DNA of 64,000 bases from an uncultured Actinomycetota bacterium (GCA_963770565.1 CAVYQE010000001.1:192001-256000), one strand, 5' to 3'; shown: positions 1 through 64,000, counted from the stretch's first letter. Notes: generated by a model from the letters alone, not told the origin. A program made the numbers and translations.

Positions 1-29
1 CGGAGGGCAGGGAAGGGGGCATGTTTTCG

Positions 30-190
30 CCGCGGATTACGCGGATGCACGCGGATTCTTGTGGTTTGTTTCGACCGACGTGCCGTACCGCAACTCCGGC
101 CTTCGATGCGTTCGGTTTCCGTAAGGTCATCCTGTTTCCCGCGAGCTTCCCAGCGATCCGCATGCATCCGCGTGCATCGGCGGCAAAAAC
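30..190. repeat. Inverted short-period repeat (CGCGGAT-type units ... ATCCGC-type units), intergenic hairpin
   Basis: cgcggattacgcggatgcacgcggat at ~31-57 is complementary to atccgcatgcatccgcgtgcatc at ~157-178; same style at 10441-10525. Confidence 0.7.
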
Positions 191-286
191 CGCCCGGCAC
201 TCGCCGCGGACGACTTTAGCCGACTCCCAATCGACTTCTTGGCGTCCTCGGCGCCTTGGCGGTCGAACACCTCGCCGCGGCCGACC

Positions 287-514
287 TCAGCCGACCCCCA
301 GCCGCTCGAGATCGGCCGGGCCGACGGTGATCTGGCGGCAAAAGCCCGAGTGTTGGCGAATGTACTCCAATTCGGCGGCTTGCTGCGGGTCGGCGTGCAA
401 CGGCGCCTCGATCCGCTGCCGATCCGCGAGAGACCAGTCGTCGTATTGTTCGGGCCAAACCGTGGTCATCTCGACCACCAGCGCTTCACGATAGGGATCG
501 AACTCGTTTGCCAC
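287..514 (-). CDS. Small hypothetical protein (75 aa)
   Basis: GTG start at 514, (M)[23 protein letters not shown]...[17 protein letters not shown]; globular-looking composition unlike the surrounding shadow ORFs. Confidence 0.65.
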
Positions 515-657
515 GGCACGTCGGGGGCTGGAGAATCGGGACCGAAAATCGAAAGCCATTGGACCCGGCCGGCTTATCCGGCAGGCCCATGCGCAAGTAT
601 ACTGGCGGCATGGGGAATCGGGAAATGGTTCGCCCCCGTGAGAGGAAAGAGGAGTCG

Positions 658-1912
658 ATGGCCGAGCCGGCAAAACCGATGAGCGGCGTGCGGGTGCTCG
701 ATCTGGCGCGGATCCTGGCCGGACCGTTTTGCACGCAATTGCTCGCCGATCTGGGGGCCGACGTGGTGAAGGTCGAGCGCCCGCCGCGGGGAGACGACAC
801 GCGGCAATGGGGCCCCCCGTTCTTGCCCGACGGCGGCCCAAGCGCGTATTACGTCTCGTGCAATCGGGGCAAACGCTCGCTGGCCTTGGATTTGGCGTCG
901 CCCGCGGGGCGCGCGAGGTGCTCGACGATTTGATCCGCCGGGCCGACGCGCTGATCGAAAACTTTCTCCCCCAATCGCTCGCCGGCTTGGGCCTCGCGCC
1001 CGAGCGGTTGGAGAGCTTGAATCCGCGGTTGGTGCGGGCGTCGATCTCGGGCTATGGCCGGACCGGCCCCGAGGCCGAAACGCCGGGCTACGATCTGGTC
1101 GTCCAGGCGACGGCCGGGATCATGTCGATCACCGGCGACCGCGGACGGATTGCCCATGAAGATCGGCGTGGCGATCACCGACGTATTGACCGGGCTCTAT
1201 GCGGCCGTGAGCATCTTGGCCGGGCTTTACCAGCGCGACGCGACAGGGCCATCGAGCCGGGGCACGCACGCCGCAGCTCCCCGGCAGAACGCGGCGCCGC
1301 CGGCCTTCGATCTGGCGTTGGCGGATTGCACGCTTGCCGCGATGGTCAATATCGTCGAAGGGGTGCTGGTCACGGGCGAGCGACCGCAGCGGCTTGGCAA
1401 CGCCCATCCGCAGATCGTTCCCTACGAGGCCTTCGCCACGGCGGATGGATATTTGGTGCTGGCCGTCGGCAACGATCGGCAGTGGGAGCGGTTTTGCGAG
1501 GTGGCAAAGCATCCCGAGTGGGCCGCCGACCCGCGGTTTGCCACGAATCCCGCTCGTGTCGAGCATCGGGCGGTCTTGATTCCGCTGCTCGAGGAGTTAT
1601 TGGCCGCGCACCGACAGACGCCTGGCGGGCGTTGCTTTCCTCGGCCGACATCCCGCATGCGCCGGTGCTGGCGCTCGATGAAATCCTGGCCACGCCGCAA
1701 GTCGCCGCCCGGCGGATGGTGCAGGCGATCACGGCCGCCGACGGCCGCGCGTACCGCGTCGTGGCCAGCCCGATCCATAGCGATGGAGAACCGTTGTGCG
1801 CTGCGCCGCACCGCCGGGGCTGGGCGAGCAATCCGACGAGGTGCTCCGCGAATGGCTCGGCTATGACGATGGAAAAATCACCGCCCTGCGCGCCGCCGGA
1901 GTCGTGGTATAA
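658..1912 (+). CDS. Family III CoA-transferase (CaiB/BaiF), frameshifted in the assembly
   Basis: [74 protein letters not shown] across frames; GAGGAG RBS before ATG 658. Confidence 0.9.
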
Positions 1913-1948
1913 TCAAGCGCCGGCCTTGGCGCACGCCGCGGTGAACGA

Positions 1949-2594
1949 ATGGCCGAAAACCGGCGACTCATCCTGCGAGACTCTTTCATGCATCGCGGTA
2001 AATCCGTCATCTTGCTGATGGCCTTGGTCGGCTGCCTGCTGGGTTGGGTGAGCGTTTCGTTCAGCCCCTGGCTCTCGCGGCATGCGATTCCGCTGTGGGG
2101 AAGCGCGGGGGTCGCATCGATCCGCACCGCGCCGCACGTCGCCGCCTTGGAGCTGCGCCGGAGGGACCGGCCGGAGCTGGGATCATTGTGGCTGGGCCGA
2201 CCGGCGCTGGGCCGACCGGCGCTGGGCCGGTGGAGATTCTCGACATCGCCGGCGACCGCTATCTGGTGAGCCGGCGGCAGGATGTCACCGACGCAGCGGG
2301 GCTCGACCACATCCGCCACGAGCTGTTGGTCGATGGCAATTTCGTCCTCGATCGGCGGCCGGCGACAAACCGGTCTGGCAAAGCGGACTCGAATTCACCG
2401 GCGGCGGCCACAAGTTTATCGTGATCTTCGATTGGAAAGCGGGAGAGATCGGCCGCGCGGATGGAGGCGAGACCGCGGGGATCGATCGGGCCGCGACCGG
2501 CTGGCAAGAATTCTTCGCCGACCATCTCCCGGCGGCCGCAACCAAGCGATCACCGGCCCCTCGGCCACCGCAGCCCGGCAAACCTCCGCGCTAG
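1949..2594 (+). CDS. Hypothetical membrane/exported protein, frameshifted
   Basis: N-terminal hydrophobic stretch (ILLMALVGCLLGW); plausible coding continues across frames (LDHIRHELLVDGNF; WQSGLEFTGGGHKFIVIFDW; WQEFFADHL). Confidence 0.5.
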
Positions 2595-2624
2595 CCAATT
2601 CCGTCCCCGTCTGCTACCTTAACC

Positions 2625-2740
2625 TCTCCCCGCTCCCTGCCCTCTTCCCTCTGCCCTCTGCCCTCTGCTCCCTGCTCCCTGCTCCCTGCTCCCTGCTCCC
2701 TGCTCCCCGACCCCCGACCCCCGACCCCCGACCCCTGCCC
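2625..2740. repeat. Heptamer tandem repeats (TGCTCCC)n then (CGACCCC)n
   Basis: Directly visible; same or related motifs at 7660-7725, 32375-32575 and 43265-43520. Confidence 0.9.
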
Positions 2741-2741
2741 C

Positions 2742-3179
2742 ATGTCCACAGCTTTACGCACCAAGCCGCGTCGCGAAGAGTTGCAGCCCGAGGAAGTGCT
2801 CTGCGCACATTGCACGGCGAAGTGCTGCCGCTATTTCGCATTGCCGTTGGACGAGCCGACCGAGCTGGAGGATTTCGAGTTCATTCGCTGGTTTCTGTTG
2901 CACGATCAGGCGACGGTCTTTACGGAAGAGGGAACCTGGTATCTGCTGGTTCACACGACCTGCAAGCATTTGCAGAGCGACAATCGCTGCGGGATTTACC
3001 ATACCCGGCCGCAGGTTTGCCGGGAATACTCGACCGACACCTGCGAATACGAGGACAACTGGGTCTACGACCACTATTTCGAGACCTCCGAGCAAGTCGA
3101 GGACTACATGGAGGCGGTGCTGGGGCCGACCGATGGCGATATTCGCAGCCCCAAGCCGCCGCTGTTGCCGATTCTGTGA
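2742..3179 (+). CDS. YkgJ-family CxxCxxCC cysteine-cluster protein
   Basis: CAHCTAKCC ... CKHL ... CGIYHTRPQVCREY motifs. Confidence 0.85.
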   Translation: MSTALRTKPRREELQPEEVLCAHCTAKCCRYFALPLDEPTELEDFEFIRWFLLHDQATVFTEEGTWYLLVHTTCKHLQSDNRCGIYHTRPQVCREYSTDTCEYEDNWVYDHYFETSEQVEDYMEAVLGPTDGDIRSPKPPLLPIL

Positions 3180-3219
3180 GCATATCCAACGCCGCCTAAC
3201 TCCGACCACCGGCCCCATC

Positions 3220-4548
3220 GTGATCGAGCCGCGCACACTCAAGGGCTTTCGCGACTATCTTCCCGCGGCGATGATTCCCCGCGAGCGGCTGATCGCCACG
3301 GCGCGGCGCGTCTATCGGTCGTATGGGTTCAGTCCGATCGACACGCCCGCGCTGGAGTACGAAGAAATCCTCATTGGCAAGGGCGGGGGCGAGACCGACA
3401 AGCAGATGTACCGCTTCGAGCATGGGCGGCACCGGCTGGCGATGCGGTTCGATCTGACCGTGCCGCTGGCCCGATTCGCGGCCCAACATATCGGCGAACT
3501 CGGCACGCCGTTCAAGCGCTATCACATCGCGACGGTCTGGCGCGGGGAAAACACGCAGCGCGGCCGCTATCGCGAGTTCATGCAGTGCGATTTCGACACG
3601 ATCGGCACGCTCTCGCCCGTGGCCGATATCGAAACGGCGCTGGTGATCCACGATCTGTTTTGCGCGATCGGCTTTGCCGACGCTTTCACGATCCACGTCA
3701 ACAACCGGCTGGTCTTGACCGGGCTGCTCGAGCGGCTGGGGCTGGTCGAGCACTCGGCCGAAGTGCTGCGAGCGCTCGACAAACTGCCCAAGATCGGCCC
3801 GGCGGCCGTGGCCGAGGAGATGGGCGCGACCGCCGGCACGACCGGCGAGCAGGCCGCCGCGGTGCTCAAGTTGGCCGAAATCACCGGCGACAACGATGCC
3901 ATTCTGCGGCAGATCGAGCCGCTGGTGGCCGGCAACGAAACCGGGCAAACGGGCATCGGTCGGCTTGCCGAATTGCTCGCCGCGGCGCGGGCCGCCGGAG
4001 TGCCCGACGCGCGGCTGCATCTCGACGTGGCGATCGCCCGCGGCCTGGATTACTACACGGGGACGGTGTTCGAGACGTTTCTCGACGCCCGGCCGTCGCT
4101 GGGGAGCGTCTGCTCCGGCGGGCGGTACGACAATCTGGCCGAGTTGTATACACATCAAAAACTGCCCGGCGTGGGGGCCAGTCTGGGGCTCGATCGGCTG
4201 TTGGCGGGAATGGAGGAACTCGGCATGTTGCCGCAGGTCGCCACGCCCGCCGAGATTTTCATTCCGTTGTTCGAGGCGGCCCGATTGGCCGACTATCTGA
4301 AATTGGCCGCCCGCTTGCGGGGGGCCGGCTTCGGCGTCGAGTTGTTTCCCGAGCCCAAAAAGCTCGGCCAGCAGCTCAAGTATGCCGATCGCCGCGGCTT
4401 CCGCGTGGCGCTGGTGGCGGGAGAAAACGAATTCGCCGCCGGGACGATCCAAGTCAAGAATCTCGCGACGGCCCAGAGCCAAACGGCGCCGTGGACTTCG
4501 GATGCGGCGGAGTTGATCGCGCTGTTGAAATCGCTGTTGGGAGGCTGA
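3220..4548 (+). CDS. hisS: Histidine--tRNA ligase
   Basis: PRTLKGFRDYLP, RFDLTVPLARF, RGRYREFMQCDFD, ARGLDYYTG, GGRYDNL, anticodon-binding KKLGQQLKYAD. Confidence 0.97.
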   Translation: MIEPRTLKGFRDYLPAAMIPRERLIATARRVYRSYGFSPIDTPALEYEEILIGKGGGETDKQMYRFEHGRHRLAMRFDLTVPLARFAAQHIGELGTPFKRYHIATVWRGENTQRGRYREFMQCDFDTIGTLSPVADIETALVIHDLFCAIGFADAFTIHVNNRLVLTGLLERLGLVEHSAEVLRALDKLPKIGPAAVAEEMGATAGTTGEQAAAVLKLAEITGDNDAILRQIEPLVAGNETGQTGIGRLAELLAAARAAGVPDARLHLDVAIARGLDYYTGTVFETFLDARPSLGSVCSGGRYDNLAELYTHQKLPGVGASLGLDRLLAGMEELGMLPQVATPAEIFIPLFEAARLADYLKLAARLRGAGFGVELFPEPKKLGQQLKYADRRGFRVALVAGENEFAAGTIQVKNLATAQSQTAPWTSDAAELIALLKSLLGG

Positions 4549-4789
4549 GGCGGAGCGGCGACCGCCAAGACGCCAAGGACGCCCAAGAGGAAATACAGCC
4601 GGCTGTACTGGCTTTTGAGTGGGTGAGGCGAAAATCATCGGGATTTGCGCATCGCCCCTTGTGGTAAGTGTAGCGGCGTTTCGGAGGCGAGAAGGGTGCC
4701 CAGCAGGCCGGGTTGCCGGTCTGGAGTGGTGGAGGTCTACGATCTGTCGCGCTGCCCGCCCCCAATGAACGCCTGAGCTATGCCTTGAA

Positions 4790-6855
4790 AATCCGGGGGA
4801 ACCCACTCAAGATCCGGAATACCCAGAAATGTTTTCATCTACAGATTGCATAGCGCAGCCGTCGGGCCGCAACCAAGTTTTTACACGAGGTCATGGAAAA
4901 ACCGAGACCGAGAAAGCACGGCGGCATGACAGATCAGGGACACTAATCAGCGCTAATCAGCGCTGATTAGCGCCGATTAGTGTTCCTAAAAAATGAAGCC
5001 TTTCCAGACAGCCACATTCCCAAACTTGCGGGAAAGTCGCCATGGCACGGCCTGCTTCCCCGCGGCCATCGCCTCACCCTTTGCAATTCGGACCATTCGG
5101 TGACTGTGTGGAGCGTGTCCCTGTTCATTTTCGTTCCGTTGGTTTCAAGCCGACTGACAATGAAGGATCGGCATCGACACCATCCCGGCAGGGATCAAAG
5201 ACATTAGCCGGCGGTTTCAGCCAGCGGCTGACACCGCCGGTCAGCAGGGGGACAACACCCGATTCGACCCCGCTAGGGGTCGCAGCGCACTGTCACCCCT
5301 GCGGGTGAAAAAATCGTATTTGACGATTGGCGACCGGTGGTATCGGCCTGGCGGCCTCAACCACCGGCTAATGTCTGGGAAACCCTATCGGGTTCCATGC
5401 AGCTCGACGCATCCGCTACGAGATTCCCGGACCGATAGCGGGCTGAATCCCGGGGATAAAACCCAAAAATGTTTTTCGTCCACAGATTGCGATCGCGCAG
5501 CCGCCAGGCCGCAATCAAGTTTTTACACGAGGGTCACGGAAAAACCGAGAGCGAGAAAGCACGGCGGCATGACAGATCGGGAACACTAATCCTCGCTAAT
5601 CATCGCTAATCATCGCTAATTAGAGCCGATTAGTGCCGATTAGTGCCGATTAGTGTTCCTAAAACCACGGCGTCCTTCCCCGCGGCCATCGCCTCACCCT
5701 CTGCAATTCGGACCATTCGGTGATCTGTCTGGAGCGTGTCCCTGTCCATTTTCGTTCCTTTGGTTTCAAGCCGACTGACAATGAAGGATCGGCGTCAACA
5801 CCATCCCGGCAGGGATGAAAGACATTAGCCGGCGGTTTCAGCCAACGGCTGACACCGCCGGTCAGCAGGGGACAGCCCCCGATTCGACCCGCTAGGGGTC
5901 GCAGCGCAGTGTCACCCTGCGGGTGAAAAAGTCGTATTTGATGATTGGCGACCGGTGGTATCGGCCTGGCGGCCTCAACCACCGGCTAATGTCTGGGAAA
6001 CCCTATCGGGTTCCATGCAGCTCGACGCATCCGCTACGAGATTCCCGAACAGATAGCGGGCTGAATCCCGGGGATAAAGCTCAAAAATGTTTTCATCCAC
6101 AGATTGCGTAGCGCAGCCGTCAGGCCGCAACCAAGTTTTTACACGAGGTCATGGAAAAACCGAGAGCGAGAAAACGCGGCGGCATGACAGATCAGGAACA
6201 CTAATCCTCGCTAATCATCGCTAATAGATATTAGTGCCGATTAGTGTTCCTAAAACCACGGCGTCCTTCCCCGCGGCCATCGCCTCACCCTTTGCAATTC
6301 GGACCATTCGGTGACTGTCTGGAGCGTGTCCCTGTCCGATTTTCGTTCCGTTGGTTTCAAGCCGACTGACAATGAAGGATCGGCATCGACACCATCCCGG
6401 CAGGGATGAAAGACATTAGCCGGCGGTTTCAGCCAACGGCTGACACCGCCGGTCAGCAGGGGGACAAGACCCGATCCGACCCCGGTAGGGGTCGCAGCGC
6501 ACTGTCACCCCTGCGGGGTGAAAAAATCGTATTTGATGATTGGCGACCGGTGGTATCGGCCTGGCGGCCTCAACCACCGGCTCATGTCTGGGAAACCCTA
6601 TCGGGTTGCATGCAGCTCGATGCGTCCGCTACGAGATTCCCGGACCGATAGTGGGGTGAATCCCGGGGATAAAGCCCAAAAATGTTTTTCATCCACAGAT
6701 TGCATAGCGCAGCCGTCAGGCCGCAACCAAGTTTTTACACGAGGTCATGGAAAAACCGAGAGCGAGAAAGCACGGCGGCATGACAGATCGGGAACACTAA
6801 TCATCGCTAATCGGCGCTAATCAGCGCGAATCAGCGCCGATTAGTGTTCCTAAAA
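4790..6855. repeat. ~600-bp tandem repeat (3 full copies + 1 partial) containing REP-like inverted repeats and a variable 10-mer hairpin
   Basis: Landmark gattagtgttcctaaaa at ~4976, 5649, 6240, 6839; cccgcggccatcgcctcaccct at ~5059, 5679, 6269. Confidence 0.95.
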
Positions 6856-7071
6856 CCGACTGTAACTGGGTTTTGAGTGGGTGACACGAAAATCCTCGTG
6901 ATTCGCGCATCCCCTCTTGTGGTAAGCATTGCGGTGTTTCGGAGGCGAGGGTTGTTTGTCCACGATTGTCGGCGATTGCGGTCATTGCGCCATCCCCGCC
7001 CAAAACTCCGGGCAGAGAAGAGGAACCCGTGTCCGTGTGGTATGATACGGACCGGAGATCGAGTGATTCTC

Positions 7072-7632
7072 ATGGCCAATCGCGAAAATCCCTACGAAGC
7101 GGCGTTCGAGGAGTATCTCCGCGCGCGGAGGATTCCCTATGTCGCCGTCAACGAATCGAAGCGGAGCCTGTGGGGGGACGGGTCGCTCAAGAGCTTGGAT
7201 TTCATCGTCTCGGTAGCGGAGGGCACCTCCTGGCTGATCGACATCAAAGGGCGGCGATTCCCAACCGCCTCCGGCGAGGGAAAGCAATACTGGAAGAATT
7301 GGTCAACGCGCGACGATCTGCGGAGCCTGGCAGCCTGGCAGCGGCTGTTCGGCGGCGGATTTCACAGCCTGCTGGTCTTCGCCTACGACGTGCTCGGGGA
7401 TCGCGCCCCGCTGCCGGCCGAGCAATTGTTCGAGCATCGCGGGGCGCTGTATGGCTTCGTCGCGCTGCGGCTCGAGGATTATGCGTTCCATGCCCGGCCG
7501 ATCTCGCTGGCCTGGGACACGGTGGCCATGCCGACCGCCATTTTTCGGCAGTCGGCCATTCCGATCGATGCGCTCTTCGGCGGGCCATCGCCGGCCACGC
7601 CCGTGGAATCGCCCCGCAAGCTGCCAGCCTAA
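7072..7632 (+). CDS. HYExAFE-family protein (PD-(D/E)xK-like putative nuclease)
   Basis: NPYEAAFEEYLR...YVAVNE, KSLDFIV, LIDIKGRRFP, WKNWSTRDDL. Confidence 0.85.
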   Translation: MANRENPYEAAFEEYLRARRIPYVAVNESKRSLWGDGSLKSLDFIVSVAEGTSWLIDIKGRRFPTASGEGKQYWKNWSTRDDLRSLAAWQRLFGGGFHSLLVFAYDVLGDRAPLPAEQLFEHRGALYGFVALRLEDYAFHARPISLAWDTVAMPTAIFRQSAIPIDALFGGPSPATPVESPRKLPA

Positions 7633-7891
7633 GCGCCGCCTGACGAACGCCGCCCGCCCTCCACCCTCGGCTCCCTGCTCCCCGCTCCCTGCTCTCTGCT
7701 CCCTGCTCTCTGCTCCCTGCTCCCCGTTATTTCTCCGATTGGTCTTCTCTCGGGCACACGTTTTTGGTATCTACGCGGCACCGAAGGCCGGTTTGCCCTG
7801 TGACGGGCGGAACCGGCGCATTTCCCTCGCCCGCAATATCGGTCGGGCAATCCAATTCTGGCTTGATTCCTTTTCCGTGGGGACTCTCCCG

Positions 7892-10123
7892 ATGAAACGG
7901 TGGTTGCTGCGCCTCTCCGCGCTTTCCGGGGTCGTTGTTTTGGGTCTGTTCGCTATCGCTCAAGCGCAACGGAGCACGGCGGCGACCGACAATCTGGCGG
8001 TCGATCCTCCGGCCACCGCTCCCCTGACGTTGCCGGCCGAGGGAGCGAGCCCGCGCGCAGCTCGAGACATCGATCCGCCCAACCGCTTCAGCGCGGATTC
8101 GACGGCCCGGATCATCTCGATCGAGGATCAACCCGCGCGGCGGCTCCGCCCGGACGCTCCGGCGCCCCGCGGCGCCGATGGGGTCGCCGACGGCGCCCTC
8201 GCTCCGGGCGATCCCTTCAATTTGCATGATCGGGCGGCGCCGGCCGCCGCCCCGGATCGCTTTCCCGCCGCACAGGTTACCGCCGCCTATCCGGCCGACC
8301 CTGCGCCGGCCGCCGACGGCTCGCGCGGGGCAGCGCCTGAAGGACGCGGCGACGGAAGTTCGATCTATGGCAATGGGGGTCGAGCCCCTCGTTCCGATCG
8401 CAGCGAGGTCCGCCCGGTCGCCGCCACGGCGCCGGCGGCGACCTTCGACGATCGCGACGCGCGGCCGCTCGCCGGCCATCCCGATTTCGAGCCGGCTCGA
8501 ATCCCGCCGGCCGACGGCGCGGCGCCGAGGGCGTTGCCAGCGGCCGAAGGCCGCGACATCGGCGCCGATGAGCGCAGTCCCGCGGCTGGCGGCGGCAGGG
8601 GAAGCCCTTTTGGGTCCGACCGGTCAGCCACCAGTTCGGTCATGAAGGGCGACAGCGACTCGAACCATGCATTGCATTCGACGGCGGACGATTCCGCTTC
8701 GGCGACGCCCGCCGCGGTGGAAGGGACGGGGCGTCCCGGCGTCAAGCAGCTCGAAGGCCCGCAATCGCCCCATCTGACGATCGAAAAAACCGCGCCCGCC
8801 GAGGTGCAAATCGGCAAGCCGGCCAAATTCGAAATCAAAATCCGCAACGACGGCAACGTGGCCGCCGAGGGGATCGAGATTCGCGACGAGGTGCCCAAGG
8901 GAACGCGATTGATCGCGACGACGCCCGCCGCGTCGGTCGGCCCGCGCGGGCAATTGAGTTGGTCGTTCAATACGCTCAACCCCGGCGAGCAGTTGGTCGC
9001 GCAGCTCGAACTCATGCCGATCGCCGAAGGGGAGATCGGCAGCGTGGCCAGCGTCACGTTTCGGGCGGAAGCCTCGGCCCGCGCCCTCGCCACGCGGCCG
9101 CAGCTTGCCCTGCAGGTCACTGCGCCCAAACAAGTGATGATCGGCAGCGATGCCCGGCTCGTGATTCGGCTGAGCAATCCGGGCACCGGCGCCGCCAGCG
9201 GCGTCGTGCTCTCCGAGCGCGTGCCGGCCGGATTGAAACATCCCGCCGGCAGCGAACTCGAATTCGACGTCGGCACGCTCAAGCCGGGCGAATCGCGGCA
9301 AATCGAACTTGCGCTCAATGCCGTTCAAGCCGGCCATGCGACGAACGTGCTCACGGCCCACGGCGATGGAAATCTCAAGGCCCAAGAGCGGGCCGACATC
9401 CAAGTGATTGCTCCGGCCCTGGCCGTGGCGATGACCGGCCCGTCGCGGCGCTATTTGGAGCGGCAAGCGACCTACACCGTGTCGGTCTCGAATCCCGGCA
9501 CGGCCCCGGCCAAAGACGTGCAGCTCGTCACGCAACTGCCCAAGGGGATGAAATTCGTCAAGGCCAACAACTCCGGCCAATTCGATCCCAATACGAACAC
9601 GGTGACCTGGAGCCTCGAGGAACTGCCGGCCACCGAAACGGGGAGCGTCAGCCTGGTGGCCGTTCCCGTCGAGATCGGCGAGCAGCGGTTGACGGTTCAG
9701 GGGAAGGCGCGGCAGGGATTGAGCGCCGAAAAGGAGCAAACCGTGGTCGTCGAAGGGTTGGCGTCGTTGGCGTTCGAGGTGCAGGGCGCCGATGAAGCGA
9801 TCGAAATCGGCGGCGAAACGACCTATCAGATTCACGTCGTCAATCAGGGGTCGAAGGGGGCCAGCAACGTCCGGATCACCGCCATCTTCCCCCCCGAACT
9901 CAAGGCGCTGCGGGCCGAAGGGCCCACCCGCGAGTCGGTCGAGGACCATCGCGTCGGCTTCGAGCCGATCGCCCGGCTGGCGCCCAAGGCGGAAGCCACG
10001 TTCCGGATTCGGGCTCAAGCCTTGAAGGCCGGCGATCTGCGCGTCAAGGTGCAGATCACCAGCGATGACGCCCGGCAGCCGATTCTCAAGGAAGAGAGCA
10101 CGCGGGTCTATACGGACCATTAG
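7892..10123 (+). CDS. Exported DUF11-repeat (OmcB-like) protein
   Basis: Signal-like N-terminus, Pro/Ala linker, repeated Ig-like modules (IRNDGNVAAEGIEIRDEVPKG; SNPGTGAASGVVLSERVPAG; SNPGTAPAKDVQLVTQLPKG). Confidence 0.85.
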   Translation: MKRWLLRLSALSGVVVLGLFAIAQAQRSTAATDNLAVDPPATAPLTLPAEGASPRAARDIDPPNRFSADSTARIISIEDQPARRLRPDAPAPRGADGVADGALAPGDPFNLHDRAAPAAAPDRFPAAQVTAAYPADPAPAADGSRGAAPEGRGDGSSIYGNGGRAPRSDRSEVRPVAATAPAATFDDRDARPLAGHPDFEPARIPPADGAAPRALPAAEGRDIGADERSPAAGGGRGSPFGSDRSATSSVMKGDSDSNHALHSTADDSASATPAAVEGTGRPGVKQLEGPQSPHLTIEKTAPAEVQIGKPAKFEIKIRNDGNVAAEGIEIRDEVPKGTRLIATTPAASVGPRGQLSWSFNTLNPGEQLVAQLELMPIAEGEIGSVASVTFRAEASARALATRPQLALQVTAPKQVMIGSDARLVIRLSNPGTGAASGVVLSERVPAGLKHPAGSELEFDVGTLKPGESRQIELALNAVQAGHATNVLTAHGDGNLKAQERADIQVIAPALAVAMTGPSRRYLERQATYTVSVSNPGTAPAKDVQLVTQLPKGMKFVKANNSGQFDPNTNTVTWSLEELPATETGSVSLVAVPVEIGEQRLTVQGKARQGLSAEKEQTVVVEGLASLAFEVQGADEAIEIGGETTYQIHVVNQGSKGASNVRITAIFPPELKALRAEGPTRESVEDHRVGFEPIARLAPKAEATFRIRAQALKAGDLRVKVQITSDDARQPILKEESTRVYTDH

Positions 10124-10440
10124 TCGCGTCTCTGCGGACCGATGCGGTCCGGCGAACCGTAGCGGCTGGGGCGGACCGTGCGGCTGGAGCGAACCTTGCG
10201 GCTGGGGTCGGCCGTGAAAAATCAGCCGGGCGAGAGTTCGAAAGTTTATCCTCTATTTGTTCCGCTCACACGCGCGGCGTGGTCGAGCGATGCTGTTTCG
10301 ATAGACCGAAAGTTGCCGCCGGCTTTTTCAAGTAGCCGCGGCATTTGCGCCCGCGGACTCGGCAGGGAAAGAACGTCGGCAGCCCGCTCGGGAGCCGGAA
10401 AAGTCGTCGAGTTGGCGGCGTTCGGCTTTTCGATTTGCTT

Positions 10441-10525
10441 ATGCGAAAATCCGCGAAAATCCGCGCAATCCGCGGCAAGAAACAAGCATCTTTTTGCCGC
10501 GGATTTCGCGGATTTTCGCGGATCG
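10441..10525. repeat. Inverted short-period repeat hairpin
   Basis: aatccgcgaaaatccgcgcaatccgcggca ... tgccgcggatttcgcggattttcgcggat. Confidence 0.75.
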
Positions 10526-10575
10526 AGGAAAGCGCGGCAGTCGTCAGCGGGTTTCGCTTCGGCGCTTCAACCCTG

Positions 10576-10855
10576 AGGCCGTTTTGTCGATGGTGGCCGC
10601 GCACCTCTGGTTCGCAAGTGGCTAAAGCCGGCACGAGACGGGTAAGTCCCCTGAAGGGGACTGCAATCGCCGGAGGGAGGACGCAGTCCCAGGCATAAAT
10701 GCCGGGGCTACATATAGGGCGGGGGCCGAGGCGACGCGAGACCGACGGGTCGGCCACGACTCGGGTTGATTCCGAAGCGCACGGCGCGCGGAACAAAAAC
10801 CAACCAAACCACCCCACCCCGGCGCCGCAACAAATCGAGCATTTTTCACAGACTA
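10576..10855. mobile_element. Degenerate copy of the TAGGCTGTG-ended MITE family
   Basis: Ends aatcgagcatttttcacagacta (near reverse complement of the 39966 end); shares cggaacaaaaaccaacc with ~63879; left boundary approximate. Confidence 0.55.
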
Positions 10856-11072
10856 CGGCTGGCGCGAACCGGCGTTGCCCCTGGCAAGGCTGCCCGAACT
10901 CGCTACAATACCAACGGGCGGGGCGGATCCTTGGCATCTTGATTGGCGCGGCAAGCTCGGCGGCGCTGCGCGACCGGCTGGGCCTCGCCAAGCGCGACCG
11001 CCTGCCCGATCGGACCTGCCATTCCCGCTCCGAAATTCCGCTCGGCAATCCTCCGACCCTCGACTTTCCGTC

Positions 11073-12200
11073 ATGCACTCGCCGCTGGCCAAAACGCCGC
11101 TTTACGATTGGCACGCCGCCCACGGCGGGAAGCTGGTGGATTTCGCCGGCTGGTCGATGCCCGTGCATTATGGCTCGATCGTGGCCGAGCATCGGGCGAC
11201 GCGCGCCGCCGCCGGGCTGTTCGACGTCTCGCACATGGGCCGGCTGAGATTCGCGGGCCCGGGCGGAGGAGAGTTTCTCGAATCGCTCCTGACCCGCCGC
11301 GTCGCCGACATGGCGATCGGGCAGATTCGCTATGCGCTGGTGACGAACGACGCCGGGGGCATTCTCGACGACGTGCTCGTCTATCGGCTCGCGGATTCCG
11401 GCGCCACGCCGCTGCATCTGCTGGTCGTCAATGCCAGTAACCGCCATAAGATTCTCAATTGGGTCCGGTTTCGCTTGTCGGGCCGCTACGACGTGCTGCT
11501 CAACGACGTAACGTCCGATACGGCCATGATCGCCCTGCAAGGGCCGCTGGCGCTCGAACTGGCCCAGCCGCTGGTGTCGGCCGAACTCGCCGCCATCAAG
11601 TATTATCATGGACAGCCGGCCGAAGTGGCCGGCCAGCGGACCATCGTCAGCCGCACGGGCTATACGGGCGAGGACGGCATCGAACTGATCGTTCCCGCCG
11701 CCGCCGCGGTCGGCATCTGGGAAAAGCTGCTGGCCGCCGGGAAAGACCGCGGGGTGCTGGCCGCCGGCCTGGGGGCTCGCGACACGCTGCGGCTCGAAGC
11801 GGCGATGCCGCTCTACGGCCATGAACTTTCGGAAACGATCGATCCGCTCGAGGCCGGGCTCGGGTTTGCCGTCAATTTGGAAAACCGGATGTTTCCCGGC
11901 CGCGATGCGCTGGCCAAGATCAAGCAAGCGCCGTTGCCGCGGGTGCGCATCGGGCTGGAACTTTCGGGCAAGCGCGTCCCGCGCGAGCATTATCCGATCG
12001 TCGGCGGCGCCGCCGCTACGAGCCCTGCGATCGGGGAAGTGACCAGCGGCACGTTTTCGCCGACGTTCGACCGCCCGATCGCGATGGGCTACGTGCAGCC
12101 CGATCGGGCCGAGCCGGGGTCGGAACTGTTCGTCAACGTGCGGGGGCAGGCCGAGCCGGCGCGCGTCGTGAAGCTGCCCTTTTATCGCCGCAAATCGTAA
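11073..12200 (+). CDS. gcvT: Glycine cleavage system aminomethyltransferase T
   Basis: KTPLYDWH, FAGWSMPVHY, GLFDVSHMG, SRTGYTGEDG, GLGARDTLRLEA. Confidence 0.97.
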   Translation: MHSPLAKTPLYDWHAAHGGKLVDFAGWSMPVHYGSIVAEHRATRAAAGLFDVSHMGRLRFAGPGGGEFLESLLTRRVADMAIGQIRYALVTNDAGGILDDVLVYRLADSGATPLHLLVVNASNRHKILNWVRFRLSGRYDVLLNDVTSDTAMIALQGPLALELAQPLVSAELAAIKYYHGQPAEVAGQRTIVSRTGYTGEDGIELIVPAAAAVGIWEKLLAAGKDRGVLAAGLGARDTLRLEAAMPLYGHELSETIDPLEAGLGFAVNLENRMFPGRDALAKIKQAPLPRVRIGLELSGKRVPREHYPIVGGAAATSPAIGEVTSGTFSPTFDRPIAMGYVQPDRAEPGSELFVNVRGQAEPARVVKLPFYRRKS

Positions 12201-12290
12201 CGGCGGCGCAAGATCGTCGCCCGGCGGCGCGGTTTTTTTGCCACGAAGAGCATAACCCTCAGCAACACACGACCTCCGAGGTTCGAACCC

Positions 12291-12693
12291 ATGAAACCCG
12301 AACAATTGCTCTACGCCAAAACGCATGAATGGGTCGCGATCGAGCCCGCTGCGAGCGGCGAGAAGGTCGCGACGATCGGCGTCTCGGCCTTCGCCGTCGA
12401 ATCGCTCACCGATCTGGTCTTCATGCAGCTTCCCGAAGTCGGCCGCCAGGTGACGCGCCGGCGAAGCGTTCGGCGAGATCGAGTCGGTCAAAGCGGTCAG
12501 CGATCTGTACAGCCCCGTGACCGGACAGGTGATCGCCGTGAACGACGCGCTGCCGAACAAACTGGAAACGCTCTCGAGCGACCCCTTCGGCGCGGGCTGG
12601 ATCGCAAAAATCAAGATCACCGACGACGCCTCGCTCCAAGGGCTGATGGACTTCACGGCCTATCAAAAGCAGTGCGCGGAAGAAGCGCACTGA
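12291..12693 (+). CDS. gcvH: Glycine cleavage system H protein (frameshift near 12460)
   Basis: YAKTHEWV, LTDLVFMQLP; after the shift FGEIESVKAVSDLYSPVTG (lipoyl Lys), SDPFGAGWIAKI. Confidence 0.95.
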
Positions 12694-12743
12694 CTCCAAG
12701 CCCATCGACGGAATCGCAGTCCTCGCTTTCGAAGGACTTCATT

Positions 12744-14078
12744 ATGCGCCTGAAGGAAATCGGCATAAACAAGCTGTTTCGGTTGTTCGATTACCGAATT
12801 CCGCTGAACATGAACGATCGAATCACCATCATTCACGGGCCGAACGGCTACGGAAAGACGGCGATTCTCCGCCTGACGGCCGGGCTGCTCGACGGCCGAT
12901 ACTCCGCCTTGCGCCAATTGCCTTTCGAATCGCTTTCTCTGACGTTTGACGATGAATCGATATTAACCGTCACAAGGGAAGATAGTATCCAACACAACGG
13001 CAACCGCGCTCGTCGCCCGGTGCTTACCCTGCAGTATCCGCCGCATCGCTCGTTCAGGATCCCGGAATCGGTTTCCGCCGATCGACAATTGCCGTTTCCG
13101 CTGTCCGCAATCGATTCGATGATTCCCGAACTGGAGCGCGTCGGCCCGCAGCAATGGGTCGTTTTATCCACGGATGAGATTCTCGATTTGGAGGAATTGC
13201 TGCTCCGATATTCCGACACACTTCCGATCGAGCCCGGAACGTGGTCGAAGACGCCTGAATGGTTGATGGAACTTCGGGCGTCGATCCCCGTCCATCTCAT
13301 TCAAGCCAATCGCCTCGAGCGTCTTGACGACTCGGTGCCGCCGCGTTGGCCTCTCTCGGAACGCCGGTTCAGGCCGGTCACGGCGGTCGCAAAATACTCG
13401 GCCGAACTCGCATCGCGCATCCAGCAAACGCTCGCGCAATACGCCGCCCTCTCGCAATCGCTGGATCGCTCCTTTCCGCAAAGACTGGTCGGCGCCCCCG
13501 GTCAACCCCAGCTAGAGCGCACGCTGATCAATCAACGGCTTTCCGAATTGGAGAACAAGCGCACTCGGTTGACCGAGGCGGGCCTTCTCGACAAAGAAGA
13601 AAAGTCGCATTTCGATCTACCGTCGTCGTTCGACGAATCGAAAATCGACGTGCTGTCGGTGTATATCGCCGACGCGGAAAAGAAATTGGCCGTATTCGAC
13701 GACCTGTTCCGGAGAATCAGCCTGTTCAAGTCGATTATCACGCCGCGGTTTGCGTATAAATCCATCGCCATGAACAAAGACGACGGTTTTGTGTTCGAAA
13801 CGCGCGACGGACAAGTCTTGGCTCCGACTGGCCTCTCGACGGGCGAGCAACATGAAATCGTGTTGCTCTACGAATTATTGTTCAAGGTCGAGCCCAACTC
13901 GTTGATTCTGATCGACGAGCCGGAAATCTCGCTGCATGTCGCCTGGCAGGAGCAGTTTTTGAGCGACATCGAACAGATTACCGAAATCTCTCGATTCGAC
14001 GTGCTGATTGCCACGCATTCGCCGCAAATCATCAGCAATCGGTGGGACTTGACCGTGAAACTCAAGGGTCCGAAATGA
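12744..14078 (+). CDS. ABC/AAA_15-AAA_21-type ATPase, PARIS AriA-like
   Basis: Walker A GPNGYGKT, signature LSTGEQ, Walker B ILIDEPEISLH, H-loop IATHSP; ATGA-coupled to the downstream TOPRIM gene. Confidence 0.85.
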   Translation: MRLKEIGINKLFRLFDYRIPLNMNDRITIIHGPNGYGKTAILRLTAGLLDGRYSALRQLPFESLSLTFDDESILTVTREDSIQHNGNRARRPVLTLQYPPHRSFRIPESVSADRQLPFPLSAIDSMIPELERVGPQQWVVLSTDEILDLEELLLRYSDTLPIEPGTWSKTPEWLMELRASIPVHLIQANRLERLDDSVPPRWPLSERRFRPVTAVAKYSAELASRIQQTLAQYAALSQSLDRSFPQRLVGAPGQPQLERTLINQRLSELENKRTRLTEAGLLDKEEKSHFDLPSSFDESKIDVLSVYIADAEKKLAVFDDLFRRISLFKSIITPRFAYKSIAMNKDDGFVFETRDGQVLAPTGLSTGEQHEIVLLYELLFKVEPNSLILIDEPEISLHVAWQEQFLSDIEQITEISRFDVLIATHSPQIISNRWDLTVKLKGPK

Positions 14079-14941
14079 TGGAGGAATCGATCAATGGATA
14101 TACGCTTGCCAACACGATCCGCATGTGGCGCAATCAATACGACGGGTCGTTTTTCCTTGTCGAGGGGACCAGTGATGAGGTGTTCTTCCGATTCATCGTG
14201 GACCACGAAGCGTGCCGGATTCTCATCGGACACGGCAAGCACAATGTCGTTGACGCGATCCGCATCTTGAACGGCGACGGCTTCGACGGTGCGCTCGGTG
14301 TCGTCGATGCCGATTTCGCTCGCATCGAGCGACAGTCCGAACCGGGTGAGAACCTTTTTATGACGGAGCACCACGACTTGGAATGCCTCCTCTGCGCTTC
14401 GCCATCGCTCGACCGAGTCGTCGCGGAATTCGGTTCGGCCGAGCGCGTGGAAGCCTATACGGCAATGCACGGGCCACTGCTGGGAACTGTTCTTGCCCGA
14501 AACGCGATGCCGATCGGCGCGCTTCTTTTCATTTCACTCGGACAGGATCTTGGTTTCGATTTCGAAGATCTGGCGTTTGGGAAGTTCGTCGATCCCGGCA
14601 CGCTGCAAGTCAACGTTCGTGCCATGGTCAAGGTGGTGCTCGACAAAAGCAGGAAACATGACATCGATGCGCAATCGCTCGTGCCCCGAATCGAGGAATG
14701 CTGCCAGGGCGTGAACGATCCTTGGCAGATCTCGCGGGGACACGATATGATTTGCTTGCTGTCGATCGGATTGGAGAAGGCTCTGGGCGCGAAAGCGAGG
14801 CAACGCATCGCGCCGAAGGTCTTGGAACGGGCCTTGCGATTGGCGTATCACGTGGTGGATTTCCGCGATACGACTCTGTATTTGCAAATCGTCGGCTGGG
14901 AATCGCTCCACACGCCGTATAAGATTCTCGGTGAATCCTGA
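14075..14941 (+). CDS. DUF4435/TOPRIM-like nuclease, PARIS AriB-like
   Basis: LVEGTSD and GVVDADF TOPRIM acidic motifs, HDLE, RGHD. Confidence 0.8.
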   Translation: MMEESINGYTLANTIRMWRNQYDGSFFLVEGTSDEVFFRFIVDHEACRILIGHGKHNVVDAIRILNGDGFDGALGVVDADFARIERQSEPGENLFMTEHHDLECLLCASPSLDRVVAEFGSAERVEAYTAMHGPLLGTVLARNAMPIGALLFISLGQDLGFDFEDLAFGKFVDPGTLQVNVRAMVKVVLDKSRKHDIDAQSLVPRIEECCQGVNDPWQISRGHDMICLLSIGLEKALGAKARQRIAPKVLERALRLAYHVVDFRDTTLYLQIVGWESLHTPYKILGES

Positions 14942-14989
14942 GACAGACACGCGGCTATGCCGAATGCCCCCGGGAACGTGTCAACAGAT

Positions 14990-15042
14990 TCGTGGGATGG
15001 CTCTCCCGAGCCCTCGCGTCGGCTCGGGAGAGCCGCCCTACA
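14990..15042. repeat. REP-like palindrome
   Basis: ggctctcccgagcc ... ggctcgggagagccgccctac; related copies at 37389-37437 and 37662-37686. Confidence 0.75.
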
Positions 15043-15079
15043 AACAAGTGTTTCGCCGATTACGACTCAAGAGACCGAA

Positions 15080-16454
15080 ATGGGATACATCCTCAACACT
15101 CCTGAAGATCAGCGGGCGATGCTCGCGGCGATCGGGGCCGCGTCGCTGGATGATTTGTTCGCGAAGATTCCCGCCGAATTGCGGCTCGGTCGCGCGCTGA
15201 ACATCCCCCCCGCGCTCTCGGAGATCGAGTTGGCCGCTCACATGAGCGACTTGGCTGCCCAGAATGTGGCGGCGGGGGAGAAGGTCTGCTTTCTCGGCGG
15301 GGGGAGCTACGACCATTTCGTGCCCGCCGTGGTCGATTACGTCGCCTCGCGCGGCGAGTTTTACACGTCGTACACCCCCTATCAGCCGGAAGCCAGCCAG
15401 GGCAACTTGCAGGCCTTCTTCGAGTATCAGACGCTCATCGCCGAGCTGACCGGCATGGACGTCTCGAACGCCAGCCTGTACGACGGCGGCAGCGCGGCGG
15501 CCGAAGCCGTGCTGATGAGCATCTCGACCACCCGGCGGCACGGCCGCGTGGTCGTCGCCGCGCAGCGTCCATCCCGAATACCGCCAGGTGATCGCCACCT
15601 ATCTGGCGAATCTCGGCGTGGAATTGGTCACCGTCGGCACGCCGGAGGGCACCGTCGCCCCCGACGAATTGGCCCGCGCCATCACCGACGACACGGCCTG
15701 CGTGCTCATCCAACAACCCAACTTTTTCGGCTGCCTCGAAGCGGCCGATGCGCTGGCGCAAGCGACCCACGAGCGCGGAGCACTGTTGGTCGTGGCCGTC
15801 GATCCGATCAGCCTCGGCCTGCTCAAGCGGCCGGGAGATTACGGGGCCGACATCGTCGTGGCCGAGGGGCAATCGCTGGGCACGCCGATGCAATTCGGCG
15901 GACCGTACTTGGGCATTATGGCTTGCAGCGAGCAATTCGTCCGCCGCATGCCGGGGCGGATCGCCGGGCAAACGGTCGATCGCCGCGGCAAACGCTGCTG
16001 GGTGCTCACGCTGCAAACCCGCGAGCAGCACATCCGCCGCGAAAAAGCCACCAGCAACGTCTGCACCAATCAGGGCTTGTTCGCGCTGCGTGCCACGGTG
16101 TATTTGGCCGCCCTGGGCCCGCAAGGGATGCGCGAGCTGGCCGAATCGTGCCTGCGCAAAGCCCATTATGCCGCGGGGCAACTCACCCGCGGCCGCCGGT
16201 TCACTATGCCCTTCGATCGGCCGACGTTCAAGGAATTCGTCGTCCGCGACGCGGCCGGCGGGATCGACGAGCTGATCTCGGCCGGGCTCGAGGCGGGCCT
16301 TTTTGTCGGGGTGCCGCTGGAACGCTGGTATCCCGAACTCGCCGATTGCCTGCTCGTTTGCGTGACGGAGAAGCGGACCCGCGCCGAGATCGATGCACTG
16401 GCTGCTTTTGCGGCTCACCATCAACCTCGAATTCGTGCAACAGTGTCAGTTTGA
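15080..16454 (+). CDS. gcvPA: Glycine dehydrogenase subunit 1 (frameshift near 15565)
   Basis: FLGGGSYDHFVP, FYTSYTPYQPEASQG, NASLYDG, LQTREQHIRREKATSNVCTNQ. Confidence 0.96.
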
Positions 16455-16465
16455 AGGTGGGCGCA

Positions 16466-17287
16466 TGGCACTGGCAAGCGCAGTCTGCCAGTGCCGACCT
16501 GCGCGTTGGGGTGGAACTCCGCTGTCAATGACGCATCGAAAGAGTATTGGCGAGGGATGCTGTCTGCAACTGGGGTCAACTCGGTTTTCGAACCGATACC
16601 GGTGGACTTTGCTTGCCGGGATGGTTGGTGAATTAGGGCGTGAGAAGCGCCGACGACGCCACTGGCAGACTGCGCTTGCCAGTGGCACGCGAGGTTGGTT
16701 GGTGAGTTTAGGGCTTGAGAAGTGCCGAGGACGCCACTGGCAGACTGCGCTTGCCAGTGGCACACGGGGTTGGTTAGTGAGTTAGGGCTTGAGAAGTGCC
16801 GAGGACGCCACTGGCAGACTGCGCTTGCCAGTGGCACGCGAGGTTGGTCGGTGAGTTAGGGCTCGAGAAGTGCCGAGGACGCCACTGGCAGACTGCGCTT
16901 GCCAGTGGCACACGAGGTTGGTTGGTGAGTTTAGGGCTTGAGAAGTGCCGAGGACGCCACTGGCAGACTGCGCTTGCCAGTGGCACACGAAGTTGGTCGG
17001 TGAGTTAGGGCTTGAGAAGTGCCGAGGACGCCACTGGCAGACTGCGCTTGCCAGTGGCACACGAAGTTGGTCGGTGAGTTAGGGCTCGAGAAGTGCCGAG
17101 GACGCCACTGGCAGACTGCGCTTGCCAGTGGCACACGAAGTTGGTCGGTGAGTTTAGGGCTTGAGAAGTGCCGAGGACGCCACTGGCAGACTGCGCTTGC
17201 CAGTGGCACACGAGGTTGGTTGGTGAGTTGGGGCTTGAGAAGTGCCGAGGACGCCACTGGCAGGCTGCGCTTGCCAGTGGCACACGA
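16466..17287. repeat. REP/BIME-like array: 9 tandem 74-75-bp units with hairpin GCCACTGGCAGACTGCGCTTGCCAGTGGC plus one inverted copy
   Basis: Hairpin cores at ~16658, 16733, 16807, 16881, 16956, 17030, 17104, 17179, 17253; inverted copy ~16467-16495. Confidence 0.95.
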
Positions 17288-17320
17288 CCCGATTGTTGCA
17301 TGCCAAGGGATCTATGAATT

Positions 17321-18788
17321 ATGCGTAACACCCGCGCGACGCAACTGCTGTTCGAACTTTCCAAACCGGGCCGCCGGGCGATGCGGATTCCCGCGAGCGA
17401 CGTCCCCGACGTGCCGCTCGACGCGCTGCTTCCCGCGGCGCACCGCGCGAAGACGCTCCCGCCGCTGCCGGAACTCGCCGAGCCGGATATCGTGCGGCAT
17501 TTCACCAATCTCTCGACGCAGAACATGTCGGTGGATACCCACTTCTATCCGCTCGGCTCCTGCACGATGAAGTACAATCCCAAGCGGAACGAGCGGTGCC
17601 GCGGCTCGCCGGGCATCGCCGATCTGCATCCCTATCAGCCCGAGGAGACGCTGCAAGGGATGCTGCAACTGCTGTTCGAAATGCAGCAGATTCTCATCGA
17701 GATTTCGGGCCTCGACGCCGCTTCGCTTCAGCCGGCCGCCGGGGCGCACGGCGAATTGACGGCCCTGATGGTCGCCGCGGCCTATTTCCGCGATCGGGGA
17801 GAGCGGCGCACCAAGGTGCTCGCTCCCGACAGCGCTCACGGCACCAATCCGGCCAGCGCCGCCATGGCCGGCTTCGACGCGGTCACCGTGAAGAGCAATC
17901 CGCAAGGGCAGGTCGATCTCGACGACCTGCGCGGCGAAGCTCGACGAGCAAGTGGCCGTGTTCATGATCACCAATCCCAACACGCTCGGGATGTTCGAGC
18001 GGCAAGTGCGGCAGATCGCCGACAAGGTGCATGCCCAGGCGGCGCTGATCTATCTCGACGGAGCCAACATGAACGCCATTCTGGGGATCACGCGCCCGGG
18101 CGATTTCGGCGCCGACATGATGCACTTCAATCCGCACAAGACGTTCAGTGGCCCACACGGCGGCGGCGGGCCGGGAGCGGGGCCGATCACAGTGCGGAGC
18201 CGGCTCGAGCCCTATCTGCCGTCGCCCATCGTCGAGCGCGTCGGCGAGCGTTACCGGCTGGCTTACGACCGGCCGAAGTCGATCGGCCAGGTGCGGAGCT
18301 TTTTCGGCAACGTCGGCGTGTTGGTGCGGGCCTATTGCTACATTCGCACCTACGGACCGGCCGGGTTGAAGAGCGTGGCGGAAAACGCCGTGCTCAACGC
18401 CAATTATCTGTTGAGCCGCGTGAAGCACATTTTGCCCGTGCCGCACGGAGATCGCTGCCTGCACGAATTCGTCGCCACCGCGGCGAAGCTCAAGGCCGAG
18501 CGCGGCGTCTCGGCGATGGATTTGGCCAAGCGGCTGTTGGACTACGGCTTCCACGCCCCAACGGTTTACTTTCCGCTCACGGTCAAAGAGTCGCTGATGA
18601 TCGAGCCGACGGAGACGGAAAGCAAGGAGACGCTCGACGCCTTCGCCGAAACATTGTTTCGCATCACCGAGGAATCGCCCGAGCTGCTGCACGAGGCGCC
18701 GCACACCACGCCGATCAGCCGTCCGGACGAAGTGCTCGCCGCGCGGCAACCGGTGCTGACTTGGTTGCGCGCGGGGCAACAGAAGTAG
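17321..18788 (+). CDS. gcvPB: Glycine dehydrogenase subunit 2 (frameshifted)
   Basis: FYPLGSCTMKYNP, LQPAAGAHGE, PDSAHGTNPASA, HFNPHKTF (PLP Lys), IEPTETESK. Confidence 0.96.
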
Positions 18789-18841
18789 CAGACCTAGTCG
18801 ATCTCCCGCGCCAGACGACGAGAATCCGCGCTGCGCTCACC

Positions 18842-19614
18842 ATGCCCTCTTTCCCTCCACTGGCCTGCCGCCGCTTGATTCATGGTCCCGCCGAGGGCAC
18901 CTGGAACATGGCTTGCGACGAAGCGCTGACTCGAATCGGCGGCCCACGACGGCGTCGCGACGCTACGGCTCTACGAATGGTCGGCGCCGACTTTGTCGCT
19001 GGGTTATTTTCAAGCGGCCGCCGACCGCCGGCGGCATCCGGCGAGTCTCGCTTGCCCGCTGGTCCGCCGAGCGAGCGGCGGCGGGGCGATTGTTCACGAC
19101 CGCGAGTTGACCTACAGCTTGGCGATCCCGAGCGACCAGCCGTGGGCCCGCGACGCCCGGCAGCTCTACTTCGCTACCCACGAAGCGCTGGCCGCGGCGC
19201 TCGGGGCTCTGGCCGTCGCCGCGCAGCTTCACCGCGCGCGGCGCCGCTGCCGACGACGACCGCATCCGCCGCGGAAGCCCCCTTTCTCTGCTTTCAGCGC
19301 CGCGCGCCCGGCGACCTGCTGATCGGCGATCGCAAAATCGCCGGCAGCGCTCAGCGCCGCGCGCGGGGGCAATCCTCCAGCACGGAAGCATCCTGCTCGC
19401 TCGATCGCGCGGTGCGCCGGAACTGCCGGGAATTGCCGAATTGTCCGGCCGGCAGATCGAATCTCGCGCGCTCGGCGCATTGTTGCTGACGGCTCTGGGC
19501 GAGCGCTTGAATCTGCAATGGGCCGGCACGGGGGACGAAGCCGTTCTCGCGCCGCGGATCGCGACGATCGCCCGCGAAAAGTACGCCGCGGCGGCTTGGA
19601 CTCGGCGGCGCTGA
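18842..19614 (+). CDS. Lipoate-protein ligase A-family protein (frameshifted)
   Basis: GTWNMACDEAL, TLSLGYFQ, VRRASGGGAIVHDRELTYS, RKIAGSAQRR, QHGSILL. Confidence 0.88.
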
Positions 19615-19775
19615 CTCCCGGCCACGGCGAGCGGGAGCTTCGCCGCGAAAGGGGTCGCGAGTCGATTTCGCCGACCAAGCGATCTGAAATGTGAACCGGC
19701 ATCATGGCGAAATCGACTCCCGACCCCATTTGGCAACGCCGGCCGGAAGATAAGCCGGTTCTCGGACAGCTACCT
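19615..19775. mobile_element. Degenerate copy of the AGGAGCCTGTCC-ended MITE family
   Basis: aaaggggtcgcgagtcgatttcgcc ... ggcgaaatcgactcccgacccc ... ccggttctcggacagct. Confidence 0.7.
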
Positions 19776-19792
19776 ACAGGTTTTGCAGGGCC

Positions 19793-20954
19793 TTATTGGA
19801 CCCGAGCCGCCGCCAGCGCCGCCAAGACGTCCCGCTGCGGCAGGCGCTCTTGCTCCAAGCGGAGCCGCTCGTCGCGGCAGCGCACGAAGGCGGCCCGCTC
19901 GCCGGCCGTGAGGTGCGGCGGCGGCGGACCGGTGAAGGAGTTGCCCGGGCCGGCGAGCGGCTCGAATTGCCGGAGCGTTTCCTCGTCCATCAGCAGGCTC
20001 CGGGCGTGAGGAAAGATGGCGCGAAAGTTCGACAGGATCAGCAACCCCTCCACGTCGAGATCGCCCCAATAGGTCAGCCGATTGTCGTCCAGCCAGCCGA
20101 TCGCCTGGAATTCGACGGCCGCGCTACCCCACGCCCCCCAGCGCAATTGCCCGCGGCACCCCAGGCAGCGTGAGCAGATTCACCTTGTTCTCGACGAGGA
20201 ACACCTGAGCGTCATGCACGGCCAAGGCCGCAAGCGCCGTGAGCGGCAGCGAAAGTTCCGCGAAAGGGGAGCCGCAGTTCGTCTTGCAGCTCCGGATCGA
20301 GCCAGCGGACGAGGAACTGCGGCTCGGCGTACCGCAACCCGTAGCGGCGCTCGAAATGCGTCTCTGCGGCCCGGATCGTGTGCGGCGGCAGCACCAAATC
20401 GAACCAGGCTCGCAGCACCCCCTGATGCCGCTCGATGAACTTCGTATCGACCGCCAGCGGCAATTCGCGGGCGAACAGCCCCGGCCGCGGATGGCGCGAC
20501 GAAATGCCGCAGCACCTCGATGAGTCCGTCGATCGCGGGGGCCGACTCGATCAGCGCGCGGCTGTTCGAGCGAATCCAATCGTCGAGAATCGGAAACTCC
20601 GTCCGCAATCGCTCGACGGCCGCGGCGAACCGCTCGAATTCGCGCTGCCGGCCGATCAGCCGCAGCAGGTCGTCGCGCGTTTCGAACAGAATCCGCTCGG
20701 GAAAGAGATTCCGGCCGTAGCCGGCGCGATTTCACCTCGCGCCACGCGACCGTATAACCGAAGCCGCGCTCGGCCTTCGAGCCTTCCCGCAGCAGCCGAA
20801 CGGCTTGGATCGCGGCGGCGAGATCGTCGGCGGCCAATCGCTTTTCGGCGGGCACCAGGTGCGGGAAAAACGTCTCGTTCCCCGCCAGCCAGGCCTGCAG
20901 CGCGTCGGGATAAAGCCGCTGGGCCTTCGCGCGGATTTCGTCGGGAGTGATCAT
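19793..20954 (-). CDS. jetD: Wadjet JetD (DUF3322 + DUF2220 Toprim nuclease), frameshifted
   Basis: MITPDEIRAKAQR, AVDTKFIERH, FERRYGLRY, VENKVNLLTLP, YWGDLDVEGLLIL, RLEQERLP. Confidence 0.9.
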
Positions 20955-23900
20955 CGGCGGCAGGCTTCAGCGGCGGCGCGCCGCGCCGCGCGCGGCGATG
21001 GCAGCGCGGCGCGTGAACCGGCGGCGAATCTTGCGACGGTTCCAGCGCGACTTGCTGCTCGAATTCGCGGGCCGTCATGCTCAACACCTCCGAGCAGTTC
21101 GTGTCGGCGTTCTTGACCACGTGCAGATAGCAGCCGACGTACGGCTCGGTGACGCGGGCTTTGGCGTCCAAGGGCGCGACGATCAACAGTTGCAAGCCGA
21201 ACTTCTCGAAAAGCTGCAGCGCATATTCCGAATACTGATCGTCCACCTTGGAAAACATCTCGTCGACCACGACGAAATGGAAGCGGTCGCTCCGCGGCCG
21301 GCCCGGATCGAGATCGTACTGATAGGCGATCGCCGCCACGAGGATCGTGAAGGCCAGCTTGGCCTTCTCGCCGCCCGATTGACCCGTGCTGTCTTCATAA
21401 TACCGCAACTCCTTGTCGGTCGCGTCGTCGAATTCGCGGGCGGCGAAGTCGAACCAGCGGCGGACGTCGGTCACTTTGTTCCGCCACCGCTCTTCGTCGC
21501 GGAGCCGGGCGATCAGCTTCTCGATTTGCAGGAAGCGGGCTTCGTCGGCCTCGGGCGTGCCCTCGAACGTGCCGGCCAGGCATTGCGCGAGCGCCTCGCG
21601 GAAATCGCCGATCTCGCGATCGCGGACGGCCTTGGCCTCGAGCCGCATGTGCGTGCCGTCGCGATAGGCGAGTTGCTGAGCGACGATTGAGCAATTCGAT
21701 CCGGTCTTCGATGGCCGACCGCTCGGTCTGCAGGGCGCCGTTCAAGAGGCCGATCTCGTGCGTCACTTTTTCGTTGAGCCGGTCCTTGAACCGCTGCTCG
21801 TGCCGCGGCAGGTCTTCCTCGCGGATTTGATCCAGCAGGCCCAGAAAACTATCGACGATAGCGGACCGAGGGCTGCAAATCGGCCCGCTCATCGGGGAAT
21901 TTCGAGAGAAACCGGCCCATCGCCGCGGTGAGTTCGATTCTTGCGCGGGACGCAGTTGATGTAGCAGCCGATCGCGCTGTTCGCCGAGCGCCTTGGCAAA
22001 CGCCGCGCTCCCGTTCGGCAAGTGCGGCGGCGGCTGAGCGGCTTGCTCGCGCAGGCGGGCCTCGATCGCCGGGAAACCGTAGCGTGAGCCGCTCGAGTTC
22101 GTCGGCCTTGTGCCGGCGATCGAGTTCCTTGCGGGCATTGGCGATCAGCCGCTCGGCGTCGGCGACGTTGCGCTCCAAATCGGCCGATCGTGCTTGACCG
22201 CTTGTCGCGCTCGCCTTCGAACGCCTGTTCGCGGGCTTGCTCTTCGGCCAGCCGCTGCTTGAGCAGCCGGATGGCGTCGCTTTGCTCTTCGAGCATTTGC
22301 CGCTCTTGCACGAGCCGGGCGATCTCCTGTTCGTGCGCGCGCGAAGTCGATGGCCGCGAAATCGCCGAATTGCCGAGCTTGCTCGATCGCCGTCTTGCCG
22401 GCCGCGGAGGACGGCGAGCTTCGATTCGAGGCCGTCGATGCGCCGATTCAGCCGCGCGAGCGATTCCGCAAGCGTAGCGATCCGCTCGGCCAAGTGGCGG
22501 CGCTTTTCGCGATTGTCCCAACCGAGCACGAAATGCCGCGGGTCGACGGTCCGCTCGCGATCGTCCTTTTCGTGCCGCAGACCGCGCATCTTCACATGCC
22601 GTTCGGGCGGTCAACGCGCGCAGCGGCGACTGCTGCGAAATTCCTCGATCGTGTCGCAGCAGCGAAAGTCGAATCGCTCGGCCAATTCCGCTTGAACCCA
22701 GGGCAACAGCGCATGGCCCGCGCGGAAATCGAGCTTGCGGAGCAGCGATTGGGGATGCAATCCGGCTGCGGGGGTTTCGTCGCCGCGGGTGTCGATTTTC
22801 AAGATACACGAATTTTTGGCCGCGGTTTTGCGCGTCGGCCAGCCGCGTCCGATCGACGTAGCCGCTCACCAGGGCGTAAAATCTCGGCGGCACGAGCAGG
22901 CTCAGCGCGAATCCCCGCAGCACCATTTCCAGCGACGGCTCCCAGCGACGCTCGGCGGGCTTGACGGCAATCAGTTCCGCGGCAAACGGCAGATCCTTTT
23001 CCGAGAGCCGCAATTCCTCGCACAACCGCCGCCGCGTTTGCGCCAGGGCCTCGGGCAGATTCCCCTGCCGCTGCTTGAGAGCCGCGAGTTCGGCTTCGTC
23101 CTCGCGCAGCTCCTTGACGACCGTGCCGCGCTCGAAGATCAGCTCGTTCCGCCGCGGCTCTCCCGCGGCCAATTCCTGCTCGATGTCCTTGACGAGCGGC
23201 GGCAGTTGCGCCGAACCGCGGCGAATCGCTCGGGCGTCGCCGCGCGGTCGCGGATTCCGGCGGCCTCGAGCGCGGCGTGAAAGCGGCGATCGGCGTCGCG
23301 CTTGGCGGCAAGATACGATTCTTCCAGCCGGATCAAGCCGGGGATTTCGCGGAGCCGCGCGCCCCCCTGCTGCTCGATTTCGTTTTGCAGCTTGCGCTGC
23401 GGCGTCGCGGGCGGCGGCGAGATCCTGCTCCAAGCCGCTGCTTCGACTTCCTCCGCGCGGGATTTTTCCGCCAGCCACTCGTCGCGGGCCGGCTCGAACA
23501 GATCGATCGTGCGTTGGCGGAAGAAGGGCCCGGCCGCTTCGAGGAGTTGCTCGGCCTCGTCGAGCGCCGCGGCTTTTTCGCGATAGGCGGCGCCATGCAT
23601 GGCGATCGGTTGCAACAGCTCGAATTGCTTTCGCACGCGGACGAGGCTCTGATGGGCGGCGCTCAATTCGCTGAAATGGGTCAACAGGTTTTGGACCCGC
23701 TCGCCCCAGGGCCTGTTCTCGAGCATGTGCTCGCGAATGAAATCGTTGAGCCGCTGAATGTCCTTGACGGCCACGGTCTGGTTGAACATGTCCATCGCCT
23801 TGGGCTGCACGCCGGTCAGCTTGCGAAACCATTCGTGGAACTCGCTGTACGTGGTCGTCACCCGAAAGCCGCGCCGCTCCATCGCCGGCTTGAGCCGGTC

Positions 23901-24427
23901 CATGCCGGTGAGCCGCGAGCAATCGGCGGCGATCGACCGCTCGTCGCCGGCGAGGCAATAAACCTTCTTGCTCTGGCCGTCGGAGTCGATGTAGAGGATT
24001 TGGGCGATCGGTGAATACGCGGTCGGCCGCGACGTTGCGAAAGCAGGCCAGCAGCGCGGAATAATGGGCATGGCCGGGGCGGAGGAATTGCATGTCGGCC
24101 CGCTCGGCGTCGTCGCGGCTGAAGCGGCCGAAGGCCCCTTTGATGTAGGTCCGCTCGTCGCGCTCGCGCTTGCCGGCCCCGGCGGCAACGTTGTAGTTCC
24201 GCACGGCCGGGCGGACGAGCAAGCGTGAGCAGGGCGTCGACGAGCGTCGATTTCCCCGAGCCGTTCTGCCCGATCAACAGGGCCGTTTGCCCCTCGGGGC
24301 GGATCGTGTAGACGCGGCCGCGGGTGGCGTCGCCGGCGCTGTCGAAGGTGCCCCAGTTGTAGACCTCCAGCTTATGGAGGCGGAAGCCGGGCCGGGCCGA
24401 GCCGTTGGTTTCGAATAGCCTCAGCAC
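20951..24427 (-). CDS. jetC: Wadjet JetC SMC-like ATPase, multiply frameshifted
   Basis: GFRLHKLEVYNWGTFD, Walker A GQNGSGKST, long coiled coil, signature QSGGEKAKL, Walker B VVDEMFSKVD. Confidence 0.9.
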
Positions 24428-25075
24428 ATGCGATTCCCCCTGTTGCCGATTCCGGGTCGGTGCTGCGTCCGCGGCCTCGGCGACGAGCCGTGCGCGAAGC
24501 GTTTCCAATTCTTCGGCCGGACACGCGGGCTTTCAGGATGCGGCGAATCTCCCATTCCTCCGGCTCGGCCGTGATCTGGCGGATGAACTTCAGCTCGACC
24601 AGCGAGCGAATCGCCGCGTCGAACTGCTTCTTCAGCCGCACCTCGTCTTGCTCCGGCGGAAAGAAGGGCCGCCATTGCTCGAACAAGACCCGCCGCCGTC
24701 GACCACGCACCGCTCGTTTTGCACCTCTTCCTCCTCGAACCGCCGCAATTCCTCGCGCAGCAGCACGCAGAGCAGCGTCGCCCCGTAGCTCAGCCGGCTC
24801 TTGTGAAACAGCTTGGGAAGCCGGTCGTATCCCTCGGGCAATTCGTCATCGGCAAGCTGCCGCAAATAGGCCAAGCCCTCCGGCTCATCGACGACCAGCA
24901 GCAAGCCGAGCCGGGCGAAATGGCTCTCCAGCGGCGAGATATGGCCGAGCACGATGTCCCAAACTTTGGCGTCGTCGGAATAAACCACCCCTTGCAATAA
25001 ATGCACGGCGGCAATGCTCCAATCCTGAAACGGCGGCAATGCGGCGGGTTGCGAGTTGATTATTGATGACATCAT
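24421..25075 (-). CDS. jetB: Wadjet JetB (DUF4194), frameshifted
   Basis: LLQGVVYSDD..W, RLGLLLVVDEPEGLAYLRQ, LSYGATLLCVLLREEL, WEIRRILKA. Confidence 0.88.
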
Positions 25076-25099
25076 CGTGAATCCCAGTTGTGGATCAAT

Positions 25100-25940
25100 C
25101 AGGTTTTGGATCGGTCTCCCGACCCAGGTTGTGGATCGGTCTCCCGACCGTTCCACACACCCGACCGTAGGTCTCCAGAAGCGGCCGTTGCGAGCCGCCT
25201 TCGGGAGACCTGCGGTCGAGCAAATGGCATGGTCGGGAGACCATGCCATAACGAGGGAGACCATGCCATAACGAGGGAGACCATGCCATAACGAGCAGCG
25301 TTGTGGATCGGTCTCCCGACCGTTCCACCCCCACACACTCGACCGTAGGTCTCCAGAAGCGGCCGTTGCGAGCCGCCCACGGGAGACCTGCGGTCGAACG
25401 AATGGCATGGTCGGGAGACCATGCCATAACGAAGTCCACGTTGTGGATCGGTCTCCCGACCGTTCCACACACTCGACCGTAGGTCTCCAGAAGCGGCCGT
25501 TGCGAGCCGCCCCCGGGAGACCTGCGGTCGAACGAATGGCATGGTCGGGAGACCATGCCATAACGAAGTCCACGTTGTGGATCGGTCTCCCGACCGTTCC
25601 ACACACCCGACCGTAGGTCTCCAGAAGCGGCCGTTGCGAGCCGCCTTCGGGAGACCTGCGGTCGAGCAAATGGCATGGTCGGGAGACCATGCCATAACGA
25701 GGGAGACCATGCCATAACGAAGTCCACGTTGTGGATCGGTCTCCCGACCGTTCCACACACCCGACCGTAGGTCTCCAGAAGCGGCGATTGCCAGCCGCGC
25801 CGGGAGACCTGCGGTCGAACGAATGGCATGGTCGGGAGACCATGCCATAACGAGAGGCATGGTCGGGAGACCATGCCATAACGAGAGTCGGGAGACCATG
25901 CCATAACGATGACCATGCCATAACCATGCCATAACGATCA
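25100..25940. repeat. REP-like tandem array (5 units of ~130 bp plus 20-bp sub-repeats) between jetA and jetB
   Basis: gttgtggatcggtctcccgaccgttcc...ggtcgggagaccatgccataacga at ~25128, 25300, 25440, 25574, 25728. Confidence 0.95.
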
Positions 25941-25952
25941 CACAATCGTGAA

Positions 25953-27419
25953 TCAAGTTCCTTTGGCGATGAATGTGACCAGCGGAAAGGTGATCGCCAT
26001 CGGCCGCGCGTCGCCGCGCCGCCGCGGCAACACAATCTCTTCGGTCGCCTCGCTGCTGATCGATGCCCTTCGTCGTTGGCGATTTGCAAGTAGCCGAACA
26101 GATCGATCACGCCCGAGTCGGGCGGATGCTCGCCGAGCAGGCTTCCCAAAGTGACATGGCCGCTGCGCTCGACGGCCTCTTGCACCTGGCGGCGCAGCCG
26201 CCGCCAATCGATCCGCGGCAAGTCCTTGAAACTGCGGAGGAATTCGAGCCGCTGCTCGTCGGCGACGATATGCTCGGCCAGCTCCACGCGCTCGAAGCGC
26301 CCCGGCTCGGTCCAGAAGGTGCGGGCCAGGGGCGATTCGATCTCGATCCGGGCGTCGATTTCCAGGGCGATCGCGTCGCCCGGCGGCTGGGAGGCCAGCG
26401 CCGCCGCCAGGCCGCGAATCTCGCGGAGCAATTCCGCGACGCGCCGCCGCTCGCGGTGGGCCTTCACATCGAGCAGCCGCCGGAGGGTCGAAGTGAGCCG
26501 CCGGGTGGTTTGCGTCACCTTTTCCGCTTCGGCCAACAGCAGCGGCACCATCCGCCGCACGGCCTCGATCCCTTCGGTTTGCTCGGCGAGTTCCTCGATC
26601 CGCAACGATTTGCTGAATGATGGCCCGCAGCCGGTCTTGCTGCGGCGGTGAATGGATGAAGCGGAGGAATTCGAAGAAGCTGACGCCTTGATCCTCTTGT
26701 TTCAAAGCGTCTTCGGCGTCGAGGGCCTCGCCGAGAATGCCGCCGCGCGAGGTGGTGCCTTGCACTTGCCGCTGCTGCACATCGCCGGTGATCTCGCGAA
26801 ACTTTTCCTCGACCGCGCGAAAATCCCCTTGCAACTCCTTGAGCAACGAGACGGCCGTGGCAAACTGCTCGCGGATCCGCGTCGGCTTGTAGCGATCGAC
26901 GAAGCCGTCGCTCTCGATTTGCGCGATCTGCTGGGCGATGCGGTCTTGCTCGGCCCGCAGCCGCTCGAGATGGACGGTCGGATCGTCCGAGGCGCCGATC
27001 ACCAGGCGGTCCAATGTTTCGATGACCAGCTTGAGCCGCGATTCGGTGCCGACGAAGCCCTGCTCGGGGGCGATCGCCTTGTCGAGAAAGGCCAGCACTT
27101 GCTCGGTGTGCGGCGAAAGTTCGTAGACCGGCTCGTTCCGCTCGACGCCGAATCGCCGCACCAACCACCGCCGCTCGCCGACGCACCATTCGGTGAGATA
27201 CGTCTCGGGGCGGTCGCGGAGCACCTCGGCATCGACCTCGCGGGCTTCTTCGATATAGGCGGCGAGCGCCGGCAGCAAATCGCTGTGCGGCACGACGATC
27301 AGTTCCGTGGCCTTGAACTGCCGGTTGCAGAAAATCGACCACATAGGGGGCCTGTTGCGCGGAGCAGCTTGATCGCCGGCGAGGTCTCGAAATACACCAA
27401 AAGCGCGCTGAAGATTCAT
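25953..27419 (-). CDS. jetA: Wadjet JetA (DUF3375), frameshifted
   Basis: YLTEWC...WLVRR, YELSPHTEQVL, FVGTESRLKLV, DFRAVEEKFR, DQGVSFFEF; position upstream of jetBCD. Confidence 0.9.
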   Translation of the reverse strand: MNLQRAFGVFRDLAGDQAAPRNRPPMWSIFCNRQFKATELIVVPHSDLLPALAAYIEEAREVDAEVLRDRPETYLTEWCVGERRWLVRRFGVERNEPVYELSPHTEQVLAFLDKAIAPEQGFVGTESRLKLVIETLDRLVIGASDDPTVHLERLRAEQDRIAQQIAQIESDGFVDRYKPTRIREQFATAVSLLKELQGDFRAVEEKFREITGDVQQRQVQGTTSRGGILGEALDAEDALKQEDQGVSFFEFLRFIHSPPQQDRLRAIIQQIVADRGTRRANRRDRGRAADGAAAVGRSGKGDANHPAAHFDPPAAARCEGPPRAAARRGIAPRDSRPGGGAGLPAAGRRDRPGNRRPDRDRIAPGPHLLDRAGALRARGAGRAYRRRRAAARIPPQFQGLAADRLAAAAPPGARGRRAQRPCHFGKPARRASARLGRDRSVRLLANRQRRRASISSEATEEIVLPRRRGDARPMAITFPLVTFIAKGT

Positions 27420-27771
27420 GCCCTCTACTATACAAGACGCCAGTGAGCGCCGGCGACAGGGGCCGGCAAAAAACGCCCGAGTTTCTCGCCTCGGCCCATA
27501 GCAGAAGCGGCGTCCCCCGGCTTGCGCCGATGTGGAAGCGGCGTCCCGCCGCTCGATTCGACGGGAAAACCGGCGGGACGCCGGCGAGCAACCGCACGTT
27601 AGCCGGCTTGCGTGCCAGCCTCCGTCGGGATTGGATCGACCGTCGATGGCCGCCATGCTTCGGCGCCGCCGGCCGAATCCGCACGGCGGTTCGCCAGCGA
27701 ACCGGCTCACGAATACGGCGAGACGCCGCTTCCCCATGGGCCGCCGCGGCGACTTTTCGCGATCGCCGGCC

Positions 27772-28956
27772 TCAAATCGCCGCAAAGCTCGAACCGAGCG
27801 CCTCGATGATGAAGTCGCTCGATTCGATCCCGACCGAAAGCCGGATCGTCCCCCCGTTGATGCCCAGCGCTTCGCGGGCGGCCGGGGACATGGCGCGGTG
27901 GCTGGTCGATTCGGGATGCGTCTGCGTCGTGGACAATTCGCCCAGCGATGGGCAGAAGGGAATGCGGCTGGCGGCAGCAATGAACCGCGTCGCCGCCTCC
28001 GTGCCGCCGGCGAAGCGTGAACGTCACGACCGCCCCGAAGCGCCCGCCGAATTGCCGCTTGGCTAGGGCATGGTCGGGGTGGCTGGCCAGCCCCGGATAG
28101 TGGACGATCTCGACTTCCGGCCGTGTCGGCGAGAAACTGGGCGACCGCCAAGGCATTGTCCGACGCCCGCTCGGCCCGCAGATGCAGGGTGCCCAGGCCG
28201 CGCAGGGCGAGCCAGCAATCCCAGCGGGGCCGGGCTCCAGCCCCAGGTCGAGAGGGCCGTCGGCACGCGCTGCCAGATTTCCTCGCGCCCGCAAAGCAGC
28301 CCGAGCAGCACGTCGCTATGGCCGTTCATGATTTTGGTCAGGCTCTCCAGAACCAAATCGGCGCCGAATTCCAGCGGCCGGCAGAGCGTCGGCGAGGCGA
28401 ACGTGTTATCGACCAACAACAGCGCCCCGCCGGCTGTGGGCCAGCTCGGCGAAGGCCCGCGAAATCGGACGACCCGCAACAGCGGGTTGGTGATCGTCTC
28501 GACGATCAGCAGCTTCGTGGCGGGGGTCAGGGCGGCGGCGGTCGCGCCTGGGATCGCAGGCGTCGACCGTCGTGGCCGCGATCCCCAGCCGTTGGGCCTC
28601 ATCGACCAACAGCAGCAAGCTGCGGCCGTACATCTGGTTGCCGACGACGATATGATCTCCTTGGCGGCATTGGGAAACGAGGGCCAGGGCCATCGCCCCC
28701 ATGCCCGAGGCCGTGATCGCGGCTCGCGGCTGCTCCGTGCAGTTCGCGGCATTTTTCCGCCAGCAGCTCGGAATTGGGGTGGCCGTCGCGACGGTAGGCA
28801 TGGCCCGGCAGTTCGCCCGCCAAGCAGCGCGGCGGCCTGGGTCGGGTCGGCGCAGCGATAGACGGAACTGGGATAAATCGGTGCGACCAGGGGCTCGGTA
28901 GGTTGCGTAGGCAATCTAGCGGGGCGGGGGCAAATATCGTCGGATCGGTCGGTCAT
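27772..28956 (-). CDS. PLP-dependent Cys/Met metabolism enzyme (cystathionine gamma-synthase/lyase family), frameshifted
   Basis: PIYPSSVY, YRRDGHPN, SGMGA, ETITNPLL, VDNTFASP, ESLTKIMNGHSD, HYPGL, IRLSVGIE. Confidence 0.9.
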
Positions 28957-29340
28957 AATTGTCAAAAGGCTTGCATTTCATCGCTACCTCCGTTCAATTT
29001 AAGGATGCGGCCCGCCGGGGCCGATGATGTAGCGCTTAGTCCTAGTTTAACGAATATCCGGGGTGGTTGTCGCCGGTTGAGCTAAGATTCCTAGGTTCGG
29101 CCCAAGGTGATGGTCGGATTGGCTCAGCGCCACGCGGTCGTTCGGCCGTCGGTAATGTAGGGAACGGCCTGGGTGCCGATTTGGAGCGTTACGACGGATG
29201 ATAGCACTCGTTGCGCCCGGAACGCCACCGAGGGCATTCCCGACAGATCCCGAGCCGGACGAGAGTTAATACTGTTCGCGTGAGTTTCTCTACTATCTTG
29301 AATGCACTTGAGTCGGCTCGCTCTACCTGAGTCGCCCCCC

Positions 29341-31434
29341 ATGAGTTCCGCCTCCTCCTTTGATCCCGATTTGATCGACCAAACGCGGCAGCAGCTCCGC
29401 ACGCTGGTCCATGAGATCGAGGGGCTTTCGCGCTCGGAGTTGTCGCCAGGCGAGTTTTACGAGGGCTTCCTGACCCGGATCGTCTCGGCTCTGGCGGCCG
29501 TCGGCGGAGCGATCTGGACGCTCGACGAAGGGGGCCTGAAGCTCAGCTACCAGATGAATCTCCAGCAGGCCCGGCTCGGCGAGACCAACGAAGAAGATCA
29601 GCAGCGCCACGGCCGCCTGTTGCACAAAGTGGCCGCCGACGGGCAAGGGCTGCTCGTGCAGCCTCATTCCGGCGAAGGCGAAAGCGGCGAGGCCGCCAAT
29701 CCCACCGAATACCTGCTCGTGATCGGCGCGCTCAAAAGCGACACGCAGGTTCAAGGGATCGTCGAAATCTTTCAGCGGCCCGGCGGGCGGCCGACCGTCG
29801 AGCGCGGCTATCTGCGGTTCCTCCAGCAGATGTGCGATCTGGCCGGCGACTATCTCAAGACCCGCCACCTGCGGTCGTTCGCCGATCGGCAGGTCATGTG
29901 GTCGCAGCTCGAGCAATTCACGCGGCTGGTGCATGAGGGGCTCGACCCGCGGCAAACGGCCTACACGATCGCCAACGAAGGGCGGCGGCTGATCGGCTGC
30001 GACCGCGTGAGCGTGGCGCTCGAGCGCGGCGGCCGCTGCCGCATCGAGGCGATCAGCGGGCAGGAATTGCTCGACAACCGCTCCAACACGGTCACCCTGC
30101 TCGGCAAGCTGGCGACGATCGTCGTGGCCGGCGGCGAAGACCTGTGGTACAACGGCGACACCTCGAACCTCCCGCCGCAGATCGAGGAATCGGTCGAGAC
30201 CTACGCCGACGAATCCCATTCGAAGATGGTCGCGGTGCTGCCGCTCGAACGGCCGCGCGACGACACCGACGCCGAAGCCGACGAGAACGCGCCTCCCGAA
30301 TTCCTCGGCGCCCTGATCATCGAGCAGATCGCCGACGACGCGGTCAGTGAATCGATGCGGCGGCGGATCGACGTGGTGGCCGACCATAGCGCGCTGGCCC
30401 TGGCCAATGCCCGCGAGCACAACGAGCTGTTCCTGATGCCGGTTTGGCGTCTGATCGGCAAATCGCGGTGGATGGTGGCGGCCCGCACGTTGCCCAAGAC
30501 GCTCGCCATCTCGGGAGCGATCCTGGTGGCGCTGTTGGTGCTGTTTCTGTGGCCGATGAAATTCCAGCTTTCGGGCAAGGGGACGCTCGAGCCGGCCGAG
30601 CGCCGCGACGTGTTCGCCCCCGTCAAGGGAACCGTCACCAAAATCCACGTCCAGCACGGCGACCTGGTCGAGCCGGGCCAATTGCTGCTCACCCTTTATA
30701 ACAACGACATCGAGCAGGCCCTCACCGAAACCGAGGGCAAGCTCAGCTCCACCCGCGAGCAACGACTGGGAGACGAGCAGCAGCTCTTGGGAAGCAGCGG
30801 CAGCCATCTATCGCGCGAGGAATACGACCGCATCTCGGGCCAGGTGCGGCAATACCGCAGCACCGAGGATAGCCTCGACAGCCAACTCAAGCTGTTGCGC
30901 GAGAAGAAAAAACTGTTGGAAATCCGCAGCCCGATCAAGGGTCAGGTGGTCACCTGGCAGATCAACGAAAAGCTGCTCCAGCGGCCGGTCGAGGAGGGGC
31001 AGTTATTGCTCACCGTGGCCGATCCGACCGGCCAATGGGAACTCGACGTGCTGATGCCCGAGGACCGACATGGGCTTCGTCTCCCGCGCGGCGAACGAGA
31101 AGCGCCGCGGCGGCCGATGCCGGTAAGCTGCGGCCGGCGCCGATCCCGCTATCGCTGCCCAGCTCGACGCCTCCTACATCCTGGCGACCAACCCGGGCAC
31201 GCGGCATCAAGGCAAAGTGTTTTCCATCGAGCCCTCGGCCCACGTCCACGGCGACGACGGCAACGTCGTGCTGTTGAAGGTGGCCATCGACAAATCCGAG
31301 CACGACCCGGCCGATCTGCGCCCGGCGCCACGGTCACGGCCAAAGTCGATTGCGGCACGGCGTCGGTCGGCTATTGCTGGTTTCACGACGTGATTTCGTT
31401 CGTTCAATCGCGGATTCTGTTCCGCCTGTGGTAG
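29341..31434 (+). CDS. GAF-domain + HlyD-type membrane fusion protein
   Basis: YTIANEGRRLIGCDRVSVA (GAF), TM segment, VFAPVKGTVTKIHVQHGDLVEPGQLL, IRSPIKGQV, PGATVTAKVDCG. Confidence 0.85.
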   Translation: MSSASSFDPDLIDQTRQQLRTLVHEIEGLSRSELSPGEFYEGFLTRIVSALAAVGGAIWTLDEGGLKLSYQMNLQQARLGETNEEDQQRHGRLLHKVAADGQGLLVQPHSGEGESGEAANPTEYLLVIGALKSDTQVQGIVEIFQRPGGRPTVERGYLRFLQQMCDLAGDYLKTRHLRSFADRQVMWSQLEQFTRLVHEGLDPRQTAYTIANEGRRLIGCDRVSVALERGGRCRIEAISGQELLDNRSNTVTLLGKLATIVVAGGEDLWYNGDTSNLPPQIEESVETYADESHSKMVAVLPLERPRDDTDAEADENAPPEFLGALIIEQIADDAVSESMRRRIDVVADHSALALANAREHNELFLMPVWRLIGKSRWMVAARTLPKTLAISGAILVALLVLFLWPMKFQLSGKGTLEPAERRDVFAPVKGTVTKIHVQHGDLVEPGQLLLTLYNNDIEQALTETEGKLSSTREQRLGDEQQLLGSSGSHLSREEYDRISGQVRQYRSTEDSLDSQLKLLREKKKLLEIRSPIKGQVVTWQINEKLLQRPVEEGQLLLTVADPTGQWELDVLMPEDRHGLRLPRGEREAPRRPMPVSCGRRRSRYRCPARRLLHPGDQPGHAASRQSVFHRALGPRPRRRRQRRAVEGGHRQIRARPGRSAPGATVTAKVDCGTASVGYCWFHDVISFVQSRILFRLW

Positions 31435-31446
31435 GAGGAGGAATTC

Positions 31447-32373
31447 ATGCGAAGGTCTAAATTTGTGGCGCGGTTCTCGTGGCAGTTCTGGCCACCGCGG
31501 CCCAGTCGGGTTTGGCCGCGGCGGACGACGGTCGCAACAGTCCAGCACTGCCTGGTCACTTTGAAAGACGAGGCCCAAGTGCCGGCGCAAGAGGCCGGTG
31601 TGGTCACCGAAATCATGGTCAAGGAAGGGCAAGTGGTGAAAGAAGGGCAAATCCTCGCCCAAATCGACGACGCCATTCCCCAGGCCGAATTGAAAAAAGC
31701 CGAACGCCGATCGCGAGGCGGCCAAGGAGAAGGCCGAAAGCGATGTCGACATCCGCTATGCCAACGCCGCCGCCGACGTGGCCCTCTATGAGTATCTCAA
31801 GAACAAGGAAGCCTACGACAAGGTGAAGAACTCCGTCCCGTGGGTCGAAGTCAAACGCCTGGAATTCGCCCATCAGCGGGCCGTCCTGCAAATCGAGCAA
31901 TCGCAAATCGAGCAAGCGGATCGCCAAGCTCACGACCAACTCCAAAGCCGCCGACGTGCTCGCGGCCGAGGAAGGAATCGAGCATCGCCAGATCAAATCG
32001 CCTCTGGCTGGCGACGCCATCGTCGTGCAAGTCACTCCCCACAAAGGGGAATGGGTCAAGCCGGGCGACACCGTGCTGCGGCTGGTCCGCATGGATCGTT
32101 TGCGGGTCGAGGGCTTCTTGAATTCCGCCAAGTTCTCGCCGCAAGACGTCCGCGGCCGAAGAAGGTGACGATGACGGTTGACGTTGGCCCATCATGCCGA
32201 ACCGGTCGAGTTCAAGGTCAGATCGTGTTCGTCAGCCCGTTGGACGAGGCGGGGAGCGAATATCGCGTCTGGGCCGAGGTGGAAAACCGGCACGATCCCC
32301 GACGGCAAGAGGAATGGCTCCTCCGCCCCGGCGCGACGGCGACCATGACGATCGGCATACGAAGGGCGAGTGA
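31447..32373 (+). CDS. HlyD/RND periplasmic adaptor subunit, frameshifted
   Basis: VPAQEAGVVTEIMVKEGQVVKEGQILAQID, GEWVKPGDTVLRLVRMDRLRVEG, YRVWAEVEN, LRPG; end approximate. Confidence 0.8.
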
Positions 32374-32576
32374 GGGGCAGGGGTCGGGGGTCGGGGGTCG
32401 GGGGTCAGGGCAGCGACGGGCCGGCGCAGTGCGCCGCACGTTCACGGATCCACCGCGCACTGACGCGCCGCCCGCTCCCTGCTCCCTGCTCCCTGCTCCC
32501 GTGCTCGCCCGCTCCTGACCCCTCGCCCCCTACGACCCCTCGACCCCCGACCCCCGACCCCTGCTCCCCCCGGCCC

Positions 32577-34843
32577 GTGCCTACACTTGCCGACAGTCTG
32601 CTCTCCAGTTCCGCCCGCCCGCTGGGATTGCGGATGCGGCCGGACCTGACGGCGCATCAGCAGCGCTATCAAGGGCGGCTCTATTGGGTGCTCAAGGATC
32701 CGATCGGGCTGAACTATTTCCGCTTTCAGGAGGAAGAGTTCGCCCTGTTGAAAATGCTCGACGGCCAATCGAGCCTGGACGATCTCAAGCGGGGCTTCGA
32801 GGAGCTGTTCGCCCCGCAGCAAATCAGCGTCGAGGAGTTGGGGCAGTTCGTCGGCATGTTGCACCGCAGCAATCTGGTGATTGCCGACATGCCCGGCCAG
32901 GGTCGGCAACTGCTCAAGCGGCGCGGCGAGCGGAAGTGGCAGGAGTTTCTCGCGGCGATCTCGAATGTGCTGGCCGTTCGCTTCAAGGGGATCGATCCCG
33001 AGCGGATCTTGAATTGGCTCTATCCGCAAGCTGTGGTGGTTTTTCACGCGCACGGCGGTGGTGATCTGTTGCCTGTTGGCCCTGTCGGCGCTCTCGCTGG
33101 TGACGGTGCAGTTCGACCTGTTCTGGTCGAAGCTGCCGAGCTTCCACCAATTCTTCGCCGGGGAAACTGGCTCTGGCTGGCCGTGGCCGTGGCCGTGACC
33201 AAGATTTGCCATGAATTCGGGCACGGGCTGAGCTGCAAGCATTTCGGGGGCGAATGCCATGAATTGGGCTTCATGCTGCTCGTATTGACCCCTTGCTTGT
33301 ATTGCAACGTGTCGGACTCCTGGATGCTGCCGAACAAATGGCATCGGGCGGCGATCGGCGTGGCGGGGATGTATGTCGAGCTGGTGATTGCGTCGCTGGC
33401 CACCTTCGTCTGGTGGTTCAGCCAGCCGGGGTTCGAAAACGAAATGGCCCTGAACGTGATGTTCGTCTGCTCGGTGAGCACGGTGATCTTCAACGCCAAT
33501 CCGCTGTTGCGCTACGACGGCTATTACATCCTCGCCGACATCACCGAGATTCCCAATCTGCGGCAAAAGGCCACCACGATCCTGAGCCGCACGCTGGGCA
33601 CCTGGTGCCTGGGCATGGACGAGCCGGAAGACCCGTTCCTGCCGCAACGCAATCAGGTGTTCTTCGCGTTGTATTCGGTCGCCTCGGCCCTCTATACTTG
33701 GTTTATCACCTTCTCGATTCTGATCTTCCTGCAAAAAGTGTTCGAGCCGTATGGCTTGCAGGTCATCGGGCAGATCATCGGCATGGCGGCGATCGGCGGC
33801 CTCGTGATCCGGCCGCTCTGGCAGCTTGGCAATTACTTCTGGGTTCCCGGACGGTTGGAACAAGTGAAAAAAGAACGATTCCGAATCACGGTGGCGGTGG
33901 TCGGCGCGGCGATCCTGGCGTTTCTGTTTCTGCCGCTGCCCTATCACATCATTTGCACGCTCGACGTCGAAGCTCAGGACGCCAAAAAGGTGTTCGTCGA
34001 GGTGCCCGGCTCGTTGGTCGAGTTGTGCGTTCATGCCGGGCAACACGTCGAGCAGGGCCAAGTGCTGGCCCGGCTGCGGAATATGGACATCAAGCTCGCG
34101 GTGGCCGATCTCACCGCCCGCCGCGATCAATTGCAATCGCAATTGCAAAGCCTCGAAGCGCGAACGGCACGACGATCCGCAAACGGGGCTCGAGATTCCG
34201 CACGTGCTGGACTCGCTCTCCGCCGTGACCGATCAATTGGCCGACAAGCAGCGCGACTTGGCCGACCTCGAGCTGCGGGCCCCCATCGCCGGGTTCGTCA
34301 TTCCGCCCGAGCCCGTGCCCGCCCAGCCGCACAACCGCGGAAACGAGCGGCTGCCAACCTGGTCGGGCACGCCGCTGGAAACGAAAAACATCGGCGCCTA
34401 TTTGAAGCCCGGCGTCACCTTCTGCCAAATCGGCGATCCCAAGAAGATGCAAGCCAACTTGGTGATCGATCAATCCGACATCAACTTGGTCGTGGCCCGC
34501 AATGGAAAAAAGCCCGGCTCGGCCGTCGTCGTCAAGCTCGATGAACTCCCGAGCGACACTTTCAAGACGGAAATCGTCGCCATTTCGAATTACGAGCTGC
34601 AAGCCAGCCCGCGCGAGCTGAGCCACAAGACGGGCGGCGATCTGCAAACGAAAACCGACCCGACCTCGGGCGTCGAGCGCCCTCTGAATGCCTCCTATCA
34701 GGCGCATCGCTCCGCTCGACAACGATCAAGAACTGCTCGTCGTCGGCCTCCGCGGGCGAGCACGGGTCGCATCGCATCATTGGATCAGCCTCGGCAACCG
34801 CGTCTGGCGGTGGTTCGGCCAGACGTTCCATTTCCGAATCTGA
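32577..34843 (+). CDS. M50 (site-2) peptidase-like domain fused to HlyD adaptor, frameshifted
   Basis: WVLKDPIGLNYFRF, HEFGH zinc motif, NANPLLRYDGYYIL, C-terminal barrel-sandwich hybrid region. Confidence 0.88.
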
Positions 34844-35075
34844 GCCTGGCAGCTTACGCATTTCCCCCGCCTTTTCAGGATTGCGAACAATCTCGCGCGG
34901 ATTTTCCTGGCGCGGAAGATCGAATCAACTGGGCAGGTCCGGTTTGCCGATCAAGGGGACTGGATAAACTTTGAGGTCGCCCGGCACGGCCGACCGGCAT
35001 GGATGGCCGGCATCGCCGCCTGGCATGGATGGCCGCCCGGCATGGATGGCCGCCCGGCATGGATGGCCGCGCGGT

Positions 35076-36625
35076 ATGGCGGACGAAACGCCGTTTCGCG
35101 GCGGCCGGACTAGTCTCGGGCAGCGCCGCCGCGCCGCCTCGATTTGCGCTTTCGAAGGTCATCGCCGATGCCCCGTCGCCATGACTCGCCCGCCAACCGG
35201 ACCGCTGCCAAAGGCAACGATCGGTCCGCTACCAACGGCGCAGACCGGCCGGCAGCCAGCGGCGCAGACCGGCCCGCTGCCAAACTCCAGACGCGGATCG
35301 ATCCGCCCCACCGATTGGCCGCGGTGCCCGAACCGATCGACGTTGTCCGCAACGAGCCGGTCGAGATCGTCGGCGCGAGCGAACCGACGCCAAATGCAGC
35401 GGCGCCGAGGGAAGCGCTGCCGCCCGAGACGGCGCTCGACAACCAGGCGGCCAATGAGTCGGCGGCCGGCGGCGCATCGGCCCCGCGGGCGGCCGAACAG
35501 CGTCAGCTTCAGGCGGAACAACTGGCGGCCTATTTGCAGGCCCAGCAGGAGCAACTCGATCGCCGCGAGGCCGATCTGCATGCCCAAACGGCCCAGCAGG
35601 AAAACGGCGCCCGCGGCGCGCGGCTCTGGTTTCGCGAGCGTCAACAAGAGCTTTCCGAGCGCGAAGCGGACCTCGTTCGCCGCGAGCGCGAGTTCGACGA
35701 AAGCGGCGGCAAGACCTCGCGCAAGGCGAGACCCGCCTGGCCGAGCGCGCGACGCGGCCCAAGCCGATGAGCGGCGGCAACAGGAAACCTCGCCGCCCGG
35801 CAGCGCGAGCTGGACGGGCGGCAAAAGGCCCTCGATGGGCAAGATGCGGAAAATGCCGCGATTGCCGCCGCGCTGGCCCGTTCGGCAGCCGAGCAAGAGC
35901 AATTCAACGACCGCCTCCGCGCACGCCAGCGGAATCTCGAAGAGGCGGAGATATTGCTCGCCGACGGCCAAGCGGAACTCGAAGAAAATCGCCGCCGCTT
36001 GGAGGCCGACCGGCTCGACGCCCAGCAGCGCACCGCCGCCGAGCGGCAAGCCGCGGCCGCAGCCCAAGCGCGAATCGAAGCCGACTGGGAAAAGCGATCG
36101 CATGTGATCAAAAGTCGGGCCGAGCATCTCGAACGCCGGGCGGCGGCCCTCGATCAACTCCGCGTCGAGGTGCTGCGCACTCAACGCGAGACGCTCGAAT
36201 TGCGGCTGGCCACCGATGAACTCTGGGCCCAGATGATCGGCGCCGCTCCCCCCGCCGCGCTGAGCCAATCGCTGGCCCGCATCCGCGGCCAGCTTGCCGA
36301 GCAATATCAGGCGGAGCGGGCCGAAATCGCCGGCCGGCAACAGGGCCTGGAAATGGCCGCCGCCCGCCTCGACGAACAACGCCAGCGGCTGGCCCAGCAG
36401 AAGCACGAGCTCGAGAAATGGGCCGCCGATCGGCAGGCCGACGTCGCGGGCCAAGCCGCGCGGCTGGCCGCCCGCGAACAGCAACTCGATCGGCAGCAAG
36501 CCGAATGGGAGCGGCTGCGCTGGCAGCACGCCACCGATCGGCGTGCCTACGAGCAGGAAATCCGCCGCTTGCTGGGCCAATTGCGCCGCGAAAGCGGCCC
36601 CGACTCGGCCCCCCGCGCCGCGTAG
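35076..36625 (+). CDS. Hypothetical long coiled-coil protein, frameshifted
   Basis: Q/E/R/A-rich heptads (QLAAYLQAQQEQLDRREADL; LEMAAARLDEQRQRL); start approximate. Confidence 0.6.
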
Positions 36626-36724
36626 CAGGCGCCAAGCCCCGACGCGACGACTTCCTCGCTAGCGCGTCGGGCTAGTGTCCGAGGCACTCCGGTGTTCAGG
36701 CCTGCATTTTCATCAGTGCCGTCG

Positions 36725-37271
36725 TCAGCCGCGCGCCAGCTTCTTGATGGCCGCTTGCAGACCAGGATCCTTCAAACTCCCGTCCGGCTCGAAGGCTTCA
36801 TGAGCCTTCGCGATCGCCACCTGATCCGGCAGGATAAAGACGCCGATATTGCCCAAAATCGCCCGCACGTGAACCAGCCCGCGCAAGCCTCCCAAGCCGC
36901 TGGGCGAAGCGCTCATCAAGACCGCCAGCTTGTCCGTAAAGCAATTCAGCGGCGGCTGATCGGGAACCGGCCGCGACACCCAATCGATCAGATTTTTCAA
37001 CGCGGACGAGATCGAGCTGTTATGCTCGGGCGACGAAATCATCAAGCCCTGGTGGGCCAGAAAAATGTCTTTGAGCGTTCGGGCATTGGCGGGCAATCCC
37101 TCGGCCGCCTCCAGATCGCCGTCGTACAGAGGCAACGGATAATCGCGCAGGTTGACGATCGTCACTTCCGCACCCGCCTCGCGTGCCGGCGGCCGCGATC
37201 CGCACGAGTCTCTTGTTGAACGATTGCGTCCGCGCGCTGCCGGCGATAGCGAGGATTTTCGGCGTGGCCAT
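36725..37271 (-). CDS. NADPH-dependent FMN reductase, frameshifted
   Basis: ILAIAGSARTQSFNKRL, LPLYDGDLE, SPEHNSSISSALKNLIDWVSR, SPSGLGGLRG. Confidence 0.92.
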
Positions 37272-37463
37272 GAATGGTCTCGGGCTGGGTTAGCGATGTC
37301 AGCTTCGACGCCGTGTTTCAGTTTCACGGCTTTGCCGCCAAAATGCAATACGCTTGGCGGGACGGAGTCGCTCCGAAACGCGACGCGCCGTAGGGCGGCT
37401 CTCCCGAGCCGCCCGAGCCGTAGCATGGCTCTCCCGCATTGCATCGACCATGAAAGCGCACAT

Positions 37464-37598
37464 GAGGAGCCTGTCCAAGAACCAACCGTGGCGAGGGGGA
37501 TGCTCGTCGTGAAAGGGGTCGGGAGTCGATTTCGCCGGCTGAACGACCTGGAGCGCGAACCGGCGTCATGGCCAAATCGACTCCCGACCCCTTTTGGC
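37464..37598. mobile_element. Partial AGGAGCCTGTCC-family MITE nested between REP palindromes
   Basis: aggagcctgtccaagaacc ... ggggtcgggagtcgatttcgcc ... aaatcgactcccgacccc. Confidence 0.7.
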
Positions 37599-37702
37599 AT
37601 GCGTCGAGTTTAACCGCATTTCCGGAGCTATTCCGCTCCAAGGTGCGCTGTCGCACTGCAAGACGGCTCGGGAGAGCCGTCCTACAATCGAGTGCCGCTG
37701 CG

Positions 37703-39217
37703 TCATGGCGATCGTGACGACGCGGTCACCGGCATCCGCCGATAAAGGCGATAGCGCGACATCGCGGTCGGCACCTCCACATATCCGGACGGAAACGTTC
37801 GCGCATCGGCCCGCCCGACGAGATAGAGCTGCGGCTGGGGGATGCTCTCCGCGCCGAGGAAATCCCAGCGGGCCAGATAGTTTTTCAGCGGATAGTCGGT
37901 CGCCAAATCCTCGGTGAGCGCGACGAATCCCGATTTCGGAAAGATCCGGCCCAAAACGAGCACGTCGTGATACACGTCCTTGTCGCGGCGCGGCCGGCCG
38001 GCGAACAGACACGATGCGAGGGCCAGCAAAGCCACTGCCGCCGCCGACCCGACGCGGAGCGATCGATGCCGCCGACCGATCGCGGGCTGCCCGTCGCGCG
38101 CCGCCAACAACTCGACAACCGCCGGGCGCACCAGGCCGCCAGCGCGAGCATATAGAAAGGATACGAGGGGAATGCGTAGTGCCCCGATTGCTTCGGACTG
38201 ACTATGATCGGCATCGAAGCGCAAAGCCCCATCGCCAGGCCGAACAAGATCAGGCCGCGATCCCCCCGCGGCGGCGCGGCCGATTCCGCCGGCGCCGTCG
38301 ATTCGCCGCGAACATCATTGCGGCGGCTCAACCACATCAAAGCGGCGGCCACCGCGGCGGGAAAGAGCAACTCCGTGGCGACCTTCCAAACGATTGCCAA
38401 GCGGCCCAGCAGCGAGCCGACCATCTCGCGCTGGCCGCGCAAGCTGGCGAGCAGTTGCACATGCAGATATCGATCGAAATACGCCCACGCCCCAGGTAGC
38501 CGGCAGATCGCGAATAGCGCCCCGGCGACCAGCGCCGCCAGCGCCGCGCATTGCGCAACCGCCCGGCCGACCGGCTGATTCCGCAATGCCCACCAAGCGA
38601 CCAGCGGAGTGACCAACGGATAGAGCCCGACCGGTCCCTTGCTGAGCACGGCCGCCGCCACGGCAGCCGCCGCGGCCATCACCCAAGCCGGCGCCGGCGC
38701 CCCCCCTCGCCGGCCCGCAGCAACGCATACACGGCCGCGACCGCAAACAGCCCCAGCGTGTTTTCCAACATGTTGTTGCCATACATCCAGCCCCAGCCGG
38801 GCAGGATCACCCACAAAGCGACCGGCAGCCAATCACACTCCGCCAGACCCTCTCGCCCGCGCACCAATCGCCGCCAGACCGCTGCAATCAGCCCGGCCGT
38901 TATCAGGCCGGTCGCCGCGGAGAACAGCTTTTCGACCCAAAAATGATCGCCGAAAATGCGGAAGAAAAACGATTCGAGCAGGAATCCCAGCGTCGGCTGC
39001 TCGTGATAGCCGGAGTAATCCGTCGCCAAGAAGACAGGATGCCAAACGTCGCCGATCCCCAGCGCCATGTTGGCGCGATCGTCGCATGGGTCACGCCGTC
39101 GAAAAACATGCCCGGCTGCACCAGCCCCGGCAACAGGCGAAACGCGATCAACGCGACCGTCAGCAGCCAACCGGTGACAACCAGCGGCGCGCGGCGAGAA
39201 CGTGAAAGAGCAGCCAT
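37703..39217 (-). CDS. ArnT/PMT-like (GT-C fold) membrane glycosyltransferase, frameshifted
   Basis: PGMFFDGVTHATIA, YHEQPTLGF, multiple TM segments, LSKGPVGLYPL, SPKQSGHYAFP. Confidence 0.75.
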
Positions 39218-39452
39218 CCCCGGAAATCCTTTTCCAACAGGCCCTGGCCGCTTTGTCTTCGGCGGCACGCGAGCCGGGATTATCGGGCCCAGCGGCAGAG
39301 CGGGTCAAGATGAATCGGAGGAATCCCCCCACCGGACGACTCGACAAATCGCCGGCTCGGGCTCGTCTTTCCGGAAACGGCGTTGGATGGCTATCATAAA
39401 GAGCACGAGTTCGAACCTCCCAACCATGGCTTCCCGAACACGCGGCCCGCGC

Positions 39453-39968
39453 ATGGCGTTGCTCATCGACGGATACAATCTGCTCAATGCGGTCAGCATT
39501 CTGGGACGCGGCCGCGGTCCGGGCGGACTGCAACGCGCGCGGGAAGCGATGCTCAATGTCTTGGCCGAGTCGATCCCACCCGACGAGGTGCCACGAACCA
39601 TCGTCGTGTTCGACGCTTCGGAATCGCCCTGGGGCTCGGCCAGGGCGCTGCTGCACAAAGGGCTCCGCGTCCAATTCGCCCCGCGACGCCGATGCCGATA
39701 CCCTGATCGAGGAATTGATCCTCGCCGATTCGGCCCCCAAGCGGCTGACGGTCGTTTCCAGCGACCACCGGTTGCAACGGGCCGCCCATCGCCGCAAAGC
39801 CACCGCGGTGGACAGCGACATCTGGTTCGCCCAACTCATGCGCGACCGCCACGCGCGCTCGATGCGCAACCCGAGACGAACGTCAAACCCGAAGGCCCCT
39901 TCTCCCCCGGCGAAGTCGAATTCTGGCTGAAACAATTCGGCGCAGGAGGAGGAGTAGCCGCAGCCTAG
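39453..39968 (+). CDS. NYN-domain (YacP/Rae1-like) protein, frameshifted
   Basis: LLIDGYNLL, IVVFDA, ADTLIEELI, VVSSDHRLQRAA. Confidence 0.88.
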   Translation: MALLIDGYNLLNAVSILGRGRGPGGLQRAREAMLNVLAESIPPDEVPRTIVVFDASESPWGSARALLHKGLRVQFAPRRRCRYPDRGIDPRRFGPQAADGRFQRPPVATGRPSPQSHRGGQRHLVRPTHARPPRALDAQPETNVKPEGPFSPGEVEFWLKQFGAGGGVAAA

Positions 39969-40148
39969 GCTGTGAAAAATGCTCGATTCGTTGCGCAGTG
40001 CTCGCACAATTCCGACTCCGAGGTGGCACGAAATTCATCCCGATAGGGATGGCAGACATTAGCCGGCGGTTGAGGCCGCAGGCCGACACCGCCGGTATCG
40101 GAACGCGAAAACTTTTCTTCGACCCCGGTAGGGGTCGCAGAGCGCTAC
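39966..40148. mobile_element. TAGGCTGTG-family MITE end plus the REP-like module shared with the 600-bp repeats
   Basis: taggctgtgaaaaatgctcg; atcccgatagggatggcagacattagccggcggtt...acaccgccggt...cgaccccggtaggggtcgcag. Confidence 0.65.
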
Positions 40149-40182
40149 TACGCGATGTTGCCGGCAGGTTCTCGGATTGGCT

Positions 40183-41478
40183 CTAAACGAATTTCGCCAG
40201 CGCCTTGTCGGAAATATCCTTCCGGCACCAGGCGCCGTCCCAGCGGATTGGCTTGACGGCCGTGTAGGCGTGGAGCTTGGCGGCCGAGATCGTCGTGCCC
40301 AGCGCCGTCACGGCCAGCACGCGGCCGCCGTTGGTGACGACCTGGCCGTCGAGCCGTGCGCCGTGCCGGCGTGAAACACCTTGACGTCGGGCAGCCTTGG
40401 CCGCTTCGTCCAGCCCGCGAATCGGCTTGCCCGCGCTCGTATTTGCCGGGATAGCCCTCGCTGGCCATGACGACGCACACCGCCGGACGCGGATCCCATT
40501 CCGGCGGCGTCGATCGATCGAGCCGCCCGTCGACCGTCGCCTCCAGCACATCGAGCAGGTCGCTCTTCAACCGCATCAAGAGCGGCTGGCACTCGGGATC
40601 GCCGAAACGCACGTTGTATTCCAGCACCTTCGGCCCTTGATTGGTCATCATCAGCCCGGCATAGAGCACGCCGCGGAACGGCCGCCGCGACCGCTTCATC
40701 GCATGAACGGTCGGCACCAGCACGTGCTCTTCGATCCGGCGCAGCATCGGCGTCGTCGACCAGCGGCGTCGGGCAATAGGCGCCCATGCCGCCGGTGTTC
40801 GGACCGGTGTCGCCGTCGAAGGCCGTCTTGTGATCCTGGGCCGGCGGGCAGCGTGACGATCGTCTGGCCGTCGGTGATCGCCAGCACGCTGGCTTCCTGC
40901 GCCGTCGAGCCGCTCTTCGATCACGATCTGGTTGCCGGCGTCGCCGAACTCGCGGTCGCGGCCGATGCGCTCGACGGCCTCCAGCGCCTCGGCGCGGCCC
41001 GAGCAAACGATCACGCCCTTGCCGGCCGCCAGGCCGTCGGCCTTGACGACCACCGGCACGTCCTCGCGATCGTTGACGAAACGTGACGGCGCGGTCCGCG
41101 TCGCGAAACACGCTGATAGTCGGCCGTCGGCACGTCGGCATGCCGCAGCAGGTTCTTGCAAAAGACCTTGCTCCCTTCCAGTTCGGCGGCGGCCTTGCTC
41201 GGGCCGAAAACGCGCAGCTTCTCCGCGGCAAAGGCATCGACGATGCCCGCCGTCAGCGGCGCCTCGGGCCCGACGACGGTCAGGCCGACCTTGTTTTGCT
41301 TGGCGAACTTGATGAGCCGCGGAAAGTCGGTCGGCGGCAGATGTCGACATTCTCGGCGTCGGCTGCCGTGCCCGCGTTGCCCGGCGCGACGAAAACGCGC
41401 TCGACCCGCGGGCTTGGCCTTGAATTTCCAAGCCAGCGCATGCTCGCGCCCGCCGCTGCCGATCACAAGCACGTTCAT
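40183..41478 (-). CDS. purD: Phosphoribosylamine--glycine ligase, frameshifted
   Basis: [71 protein letters not shown]. Confidence 0.96.
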
Positions 41479-41759
41479 GGTTGTTCGCCCCCAGGAGTCG
41501 AAAAACGAAACAGATCACGCCGGCCCCGGCAGCATTCGTGCCCGCCCCGACGCCGCCACGCGAAACGATGCCGAACGCGCGACCCTCGATCGACGCCACG
41601 CCGCGGGCCGATCGGCCGCAAACCGAACCCGCAAAACCCTCCTCATTCTTCCCGCGGCACGCCATTTTGGCAATGACAGCTTTGACGAGGGCGTGGCAAG
41701 TCTGCTTGGCGCGGGTCGTGCCACTGCTTGGCGGCTGCCATCGGCGGCCATGTTCCACC

Positions 41760-42094
41760 AGAAATCACGGCCGCCGCGCGGGGCTCCTCGCCGCGAAAGG
41801 GGTCGGGAGTCGATTTCGCCCGCTGAACGATCCATAGTGCGAACCGACATCATGGCGAAATCGACTCCCGATCCCCTTTGGGCAACGCCGCCGGAAGATA
41901 AGCCGGTTCTCGAACAGGCTCTTAGGAGCCTGTCCGAGAACCGGCCAAAATCTCCATACTAGCCCGACGCGCTAGCGAGGGCGTATCGGCGACGACTCCC
42001 TCGCTGGCGCATTGGGCTAGTATGCGCCGAAATCGACTCCCGACCCCCTTTAGGCAACGCCCCCGGAAGATAAGCCGGTTCTCGAACAGGCTCC
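41760..42094. mobile_element. Two tandem AGGAGCCTGTCC-family MITEs
   Basis: Second copy 41923-42094 has TIRs aggagcctgtccgagaaccgg / ccggttctcgaacaggctcct. Confidence 0.75.
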
Positions 42095-42151
42095 TGGGGC
42101 ATCGACAACCGCGGCCCTGCAAGCAATGGCACGAACTGCCGAGACTGCGAT

Positions 42152-43203
42152 TCACTGCATCGCATGGATCGCCGCCACGACTTCATCGCGCGCTTGGCCG
42201 AGCTTCGCCCCGTCGAACTCGCAACAGCGGCCCGCGCCATTGCTCGGCGATCAAGCCGCGCAATAGCTCCCCTCGGCGGCCGGCGGTCCCGGCAGCGGCG
42301 ATTCCGGCCTCATCGGCCGACGGCGGACGCTAGGCATCAACGACATGATCGACACCGGCGCGGTTCCCGGCGGGTCGATGACCACGAGCAATTTCGGCTC
42401 GGAAACCGACGTCGCCAATTCGCGGAACCGATCGACCCATTCTCGTATCCGCTCGACGCCGCCCATCAGCGGAATGCCCACTTCGCCAAACCAGTAATCG
42501 CTGATCACCATGAATGCGTCCGACGTCCAGCCCATCATGCCGATCGGGTGCGCCCGCCGCTCCAGCAGATCGACCGGATTCTGGCCGGATCGCCTGAAAT
42601 GCTCGGCGATCGAACCGAAATCCAAGTCGAACGGCTCGGGGGCGCAAATCGCCGCCCCGCCACCGCCGCGGCCACGGCGGTCGCCAAGGCGGTTCGCTCG
42701 GCGGCCCTCACGCCCGTAACCGCCGCGACATACGGCCCTCTCGTGCGGACTCGCCTGCACAGCTCGTCGATCGTCGCTCCGATCGTCGGATGCATCATGC
42801 CGGGGGCGATCTCCGCGGCCGGCTCGAGCACAAAGCGGCGGAACGACATCCGCGGGTGGGGCACGACGAGATTCGGTGTGTCGATCACTTCCTGTTCGTA
42901 GAGGAGCAAGTCGAGATCGAGCGTTCGCGGCCCCCACCGCTCGTCGCGGGTTCGCCCGGCGGCGGCCTCGATCTGCTCGAGCGCGGCGAACAGCGCCTCG
43001 GGCGCGAGCGACGTGTCGACGCGCACCGCGCCATTGAGAAACTCCCCTTGCCCCGCCGACCCGCCGACGGGCCGCGTGGCTCGCCAGGAACTTCGGCACA
43101 CGAAACGGCTCTCCGGCAGCAACCTCAACCGCGCGACGGCCTCGCCGAGCGTCCGCGCGCGGTCGCCGAGATTCGAGCCCAAAGCAATCAGCGCGGCGGC
43201 CAT
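42152..43203 (-). CDS. folK: 2-amino-4-hydroxy-6-hydroxymethyldihydropteridine pyrophosphokinase with C-terminal extension, frameshifted
   Basis: IALGSNLGDR, FLNGAV, RWGPRTLDLDLLLY, VPHPRMSFRRFVLEP; likely ends DEVVAAIHAMQ*. Confidence 0.92.
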
Positions 43204-43264
43204 AACAAGCAATGGCGAGAGGTGAAACGAGCAAACCCAGCCGCTTGAGTCTACCGCGCACCCC

Positions 43265-43570
43265 CCGCCCCCCGCGACGCCCCACCCCGCGCTCCGCTCT
43301 CTGCTCTCCGCTCTTCGCTCTTCGCTCTCGGCCGTGCCGCCCGCCAATGTAGCCGGCACGCTCCGCCGTGCCGCAGCCAATGTAGCAGCCACGCTTCGCC
43401 GTGCGCCCGCTAGCTCAATGTAGCAGCCACGCTCCGCCGTGCCGTAGCCAATGTAGCAGCCACACTCCGCCGTGCCGCCCGCCCCTCTCCGCTCTCCGCT
43501 CTCTGCTCTCCGCTCCTTCCTATCGATCGATCCATGCCGCCAAAGCTTCACACCTTCGCACCTTCGCACC
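43265..43570. repeat. Heptamer repeats flanking four ~33-bp tandem units (aatgtagc..cacgctccgccgtgc)
   Basis: Directly visible between the folK start and the CRISPR trailer. Confidence 0.8.
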
Positions 43571-45998
43571 TCATCCCGCCTCGGCAGGCCGGCGGAATCG
43601 AAGAAAGTCGTGACCGGCGATCCGCTCAAGAATCCCGTTTCAATCCGCCGCCGGTCTTTCGACCGGCGGAATCGGGCGACCATCTGGAACACGTAAACGC
43701 CCAGTTTCAATCCGCCGCCGGTCTTTCGACCGGCGGAATCGTCCGTGTAGAGGATGATGCTCGAGTAGACAAAGTGTTTCAATCCGCCGCCGGTCTTTCG
43801 ACCGGCGGAATCGCCGTAGTCGCGGGCGTCGGCCTCGGCTTGCAAACGGGTTTCAATCCGCCGCCGGTCTTTCGACCGGCGGAATCCACAAACGGCTGTA
43901 TCAATTCTTCGCCGACGGCTGTTTCAATCCGCCGCCGGTCTTTCGACCGGCGGAATCAGCCTTATGCCGTAAGGAGTTACGGAAATGGTTGCAAGTTTCA
44001 ATCCGCCGCCGGTCTTTCGACCGGCGGAATCGGTTCAGTTCCTCGGCGTCAATCGCAAGCCGCAAGGTTTCAATCCGCCGCCGGTCTTGCGACCGGCGGA
44101 ATCCCGGAGGAGGTTGACCGGGCCATGGCGAACGGTCGTTTCAATCCGCCGCCGGTCTTTCGACCGGCGGAATCCGTGCGTTGCAGAGTGTGACCGCCGG
44201 GCTTGCGTGTTTCAATCCGCCGCCGGTCTTTCGACCGGCGGAATCTATGCTCTACATCCTCGCCAATCGATCAAACTTTCGTTTCAATCCGCCGCCGGTC
44301 TTTCGACCGGCGGAATCGATAAATCCGACGCTGCCCGGCTCGAGAACGCCAGTTTCAATCCGCCGCCGGTCTTGCGACCGGCGGAATCCGTCACGCTGCG
44401 CATGGCTAGCGGCACGATCGACGTTTCAATCCGCCGCCGGTCACGCGACCGGCGGAATCCGTGGAACGGACGCAGCCGCGTCTCGCTTCACTTGTTTCAA
44501 TCCGCCGCCGGTCACGCGACCGGCGGAATCGCCTACGCCCCTTAACTCTCTGAGGTGATTTATGTTTCAATCCGCCGCCGGTCATTCGACCGGCGGAATC
44601 GTCGCGCCGATCAGTGCACCAATCACGGGCCGAATACACGTTTCAATCCGCCGCCGGTCATGCGACCGGCGGAATCGATGTTCGTTGGCAACGTCGCCGC
44701 GCGGCGGCCAAGCTGGTTTCAATCCGCCGCCGGTCACGCGACCGGCGGAATCGGACGGATAACACGTCGAGCATCTCGCAAGCGGTTTCAATCCGCCGCC
44801 GGTCACGCGACCGGCGGAATCTGACCGCTGAGGCTTTATGATCCTCAGCTCAAGATGTTTCAATCCGCCGCCGGTCTTTGACCGGCGGAATCAGTAGCAG
44901 CGATTTGGGCCGACGGGTGGCAGGGGGTTTCAATCCGCCGCCGGTCACGCGACCGGCGGAATCCTACTATATATAGTGACTAACCGATAAGGCTTGTGTG
45001 TTTCAATCCGCCGCCGGTCACGCGACCGGCGGAATCGCGGGCTGCGAATCGGCCTGCTCGACGATCTATGGTTTCTCCGCCGCCGTCGTCGACGCATCGC
45101 ATCACCCGCTGCATGCACTGGATAATGTGTTTCAATCCGCCGCCGGTCTTTCGACCGGCGGAATCGCCGCCGTTGTCCTGCTGCCGCGTGGTCGATACGA
45201 GCGTTTCAATCCGCCGCCGGTCATGCGACCGGCGGAATCGCGGCTGACGGCATGCGACTGTCAAAGAGCAAATCCTGTTTCAATCCGCCGCCGGTCACGC
45301 GACCGGCGGAATCTCAGCTACCAAACGGCCGCACTCTACCCGTTGGCGTTTCAATCCGCCGCCGGTCACTCGACCGGCGGAATCGATCGCAGTGCTGAGT
45401 CACAGCCGTTGATCCATCGGGTTTCAATCCGCCGCCGGTCTCTCGACCGGCGGAATCTCGTCGGGTCGCATACGGCTAGACGATCAGTGATCAGCGTTTC
45501 AATCCGCCGCCGGTCATGCGACCGGCGGAATCGCTGGCTGATTAGACGCCGCCCATAACGGACCGTCCATGTTTCAATCCGCCGCCGGTCTTTCGACCGG
45601 CGGAATCTTGCCACGAACTGAGGACCGTTGAACACGGATTGTTTCAATCCGCCGCCGGTCTTTCGACCGGCGGAATGAGTGCGAACTGATCGAGGACGAG
45701 TGCAATGATGGGTTTCAATCCGCCGCCGGTCTTTCGACCGGCGGAATCGCGAGCGTTTACGGTGGACGCGTCAATTCTCCGGTTTCAATCCGCCGCCGGT
45801 CTTTCGACCGGCGGAATCGGCCCGAGGCCGGTTAGACCGCCGCCTCCTGACCCGGCGAATGGCCTATGGACCGGCTGCATACTCGGGATTTGCTGATTTG
45901 TCCGGTGCAACATCTGGACGCCTGTTCGGCTTGCGGACGCGAAGGAAGCGTGGCAAGCTAGGAGTAGGTGATTTGTGTCCCCTCAACGGAGAATCGCT

Positions 45999-46214
45999 AT
46001 GCGACCACCCCAAAGCAACGTCGAGCAATTGGCAGGCATGTTGGTGAGTATGATCGTCGGAGCGTTCTGCATCGTCTTCATTTCCCCATTTCTTCTGGCT
46101 GTCGCCTTCACCTGGCCTAGAGTCTTTTTGATCGGCTTGGCGGCGCTGCTCTGCACGCTCGCCGGGATTGGGTTCCATCGCCTTTTCCGCCGACTATTCG
46201 TTCGGCGGAATTAG
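45999..46214 (+). CDS. 71-aa predicted membrane protein encoded inside the giant CRISPR spacer
   Basis: GGAGA RBS-like motif, ATG, two hydrophobic helices, basic C-terminus (HRLFRRLFVRRN). Confidence 0.6.
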   Translation: MRPPQSNVEQLAGMLVSMIVGAFCIVFISPFLLAVAFTWPRVFLIGLAALLCTLAGIGFHRLFRRLFVRRN

Positions 46215-46529
46215 ACCGTTGATCCACTCTTCGAAGCTACTCTTAAAAAGCGGCGGATTGCCACCGTTATTGTACTGGATTGGCAGCCAGCTTCCGTCGC
46301 CAGAAATTGCGGTATTCCACGGATTTTCGCGGTAGTTGAAGAATAAATGCACGTCGTAGATATTGTTGCCCTGCCAATCTCCATAAGGGGCAATCACGAC
46401 GGAATCGAACAGCAATGTCAGCGCATCGGCACCAAAAATTGGATTTGCGTTGATCGTACCGCAGTATTTCTGCACTGAGCAGATTGCCGCGTTCGTCAAC
46501 ACCGTGGCCGTGGACGCGTCAATTCTCCG
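46194..46529 (-). pseudogene. 5'-truncated 3' part of a foreign (possibly phage) gene inside the giant spacer
   Basis: Frame open from the repeat boundary: RRIDASTATVLTNAAICSVQKYCGTINANPIFGADALTLLF...YRENPWN...PPNE*; AT-richer than the host genes. Confidence 0.5.
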
Positions 46530-49500
46530 GTTTCAATCCGCCGCCGGTCTTTCGACCGGCGGAATCTTCGGCGGGGCCAGTCATTCGCCGGCCCGTGACG
46601 TTTCAATCCGCCGCCGGTCTTTCGACCGGCGGAATCCGACAGTCGCGGTCGTCTTATTGCAGCAGGCATGGTTTCAATCCGCCGCCGGTCTTTTGACCGG
46701 CGGAATCGCACAGGGCCGGAACATCCGCCAGGGCGGCACGGTTTCAATCCGCCGCCGGTCTTTCGACCGGCGGAATCTCGCCGATCGGACGTCAGCGACT
46801 CGGAACGAAGCGTTTCAATCCGCCGCCGGTCTTTCGACCGGCGGAATCGGAAGTGCCGTCGATGCACGTCAGCCCGCTGTGTTTCAATCCGCCGCCGGTC
46901 TTTCGACCGGCGGAATCGCGGCGACCGATTCTATCGCCGCGAGCATCGTGGTTTCAATCCGCCGCCGGTCTTTTGACCGGCGGAATCCGGCTCCGCGTGA
47001 CTTTAGCCATTCAGCGGGTCATGTTTCAATCCGCCGCCGGTCTTTTGACCGGCGGAATCGCCGAACGAAATGCCCTGCCGGATCAACAGCAGTTTCAATC
47101 CGCCGCCGGTCTTTCGACCGGCGGAATCATCTGTGAGCCGCGTGATCCATTCCAGTCGATGTTTCAATCCGCCGCCGGTCTTTCGACCGGCGGAATCGCC
47201 GAACGCACACGGTGTCGCGAGGAGCCGCTCGTTTCAATCCGCCGCCGGTCTTTCGACCGGCGGAATCGGTGCATGATCTGCACTGCCAGGCCTTGCGGAT
47301 GGTTTCAATCCGCCGCCGGTCTTTCGACCGGCGGAATCGCTCGTCAACTCGTCGCGGCAATGCGAACGGCAATCGTTTCAATCCGCCGCCGGTCTTTTGA
47401 CCGGCGGAATCTCTCTTGCGGCGGGATGCACGGCATCGTGATCGGGTTTCAATCCGCCGCCGGTCTTTCGACCGGCGGAATCGGGGCCCGCGTCGAACGC
47501 TCCGCTCGCTCCAAATGTTTCAATCCGCCGCCGGTCTTTCGACCGGCGGAATCGCCGACTTCGTCGAGCGGGCGATGGTCGTGGATTGTTTCAATCCGCC
47601 GCCGGTCTTTTGACCGGCGGAATCCGAGGATGCGGCTATGCAGCTGCGACGAATCGAGACGTTTCAATCCGCCGCCGGTCTTTCGACCGGCGGAATCGCA
47701 TAGCCGCCAAGGGGACCGACGCGGGCTGTCGGTTTCAATCCGCCGCCGGTCTTTCGACCGGCGGAATCCGACACGTTAGCATCGTGCCGATGACGCCTCC
47801 GAGTTTCAATCCGCCGCCGGTCTTTCGACCGGCGGAATCCATCCGTCCGCCAAGGGGTGAACTGATCAGTAGTTTCAATCCGCCGCCGGTCTTCGACCGG
47901 CGGAATCCGGCCATAATCCCGCACGAAAGTTAAGGCCGTTAGTTTCAATCCGCCGCCGGTCTTTCGACCGGCGGAATCGGCTTCATATCCGAATGTCTCG
48001 AATTGGAAAAGTTTCAATCCGCCGCCGGTCTTTCGACCGGCGGAATCCGATGCTCGGCTGAGTTGTAGAGGATTCCGGTTTCAATCCGCCGCCGGTCTTT
48101 CGACCGGCGGAATCGGTGCGTCGAACGCGGGATCGCTGACGTCACGGTTTCAATCCGCCGCCGGTCTTTCGACCGGCGGAATCTGCTGGCGTTCGATCGG
48201 CACTTCGCCGCGCAGTAGGGTTTCAATCCGCCGCCGGTCTTGCGACCGGCGGAATCAAGGTGATACGCACGTGGAAGGACTGATTGCGGTTTCAATCCGC
48301 CGCCGGTCTTTCGACCGGCGGAATCGCTGAATCTAAACGCAGATAATCTGACCGGCGGTCGTTTCAATCCGCCGCCGGTCTTTCGACCGGCGGAATCTTG
48401 ACTCTCGACCGCGATGCAAGCGGAGCTATCAGTTTCAATCCGCCGCCGGTCATTCGACCGGCGGAATCGGAGACCCTTGACGCCGCCGCGCCGAGAAGTT
48501 TCAATCCGCCGCCGGTCTTTCGACCGGCGGAATCGAATGGTGTTCATCGCCGATAACATGCCACTCGATGTTTCAATCCGCCGCCGGTCTTTCGACCGGC
48601 GGAATCGGCGAGACGAACAGCGAAGACTTCAACCGACAGTTTCAATCCGCCGCCGGTCTTTCGACCGGCGGAATCCGCCGGTCATGTCGGCGATCCGGCG
48701 GAATCCCGGTCGAATTCGGCAATGTTTCAATCCGCCGCCGGTCTTTCGACCGGCGGAATCCGGCATCCGTAAGCAATTGCCTCGCCGGTTCATGTTTCAA
48801 TCCGCCGCCGGTCTTTTGACCGGCGGAATCCAAATTGCCACTCGCATGGTGAGTAGGTGTTTCAATCCGCCGCCGGTCTTTCGACCGGCGGAATCAACTG
48901 CGTGCCCGGAGACGATACGAAGTTTCAATCCGCCGCCGGTCTTTCGACCGGCGGAATCGGCAGCACCGTCGATCACCGCTCAAACAGGTTTCAATCCGCC
49001 GCCGGTCTTTCGACCGGCGGAATCGATGGCGGTTTACTTCGCCGTCCCGAGCGCCACGGTTTCAATCCGCCGCCGGTCTTTCGACCGGCGGAATCGGGTT
49101 GTCACCATCGCGAAACCTGGAAATCAATGTTTCAATCCGCCGCCGGTCTTTCGACCGGCGGAATCGAGTGCTGCGCAGTTCTCACGGGTAGACGCAGGTT
49201 GTTTCAATCCGCCGCCGGTCTTTCGACCGGCGGAATCGCGATCGGACTCACTCTGCCGTATAGAATCCGGCGTGTTTCAATCCGCCGCCGGTCTTTCGAC
49301 CGGCGGAATCAGTGCAGATCGCAGATCATCGTCGCAACGTCAGCGATGGTTTCAATCCGCCGCCGGTCTTTCGACCGGCGGAATCGCGACGCCACTCCGA
49401 GCTACGATTTGCACGATGTTTCAATCCGCCGCCGGTCTTTCGACCGGCGGAATCCGAGCTCGAATCACGGCGAAATTGCTCGATGGATGTTTCAATCCGC

Positions 49501-51083
49501 CGCCGGTCTTTCGACCGGCGGAATCAGCATTCGAGCACATCAAACGTCCTAGGCGTATCTGTTTCAATCCGCCGCCGGTCTTTCGACCGGCGGAATCGTG
49601 ACGTGCATGTGTCTTCCCGATTTCCGCAGCTGTTTCAATCCGCCGCCGGTCTTTCGACCGGCGGAATCTCGACCGCTCCGTGACTTTGCACAGCACTGAA
49701 CGTTTCAATCCGCCGCCGGTCTTTCGACCGGCGGAATCGCGTGCGCGGTTCGCAGTGGCAAGATAGTTTCTGTTTCAATCCGCCGCCGGTCTTTCGACCG
49801 GCGGAATCGTCTCCGCAACGGTCGTCATGCCGACGTCGATGTTTCAATCCGCCGCCGGTCTTTCGACCGGCGGAATCTCTGTCTCGCGGTCAGCCACGCC
49901 GATTTGTAAGTTTCAATCCGCCGCCGGTCTTTCGACCGGCGGAATCGCTCTGTGTTGGAATGCGCTGACAGATGATCCGTTTCAATCCGCCGCCGGTCTT
50001 TCGACCGGCGGAATCGTCGGCACCGATCTTTCGATGCATCATGTTCTTATGTTTCAATCCGCCGCCGGTCTTTCGACCGGCGGAATCGCGGCGTGGAGTT
50101 ATCAGGCCGACGTCGAGCTTGTTTCAATCCGCCGCCGGTCTTTCGACCGGCGGAATCCGGCGACTGTGCACGCCATGCCGACATGGCAACGAGGTTTCAA
50201 TCCGCCGCCGGTCTTTCGACCGGCGGAATCGGCCGGACAGATATCTGTTACGACTGTCGATCGAACTGTTTCAATCCGCCGCCGGTCTTTCGACCGGCGG
50301 AATCGGCGGCATTGAACGCCGAAGCCGTTGACTGCTGCTGTTTCAATCCGCCGCCGGTCTTTCGACCGGCGGAATCGGTCGCAGTCGCGGCATGAATCGC
50401 ACATCAGACGAAGTTTCAATCCGCCGCCGGTCTTTCGACCGGCGGAATGCGACACCGGAACGCGATCTGCGCGCGATGTAGATGTTTCAATCCGCCGCCG
50501 GTCTTTCGACCGGCGGAATCGGCGGCAAGTCGGGCAGACACGTCGGAGATACAGTTTCAATCCGCCGCCGGTCTTTCGACCGGCGGAATCATAGCTGACC
50601 GCAGCATCGACCGCAAGCGCCGTAGCATCGTTTCAATCCGCCGCCGGTCTTTCGACCGGCGGAATCGAGCTCGAGCGTCGAACATGTCGAGCTGTACACA
50701 TGTTTCAATCCGCCGCCGGTCTTTCGACCGGCGGAATCGCCGGTGCACTGCTGATCGGACGCCGTGTCAGATGTTTCAATCCGCCGCCGGTCTTTCGACC
50801 GGCGGAATCGCTGATTCGTCCACTGGCGGACGATCCACTACATTGTTTCAATCCGCCGCCGGTCTTTCGACCGGCGGAATCGCGTCGCTGCTCATTCTGC
50901 CGGCAGTTCTGCATGTTTCAATCCGCCGCCGGTCTTTCGACCGGCGGAATCGTCGTGCCATCGCGTGAACCATGTCGAAATGTTTCAATCCGCCGCCGGT
51001 CTTTCGACCGGCGGAATCTGAAGGTGATTCGGCTCGGCGGCACTTCGTTTCAATCCGCCGCCGGTCTTTCGACCGGCGGAATC

Positions 51084-51293
51084 CGCTGGCTTCCCAAGTC
51101 GAAGGCTGGCAATCGGTTGCGCTGGTCAATCGCGGACCTCCAGCAGCGCGGGGCAATCGCCGTTTTGTCGCAGCCATGTCGTCGCCCTAACTCGAGAAGA
51201 ATGCCCGACTTGCAGCTTCCGCGAACTCCCCGGCAAAATCGCCGGCGCTTGGGGTCCGCGAACGGCCGATCGGCCGGGCCAGCAGTGCCGCCA
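51084..51293 (-). promoter_or_regulatory. CRISPR leader
   Basis: Non-coding segment between the cas2 stop and the first repeat; imperfect inverted motif GCGGACCCC...GGGAGTTCGC on the - strand. Confidence 0.75.
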
Positions 51294-51575
51294 TCATATC
51301 ACGAGCGGGCCGTCCATGTCGGTCGGCTCGTGCGCCATGATGTTCGACACGCGTATCGCCGTCGAGGAAGTAGAAGCGGAGCGAGTCCTCGCGCGCCTCG
51401 ATCAATCCCACCAGCCGGGGCGCAATCGCACCCACTCCGTCGTCCCGACAAGGCACTCGAAAACCGACTTCTGTACTCGCTGCCCAAAGTCCTCGCAACA
51501 TTGGGCCACCTGCCGCAGCCGCTTGCAGCCCGCGGGAGTCGCCGTCGCCACGTCGTAAACGATGAGAACTTTCAT
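51294..51575 (-). CDS. cas2: CRISPR-associated endonuclease Cas2, frameshifted
   Basis: MKVLIVYDVAT...KRLRQVAQCCEDFGQRVQKSVFEC...EDSLRFYFL. Confidence 0.95.
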
Positions 51576-51681
51576 GGTTCGCCGTAGACCATCGCCGCCA
51601 TGAGGCAATACTTATGCGCCGCGTCGCAAACGATGGGGACGTTCATGGTTCGCCGGCCTCCGCGGCCCCCAGCCTTGCCGC

Positions 51682-52716
51682 TCAGTTCTTGGGGACGAAC
51701 GGAACGTAATCGGCCAAATCGCCGCGGATGTGCCGCGCCAGAATGCGGGCTTGCAAAAAGGGCATGCGGCCGAACGTCGTCTTCTGCGCGAGCAGCGGAT
51801 GCATCAACTCCTCGCGCTTTCGCCGGTGATACTCCGCGAGCACGATGCGCCGCGTCGCGTCGTTCATCTCGACGCTGCCGCCGTCGCGCGTCGTGAATCC
51901 CTCGGCCTTGACCTGCTGCCGATTGACCAGGGCCAGCGCCAGCCGATCGGCCGCCAGCGCGCGGAACTCCTCCATGAGATCGAGCGCCAAGCCGGGCCGG
52001 CCGGGTCGATCGACGTGCAGGAACCCGACATTTGGATCGAGTCCCGCCGCCGCCGCCGCCGACACGCAATCGTTCAACAACATGCCGTACAGAAACGACA
52101 ACAGCGCGTTCATCGGATCGAGCGGGGGTCGGCGCGACCGCCCCTTGGGCGCGAACGTCGCACGCTCGTTGCGGACGAGGGCGGGAAACGCGGCAAAATA
52201 GTTTCGGGCGGCATCCCCTTCATACCCGCGAACCGAATCGACGGACTCCGCGACCGGCAACCGGGGAATGGCGTCGGCCAGCCGCGCGGCGGCTTGTTGC
52301 AGGGCTTGCCGATCGCCCGCGTCGTCGGTCTCGCGGGCGCCGCGGAGGATCAGATTGCGGCAGTTGTGAATTTTGCCGGCCACGACCTGGGCCGTGATTT
52401 GCCGGATGCGATCCGGCAGGCTGGCCAAGCGAAATTGCTCGCGGCGGAGCAGAACGTTCCCCGAGCCGGGGGCGTCGACGCGGGCCCGCAGCCGGCCCGA
52501 CTCGGTGAGGAAATTGACGGCCACTCCGTTATCCGCGCAGAGGCCCATCGCGCCGGGCGTGACATGCACGCCGCCGAACGCAGCCACCGATTCCAATTGA
52601 TGCACGGGGACCGCGAGCTTCACCTTGCGCTCGACGACGACTTGCAGGGTGAGATGGTCGCGGCGGATCGACGATCCGCGCGTCACGACATAGAGCGTGT
52701 TGAGTTGGATTTCCAT
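51682..52716 (-). CDS. cas1: Type I-C Cas1
   Basis: LNTLYV, GNVLLRREQF, RGYEGDAARNYF, RSRRPPLDPMNALLSFLY, GFLHVDRPGRPGLALDLMEEFR. Confidence 0.98.
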   Translation of the reverse strand: MEIQLNTLYVVTRGSSIRRDHLTLQVVVERKVKLAVPVHQLESVAAFGGVHVTPGAMGLCADNGVAVNFLTESGRLRARVDAPGSGNVLLRREQFRLASLPDRIRQITAQVVAGKIHNCRNLILRGARETDDAGDRQALQQAAARLADAIPRLPVAESVDSVRGYEGDAARNYFAAFPALVRNERATFAPKGRSRRPPLDPMNALLSFLYGMLLNDCVSAAAAAGLDPNVGFLHVDRPGRPGLALDLMEEFRALAADRLALALVNRQQVKAEGFTTRDGGSVEMNDATRRIVLAEYHRRKREELMHPLLAQKTTFGRMPFLQARILARHIRGDLADYVPFVPKN

Positions 52717-52722
52717 GGCGGA

Positions 52723-53602
52723 TCACTTCGATGGGAGAACCTCGCCGGCCGCGTCGCCGACGGTGAACAATTCGGCTGCCGCTCGGCGATAGGCCGCCGG
52801 GGCGGAGACCAATTCCGGCAAGCAAAGTGCATACAGCGAGCATTGCCGGCATTTCGGGTGCAGGATCGGCGGGGGCGTGACGCCGCAGGCGAGCAGCTCA
52901 TGCAAGCGGGCGGCGGCGTCGCTCGTTTTGCGGCGCAGCGATGCATCGAAGGCGACGTCGCGCCGCCGCCGAGATTTGACGTGGAAAATCGCCCCCCGCG
53001 GCACGAACACGCCCAGCATTTCCTCGAGGCAGATCGCCTGGGCACAGAGCTGCACGTCGTCGTTGTCCCACTTCCGCCTCTTCCCGCGCTTGTACTCGAT
53101 GGGAAACGGCGTCTCGGCGGCGTCCTGGGGAAACAGCGGCGGCGGCGGGCCATGGAGCGGGGTTCGCCAAGATTCCAAGCCGGAGTCGCGCGGCTTGTTG
53201 CGCGGCGGGACAACTCCCTCACCCCCGTTCGACAAGCTCGCGGCAGGCAGGCCCTCTGTCGTCAAGGGAGAGGGAGCGGACAAGGGGGAACTCGAAATAT
53301 TCCCGGCCGGACCTTCGTTTGGCGGCGGATGAAACTCGACCAGATCGGCCACGCCGACCAGCCGCAGCCGATGACTCACCAGCCGCAGCCCGCGCCGTTC
53401 GAAACGGCACCTCCTCGGCATCCCGCGGCTCATGCGCCCGCCGATGATCGAGTGTCCCCGCCTGGGTGTGCATATTCTCGACCCAAATCCCCTCCAGCCG
53501 ATGCAGCGCGCACCGCCGCGGGCAGAACAACAGATCGTTCAACGCCGAAAGCGGCGGATAGTCGTCGGAAACGGCATTGGTCGTGGCGGGATCGCTCGAC
53601 AT
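52723..53602 (-). CDS. cas4: Cas4 with ~70-aa Pro-rich insertion, frameshifted
   Basis: LSALNDLLFCPRRCAL, GVADLVEFH, PIEYKRG, VQLCAQAICLEEM, KCRQCSLYALC. Confidence 0.95.
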
Positions 53603-53651
53603 GGTCTCGCATCTCCACGGGGCTGAAACCGGTTTTGCACCGCCGCAACCT

Positions 53652-54586
53652 TCAGCCAACCATCCTGTGCAACCTAACGCCAGCGGGCAAGTCTTTCTCG
53701 TCGATTGCGATTTGCGGCCGATAATCGTCAAAGCCGCGAGGGGCCTTATCGGGGCCGAGAGCGGGGGTTCGGATACGGGCGAACAAGTCTGCGCCGGCGC
53801 GGCGCCGAGAGGCGAATCGTGCTCGAAGACATACAGCCCGCGAGTACACATCAAGCCGCGGCTGGCCGAACGATCGATTTCCCACATCACTCCTTTGAGC
53901 GCCGACCAAAGCAATTCCAGATCGGCGTCGGAGAAGCCGGTATCGCGAGCCAAATACGGGCTGACGAAGCCGTGGCAGCGATAGAGCGCGTAAGGGATCG
54001 TATTCTTGCGGCCCATGGTTCCCGTAATGCTGCCGTCCTTTTCGGATTGTTTTTTGGCCTCATCTTCGGTCGTAACGGACTTTCTTGTAATCGAAAACTC
54101 CAGCGGAACGATCACGTCGAGGGAGCGCGCGAATGTGATCTGGACGGGGCCGCGAACTTGGCCGCAGTTCACCCCGGTTGTCATCACAGCACCGAAAGCG
54201 CGGATGTCGTAGAAGTTCTCGCACATCCAATGGCGAGCCTTGCCGGTGTTTTCGGCTTTCTTTCTGGCGTCCTTTTCATCGGCGGCGCCGACGGCGGCAT
54301 GGGCTCGCTGGTGCTGGAGATTAAGAACCCGTTTCTCGTAGACCGCATCCTGCGTCTGAAAGTAGAGTTCGCAACCCGGGCGATTCTCGGCCAATACCGA
54401 GATGGCGTTGCGAATCTTCCGCTTCAAGCAACCATCCGTGACCAGACCTTGGAGCGATTGCGGATCGATGCGCGGCATGTTGCCGGAATCCGGATCGCCA
54501 TTGGGATTGCCGTCCAAAACGTCGAAAAGAAACGCGAAATCGTATCGCCGTGAAACGGGAAGGGCCGAAGTTGCTACTGTCGCCAT
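53652..54586 (-). CDS. cas7: Type I-C Cas7 (Csd2), frameshift near 3' end
   Basis: RRYDFAFLFDVLDGNPNGDPDSGNMPRIDP, DGCLKRKIRN, FYDIRAFGAVM, GQVRGPVQ, TMGRKNTIPYALY. Confidence 0.97.
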
Positions 54587-54626
54587 AATGGAATTCTCCA
54601 AATGAGGATGGTCCGTGGTTGTTTAC

Positions 54627-55034
54627 TCACGCCGAAGCCGATTCGAGCGATTTCGCCTTCCGCTCGGCGATTTGCTCGAATTGTTCAGCGCGTTGGTGAT
54701 AGTATCCCAACGCAAAACGCCCTTGATCTTGCAACGAGAGTTGGCCTTTCGGGCCCGATGGCGGCAACAGCCTGGAGACCTCGGTCAAGAGCTTGTCGAG
54801 AGCCACAAAGGAGCCCGGCTTCTCCCCGCGCAGCTTTCGCAGATGATTCTCCGCATCGGCGTAGAGCCGAGAGAAAACGAGCGACGGCGCGGAGCTGAAC
54901 GTGCCGTAGAACTTGTCCACGACGTTCGCGTTGACATCGCCGAGCGCCGCGTACTGAATCTGCTCGAACACCGCCAACAGTCGGCCGTAAAGATACGCCG
55001 GCTGGCGCTCATCGGAATCCAATGTGTCAGTCAC
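54627..55034 (-). CDS. cas11: Putative internally translated Cas11 small subunit within cas8c
   Basis: AAGGGA SD-like motif upstream of in-frame GTG at 55034 (VTDTLDSDERQPAYLYGRLLAVFEQIQ...QGRFALGYYHQR); internal Cas11 starts are known for type I-C. Confidence 0.7.
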   Translation of the reverse strand: MTDTLDSDERQPAYLYGRLLAVFEQIQYAALGDVNANVVDKFYGTFSSAPSLVFSRLYADAENHLRKLRGEKPGSFVALDKLLTEVSRLLPPSGPKGQLSLQDQGRFALGYYHQRAEQFEQIAERKAKSLESASA

Positions 55035-56410
55035 GGGAATGTCCCTTCGTAAAAGAATGAGCTTGATCAGAGCCATCCGGACCGCCCGGAAGCCAGAGCG
55101 GCCTTCGCGCGCAATCGCCGGAGGCATGCGACAAGCAACGATTCGCAAAGCGGAGTGCCGGCGATCGCGGATTCGAGCAACCGTGCCGGCGTGTCGGGGG
55201 CCACCTGATCGGAGTCGAAGGCGGTCGCGGCGGCAAGTTGCCAGAGCGGAAATGCGCGTGGTGGGCTTTCCGCCGCCGTGCTTGGAGACGTCGGCAATCC
55301 GCAATTGCCTGAACCAGCGGACGAGGTTTTCCATCGGCGCGGCATCGGCAGTTCGAGATAGTCGCGAACGACTGCCCGAGCGGCGTTTCCGCTCAGGACG
55401 AGCACATAGAATGCATTGACGTCGTCAACGGCATGGGACTCGACGCCCTTGAAGATCGATTCCAGCAGATGCTCGAATTGTTCCGCGGACGCTTCGAAGA
55501 TTCCCATGAACGAGGTGTCGGTCGGCTCGCGCGTCCAGAACAGAACGATGACGTCGCCCAATCGGATGCTGGTCCGCGGATTCCCGGGAACCTTATTTCG
55601 AATCAAGGCGTTCAGAGCGCGGCAATAACCGTCGACGGCGGCATATCCGAGACCGGCGTTCGCGGTCCCATCGAGGCCGTAGCTCTCGAATGCCGCCTTG
55701 TCATAGGAGACGATGCTCACTCCAGTCGAAAGACCTCCGGGAATTCCGCTCAACTTGATCGGATGCGTCGTCGGGATCGGGCCGAATTCGCGGGTCACCT
55801 GACATAGCCCGTGCGGGCCGCCCTGCTGTTTCGCAAGGCTCACTCGGGCAAACAATTCGGTGTACCACGCGCGGACTTTCGGTCGCTCGACGATCGTTTT
55901 TCCGTTGTCGGGATTCCAGGCAAAAGTGCAGCGGTCGCCGGCGCCGGGCTTGAGTTCGGCAAACTCCGCCCCGACTTTCGCGGCCAGCGATGCGTCGGCC
56001 TGAAGGGCATGCCCGAACTTCGCGACGGCGAGCAGCGCGGGATCGTCGGTCGCGGCGGCGGCTTCGTCGATTTGCCGCCAGAAGGTCGCTCGGCTCCGCT
56101 CGGCCTTTTCGCGGCTCTCGTCGTCGATGGCGACGGGCAACACGCGCGGGAGCGTGTCGGCAAAGTATTTGGCAAAGCCTTGATTGGCCGCGTTGCCGTG
56201 CGCCATCGGCACCGACAATGGATTTCCGCGATCGGGCTTCGGCTTTGCCGTTTTGCCTTTCGCCGGCAAAAACCCGCGCCGCTCGACGATGCCAAGATAG
56301 TTGCCGTCATCGCCGATCTGAATGATCCAGGGGACCGGCAATGTCTCGAAAGCCAAATCGTCGGTCAGGCCATCTCTTTTCGCCAATTCGTAAAGCCGAT
56401 TGAGGATCAT
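54627..56410 (-). CDS. cas8c: Type I-C Cas8c (Csd1), frameshifted
   Basis: [63 protein letters not shown]. Confidence 0.95.
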
Positions 56411-57224
56411 GCCGCGGTCTCCTCTTTTTCCCAGCCGAGAATTTTGACGGGAGGCTCGCCGTTTGGTCCCGCGGCCTCGCGATCGCAATGCAACACGCCG
56501 CGAACGACATTGGCGTCGAAGTATCCCGGCTGATTCTTGCCGTTTTGGCCGTACTGAAGGTCATAGAGCATCAGGCCGAGGGATTGATTCCAGTCGGTCA
56601 ACGGCGCTTCCAATCCGTTGAACGGGAGCGAATTGGCAAGCAAACTCGCGGCAGCCCAAGTACGGCCGATGAAAGCACTGGCCCTTGGCCACGCGGCGGT
56701 TGAACATCGCGACATACTTGGCGACGTTGTCCGGCCCGCCGTCTTCATCGACATCGGGCGGTTTCATTCGCGGGCGATTGGCCTTGTCGGTCAGGAAGAT
56801 CGACGCATCGATGCGATAAGCGACGTGTTGCAAGCAAAGCGAATTCCGCTGCGTGCGATTCTGACCTTGCGCACTTTCGCGGCCCGCCGAATCGACGAGA
56901 TACGGCTGGAACGTCGAGGGATTCTTGATCCAACCTTCGACGGTCCGGGGAGCGATTTTCCCTTGAATCTCATTCCGGCGAATGCCGATCAGGCGATACG
57001 GCATCTCCGCCGCCGCGGGCGGGAAATCCGGTGGAAATGCCGGCCTGAGCGCCGTGATGCGGCGAACGTGCCATCGCATCTGCGGCTTGAAGAGAACCGC
57101 CTCCAGCGCCCCGCGCCGCGGAGGGGGTCATGAGCGGATAAGAAAGCCGCTCGACCTTCAACTCGGGGCGAGTAAACATCGCGAATTCGCCCCAGACCTT
57201 AATTGAGGCAACCGGCGTGGACAT
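56407..57224 (-). CDS. cas5: Type I-C Cas5 (Cas5c/Cas5d), frameshifted
   Basis: [59 protein letters not shown]. Confidence 0.96.
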
Positions 57225-57242
57225 AACGCTCTCCTTTGCTCG

Positions 57243-59499
57243 CTAGACTACAAGCGCGGTTTCGGCGGCCTCGCCGCTCACGCCAAGATACGCATCATAC
57301 GCTCCGTAATAGACGAGCAAACCCAGATTCTCGGTAAGCTGGGCAACCAAGCCGGTCATTTTCGCGATTTCGTGTCGCCGCAAGTTCACCTGAAACGGGA
57401 CCAACGCCCGGAAATTGGCGCGGGATTTGTCGGCGCGAAGATTGTCGAGCAAGATCTCTATCTCCGCTGTGCGCTCGCGCCACGTTGCCACGACAACCGG
57501 CACACTGTCGTCGTCGATGAGCGAGTAGAGCTTGGCCACTTCAGCGAAGTTGCCGGTCTTGCGATGGCCTTCGATGTTGTGGGCGTCGAGGTCTCCGGAA
57601 TGAAACAGCCTCGTGAAATAGGCGAGGATATCGGCTGGTTCGTCGATTCGCGGAGGATTGCCCGCGGCGAGAAAGTTCGCTTCAAGAATCTGGCGGCCGG
57701 CCTTGTACCATGGATCGCGCGGCATCGAATCCTCGGCCGCGCGGAACACCACGACTTCGCCGCCCGGTCAACCGTCGGGGCCGTTGAGCAGCCCTTCGCG
57801 ATTGCACCGACCCGCGGCTTGAATCACCGATTCGAGCGGCCCGATTTCGCGCATAACGAGCGGAAAATCCACATCGACGCCGGCCTCGATCAACTGCGTC
57901 GAGGCCAAGTGGCAGGGTTCGCCGCGCCGGAGCCGCTCGCGCACCGCGTCAAGGACGGCGAGGCGATGGGCCGGACACATCGCCGTCGAGAGATGAAACG
58001 CCGCATCGCCGACGCGCTGTTGAAGCTCCAAGAAGACGTTTCGGGCAGCGGCCCGCGTGTTGACGACGCACAGCGCAGCCCGACCGCCGCCGATAGCCCG
58101 GCCGTCGGTCATCCGCTCGGCAACCTGCGCCCAGGTGAGCGGCTCGTCGCCGCGCAGTGGCCAAACCACTTCGACTCGCTTCAGCCGACGGAACAGCTCC
58201 AGCCCGTCGGGGATGATTTCTGCGGCCCGGAGCCTTTCGTCCTCCGCAAGCTGCTCGTGGTCGAAAGCCGGTTGAGTCGCGGTGCAAAGAATAATCGACG
58301 CGCCGAGCGAATCGGCGACTTGCCGCAGCATGGCGCATGTCGGAGCAGCCAAACCCGGCGGCACGGATTGACATTCATCGAGGATGATGACGCTACGGGC
58401 GATGTTGTGCAGCTTTCGGCATCGCGACGGCCGATTGGAAAACAGGCTCTCGAAGAACTGCACGTTGGTCGTGACGATCAGCGGCGCGTCCCAATTCTCG
58501 GCGCGGCGAACGGCGTGCTGCGCGCCGTCTCGTCGCCATCGTCGCCGCCATAGGGCTCGGCCAAGCTGTGATGCTCGAAGAGATCGAGATCGGAACGGCC
58601 GATCCCGAGCCCTCGCGAATGACGGCGGCGTTTTGCTCCAGGATGGTCAAATACGGAGCGACATAGATTATTCGCCGCAGGCCGTTGAGCGCGGCATGCC
58701 GCAGTGCGAAGGCGAGGCCCGAGAGTGTTTTTCCGCCGCCGGTTGGAACCGTCAGCGAGAACAGGCCGGTTGCTTTTTCTGCGGCACTGAGGCAAGCCTG
58801 TAAGACTTCATCGCGGATTGTCGCGATCGCTCGCTGACACGACTTCGCGCGAATTTGGATGTGCTGAAGCAAGACCGCGAGCCGATCGGCCGGATTCAAT
58901 CGAGGCGGCGCGGGTTCGAGCGGCAACATGTTGACCGACCGCTCGTGAATCGAGCTATCGGTCCAATCGGCGTCGATCAAGCAACTGAAGATGATGCGCG
59001 TGAGGAACTCGGCTCCCAATGCGTCAACCGACCCGGCGAGACCCAAAGAAAGCGCGGCGATAGGCGGGCAGTCGGAGGCGACTGCCGCCGAGATCGCCGC
59101 CGCGTCGGAGGTCGCGAGCGGTGATTTGATCAGGCTGGCCAATGCGGCGCGGTCGGGGATCCCGCCGTGATGCCCGGCGATGGCGAAGGCAACGGGAACA
59201 TTTCCAGCCCGCGCCGTTCGCGCGGCGCCGGCCTGCTTGTGAAACGTCTGCTCGCGCGGAACGGTAAGCGGCCGCCTGTCGAATCGGCAGTCGAGCAGCG
59301 TTTGAAATCCCGTCCGGTACTTTCCCAGGTCGTGCAGCCAACCGGCAATCTTGGCGGTGGAAATAAAGGCGTCGTCGGCCGGGCATGCCGCGCGGGCGAA
59401 ATCCTCCGCAAGCCGGGCGACGTTGGCCAAGTGCTCGCGGAGCAACTGCCAATCGGCGCGATCGGCGCGGTGGCCGGAATGGGCGTAGTAAATGGACAT
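57243..59499 (-). CDS. cas3: Cas3 HD nuclease-helicase, frameshifted
   Basis: YAHS, EHL, LHDLGK, IAGHHGG, LIDAD, VPTGGGKT, ILDECQ, STQLIEAGVDVDF, QAAGRCNREG. Confidence 0.97.
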
Positions 59500-59716
59500 G
59501 CGTGCGCAACCCTCGGGAGGGTAGCATAAGCCGCTGCGGGGTGCGCGCACAAGCAGTTTTGCCGTCGCGAGGGAAGAAAAAGCGAAGCGGCGGGCGGCAC
59601 GCGCGGGGCGCGCGGCTACGGTTGCGCGGCTGTCGAGACGCCGGCGTGCTGGTCGCGGAGCCTCATCGAGAATTCGGACGCGCCAAGCTGGATTGGGGCG
59701 ATGATGATTGCACAAA

Positions 59717-59812
59717 CTTTCGCGGGAGCGAAAGGCGACTGCGGATTGCGCAACCTCTCGCGGGAGCGAAAGGCGACAGCGGATCCGCAGCTTTCGCGGG
59801 AGCGAAAGGCGA
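59717..59812. repeat. Three near-identical copies of the hairpin CTTTCGCGGGAGCGAAAGGCGAC (REP-like; possibly terminator-acting downstream of yebC)
   Basis: Copies at ~59717, 59755, 59791. Confidence 0.8.
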
Positions 59813-59844
59813 CTGGGGTTGCGCGCCTCGCCGCGTCGGCCGCG

Positions 59845-60567
59845 CTAGACCGGCAGGTCGATGTTGTGATAGATCTCCTGCACGTCTTCGCAATCGTTCA
59901 ACAAGCTGAGGAACTTTTCGAACTGGGCCAGGTCTTCCGGGCTCAGCGTCTTGCTGGTCTGCGCGACGAAGGTGATCTCTTGAGTTTCCAACTCGACTTT
60001 CGGAAAGGCTTTCAACAACGCCGTTTTGGCTTTGAAGAATTCGGCCGGCGGCGCGACGATCGTGATCCGCCCGCCTTGGCCTTCGACCTCGGTGACATTG
60101 ACGTCGGCGTCCAACATCGCTTCGAGCACCTGCTCTTCATTGTCGCCCGCAAACGACAACACCGCCAAGTGATCGAACGACAGGGCGACCGAACCGGCGG
60201 CGGCCAATTTCGAGCCCGTCTTCGTGAAGCAACTGCGGACCTCCGAGATCGTGCGTTGATAGTTGTCGGTCAAGCAATCGACGATCACCAACGAACCGCC
60301 GGGGCCGAATCCTTCGTAGCGGGCGGAGACGAAGTCCTCGCCGCCGACGCCGCGCGCTTTCTGAACCGCCTTTTCGATTACATGGGCCGGCACTTGATCT
60401 TTCTTGGCTTTCTCGATCAAGCTCCGCAATGCCGGATTGCCTTCGGGGTCCGGAACGCCGTTCTTGGCGGCAACGTAGAGCAGCGTGCCATATTTGGAAT
60501 ACAGCTTCGACTTCTGAGCCGCCGTCTTGAAGATCGAGTTCTTGCGATTTTCGAAATTTCTTCCCAT
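59845..60567 (-). CDS. yebC: YebC/PmpR-family protein
   Basis: MGRNFENRK, PDPEGNPALR, RYEGFGPGG, CLTDNYQRT, EDVQEIYHN. Confidence 0.93.
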   Translation of the reverse strand: MGRNFENRKNSIFKTAAQKSKLYSKYGTLLYVAAKNGVPDPEGNPALRSLIEKAKKDQVPAHVIEKAVQKARGVGGEDFVSARYEGFGPGGSLVIVDCLTDNYQRTISEVRSCFTKTGSKLAAAGSVALSFDHLAVLSFAGDNEEQVLEAMLDADVNVTEVEGQGGRITIVAPPAEFFKAKTALLKAFPKVELETQEITFVAQTSKTLSPEDLAQFEKFLSLLNDCEDVQEIYHNIDLPV

Positions 60568-60956
60568 ATCGATTCTCGGGTTCGTTTTCGTGGCAAAAGG
60601 CCCGCAGGCTTCGGCACGGTCGGGCATCTCGCGGCCGTATTGCGGGGGGCAGCGACGCGGCCTCCGCGCGAGGTCGCCGGCTGGTCGCACCGACACTATT
60701 CTACCGTATTGCGGATTTTTTTCGCGGGGGCCACGGCGAGGCAGCCAAAGCCGATGGGGAACAGGCCGGAAGCCCGCGCGAGGCCGCGAAAAGCGGTGCG
60801 GCCCCGCTCCCAGGTCAGTCCGAGCCGGGCGTCGCCGCGGGGGGGCGGCTTGCCGGCCTGGCGTCGGTCGTTTTTATGCCCTGGGGCGGGGCCTGGAACC
60901 GCTCACGTGACAGCCCAAAGCCCGTGTTTTTCGGCGTTGCGGCAGCAAAACGGAGG

Positions 60957-62567
60957 CTAAATCAGGCGTCCTTGGGAAACCCGCCCGCCGAGTCCGAACA
61001 GCGCGTTGACCAGCGCATCGGCCGCGTCCGACGCACGGGGGGTCGCCGCGCGGGCATCGTGCGCAATCGTCGAGGCGAATGGCGAATCGACTATGCCGGC
61101 GATGCGGGCTGCGCTGGCGACGCGGGCGGCGCCGGCGACGCGGGCGGCGCCGGATGTCGAAGTGGGGTTCGTGGTGACTGTCGCGACGAGCGCGTTGTTC
61201 GTCGCCGTCGTGACGATCCCGCCGAAGCTGCCCAAGCCGATCGGGAATTTCGGCGGCGGAGGCAGATACTCGCTGTGGATCAGGTCGTTGACCAGCAGAT
61301 TGGCGACGGGGGTGCCGCGGCCGGTGGTTTGATCGAATCCGACTGTGGCCTTGTAGAAACCGGTGCTGCCGGTGGTGATGTCGTGGAAATCGGTTGCCGG
61401 CAGGCTATAGATGTCGGCCACCGTGTTGGCCAGGGTGTCTCCGCCCAATTGAGCGCGGCCTTGGTTGGCCAATGCGATCAGACCTGCCCATTGCGGAGCG
61501 CCGGCGCTGGTGCCGTTGACGGTTTCCCAGCCGCCGTCGACCGAGTTGAACACCCAAAAATCTGTGGCCCCGTAAGCCACGTCCGGCACGGAGCGCATCG
61601 AGTTCGAATTGAAACCGTTTTGATAGGCCGGCCGCGATTCCACGCCGCTGAACCCGCCGCCGCCATAGCTCCAGGCGGATTCCGTGTCGTACGACATCAA
61701 TTGGGGGTTCGCTGGGCCGGTGGTCACTGCGGGCCTCGCGATAACGCTGCCTGACGTCGAGTTAGCGACGGTCACGAGGCTTACGGAGGCCGTGATCACC
61801 GTGCCGCCAACGGCCAACACATTGGGCGACGTCGAGGGGTATTCCACCAGCGATCCGACGTCCCCCGCCGAGGCCACGAACGAGACCGGGCGGTGGCCTT
61901 GGGGCGTCGTAAACACATTGCTGTCGTAGTCGGTCTGGTTTTCGTCGAACCAGGAACTGGGGTTCCAGGTCCGCTCGAACTCCCGGCTGCCGAAGCTCAT
62001 CGAGACGACGCTGACGCCGGGCGAATTCCGGGCATAATCGGCCATGTACAACAGGTTGTCGTTGTTGCTGTCGGTGGCCTGGCAAAGGAGGATTTTCGCA
62101 CCCGGGGCGATGGCATGCGCCCATTCGACATCCAACGCCGTTTCGGTCGACCAGCCGGCGTCGGCCCGCGGCGGATTGCCGTTGCCGTCGATTTCCTTGG
62201 CAATCGACACGCTTGGATCGGGGAGTCCGAATTCCTGGTCGAACACATGCAGGTCTTGAACCAGCGTCGGATCGTCGTAGGCATCGATAATGGCGATCGT
62301 CGTGCCGGCGCCGTTGAGCGACAGCTTGTTGAAGCCATAGATCGAGCGGATTTGGGTGGGGGTGAACGGTCCGGTGCTGGTCGTCGTGAGCGCGACCGGC
62401 GGCGAGACCGTGAGTGCCGGCATCTCGGTGGGGCCGGCCGGTACTGCGAGCGGCCCCTGGACCTTGATGATCGTGCTGGCGCTGAGCATTTGCCGCGGTT
62501 CGAGGGCTTCGAAAGTGAACGATCGGCGCTGTTTGCGGGCGGACGGGCGCAAGATTTTGCGGTGCAT
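60957..62567 (-). CDS. Secreted S53 (sedolisin/kumamolisin-like) serine peptidase
   Basis: FEALEPRQMLS N-terminal motif, ETALDVEWAHAIAPGA, SAGD, RSVPDV, GTSAGAPQWAG, FHDITTG, GFDQTTGRGTP. Confidence 0.92.
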   Translation of the reverse strand: MHRKILRPSARKQRRSFTFEALEPRQMLSASTIIKVQGPLAVPAGPTEMPALTVSPPVALTTTSTGPFTPTQIRSIYGFNKLSLNGAGTTIAIIDAYDDPTLVQDLHVFDQEFGLPDPSVSIAKEIDGNGNPPRADAGWSTETALDVEWAHAIAPGAKILLCQATDSNNDNLLYMADYARNSPGVSVVSMSFGSREFERTWNPSSWFDENQTDYDSNVFTTPQGHRPVSFVASAGDVGSLVEYPSTSPNVLAVGGTVITASVSLVTVANSTSGSVIARPAVTTGPANPQLMSYDTESAWSYGGGGFSGVESRPAYQNGFNSNSMRSVPDVAYGATDFWVFNSVDGGWETVNGTSAGAPQWAGLIALANQGRAQLGGDTLANTVADIYSLPATDFHDITTGSTGFYKATVGFDQTTGRGTPVANLLVNDLIHSEYLPPPPKFPIGLGSFGGIVTTATNNALVATVTTNPTSTSGAARVAGAARVASAARIAGIVDSPFASTIAHDARAATPRASDAADALVNALFGLGGRVSQGRLI

Positions 62568-62775
62568 GACATTGGCTCCCGGAAAGAGATCGTGGCGGAG
62601 AAACGACTCGGCTGCCGGACGGCCGAGCGACGCACCGGCTCTCAGGTGCGCAGCGCCGCAGGATCCGCCGTTTTGCCGATTCTCTTGTAGAGCGCAAATG
62701 ACACAGCTTTGTTACACGACGGGCACGGCGACACGGGCACTGCGGCCGACGGAATTACCGAAAATCGGGCGTTCC

Positions 62776-62952
62776 AGGAGACTGTCCGAGAACCGGCATT
62801 AGCTTCCGGCGGGCGTTGCCAAAAGGGGGTCGGGAGTCGATTTCGCCCGCTGAACGACCCGTAGTGCCAACCTCGATCATGGCGAAATCGACTCCCGACC
62901 CCTTTCGCGGCGAGCATCCCCTTCGCCGCGGCCGGTTCTTGGACAGGCTCCT
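62776..62952. mobile_element. Complete ~177-bp MITE (AGGAGCCTGTCC family)
   Basis: TIRs aggagactgtccgagaaccgg / ccggttcttggacaggctcct; internal hairpin ggggtcgggagtcgatttcgcc / ggcgaaatcgactcccgacccc. Confidence 0.8.
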
Positions 62953-63016
62953 AGGCGCAGGATTCCGGCTCCAATAAAATACTTTCGCAGGCGGCCAGGC
63001 TCCCAGGGGGCACGTT

Positions 63017-63660
63017 GTGAATCGGACATTGCCCACTCCCTGGAAACCCACCAAGGCCCAGCTCCTCGCCGCGCACGACAAGCTCGTGCCCGGATCTCGT
63101 CGCCAAAAACCTCATCGTCCTCTTCGCCGGCATCAACCCCGGCCTCTACACCGCCGCGATCGGCCGCCATTTCGGCCGCCCCGGCAACCGCTTCTGGCCC
63201 GCCCTCTACGGCGGCGGCTTCACCCCGCGGCTCTTCTCCCCCTTTGAAGAATCGCTCCTTCTCGACCTCAAATTCGGCATCACCAACATCGTCGAACGCG
63301 CCACCGCCCGCGCCGATGAACTCACCGACGACGAACTTCGCGCCGGCGGCCGAGCGCCTCGAAGCCAAAGTCAAACGCTGGCGCCCCACCGTCGTCGCCT
63401 TCGTCGGCATCGGCCCCTACCGCATCGTCTCCGGCATCAAAGACGCCCGCGTCGGCCTCCAAAAGGCCCCCTTCGGCGGCAGCCACGCCTGGGTCCTCCC
63501 CAACCCCAGCGGCCTCAACGCCCACTACCAGCCCGCCGCCCTCGCACAACTCTTCGGAGACCTCCGCCTTTGGGCGGTCGCTCGGCACAAGCGCGGCGAA
63601 AATCGGCGCCGCGGAAATAGGCGCCGCGGAAATAGGCACGCGATTTCCCAATTGTTATAG
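63017..63660 (+). CDS. mug: G/U mismatch-specific DNA glycosylase, frameshifted
   Basis: LFAGINPGLYTAAIGRHFGRPGNRFWPALY, GITNIVER, WVLPNPSGLNAHY. Confidence 0.92.
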
Positions 63661-63678
63661 GAACAGGAGGGCCTATGG

Positions 63679-63945
63679 TAGGCTGTGAAAAATGAGACTG
63701 TCAACGGCATCCGATTTTATGCCGTTTTTGTTCCATCGAGCGCGCCGCGCAACGATCGTTAGCCGGTTCGCTTGCGAAAGGACGGCAGGAGATCGAGGAA
63801 CCCGGTAGGGTTCCCGGACCATCCCTATCGGGATGAATTTCATGCCACCTTGGAGTCGGAATTGCGCGAGTACGTGGTCGGAACAAAAACCAACCGAAAC
63901 ACAAACTCGAATTCCACCTCGAAACCGCACAGATTGCACAGCCTA
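63679..63945. mobile_element. 267-bp MITE with TIR TAGGCTGTG/CACAGCCTA and a 9-bp target-site duplication
   Basis: GGCCTATGG at 63670-63678 and 63946-63954 flanks the element exactly. Confidence 0.85.
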
Positions 63946-64000
63946 GGCCTATGGCGTTGCAATAGATGCTGGATACGTTTCGTCAGTGCCGTCGCGGGCC

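What the first reader, a model, noticed from the sequence alone, without database searches (positions are those of the whole stretch)
45749..46566. 711-bp gene-carrying giant CRISPR spacer bracketed by a 57-bp (repeat + 20 bp of spacer) duplication
Seen: perfect repeats at 45782-45818 and 46530-46566 enclose 711 bp of AT-richer non-repeat DNA with no transposase or terminal inverted repeats. Its last 20 bp (46510-46529, GTGGACGCGTCAATTCTCCG) are identical to the last 20 bp of the neighbouring 33-bp spacer (45762-45781). In crRNA orientation the order is R - first 20 nt of spacer X - 691 nt foreign DNA - R - full spacer X. Known: Cas1-Cas2 integration normally duplicates only the repeat and inserts ~35 bp. 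Inference: (a) a long foreign fragment was joined correctly at one repeat edge but about 20 bp into spacer X at the other, giving a 57-bp duplication; or (b) the array recombined with, or captured DNA from, an invader related to spacer X's target (the fragment ORF reads in frame through the shared 20 bp). Either way the array appears to have acted as a gene-capture site, and 65 or so further repeats lie leader-side of it, so it was retained.
Basis: partly seen in the sequence, partly recalled or inferred. Interest (0 to 1): 0.9.

Follow-up and report, generated by a model that had tools for sequence, protein, structure and literature searches.

The report
Phage DNA chunk stuck in CRISPR array
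A 691-base piece of tailed-phage DNA sits where a 33-base spacer should be in a type I-C CRISPR array, flanked by a 57-base duplication that looks like the footprint of the spacer-inserting enzyme making its second cut 20 bases too far.

Summary
Two perfect repeats (45782-45818, 46530-46566) enclose 711 bp, and the last 20 bp copy the last 20 bp of spacer X (45749-45781). This gives a 57-bp direct duplication (20 nt of X plus the repeat) around 691 bp of single-copy, lower-GC DNA.

The array has 95 repeats, and a type I-C cas operon and leader lie on its right. The insert is not an IS, MITE, leader or host DNA. It holds the C-terminal third of a ~330-aa protein whose fold matches uncharacterised tailed-phage proteins, plus an orphan 71-aa ORF. 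"Gene-carrying" is therefore overstated.

A family profile shows homology starting at the first codon after the 20-mer. The 20-mer's residues score like random ones, so the 57 bp is best read as a target-site duplication.

One edge is exactly the leader-side edge of a repeat and the other lies 20 bp inside X. This fits a type I-C Cas4-Cas1-Cas2 event with a precise leader-site attack, a misplaced spacer-site attack and an untrimmed prespacer.

Unexpectedly, spacer X itself seems to come from a distant homologue of the same phage gene (17 of 6000 shuffles score as well).

This is a single case in a MAG and no reads were available. Confidence in the Cas1-Cas2 mechanism is about 0.5. I rate it a new variant of a known kind.

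The parts
43563..51083 (-). Type I-C CRISPR array, transcribed on the minus strand. It has 93 repeats with at most 3 substitutions, 2 repeats with a 1-nt deletion (44857-44892, 47872-47907), degenerate or truncated repeats near 45070 and at 48676-48705, and a degenerate terminal repeat at about 43563-43599.
51084..51290 (-). Leader region between the newest repeat (R93, 51047-51083) and the 3' end of cas2. The limits are approximate.
   Evidence: sequence read; cas1 at 51682-52716
51682..59715 (-). Type I-C cas operon: cas1 51682-52716, cas4 52723-53433, cas7 within 53219-54601, cas8c/Csd1 split into 54627-55334 and 55067-56488, cas5d split into 56561-57079 and 56970-57224, cas3 split into 57768-58463 and 58393-59715. 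cas2, at about 51290-51572, appears frameshifted.
   Evidence: Pfam hits; cas2 read from the sequence
45749..45781 (-). Spacer X (33 nt). On the plus strand it reads ASVYGGRVNSP, which matches the Y-x-G-x-V-N-S motif of the phage protein family F.
45762..45818 (.). Copy 1 of the 57-bp direct duplication (last 20 nt of X in plus coordinates, plus repeat R29).
45819..46509 (.). 691-bp insert of foreign DNA: single copy, 54.8% GC, no terminal inverted repeats.
46510..46566 (.). Copy 2 of the 57-bp duplication (20-nt copy of the head of X, plus repeat R30).
46197..46509 (-). 5'-truncated gene fragment covering profile positions 209-315 of 315 of a ~330-aa tailed-phage protein family ('F'). Its stop codon is at 46194-46196. 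The frame stays open through the 20-mer to 46532, but that part is not family-like.
46440..46475 (-). The insert's own counterpart (VQKYCGTINANP) of the site from which a homologue gave spacer X. It lies 34 nt inside the junction, in the opposite orientation to X, and shares about 15 of 33 nt with X by my codon-by-codon count from the sequence.
45999..46214 (+). 71-aa ORF (P0002), hydrophobic, with GGAG 8 nt upstream of its ATG. It converges on the F fragment, and no relatives were found.
46186..46211 (.). Stable hairpin between the two convergent ORFs (-15.8 kcal/mol, z -2.8). Its likeness to the CRISPR repeat is not above chance.

Best explanation
This is the fossil of one aberrant spacer acquisition by the type I-C adaptation machinery (Cas4-Cas1-Cas2).

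A long, untrimmed fragment of a tailed-phage genome was used as the prespacer. It holds the last third of a tail-module-like gene F, a hairpin, a small convergent ORF and about 180 bp more.

One 3' end attacked the canonical leader site, exactly at the leader-side edge of the repeat that then preceded spacer X. This gives the clean junction between the insert and R29. The other end attacked the opposite strand 20 bp (about two helical turns) inside spacer X, instead of at the repeat-spacer junction. This gives the junction between X1-20 and the insert.

Gap filling then duplicated the 57 bp between the two nicks (the repeat plus X1-20), instead of the 37-bp repeat alone.

The event most likely happened when X was the newest spacer, and about 64 normal units were added afterwards.

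Shown: the anatomy, the phage origin of the insert, the break of gene homology at the 20-mer boundary, and the I-C context and polarity.

Inferred: that Cas1-Cas2 was the catalyst, the order of the two attacks, that the prespacer escaped trimming, and the timing.

Today the unit is probably an inert scar. At most it would yield a ~750-nt unprocessable transcript segment carrying the first 20 nt of X, and it might weaken transcription into the 29 older units.
For: 1. There is a perfect 57-bp direct duplication around a single-copy 691-bp insert, the signature of a staggered cut. One edge coincides to the base with the leader-side edge of a repeat, which is the site Cas1-Cas2 attacks first.

2. 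[quoted passage not shown] The precise and imprecise junctions here lie on the sides this predicts.

3. cas1 and cas4 are intact, a cas2 remnant is present, and a leader lies next to the array.

4. The insert is a random piece of phage DNA and not a self-contained element. Its gene F is cut at profile position 209 of 315. An AF2 model of a full-length relative of F, P0004 (pLDDT 74.7), matches 11 uncharacterised Caudovirales proteins in BFVD at E<=0.001, the best at 1e-11 with TM 0.56. The nearest ESM Atlas clusters are 74-95% viral.

5. The 20-mer does not belong to the captured gene, so it is a duplicated piece of the target.

6. Spacer X seems to derive from a homologue of the same gene (best of 402 peptides; 17 of 6000 shuffles). 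This is what successive acquisitions from one phage lineage would give.

7. The length of the duplicated repeat is known to be set by rulers that can be shifted. Duplications of 29-33 bp were obtained in Haloarcula (abstract of PMC4872114), and two rulers were described in type I-E (abstract of PMC5039180). Type I-C has a comparatively loose length ruler (passages of PMC5602111).
Against: No case of Cas1-Cas2 inserting hundreds of base pairs with a +20-bp duplication was found in my literature searches. The reported ruler shifts are 1-3 bp and arose in mutated repeats, whereas these repeats are wild type.

The source phage sequence was not found. So neither a TTC PAM at the X-side end nor the absence of the 20-mer in the source could be checked directly.

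This is one locus in one MAG. No reads could be obtained and no relative carries the array, so there is no pre-insertion allele.

cas2, cas3, cas5d and cas8c are interrupted by frameshifts in this assembly. Either the consensus has indel errors or the system is decaying.

The X-to-F link is unexplained in detail. X and the insert's own counterpart site share only about 15 of 33 nt and lie in opposite orientations, so priming by X on this allele is implausible.
Confidence: 0.5

Rival explanations
1. Cas-independent illegitimate insertion. A break or stalled fork in the array was repaired by end joining or template switching that copied in a stray phage fragment. The 57-bp duplication arose from staggered breaks or fill-in that only by accident end at a repeat edge.
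For: The array shows other irregular units: a truncated repeat abutting a full one at 48676-48723, a degenerate repeat near 45070, and a block of loop-variant repeats R12-R25. Rearrangements therefore do occur here. No PAM or other Cas-specific mark could be verified.
Against: One duplication edge falls exactly on the leader-side repeat boundary. By my own estimate that has a chance of about 1 in 35 per end for a random break in a ~71-bp unit. No microhomology is consumed at either junction; the sequence reads CCAC|GGCCAC with both copies kept. A 57-nt stagger is unusual for repair events.
Confidence: 0.2
2. Spacer-protospacer homologous recombination. A phage carrying a target like X recombined with spacer X and integrated, and later deletion left 691 bp. 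The mechanism is recalled from Varble et al. 2019, a paper I did not see here.
For: Spacer X appears to come from the same protein family as the gene fragment in the insert. The shared 20-mer could be read as a crossover tract.
Against: The F-like reading of X is on the plus strand, while the insert's F fragment is on the minus strand. The DNA next to the 20-mer is therefore not what lies next to the protospacer in a gene of this family. Family homology stops at the 20-mer boundary. X has no nucleotide match in the insert beyond chance: its best ungapped match is 17 of 33, and the null mean is 52%. A single crossover would duplicate X-derived sequence, not the repeat plus 20 nt.
Confidence: 0.08
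3. Assembly artefact or chimera in the MAG. On this view the insert does not lie in the array in any real cell.
For: The genome is a MAG (94.9% complete, 3.97% contamination, 11 contigs). Several cas genes carry frameshifts and two repeats carry 1-nt deletions in a T run, so the consensus may not be perfect. No reads could be laid.
Against: Any assembly path needs reads that join phage DNA to X1-20 plus the repeat on one side and the repeat to phage DNA on the other. Relocating the piece does not remove the oddity. The two 57-bp copies are perfect, the contig is 1.6 Mb, and the insert occurs once.
Confidence: 0.1
4. A non-autonomous mobile element (IS, MITE or casposon-like), or two separate arrays divided by a leader or by host DNA.
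For: Long 'spacers' of 100 nt or more in E. coli, P. aeruginosa and S. thermophilus arrays are mostly transposon-like (passage of PMC4524480).
Against: There is no transposase or casposase and no terminal inverted repeats. The insert is single-copy in the genome and absent from 40 relatives. It contains a truncated phage structural-module gene. It has no similarity to the true leader, because BLAST of the insert against the genome gives only the self hit. Its GC is below the host's. The repeats on both sides are identical and a partial spacer is duplicated.
Confidence: 0.04

Closest known systems
Canonical type I-C spacer acquisition by Cas4-Cas1-Cas2
   Same: Foreign (phage) DNA is inserted at the leader-side edge of a repeat and the repeat is duplicated. 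The locus has an I-C cas operon, a leader and array polarity. The neighbouring spacer comes from the same phage gene family.
   Different: The insert is 691 bp, against 26-39 nt for the normal spacers of this array and 33-37 nt in Legionella type I-C (PMC5602111). The duplication is 57 bp, not 37. The second cut lies 20 bp inside the neighbouring spacer.
Ruler-shift and off-target integration by Cas1-Cas2 (Haloarcula I-B, PMC4872114; E. coli I-E, PMC5039180; neo-CRISPR off-target integration, recalled and not seen)
   Same: The leader-side site is fixed, while the distal site is set by distance and is largely independent of sequence. Duplication length can therefore change.
   Different: Published shifts are 1-3 bp and arose in engineered repeat mutants with normal-sized spacers. 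Here the shift is +20 bp with wild-type repeats and an oversize insert.
Casposon integration by casposase, a Cas1 homologue (PMC8464041, seen in a search listing only)
   Same: Long duplex DNA is inserted by a Cas1-family enzyme, with a target-site duplication from staggered attacks.
   Different: There is no casposase gene, no terminal inverted repeats and no self-mobility. Casposon duplications are about 14-15 bp, a figure I recall and did not check here.
IS or transposon insertions in CRISPR arrays ('long spacers', PMC4524480)
   Same: Hundreds of bp of non-repeat DNA lie between two repeats.
   Different: There is no transposase, no inverted ends and only a single copy. The flanking duplication of 57 bp is anchored on a repeat edge, and the content is a truncated phage gene.
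Phage-array recombination through spacers (Varble et al. 2019, recalled and not seen)
   Same: Phage DNA is joined to an array beside a spacer related to that phage.
   Different: The orientation and the break in homology do not fit a crossover within X, and the repeat is part of the duplication.

Membership tests
Type I-C CRISPR-Cas locus | cas3, cas5d, cas8c (Csd1), cas7, cas4, cas1 and cas2 in one operon next to the array | tested here: met
   Pfam finds Cas1 at 1.6e-93, Cas4 at 1.7e-14, Cas7 at 2.5e-81, Csd1 at 8.4e-41 and 2.2e-53, Cas5d, and Cas3 HD plus Cas3 C-terminal domains. cas2 was read from the sequence. Four of the genes are split by frameshifts.
Type I-C CRISPR-Cas locus | Repeat with a stem-loop followed by an ...ATTGAAAC 3' tail, on the strand transcribed from the leader | tested here: met
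   The minus-strand repeat folds at -20 kcal/mol with z -4.4 and ends in ATTGAAAC. The link between this tail and type I-C is recalled.
Normal CRISPR spacer unit | Spacer of about 33-37 nt | tested here: not met
   There are 711 nt between the repeats.
Normal CRISPR spacer unit | Only the repeat is duplicated on insertion | tested here: not met
   The duplication is 57 bp: the repeat plus 20 nt of the older spacer.
Normal CRISPR spacer unit | The protospacer in the source is preceded by a TTC PAM | not testable with these tools
   The source sequence was not found in phages, plasmids, viral, genome or metagenome collections.
IS, MITE or transposon | Transposase gene, or terminal inverted repeats together with multiple copies | tested here: not met
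   There is no Pfam hit for a transposase, the best inverted-repeat score is 5, and there is one copy in the genome.
Casposon | Casposase (Cas1-like) gene, polymerase gene and terminal inverted repeats inside the element | tested here: not met
   The 691 bp hold only a truncated gene F and a 71-aa ORF.
Two arrays separated by a leader | The spacer-free DNA resembles the leader or is host DNA | tested here: not met
   BLAST of the insert against the whole genome gives only the self hit plus chance hits of 35 nt or less. Its GC is 54.8%, against 67-70% for the host.
Tailed-phage protein family F (unnamed) | Sequence homology to ~330-aa proteins, and a fold shared with Caudovirales proteins | tested here: met
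   phmmer gives 17 proteins at E<=0.001, including the window's own fragment. The best full-length relative scores 6.1e-28 at 56% identity over residues 229-331 of 332. BFVD gives 11 matches at E<=0.001. No Pfam or PHROG family matches, and PDB gives no match at E<=0.001.

The most novel reading that the evidence does not exclude
A standard type I-C Cas4-Cas1-Cas2 integrase can, in nature, insert an unprocessed fragment of about 0.7 kb casposon-style, with a lengthened staggered cut (repeat plus two helical turns). Such insertions can persist while the array keeps growing. CRISPR arrays would then be occasional capture sites for kilobase-scale foreign DNA. The CRISPR integrase would still show the long-DNA insertion behaviour of its casposase ancestor.
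Probability: 0.4. Interest if true: 0.75.

Novelty: new variant of a known kind. Interest (0 to 1): 0.55.

Why it matters
If Cas1-Cas2 made this insertion, it is a natural record of two fidelity checks failing together: prespacer trimming and the repeat-length ruler. It would suggest that the distal cut depends on the geometry imposed by a short prespacer.

It would give a concrete substrate design for in-vitro tests: long duplex DNA plus a leader-repeat-spacer target. It would also give a search signature for other genomes, namely a long unit flanked by a repeat plus a partial copy of the older spacer.

It bears on how CRISPR integrases evolved from casposases, and on using them to write long DNA.

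If Cas1-Cas2 did not make it, the insertion is simply an unusual scar in an old array.

Tried and rejected
Source of the insert. I found no DNA match in phages or plasmids (blastn), none in 40 relatives, and only chance hits in the window's own genome. Protein-pattern scans with alignment A2 or A3 found no relative in viral, genome or metagenome contigs. tblastn of P0004 against phage records gave no match. A profile search of 400 genomes of the phylum gave only the self hit and one weak hit in the own genome.

Spacer X. The exact 33-mer gave 0 matches in viral, metagenome and genome contigs.

Reads. No sequencing run was listed, so read laying was not used and the misassembly test could not be made.

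Pre-insertion allele. None of 40 relatives carries this repeat or array.

Repeat-like hairpin in the insert (an RNA anti-CRISPR or solitary-repeat idea). I rejected this: the alignment score of 28 is reached by 33 of 1000 dinucleotide shuffles and by 80 of 1000 host windows.

20-mer as part of the captured gene. I rejected this on profile scoring. By eye, RRIDAS looked like the family's HR[LIVM]PAS, but it did not survive the control.

Other spacers targeting the insert or the host. None does beyond chance.

A second F-like spacer. The spacer at 45240-45276 reads DLLFDS and scores -1.2 bits, but 0.85 such hits are expected among 91 spacers, so it is not significant.

Function of F. There is no Pfam or PHROG hit and no PDB fold match at E<=0.001. 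P0002 has no relatives.

Promoters and terminators. The scan gave 0 promoter-like sites, and 2 terminator-like sites against 1.6 expected, so I make no claim of a polar effect.

Rfam. Only CRISPR-DR hits on the repeats appeared, below the gathering score, and no family matched inside the insert.

Literature. Searches listed no natural oversize phage-derived spacer with a repeat-plus-partial-spacer duplication. Supplementary table S4 of PMC4524480 (what the long spacers are) could not be seen because supplements are closed, and it may hold comparable cases.

Full report
WHAT IS THERE

The window holds one long CRISPR array at 43563-51083. A script found 93 copies of a 37-nt repeat with at most 3 substitutions. 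Two more copies have a 1-nt deletion in the loop T-run (44857-44892, 47872-47907). There is also a degenerate copy near 45070 and a truncated copy at 48676-48705.

To the right of the array, on the minus strand, lies a type I-C operon. Pfam finds Cas1 (1.6e-93), Cas4, Cas7 (2.5e-81), Csd1/Cas8c in two pieces, Cas5d in two pieces, and Cas3 in at least two pieces. cas2 can be read just right of the leader but appears frameshifted.

The far left end carries a degenerate terminal repeat. On the minus strand the repeat folds into a 9-bp stem with a GAAA loop followed by ...ATTGAAAC. Rfam's CRISPR-DR9 also matches on the minus strand, below its gathering score.

So crRNAs are read from the minus strand, the leader is at 51084 onward, and units get older toward lower coordinates. 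The genome held for this window is a MAG of 4.43 Mb in 11 contigs, 94.9% complete with 3.97% contamination. It has no second array with this repeat.

THE OBSERVATION

R29 (45782-45818) and R30 (46530-46566) are perfect repeats 711 bp apart. Positions 46510-46529 equal 45762-45781, the last 20 nt in plus coordinates of the 33-nt spacer X (45749-45781).

In crRNA orientation the order is R30, X1-20, 691 nt, R29, X1-33, R28. Equivalently, a 691-bp insert (45819-46509) is flanked by two perfect 57-bp direct copies (45762-45818 and 46510-46566). Among the 91 normal spacers no pair shares more than 11 nt, so the 20-nt identity is not chance.

The insert is single-copy in the genome. Its GC is 54.8%, against a mean of 59.2% for the spacers and 67-70% for the contigs. 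It has no terminal inverted repeats and does not resemble the leader or any host DNA.

WHAT THE INSERT IS

The minus-strand frame 46197-46532 is open. A full HMMER scan of 1.84 billion representatives gave 17 proteins at E<=0.001, one of which is the window's own fragment. The relatives are mostly ~270-330 aa long and match only through their C-terminal ~100 residues. The best is P0004, at 6.1e-28 and 56% identity over residues 229-331 of 332. The insert therefore carries only the last third of a gene, which I call F.

F has no Pfam or PHROG family. An AlphaFold model of P0004 built with 15 aligned sequences (pLDDT 74.7, pTM 0.73) has no PDB match at E<=0.001. It matches 11 uncharacterised proteins of uncultured Caudovirales in BFVD at E<=0.001, the best at 1e-11 with TM 0.56 over the full length. 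The nearest ESM Atlas clusters (scores 0.95, 0.94 and 0.94) are 74-95% viral.

A distant F-like ORF lies elsewhere in the same genome at C1:341511-342428. It scores 16 bits and shares the motif G-x-V-N-S...G...LLF. It sits at the end of a prophage-like row that begins with a lambda-type portal (PHROG 1.7e-35), followed by a head-closure-like and a major-tail-like ORF. F is thus a tailed-phage protein. It probably belongs to the tail module, but that is a lead and not a result.

The rest of the insert holds a stable hairpin (46186-46211). It also holds a convergent 71-aa hydrophobic ORF with a GGAG upstream (45999-46214). No relative of that ORF was found (Pfam and PHROG hits only at E>0.05).

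The insert is therefore an arbitrary 691-bp piece of a phage genome. It is not a mobile element, and it is not a captured intact gene.

IS THE 20-MER PART OF THE CAPTURED DNA?

I built a profile from 14 homologues without the window's sequence. The alignment to the fragment starts at residue 9, the first whole codon after the 20-mer.

With the real 20-mer the score is 136.5 bits, and without it 135.3 bits. Replacing the 20-mer by the first 20 nt of other spacers gives an equal or higher score in 35 of 68 cases without a stop. Random 20-mers do so in 858 of 2000 cases, with a mean of 136.5 bits.

As a test of power I ran 14 leave-one-out trials. The native seven residues at that place add -0.2 to 11.4 bits, and 6.2-11.4 bits in the six closest relatives. 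The family homology therefore ends at the boundary. The 20-mer behaves as a copy of spacer X and not as phage sequence. The 57 bp is best read as a target-site duplication.

AN UNEXPECTED LINK

I scored all stop-free translations of the 91 spacers (402 peptides) against the same profile. The best was spacer X itself, but on the plus strand. It reads ASVYGGRVNSP and aligns to profile positions 225-232, the Y-x-G-x-V-N-S motif that includes the two invariant residues G and N. It matches 6 of 7 residues of YCGRVNS in P0005.

Only 17 of 6000 shuffled spacers reach that score in any frame, and none of the other 90 real spacers does. Spacer X therefore probably came from a homologue of F.

The insert's own counterpart of that site is at 46440-46475, 34 nt inside the junction. 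It lies on the opposite strand and is far diverged. I count about 15 of 33 identical bases codon by codon, and X's best ungapped match anywhere in the insert is 17 of 33, which is the chance level.

X and the insert thus derive from different, distantly related alleles of one phage gene. This fits successive acquisitions from one phage lineage, perhaps from an acquisition hot spot. It does not fit priming by X on this allele, and it does not fit a crossover between X and its target. Why the two come from the same ~100 bp of the gene remains unexplained.

MECHANISM

[quoted passage not shown] Applied here, the exact junction between the insert and R29 is the leader-site product. The junction between X1-20 and the insert is a spacer-site attack displaced by 20 bp, about two helical turns. 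Gap repair then duplicates the repeat plus X1-20, which gives exactly the structure seen.

A long prespacer cannot be held across both active sites of one Cas1-Cas2 complex. Loss of the distance constraint on the second attack is therefore expected, but this is inference.

Rulers that set duplication length are known and can be shifted by 1-3 bp in mutants (abstracts of PMC4872114 and PMC5039180). Type I-C has a loose spacer-length ruler (PMC5602111). I found no report of a +20-bp duplication or of a phage-derived unit of several hundred bp. The long 'spacers' reported in arrays are mostly transposon-like (PMC4524480; its supplementary table could not be read).

RIVALS

A Cas-independent repair event could give a duplication, but it would hit the repeat edge only by luck, and no microhomology was consumed.

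Spacer-protospacer recombination is contradicted by the orientation, by the homology break and by the fact that the repeat is inside the duplication.

An IS, MITE or casposon, or a leader between two arrays, fails every defining test.

An assembly artefact cannot be excluded without reads (none was listed). However, any path through these sequences needs reads that join phage DNA to X1-20 plus the repeat, so the oddity would remain.

One caveat concerns consensus quality. Four cas genes carry frameshifts and two repeats carry single-base deletions. These are either indel errors or a decaying system.

VERDICT

Option (a) is favoured, and the looser half of (b), an invader related to X's target, is supported at family level. 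'Gene capture' is overstated.

The best explanation is an aberrant Cas4-Cas1-Cas2 integration of an untrimmed phage fragment with a misplaced spacer-side cut, at confidence 0.5. It is a new variant of a known kind. I rate interest at 0.55, because this is a single unverified instance but has a precise, testable signature.

Noticed in passing
window 51290-59715: Four of the seven type I-C cas genes look interrupted by frameshifts. cas2 changes frame near 51430, cas8c/Csd1 is split into 54627-55334 and 55067-56488, cas5d into 56561-57079 and 56970-57224, and cas3 into 57768-58463 and 58393-59715. cas1, cas4 and cas7 look whole. This means either assembly indels or a decaying system.
   Followed up: partly
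window 51546-51584 and 51617-51655: A 39-nt stretch covering the cas2 start region is duplicated 71 nt upstream at 87% identity, between cas1 and cas2.
   Followed up: no
window 44423-45532: Repeats R12-R25 carry loop variants (ACG, ATG, ATT, ACT or CTC in place of TTT) that keep the stem. They form a block flanked by consensus repeats on both sides. This suggests a mosaic array or past recombination.
   Followed up: no
window 48676-48723: A 48-nt 'spacer' is really an 18-nt spacer remnant plus a 30-nt truncated repeat with an altered loop. It abuts the next full repeat with no spacer between them.
   Followed up: partly
window 45240-45276: A spacer seven units older than X reads DLLFDS in the crRNA-sense frame, matching the LLFDS motif of phage family F. 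It ranks second of 402 peptides, but this is not significant on its own (0.85 expected among 91 spacers).
   Followed up: yes
window 43251-43525: Just beyond the trailer end there are four copies of a ~33-38-nt unit (CAATGTAGC...CGCCGTGC). They are flanked by runs of a GCTCTC-like hexamer. The nature of these repeats is unknown.
   Followed up: no
window 41856-41926 and 42028-42098: Two 71-nt direct copies, 93% identical and 172 nt apart, lie left of the array.
   Followed up: no
L011 (G000:C1:331500-351400), 274-10932: A prophage-like gene row (61.8% GC) runs from a lambda-type portal through head-closure-like and major-tail-like ORFs to a distant homologue of family F at L011 10066-10932. 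None of the array's spacers matches it.
   Followed up: partly
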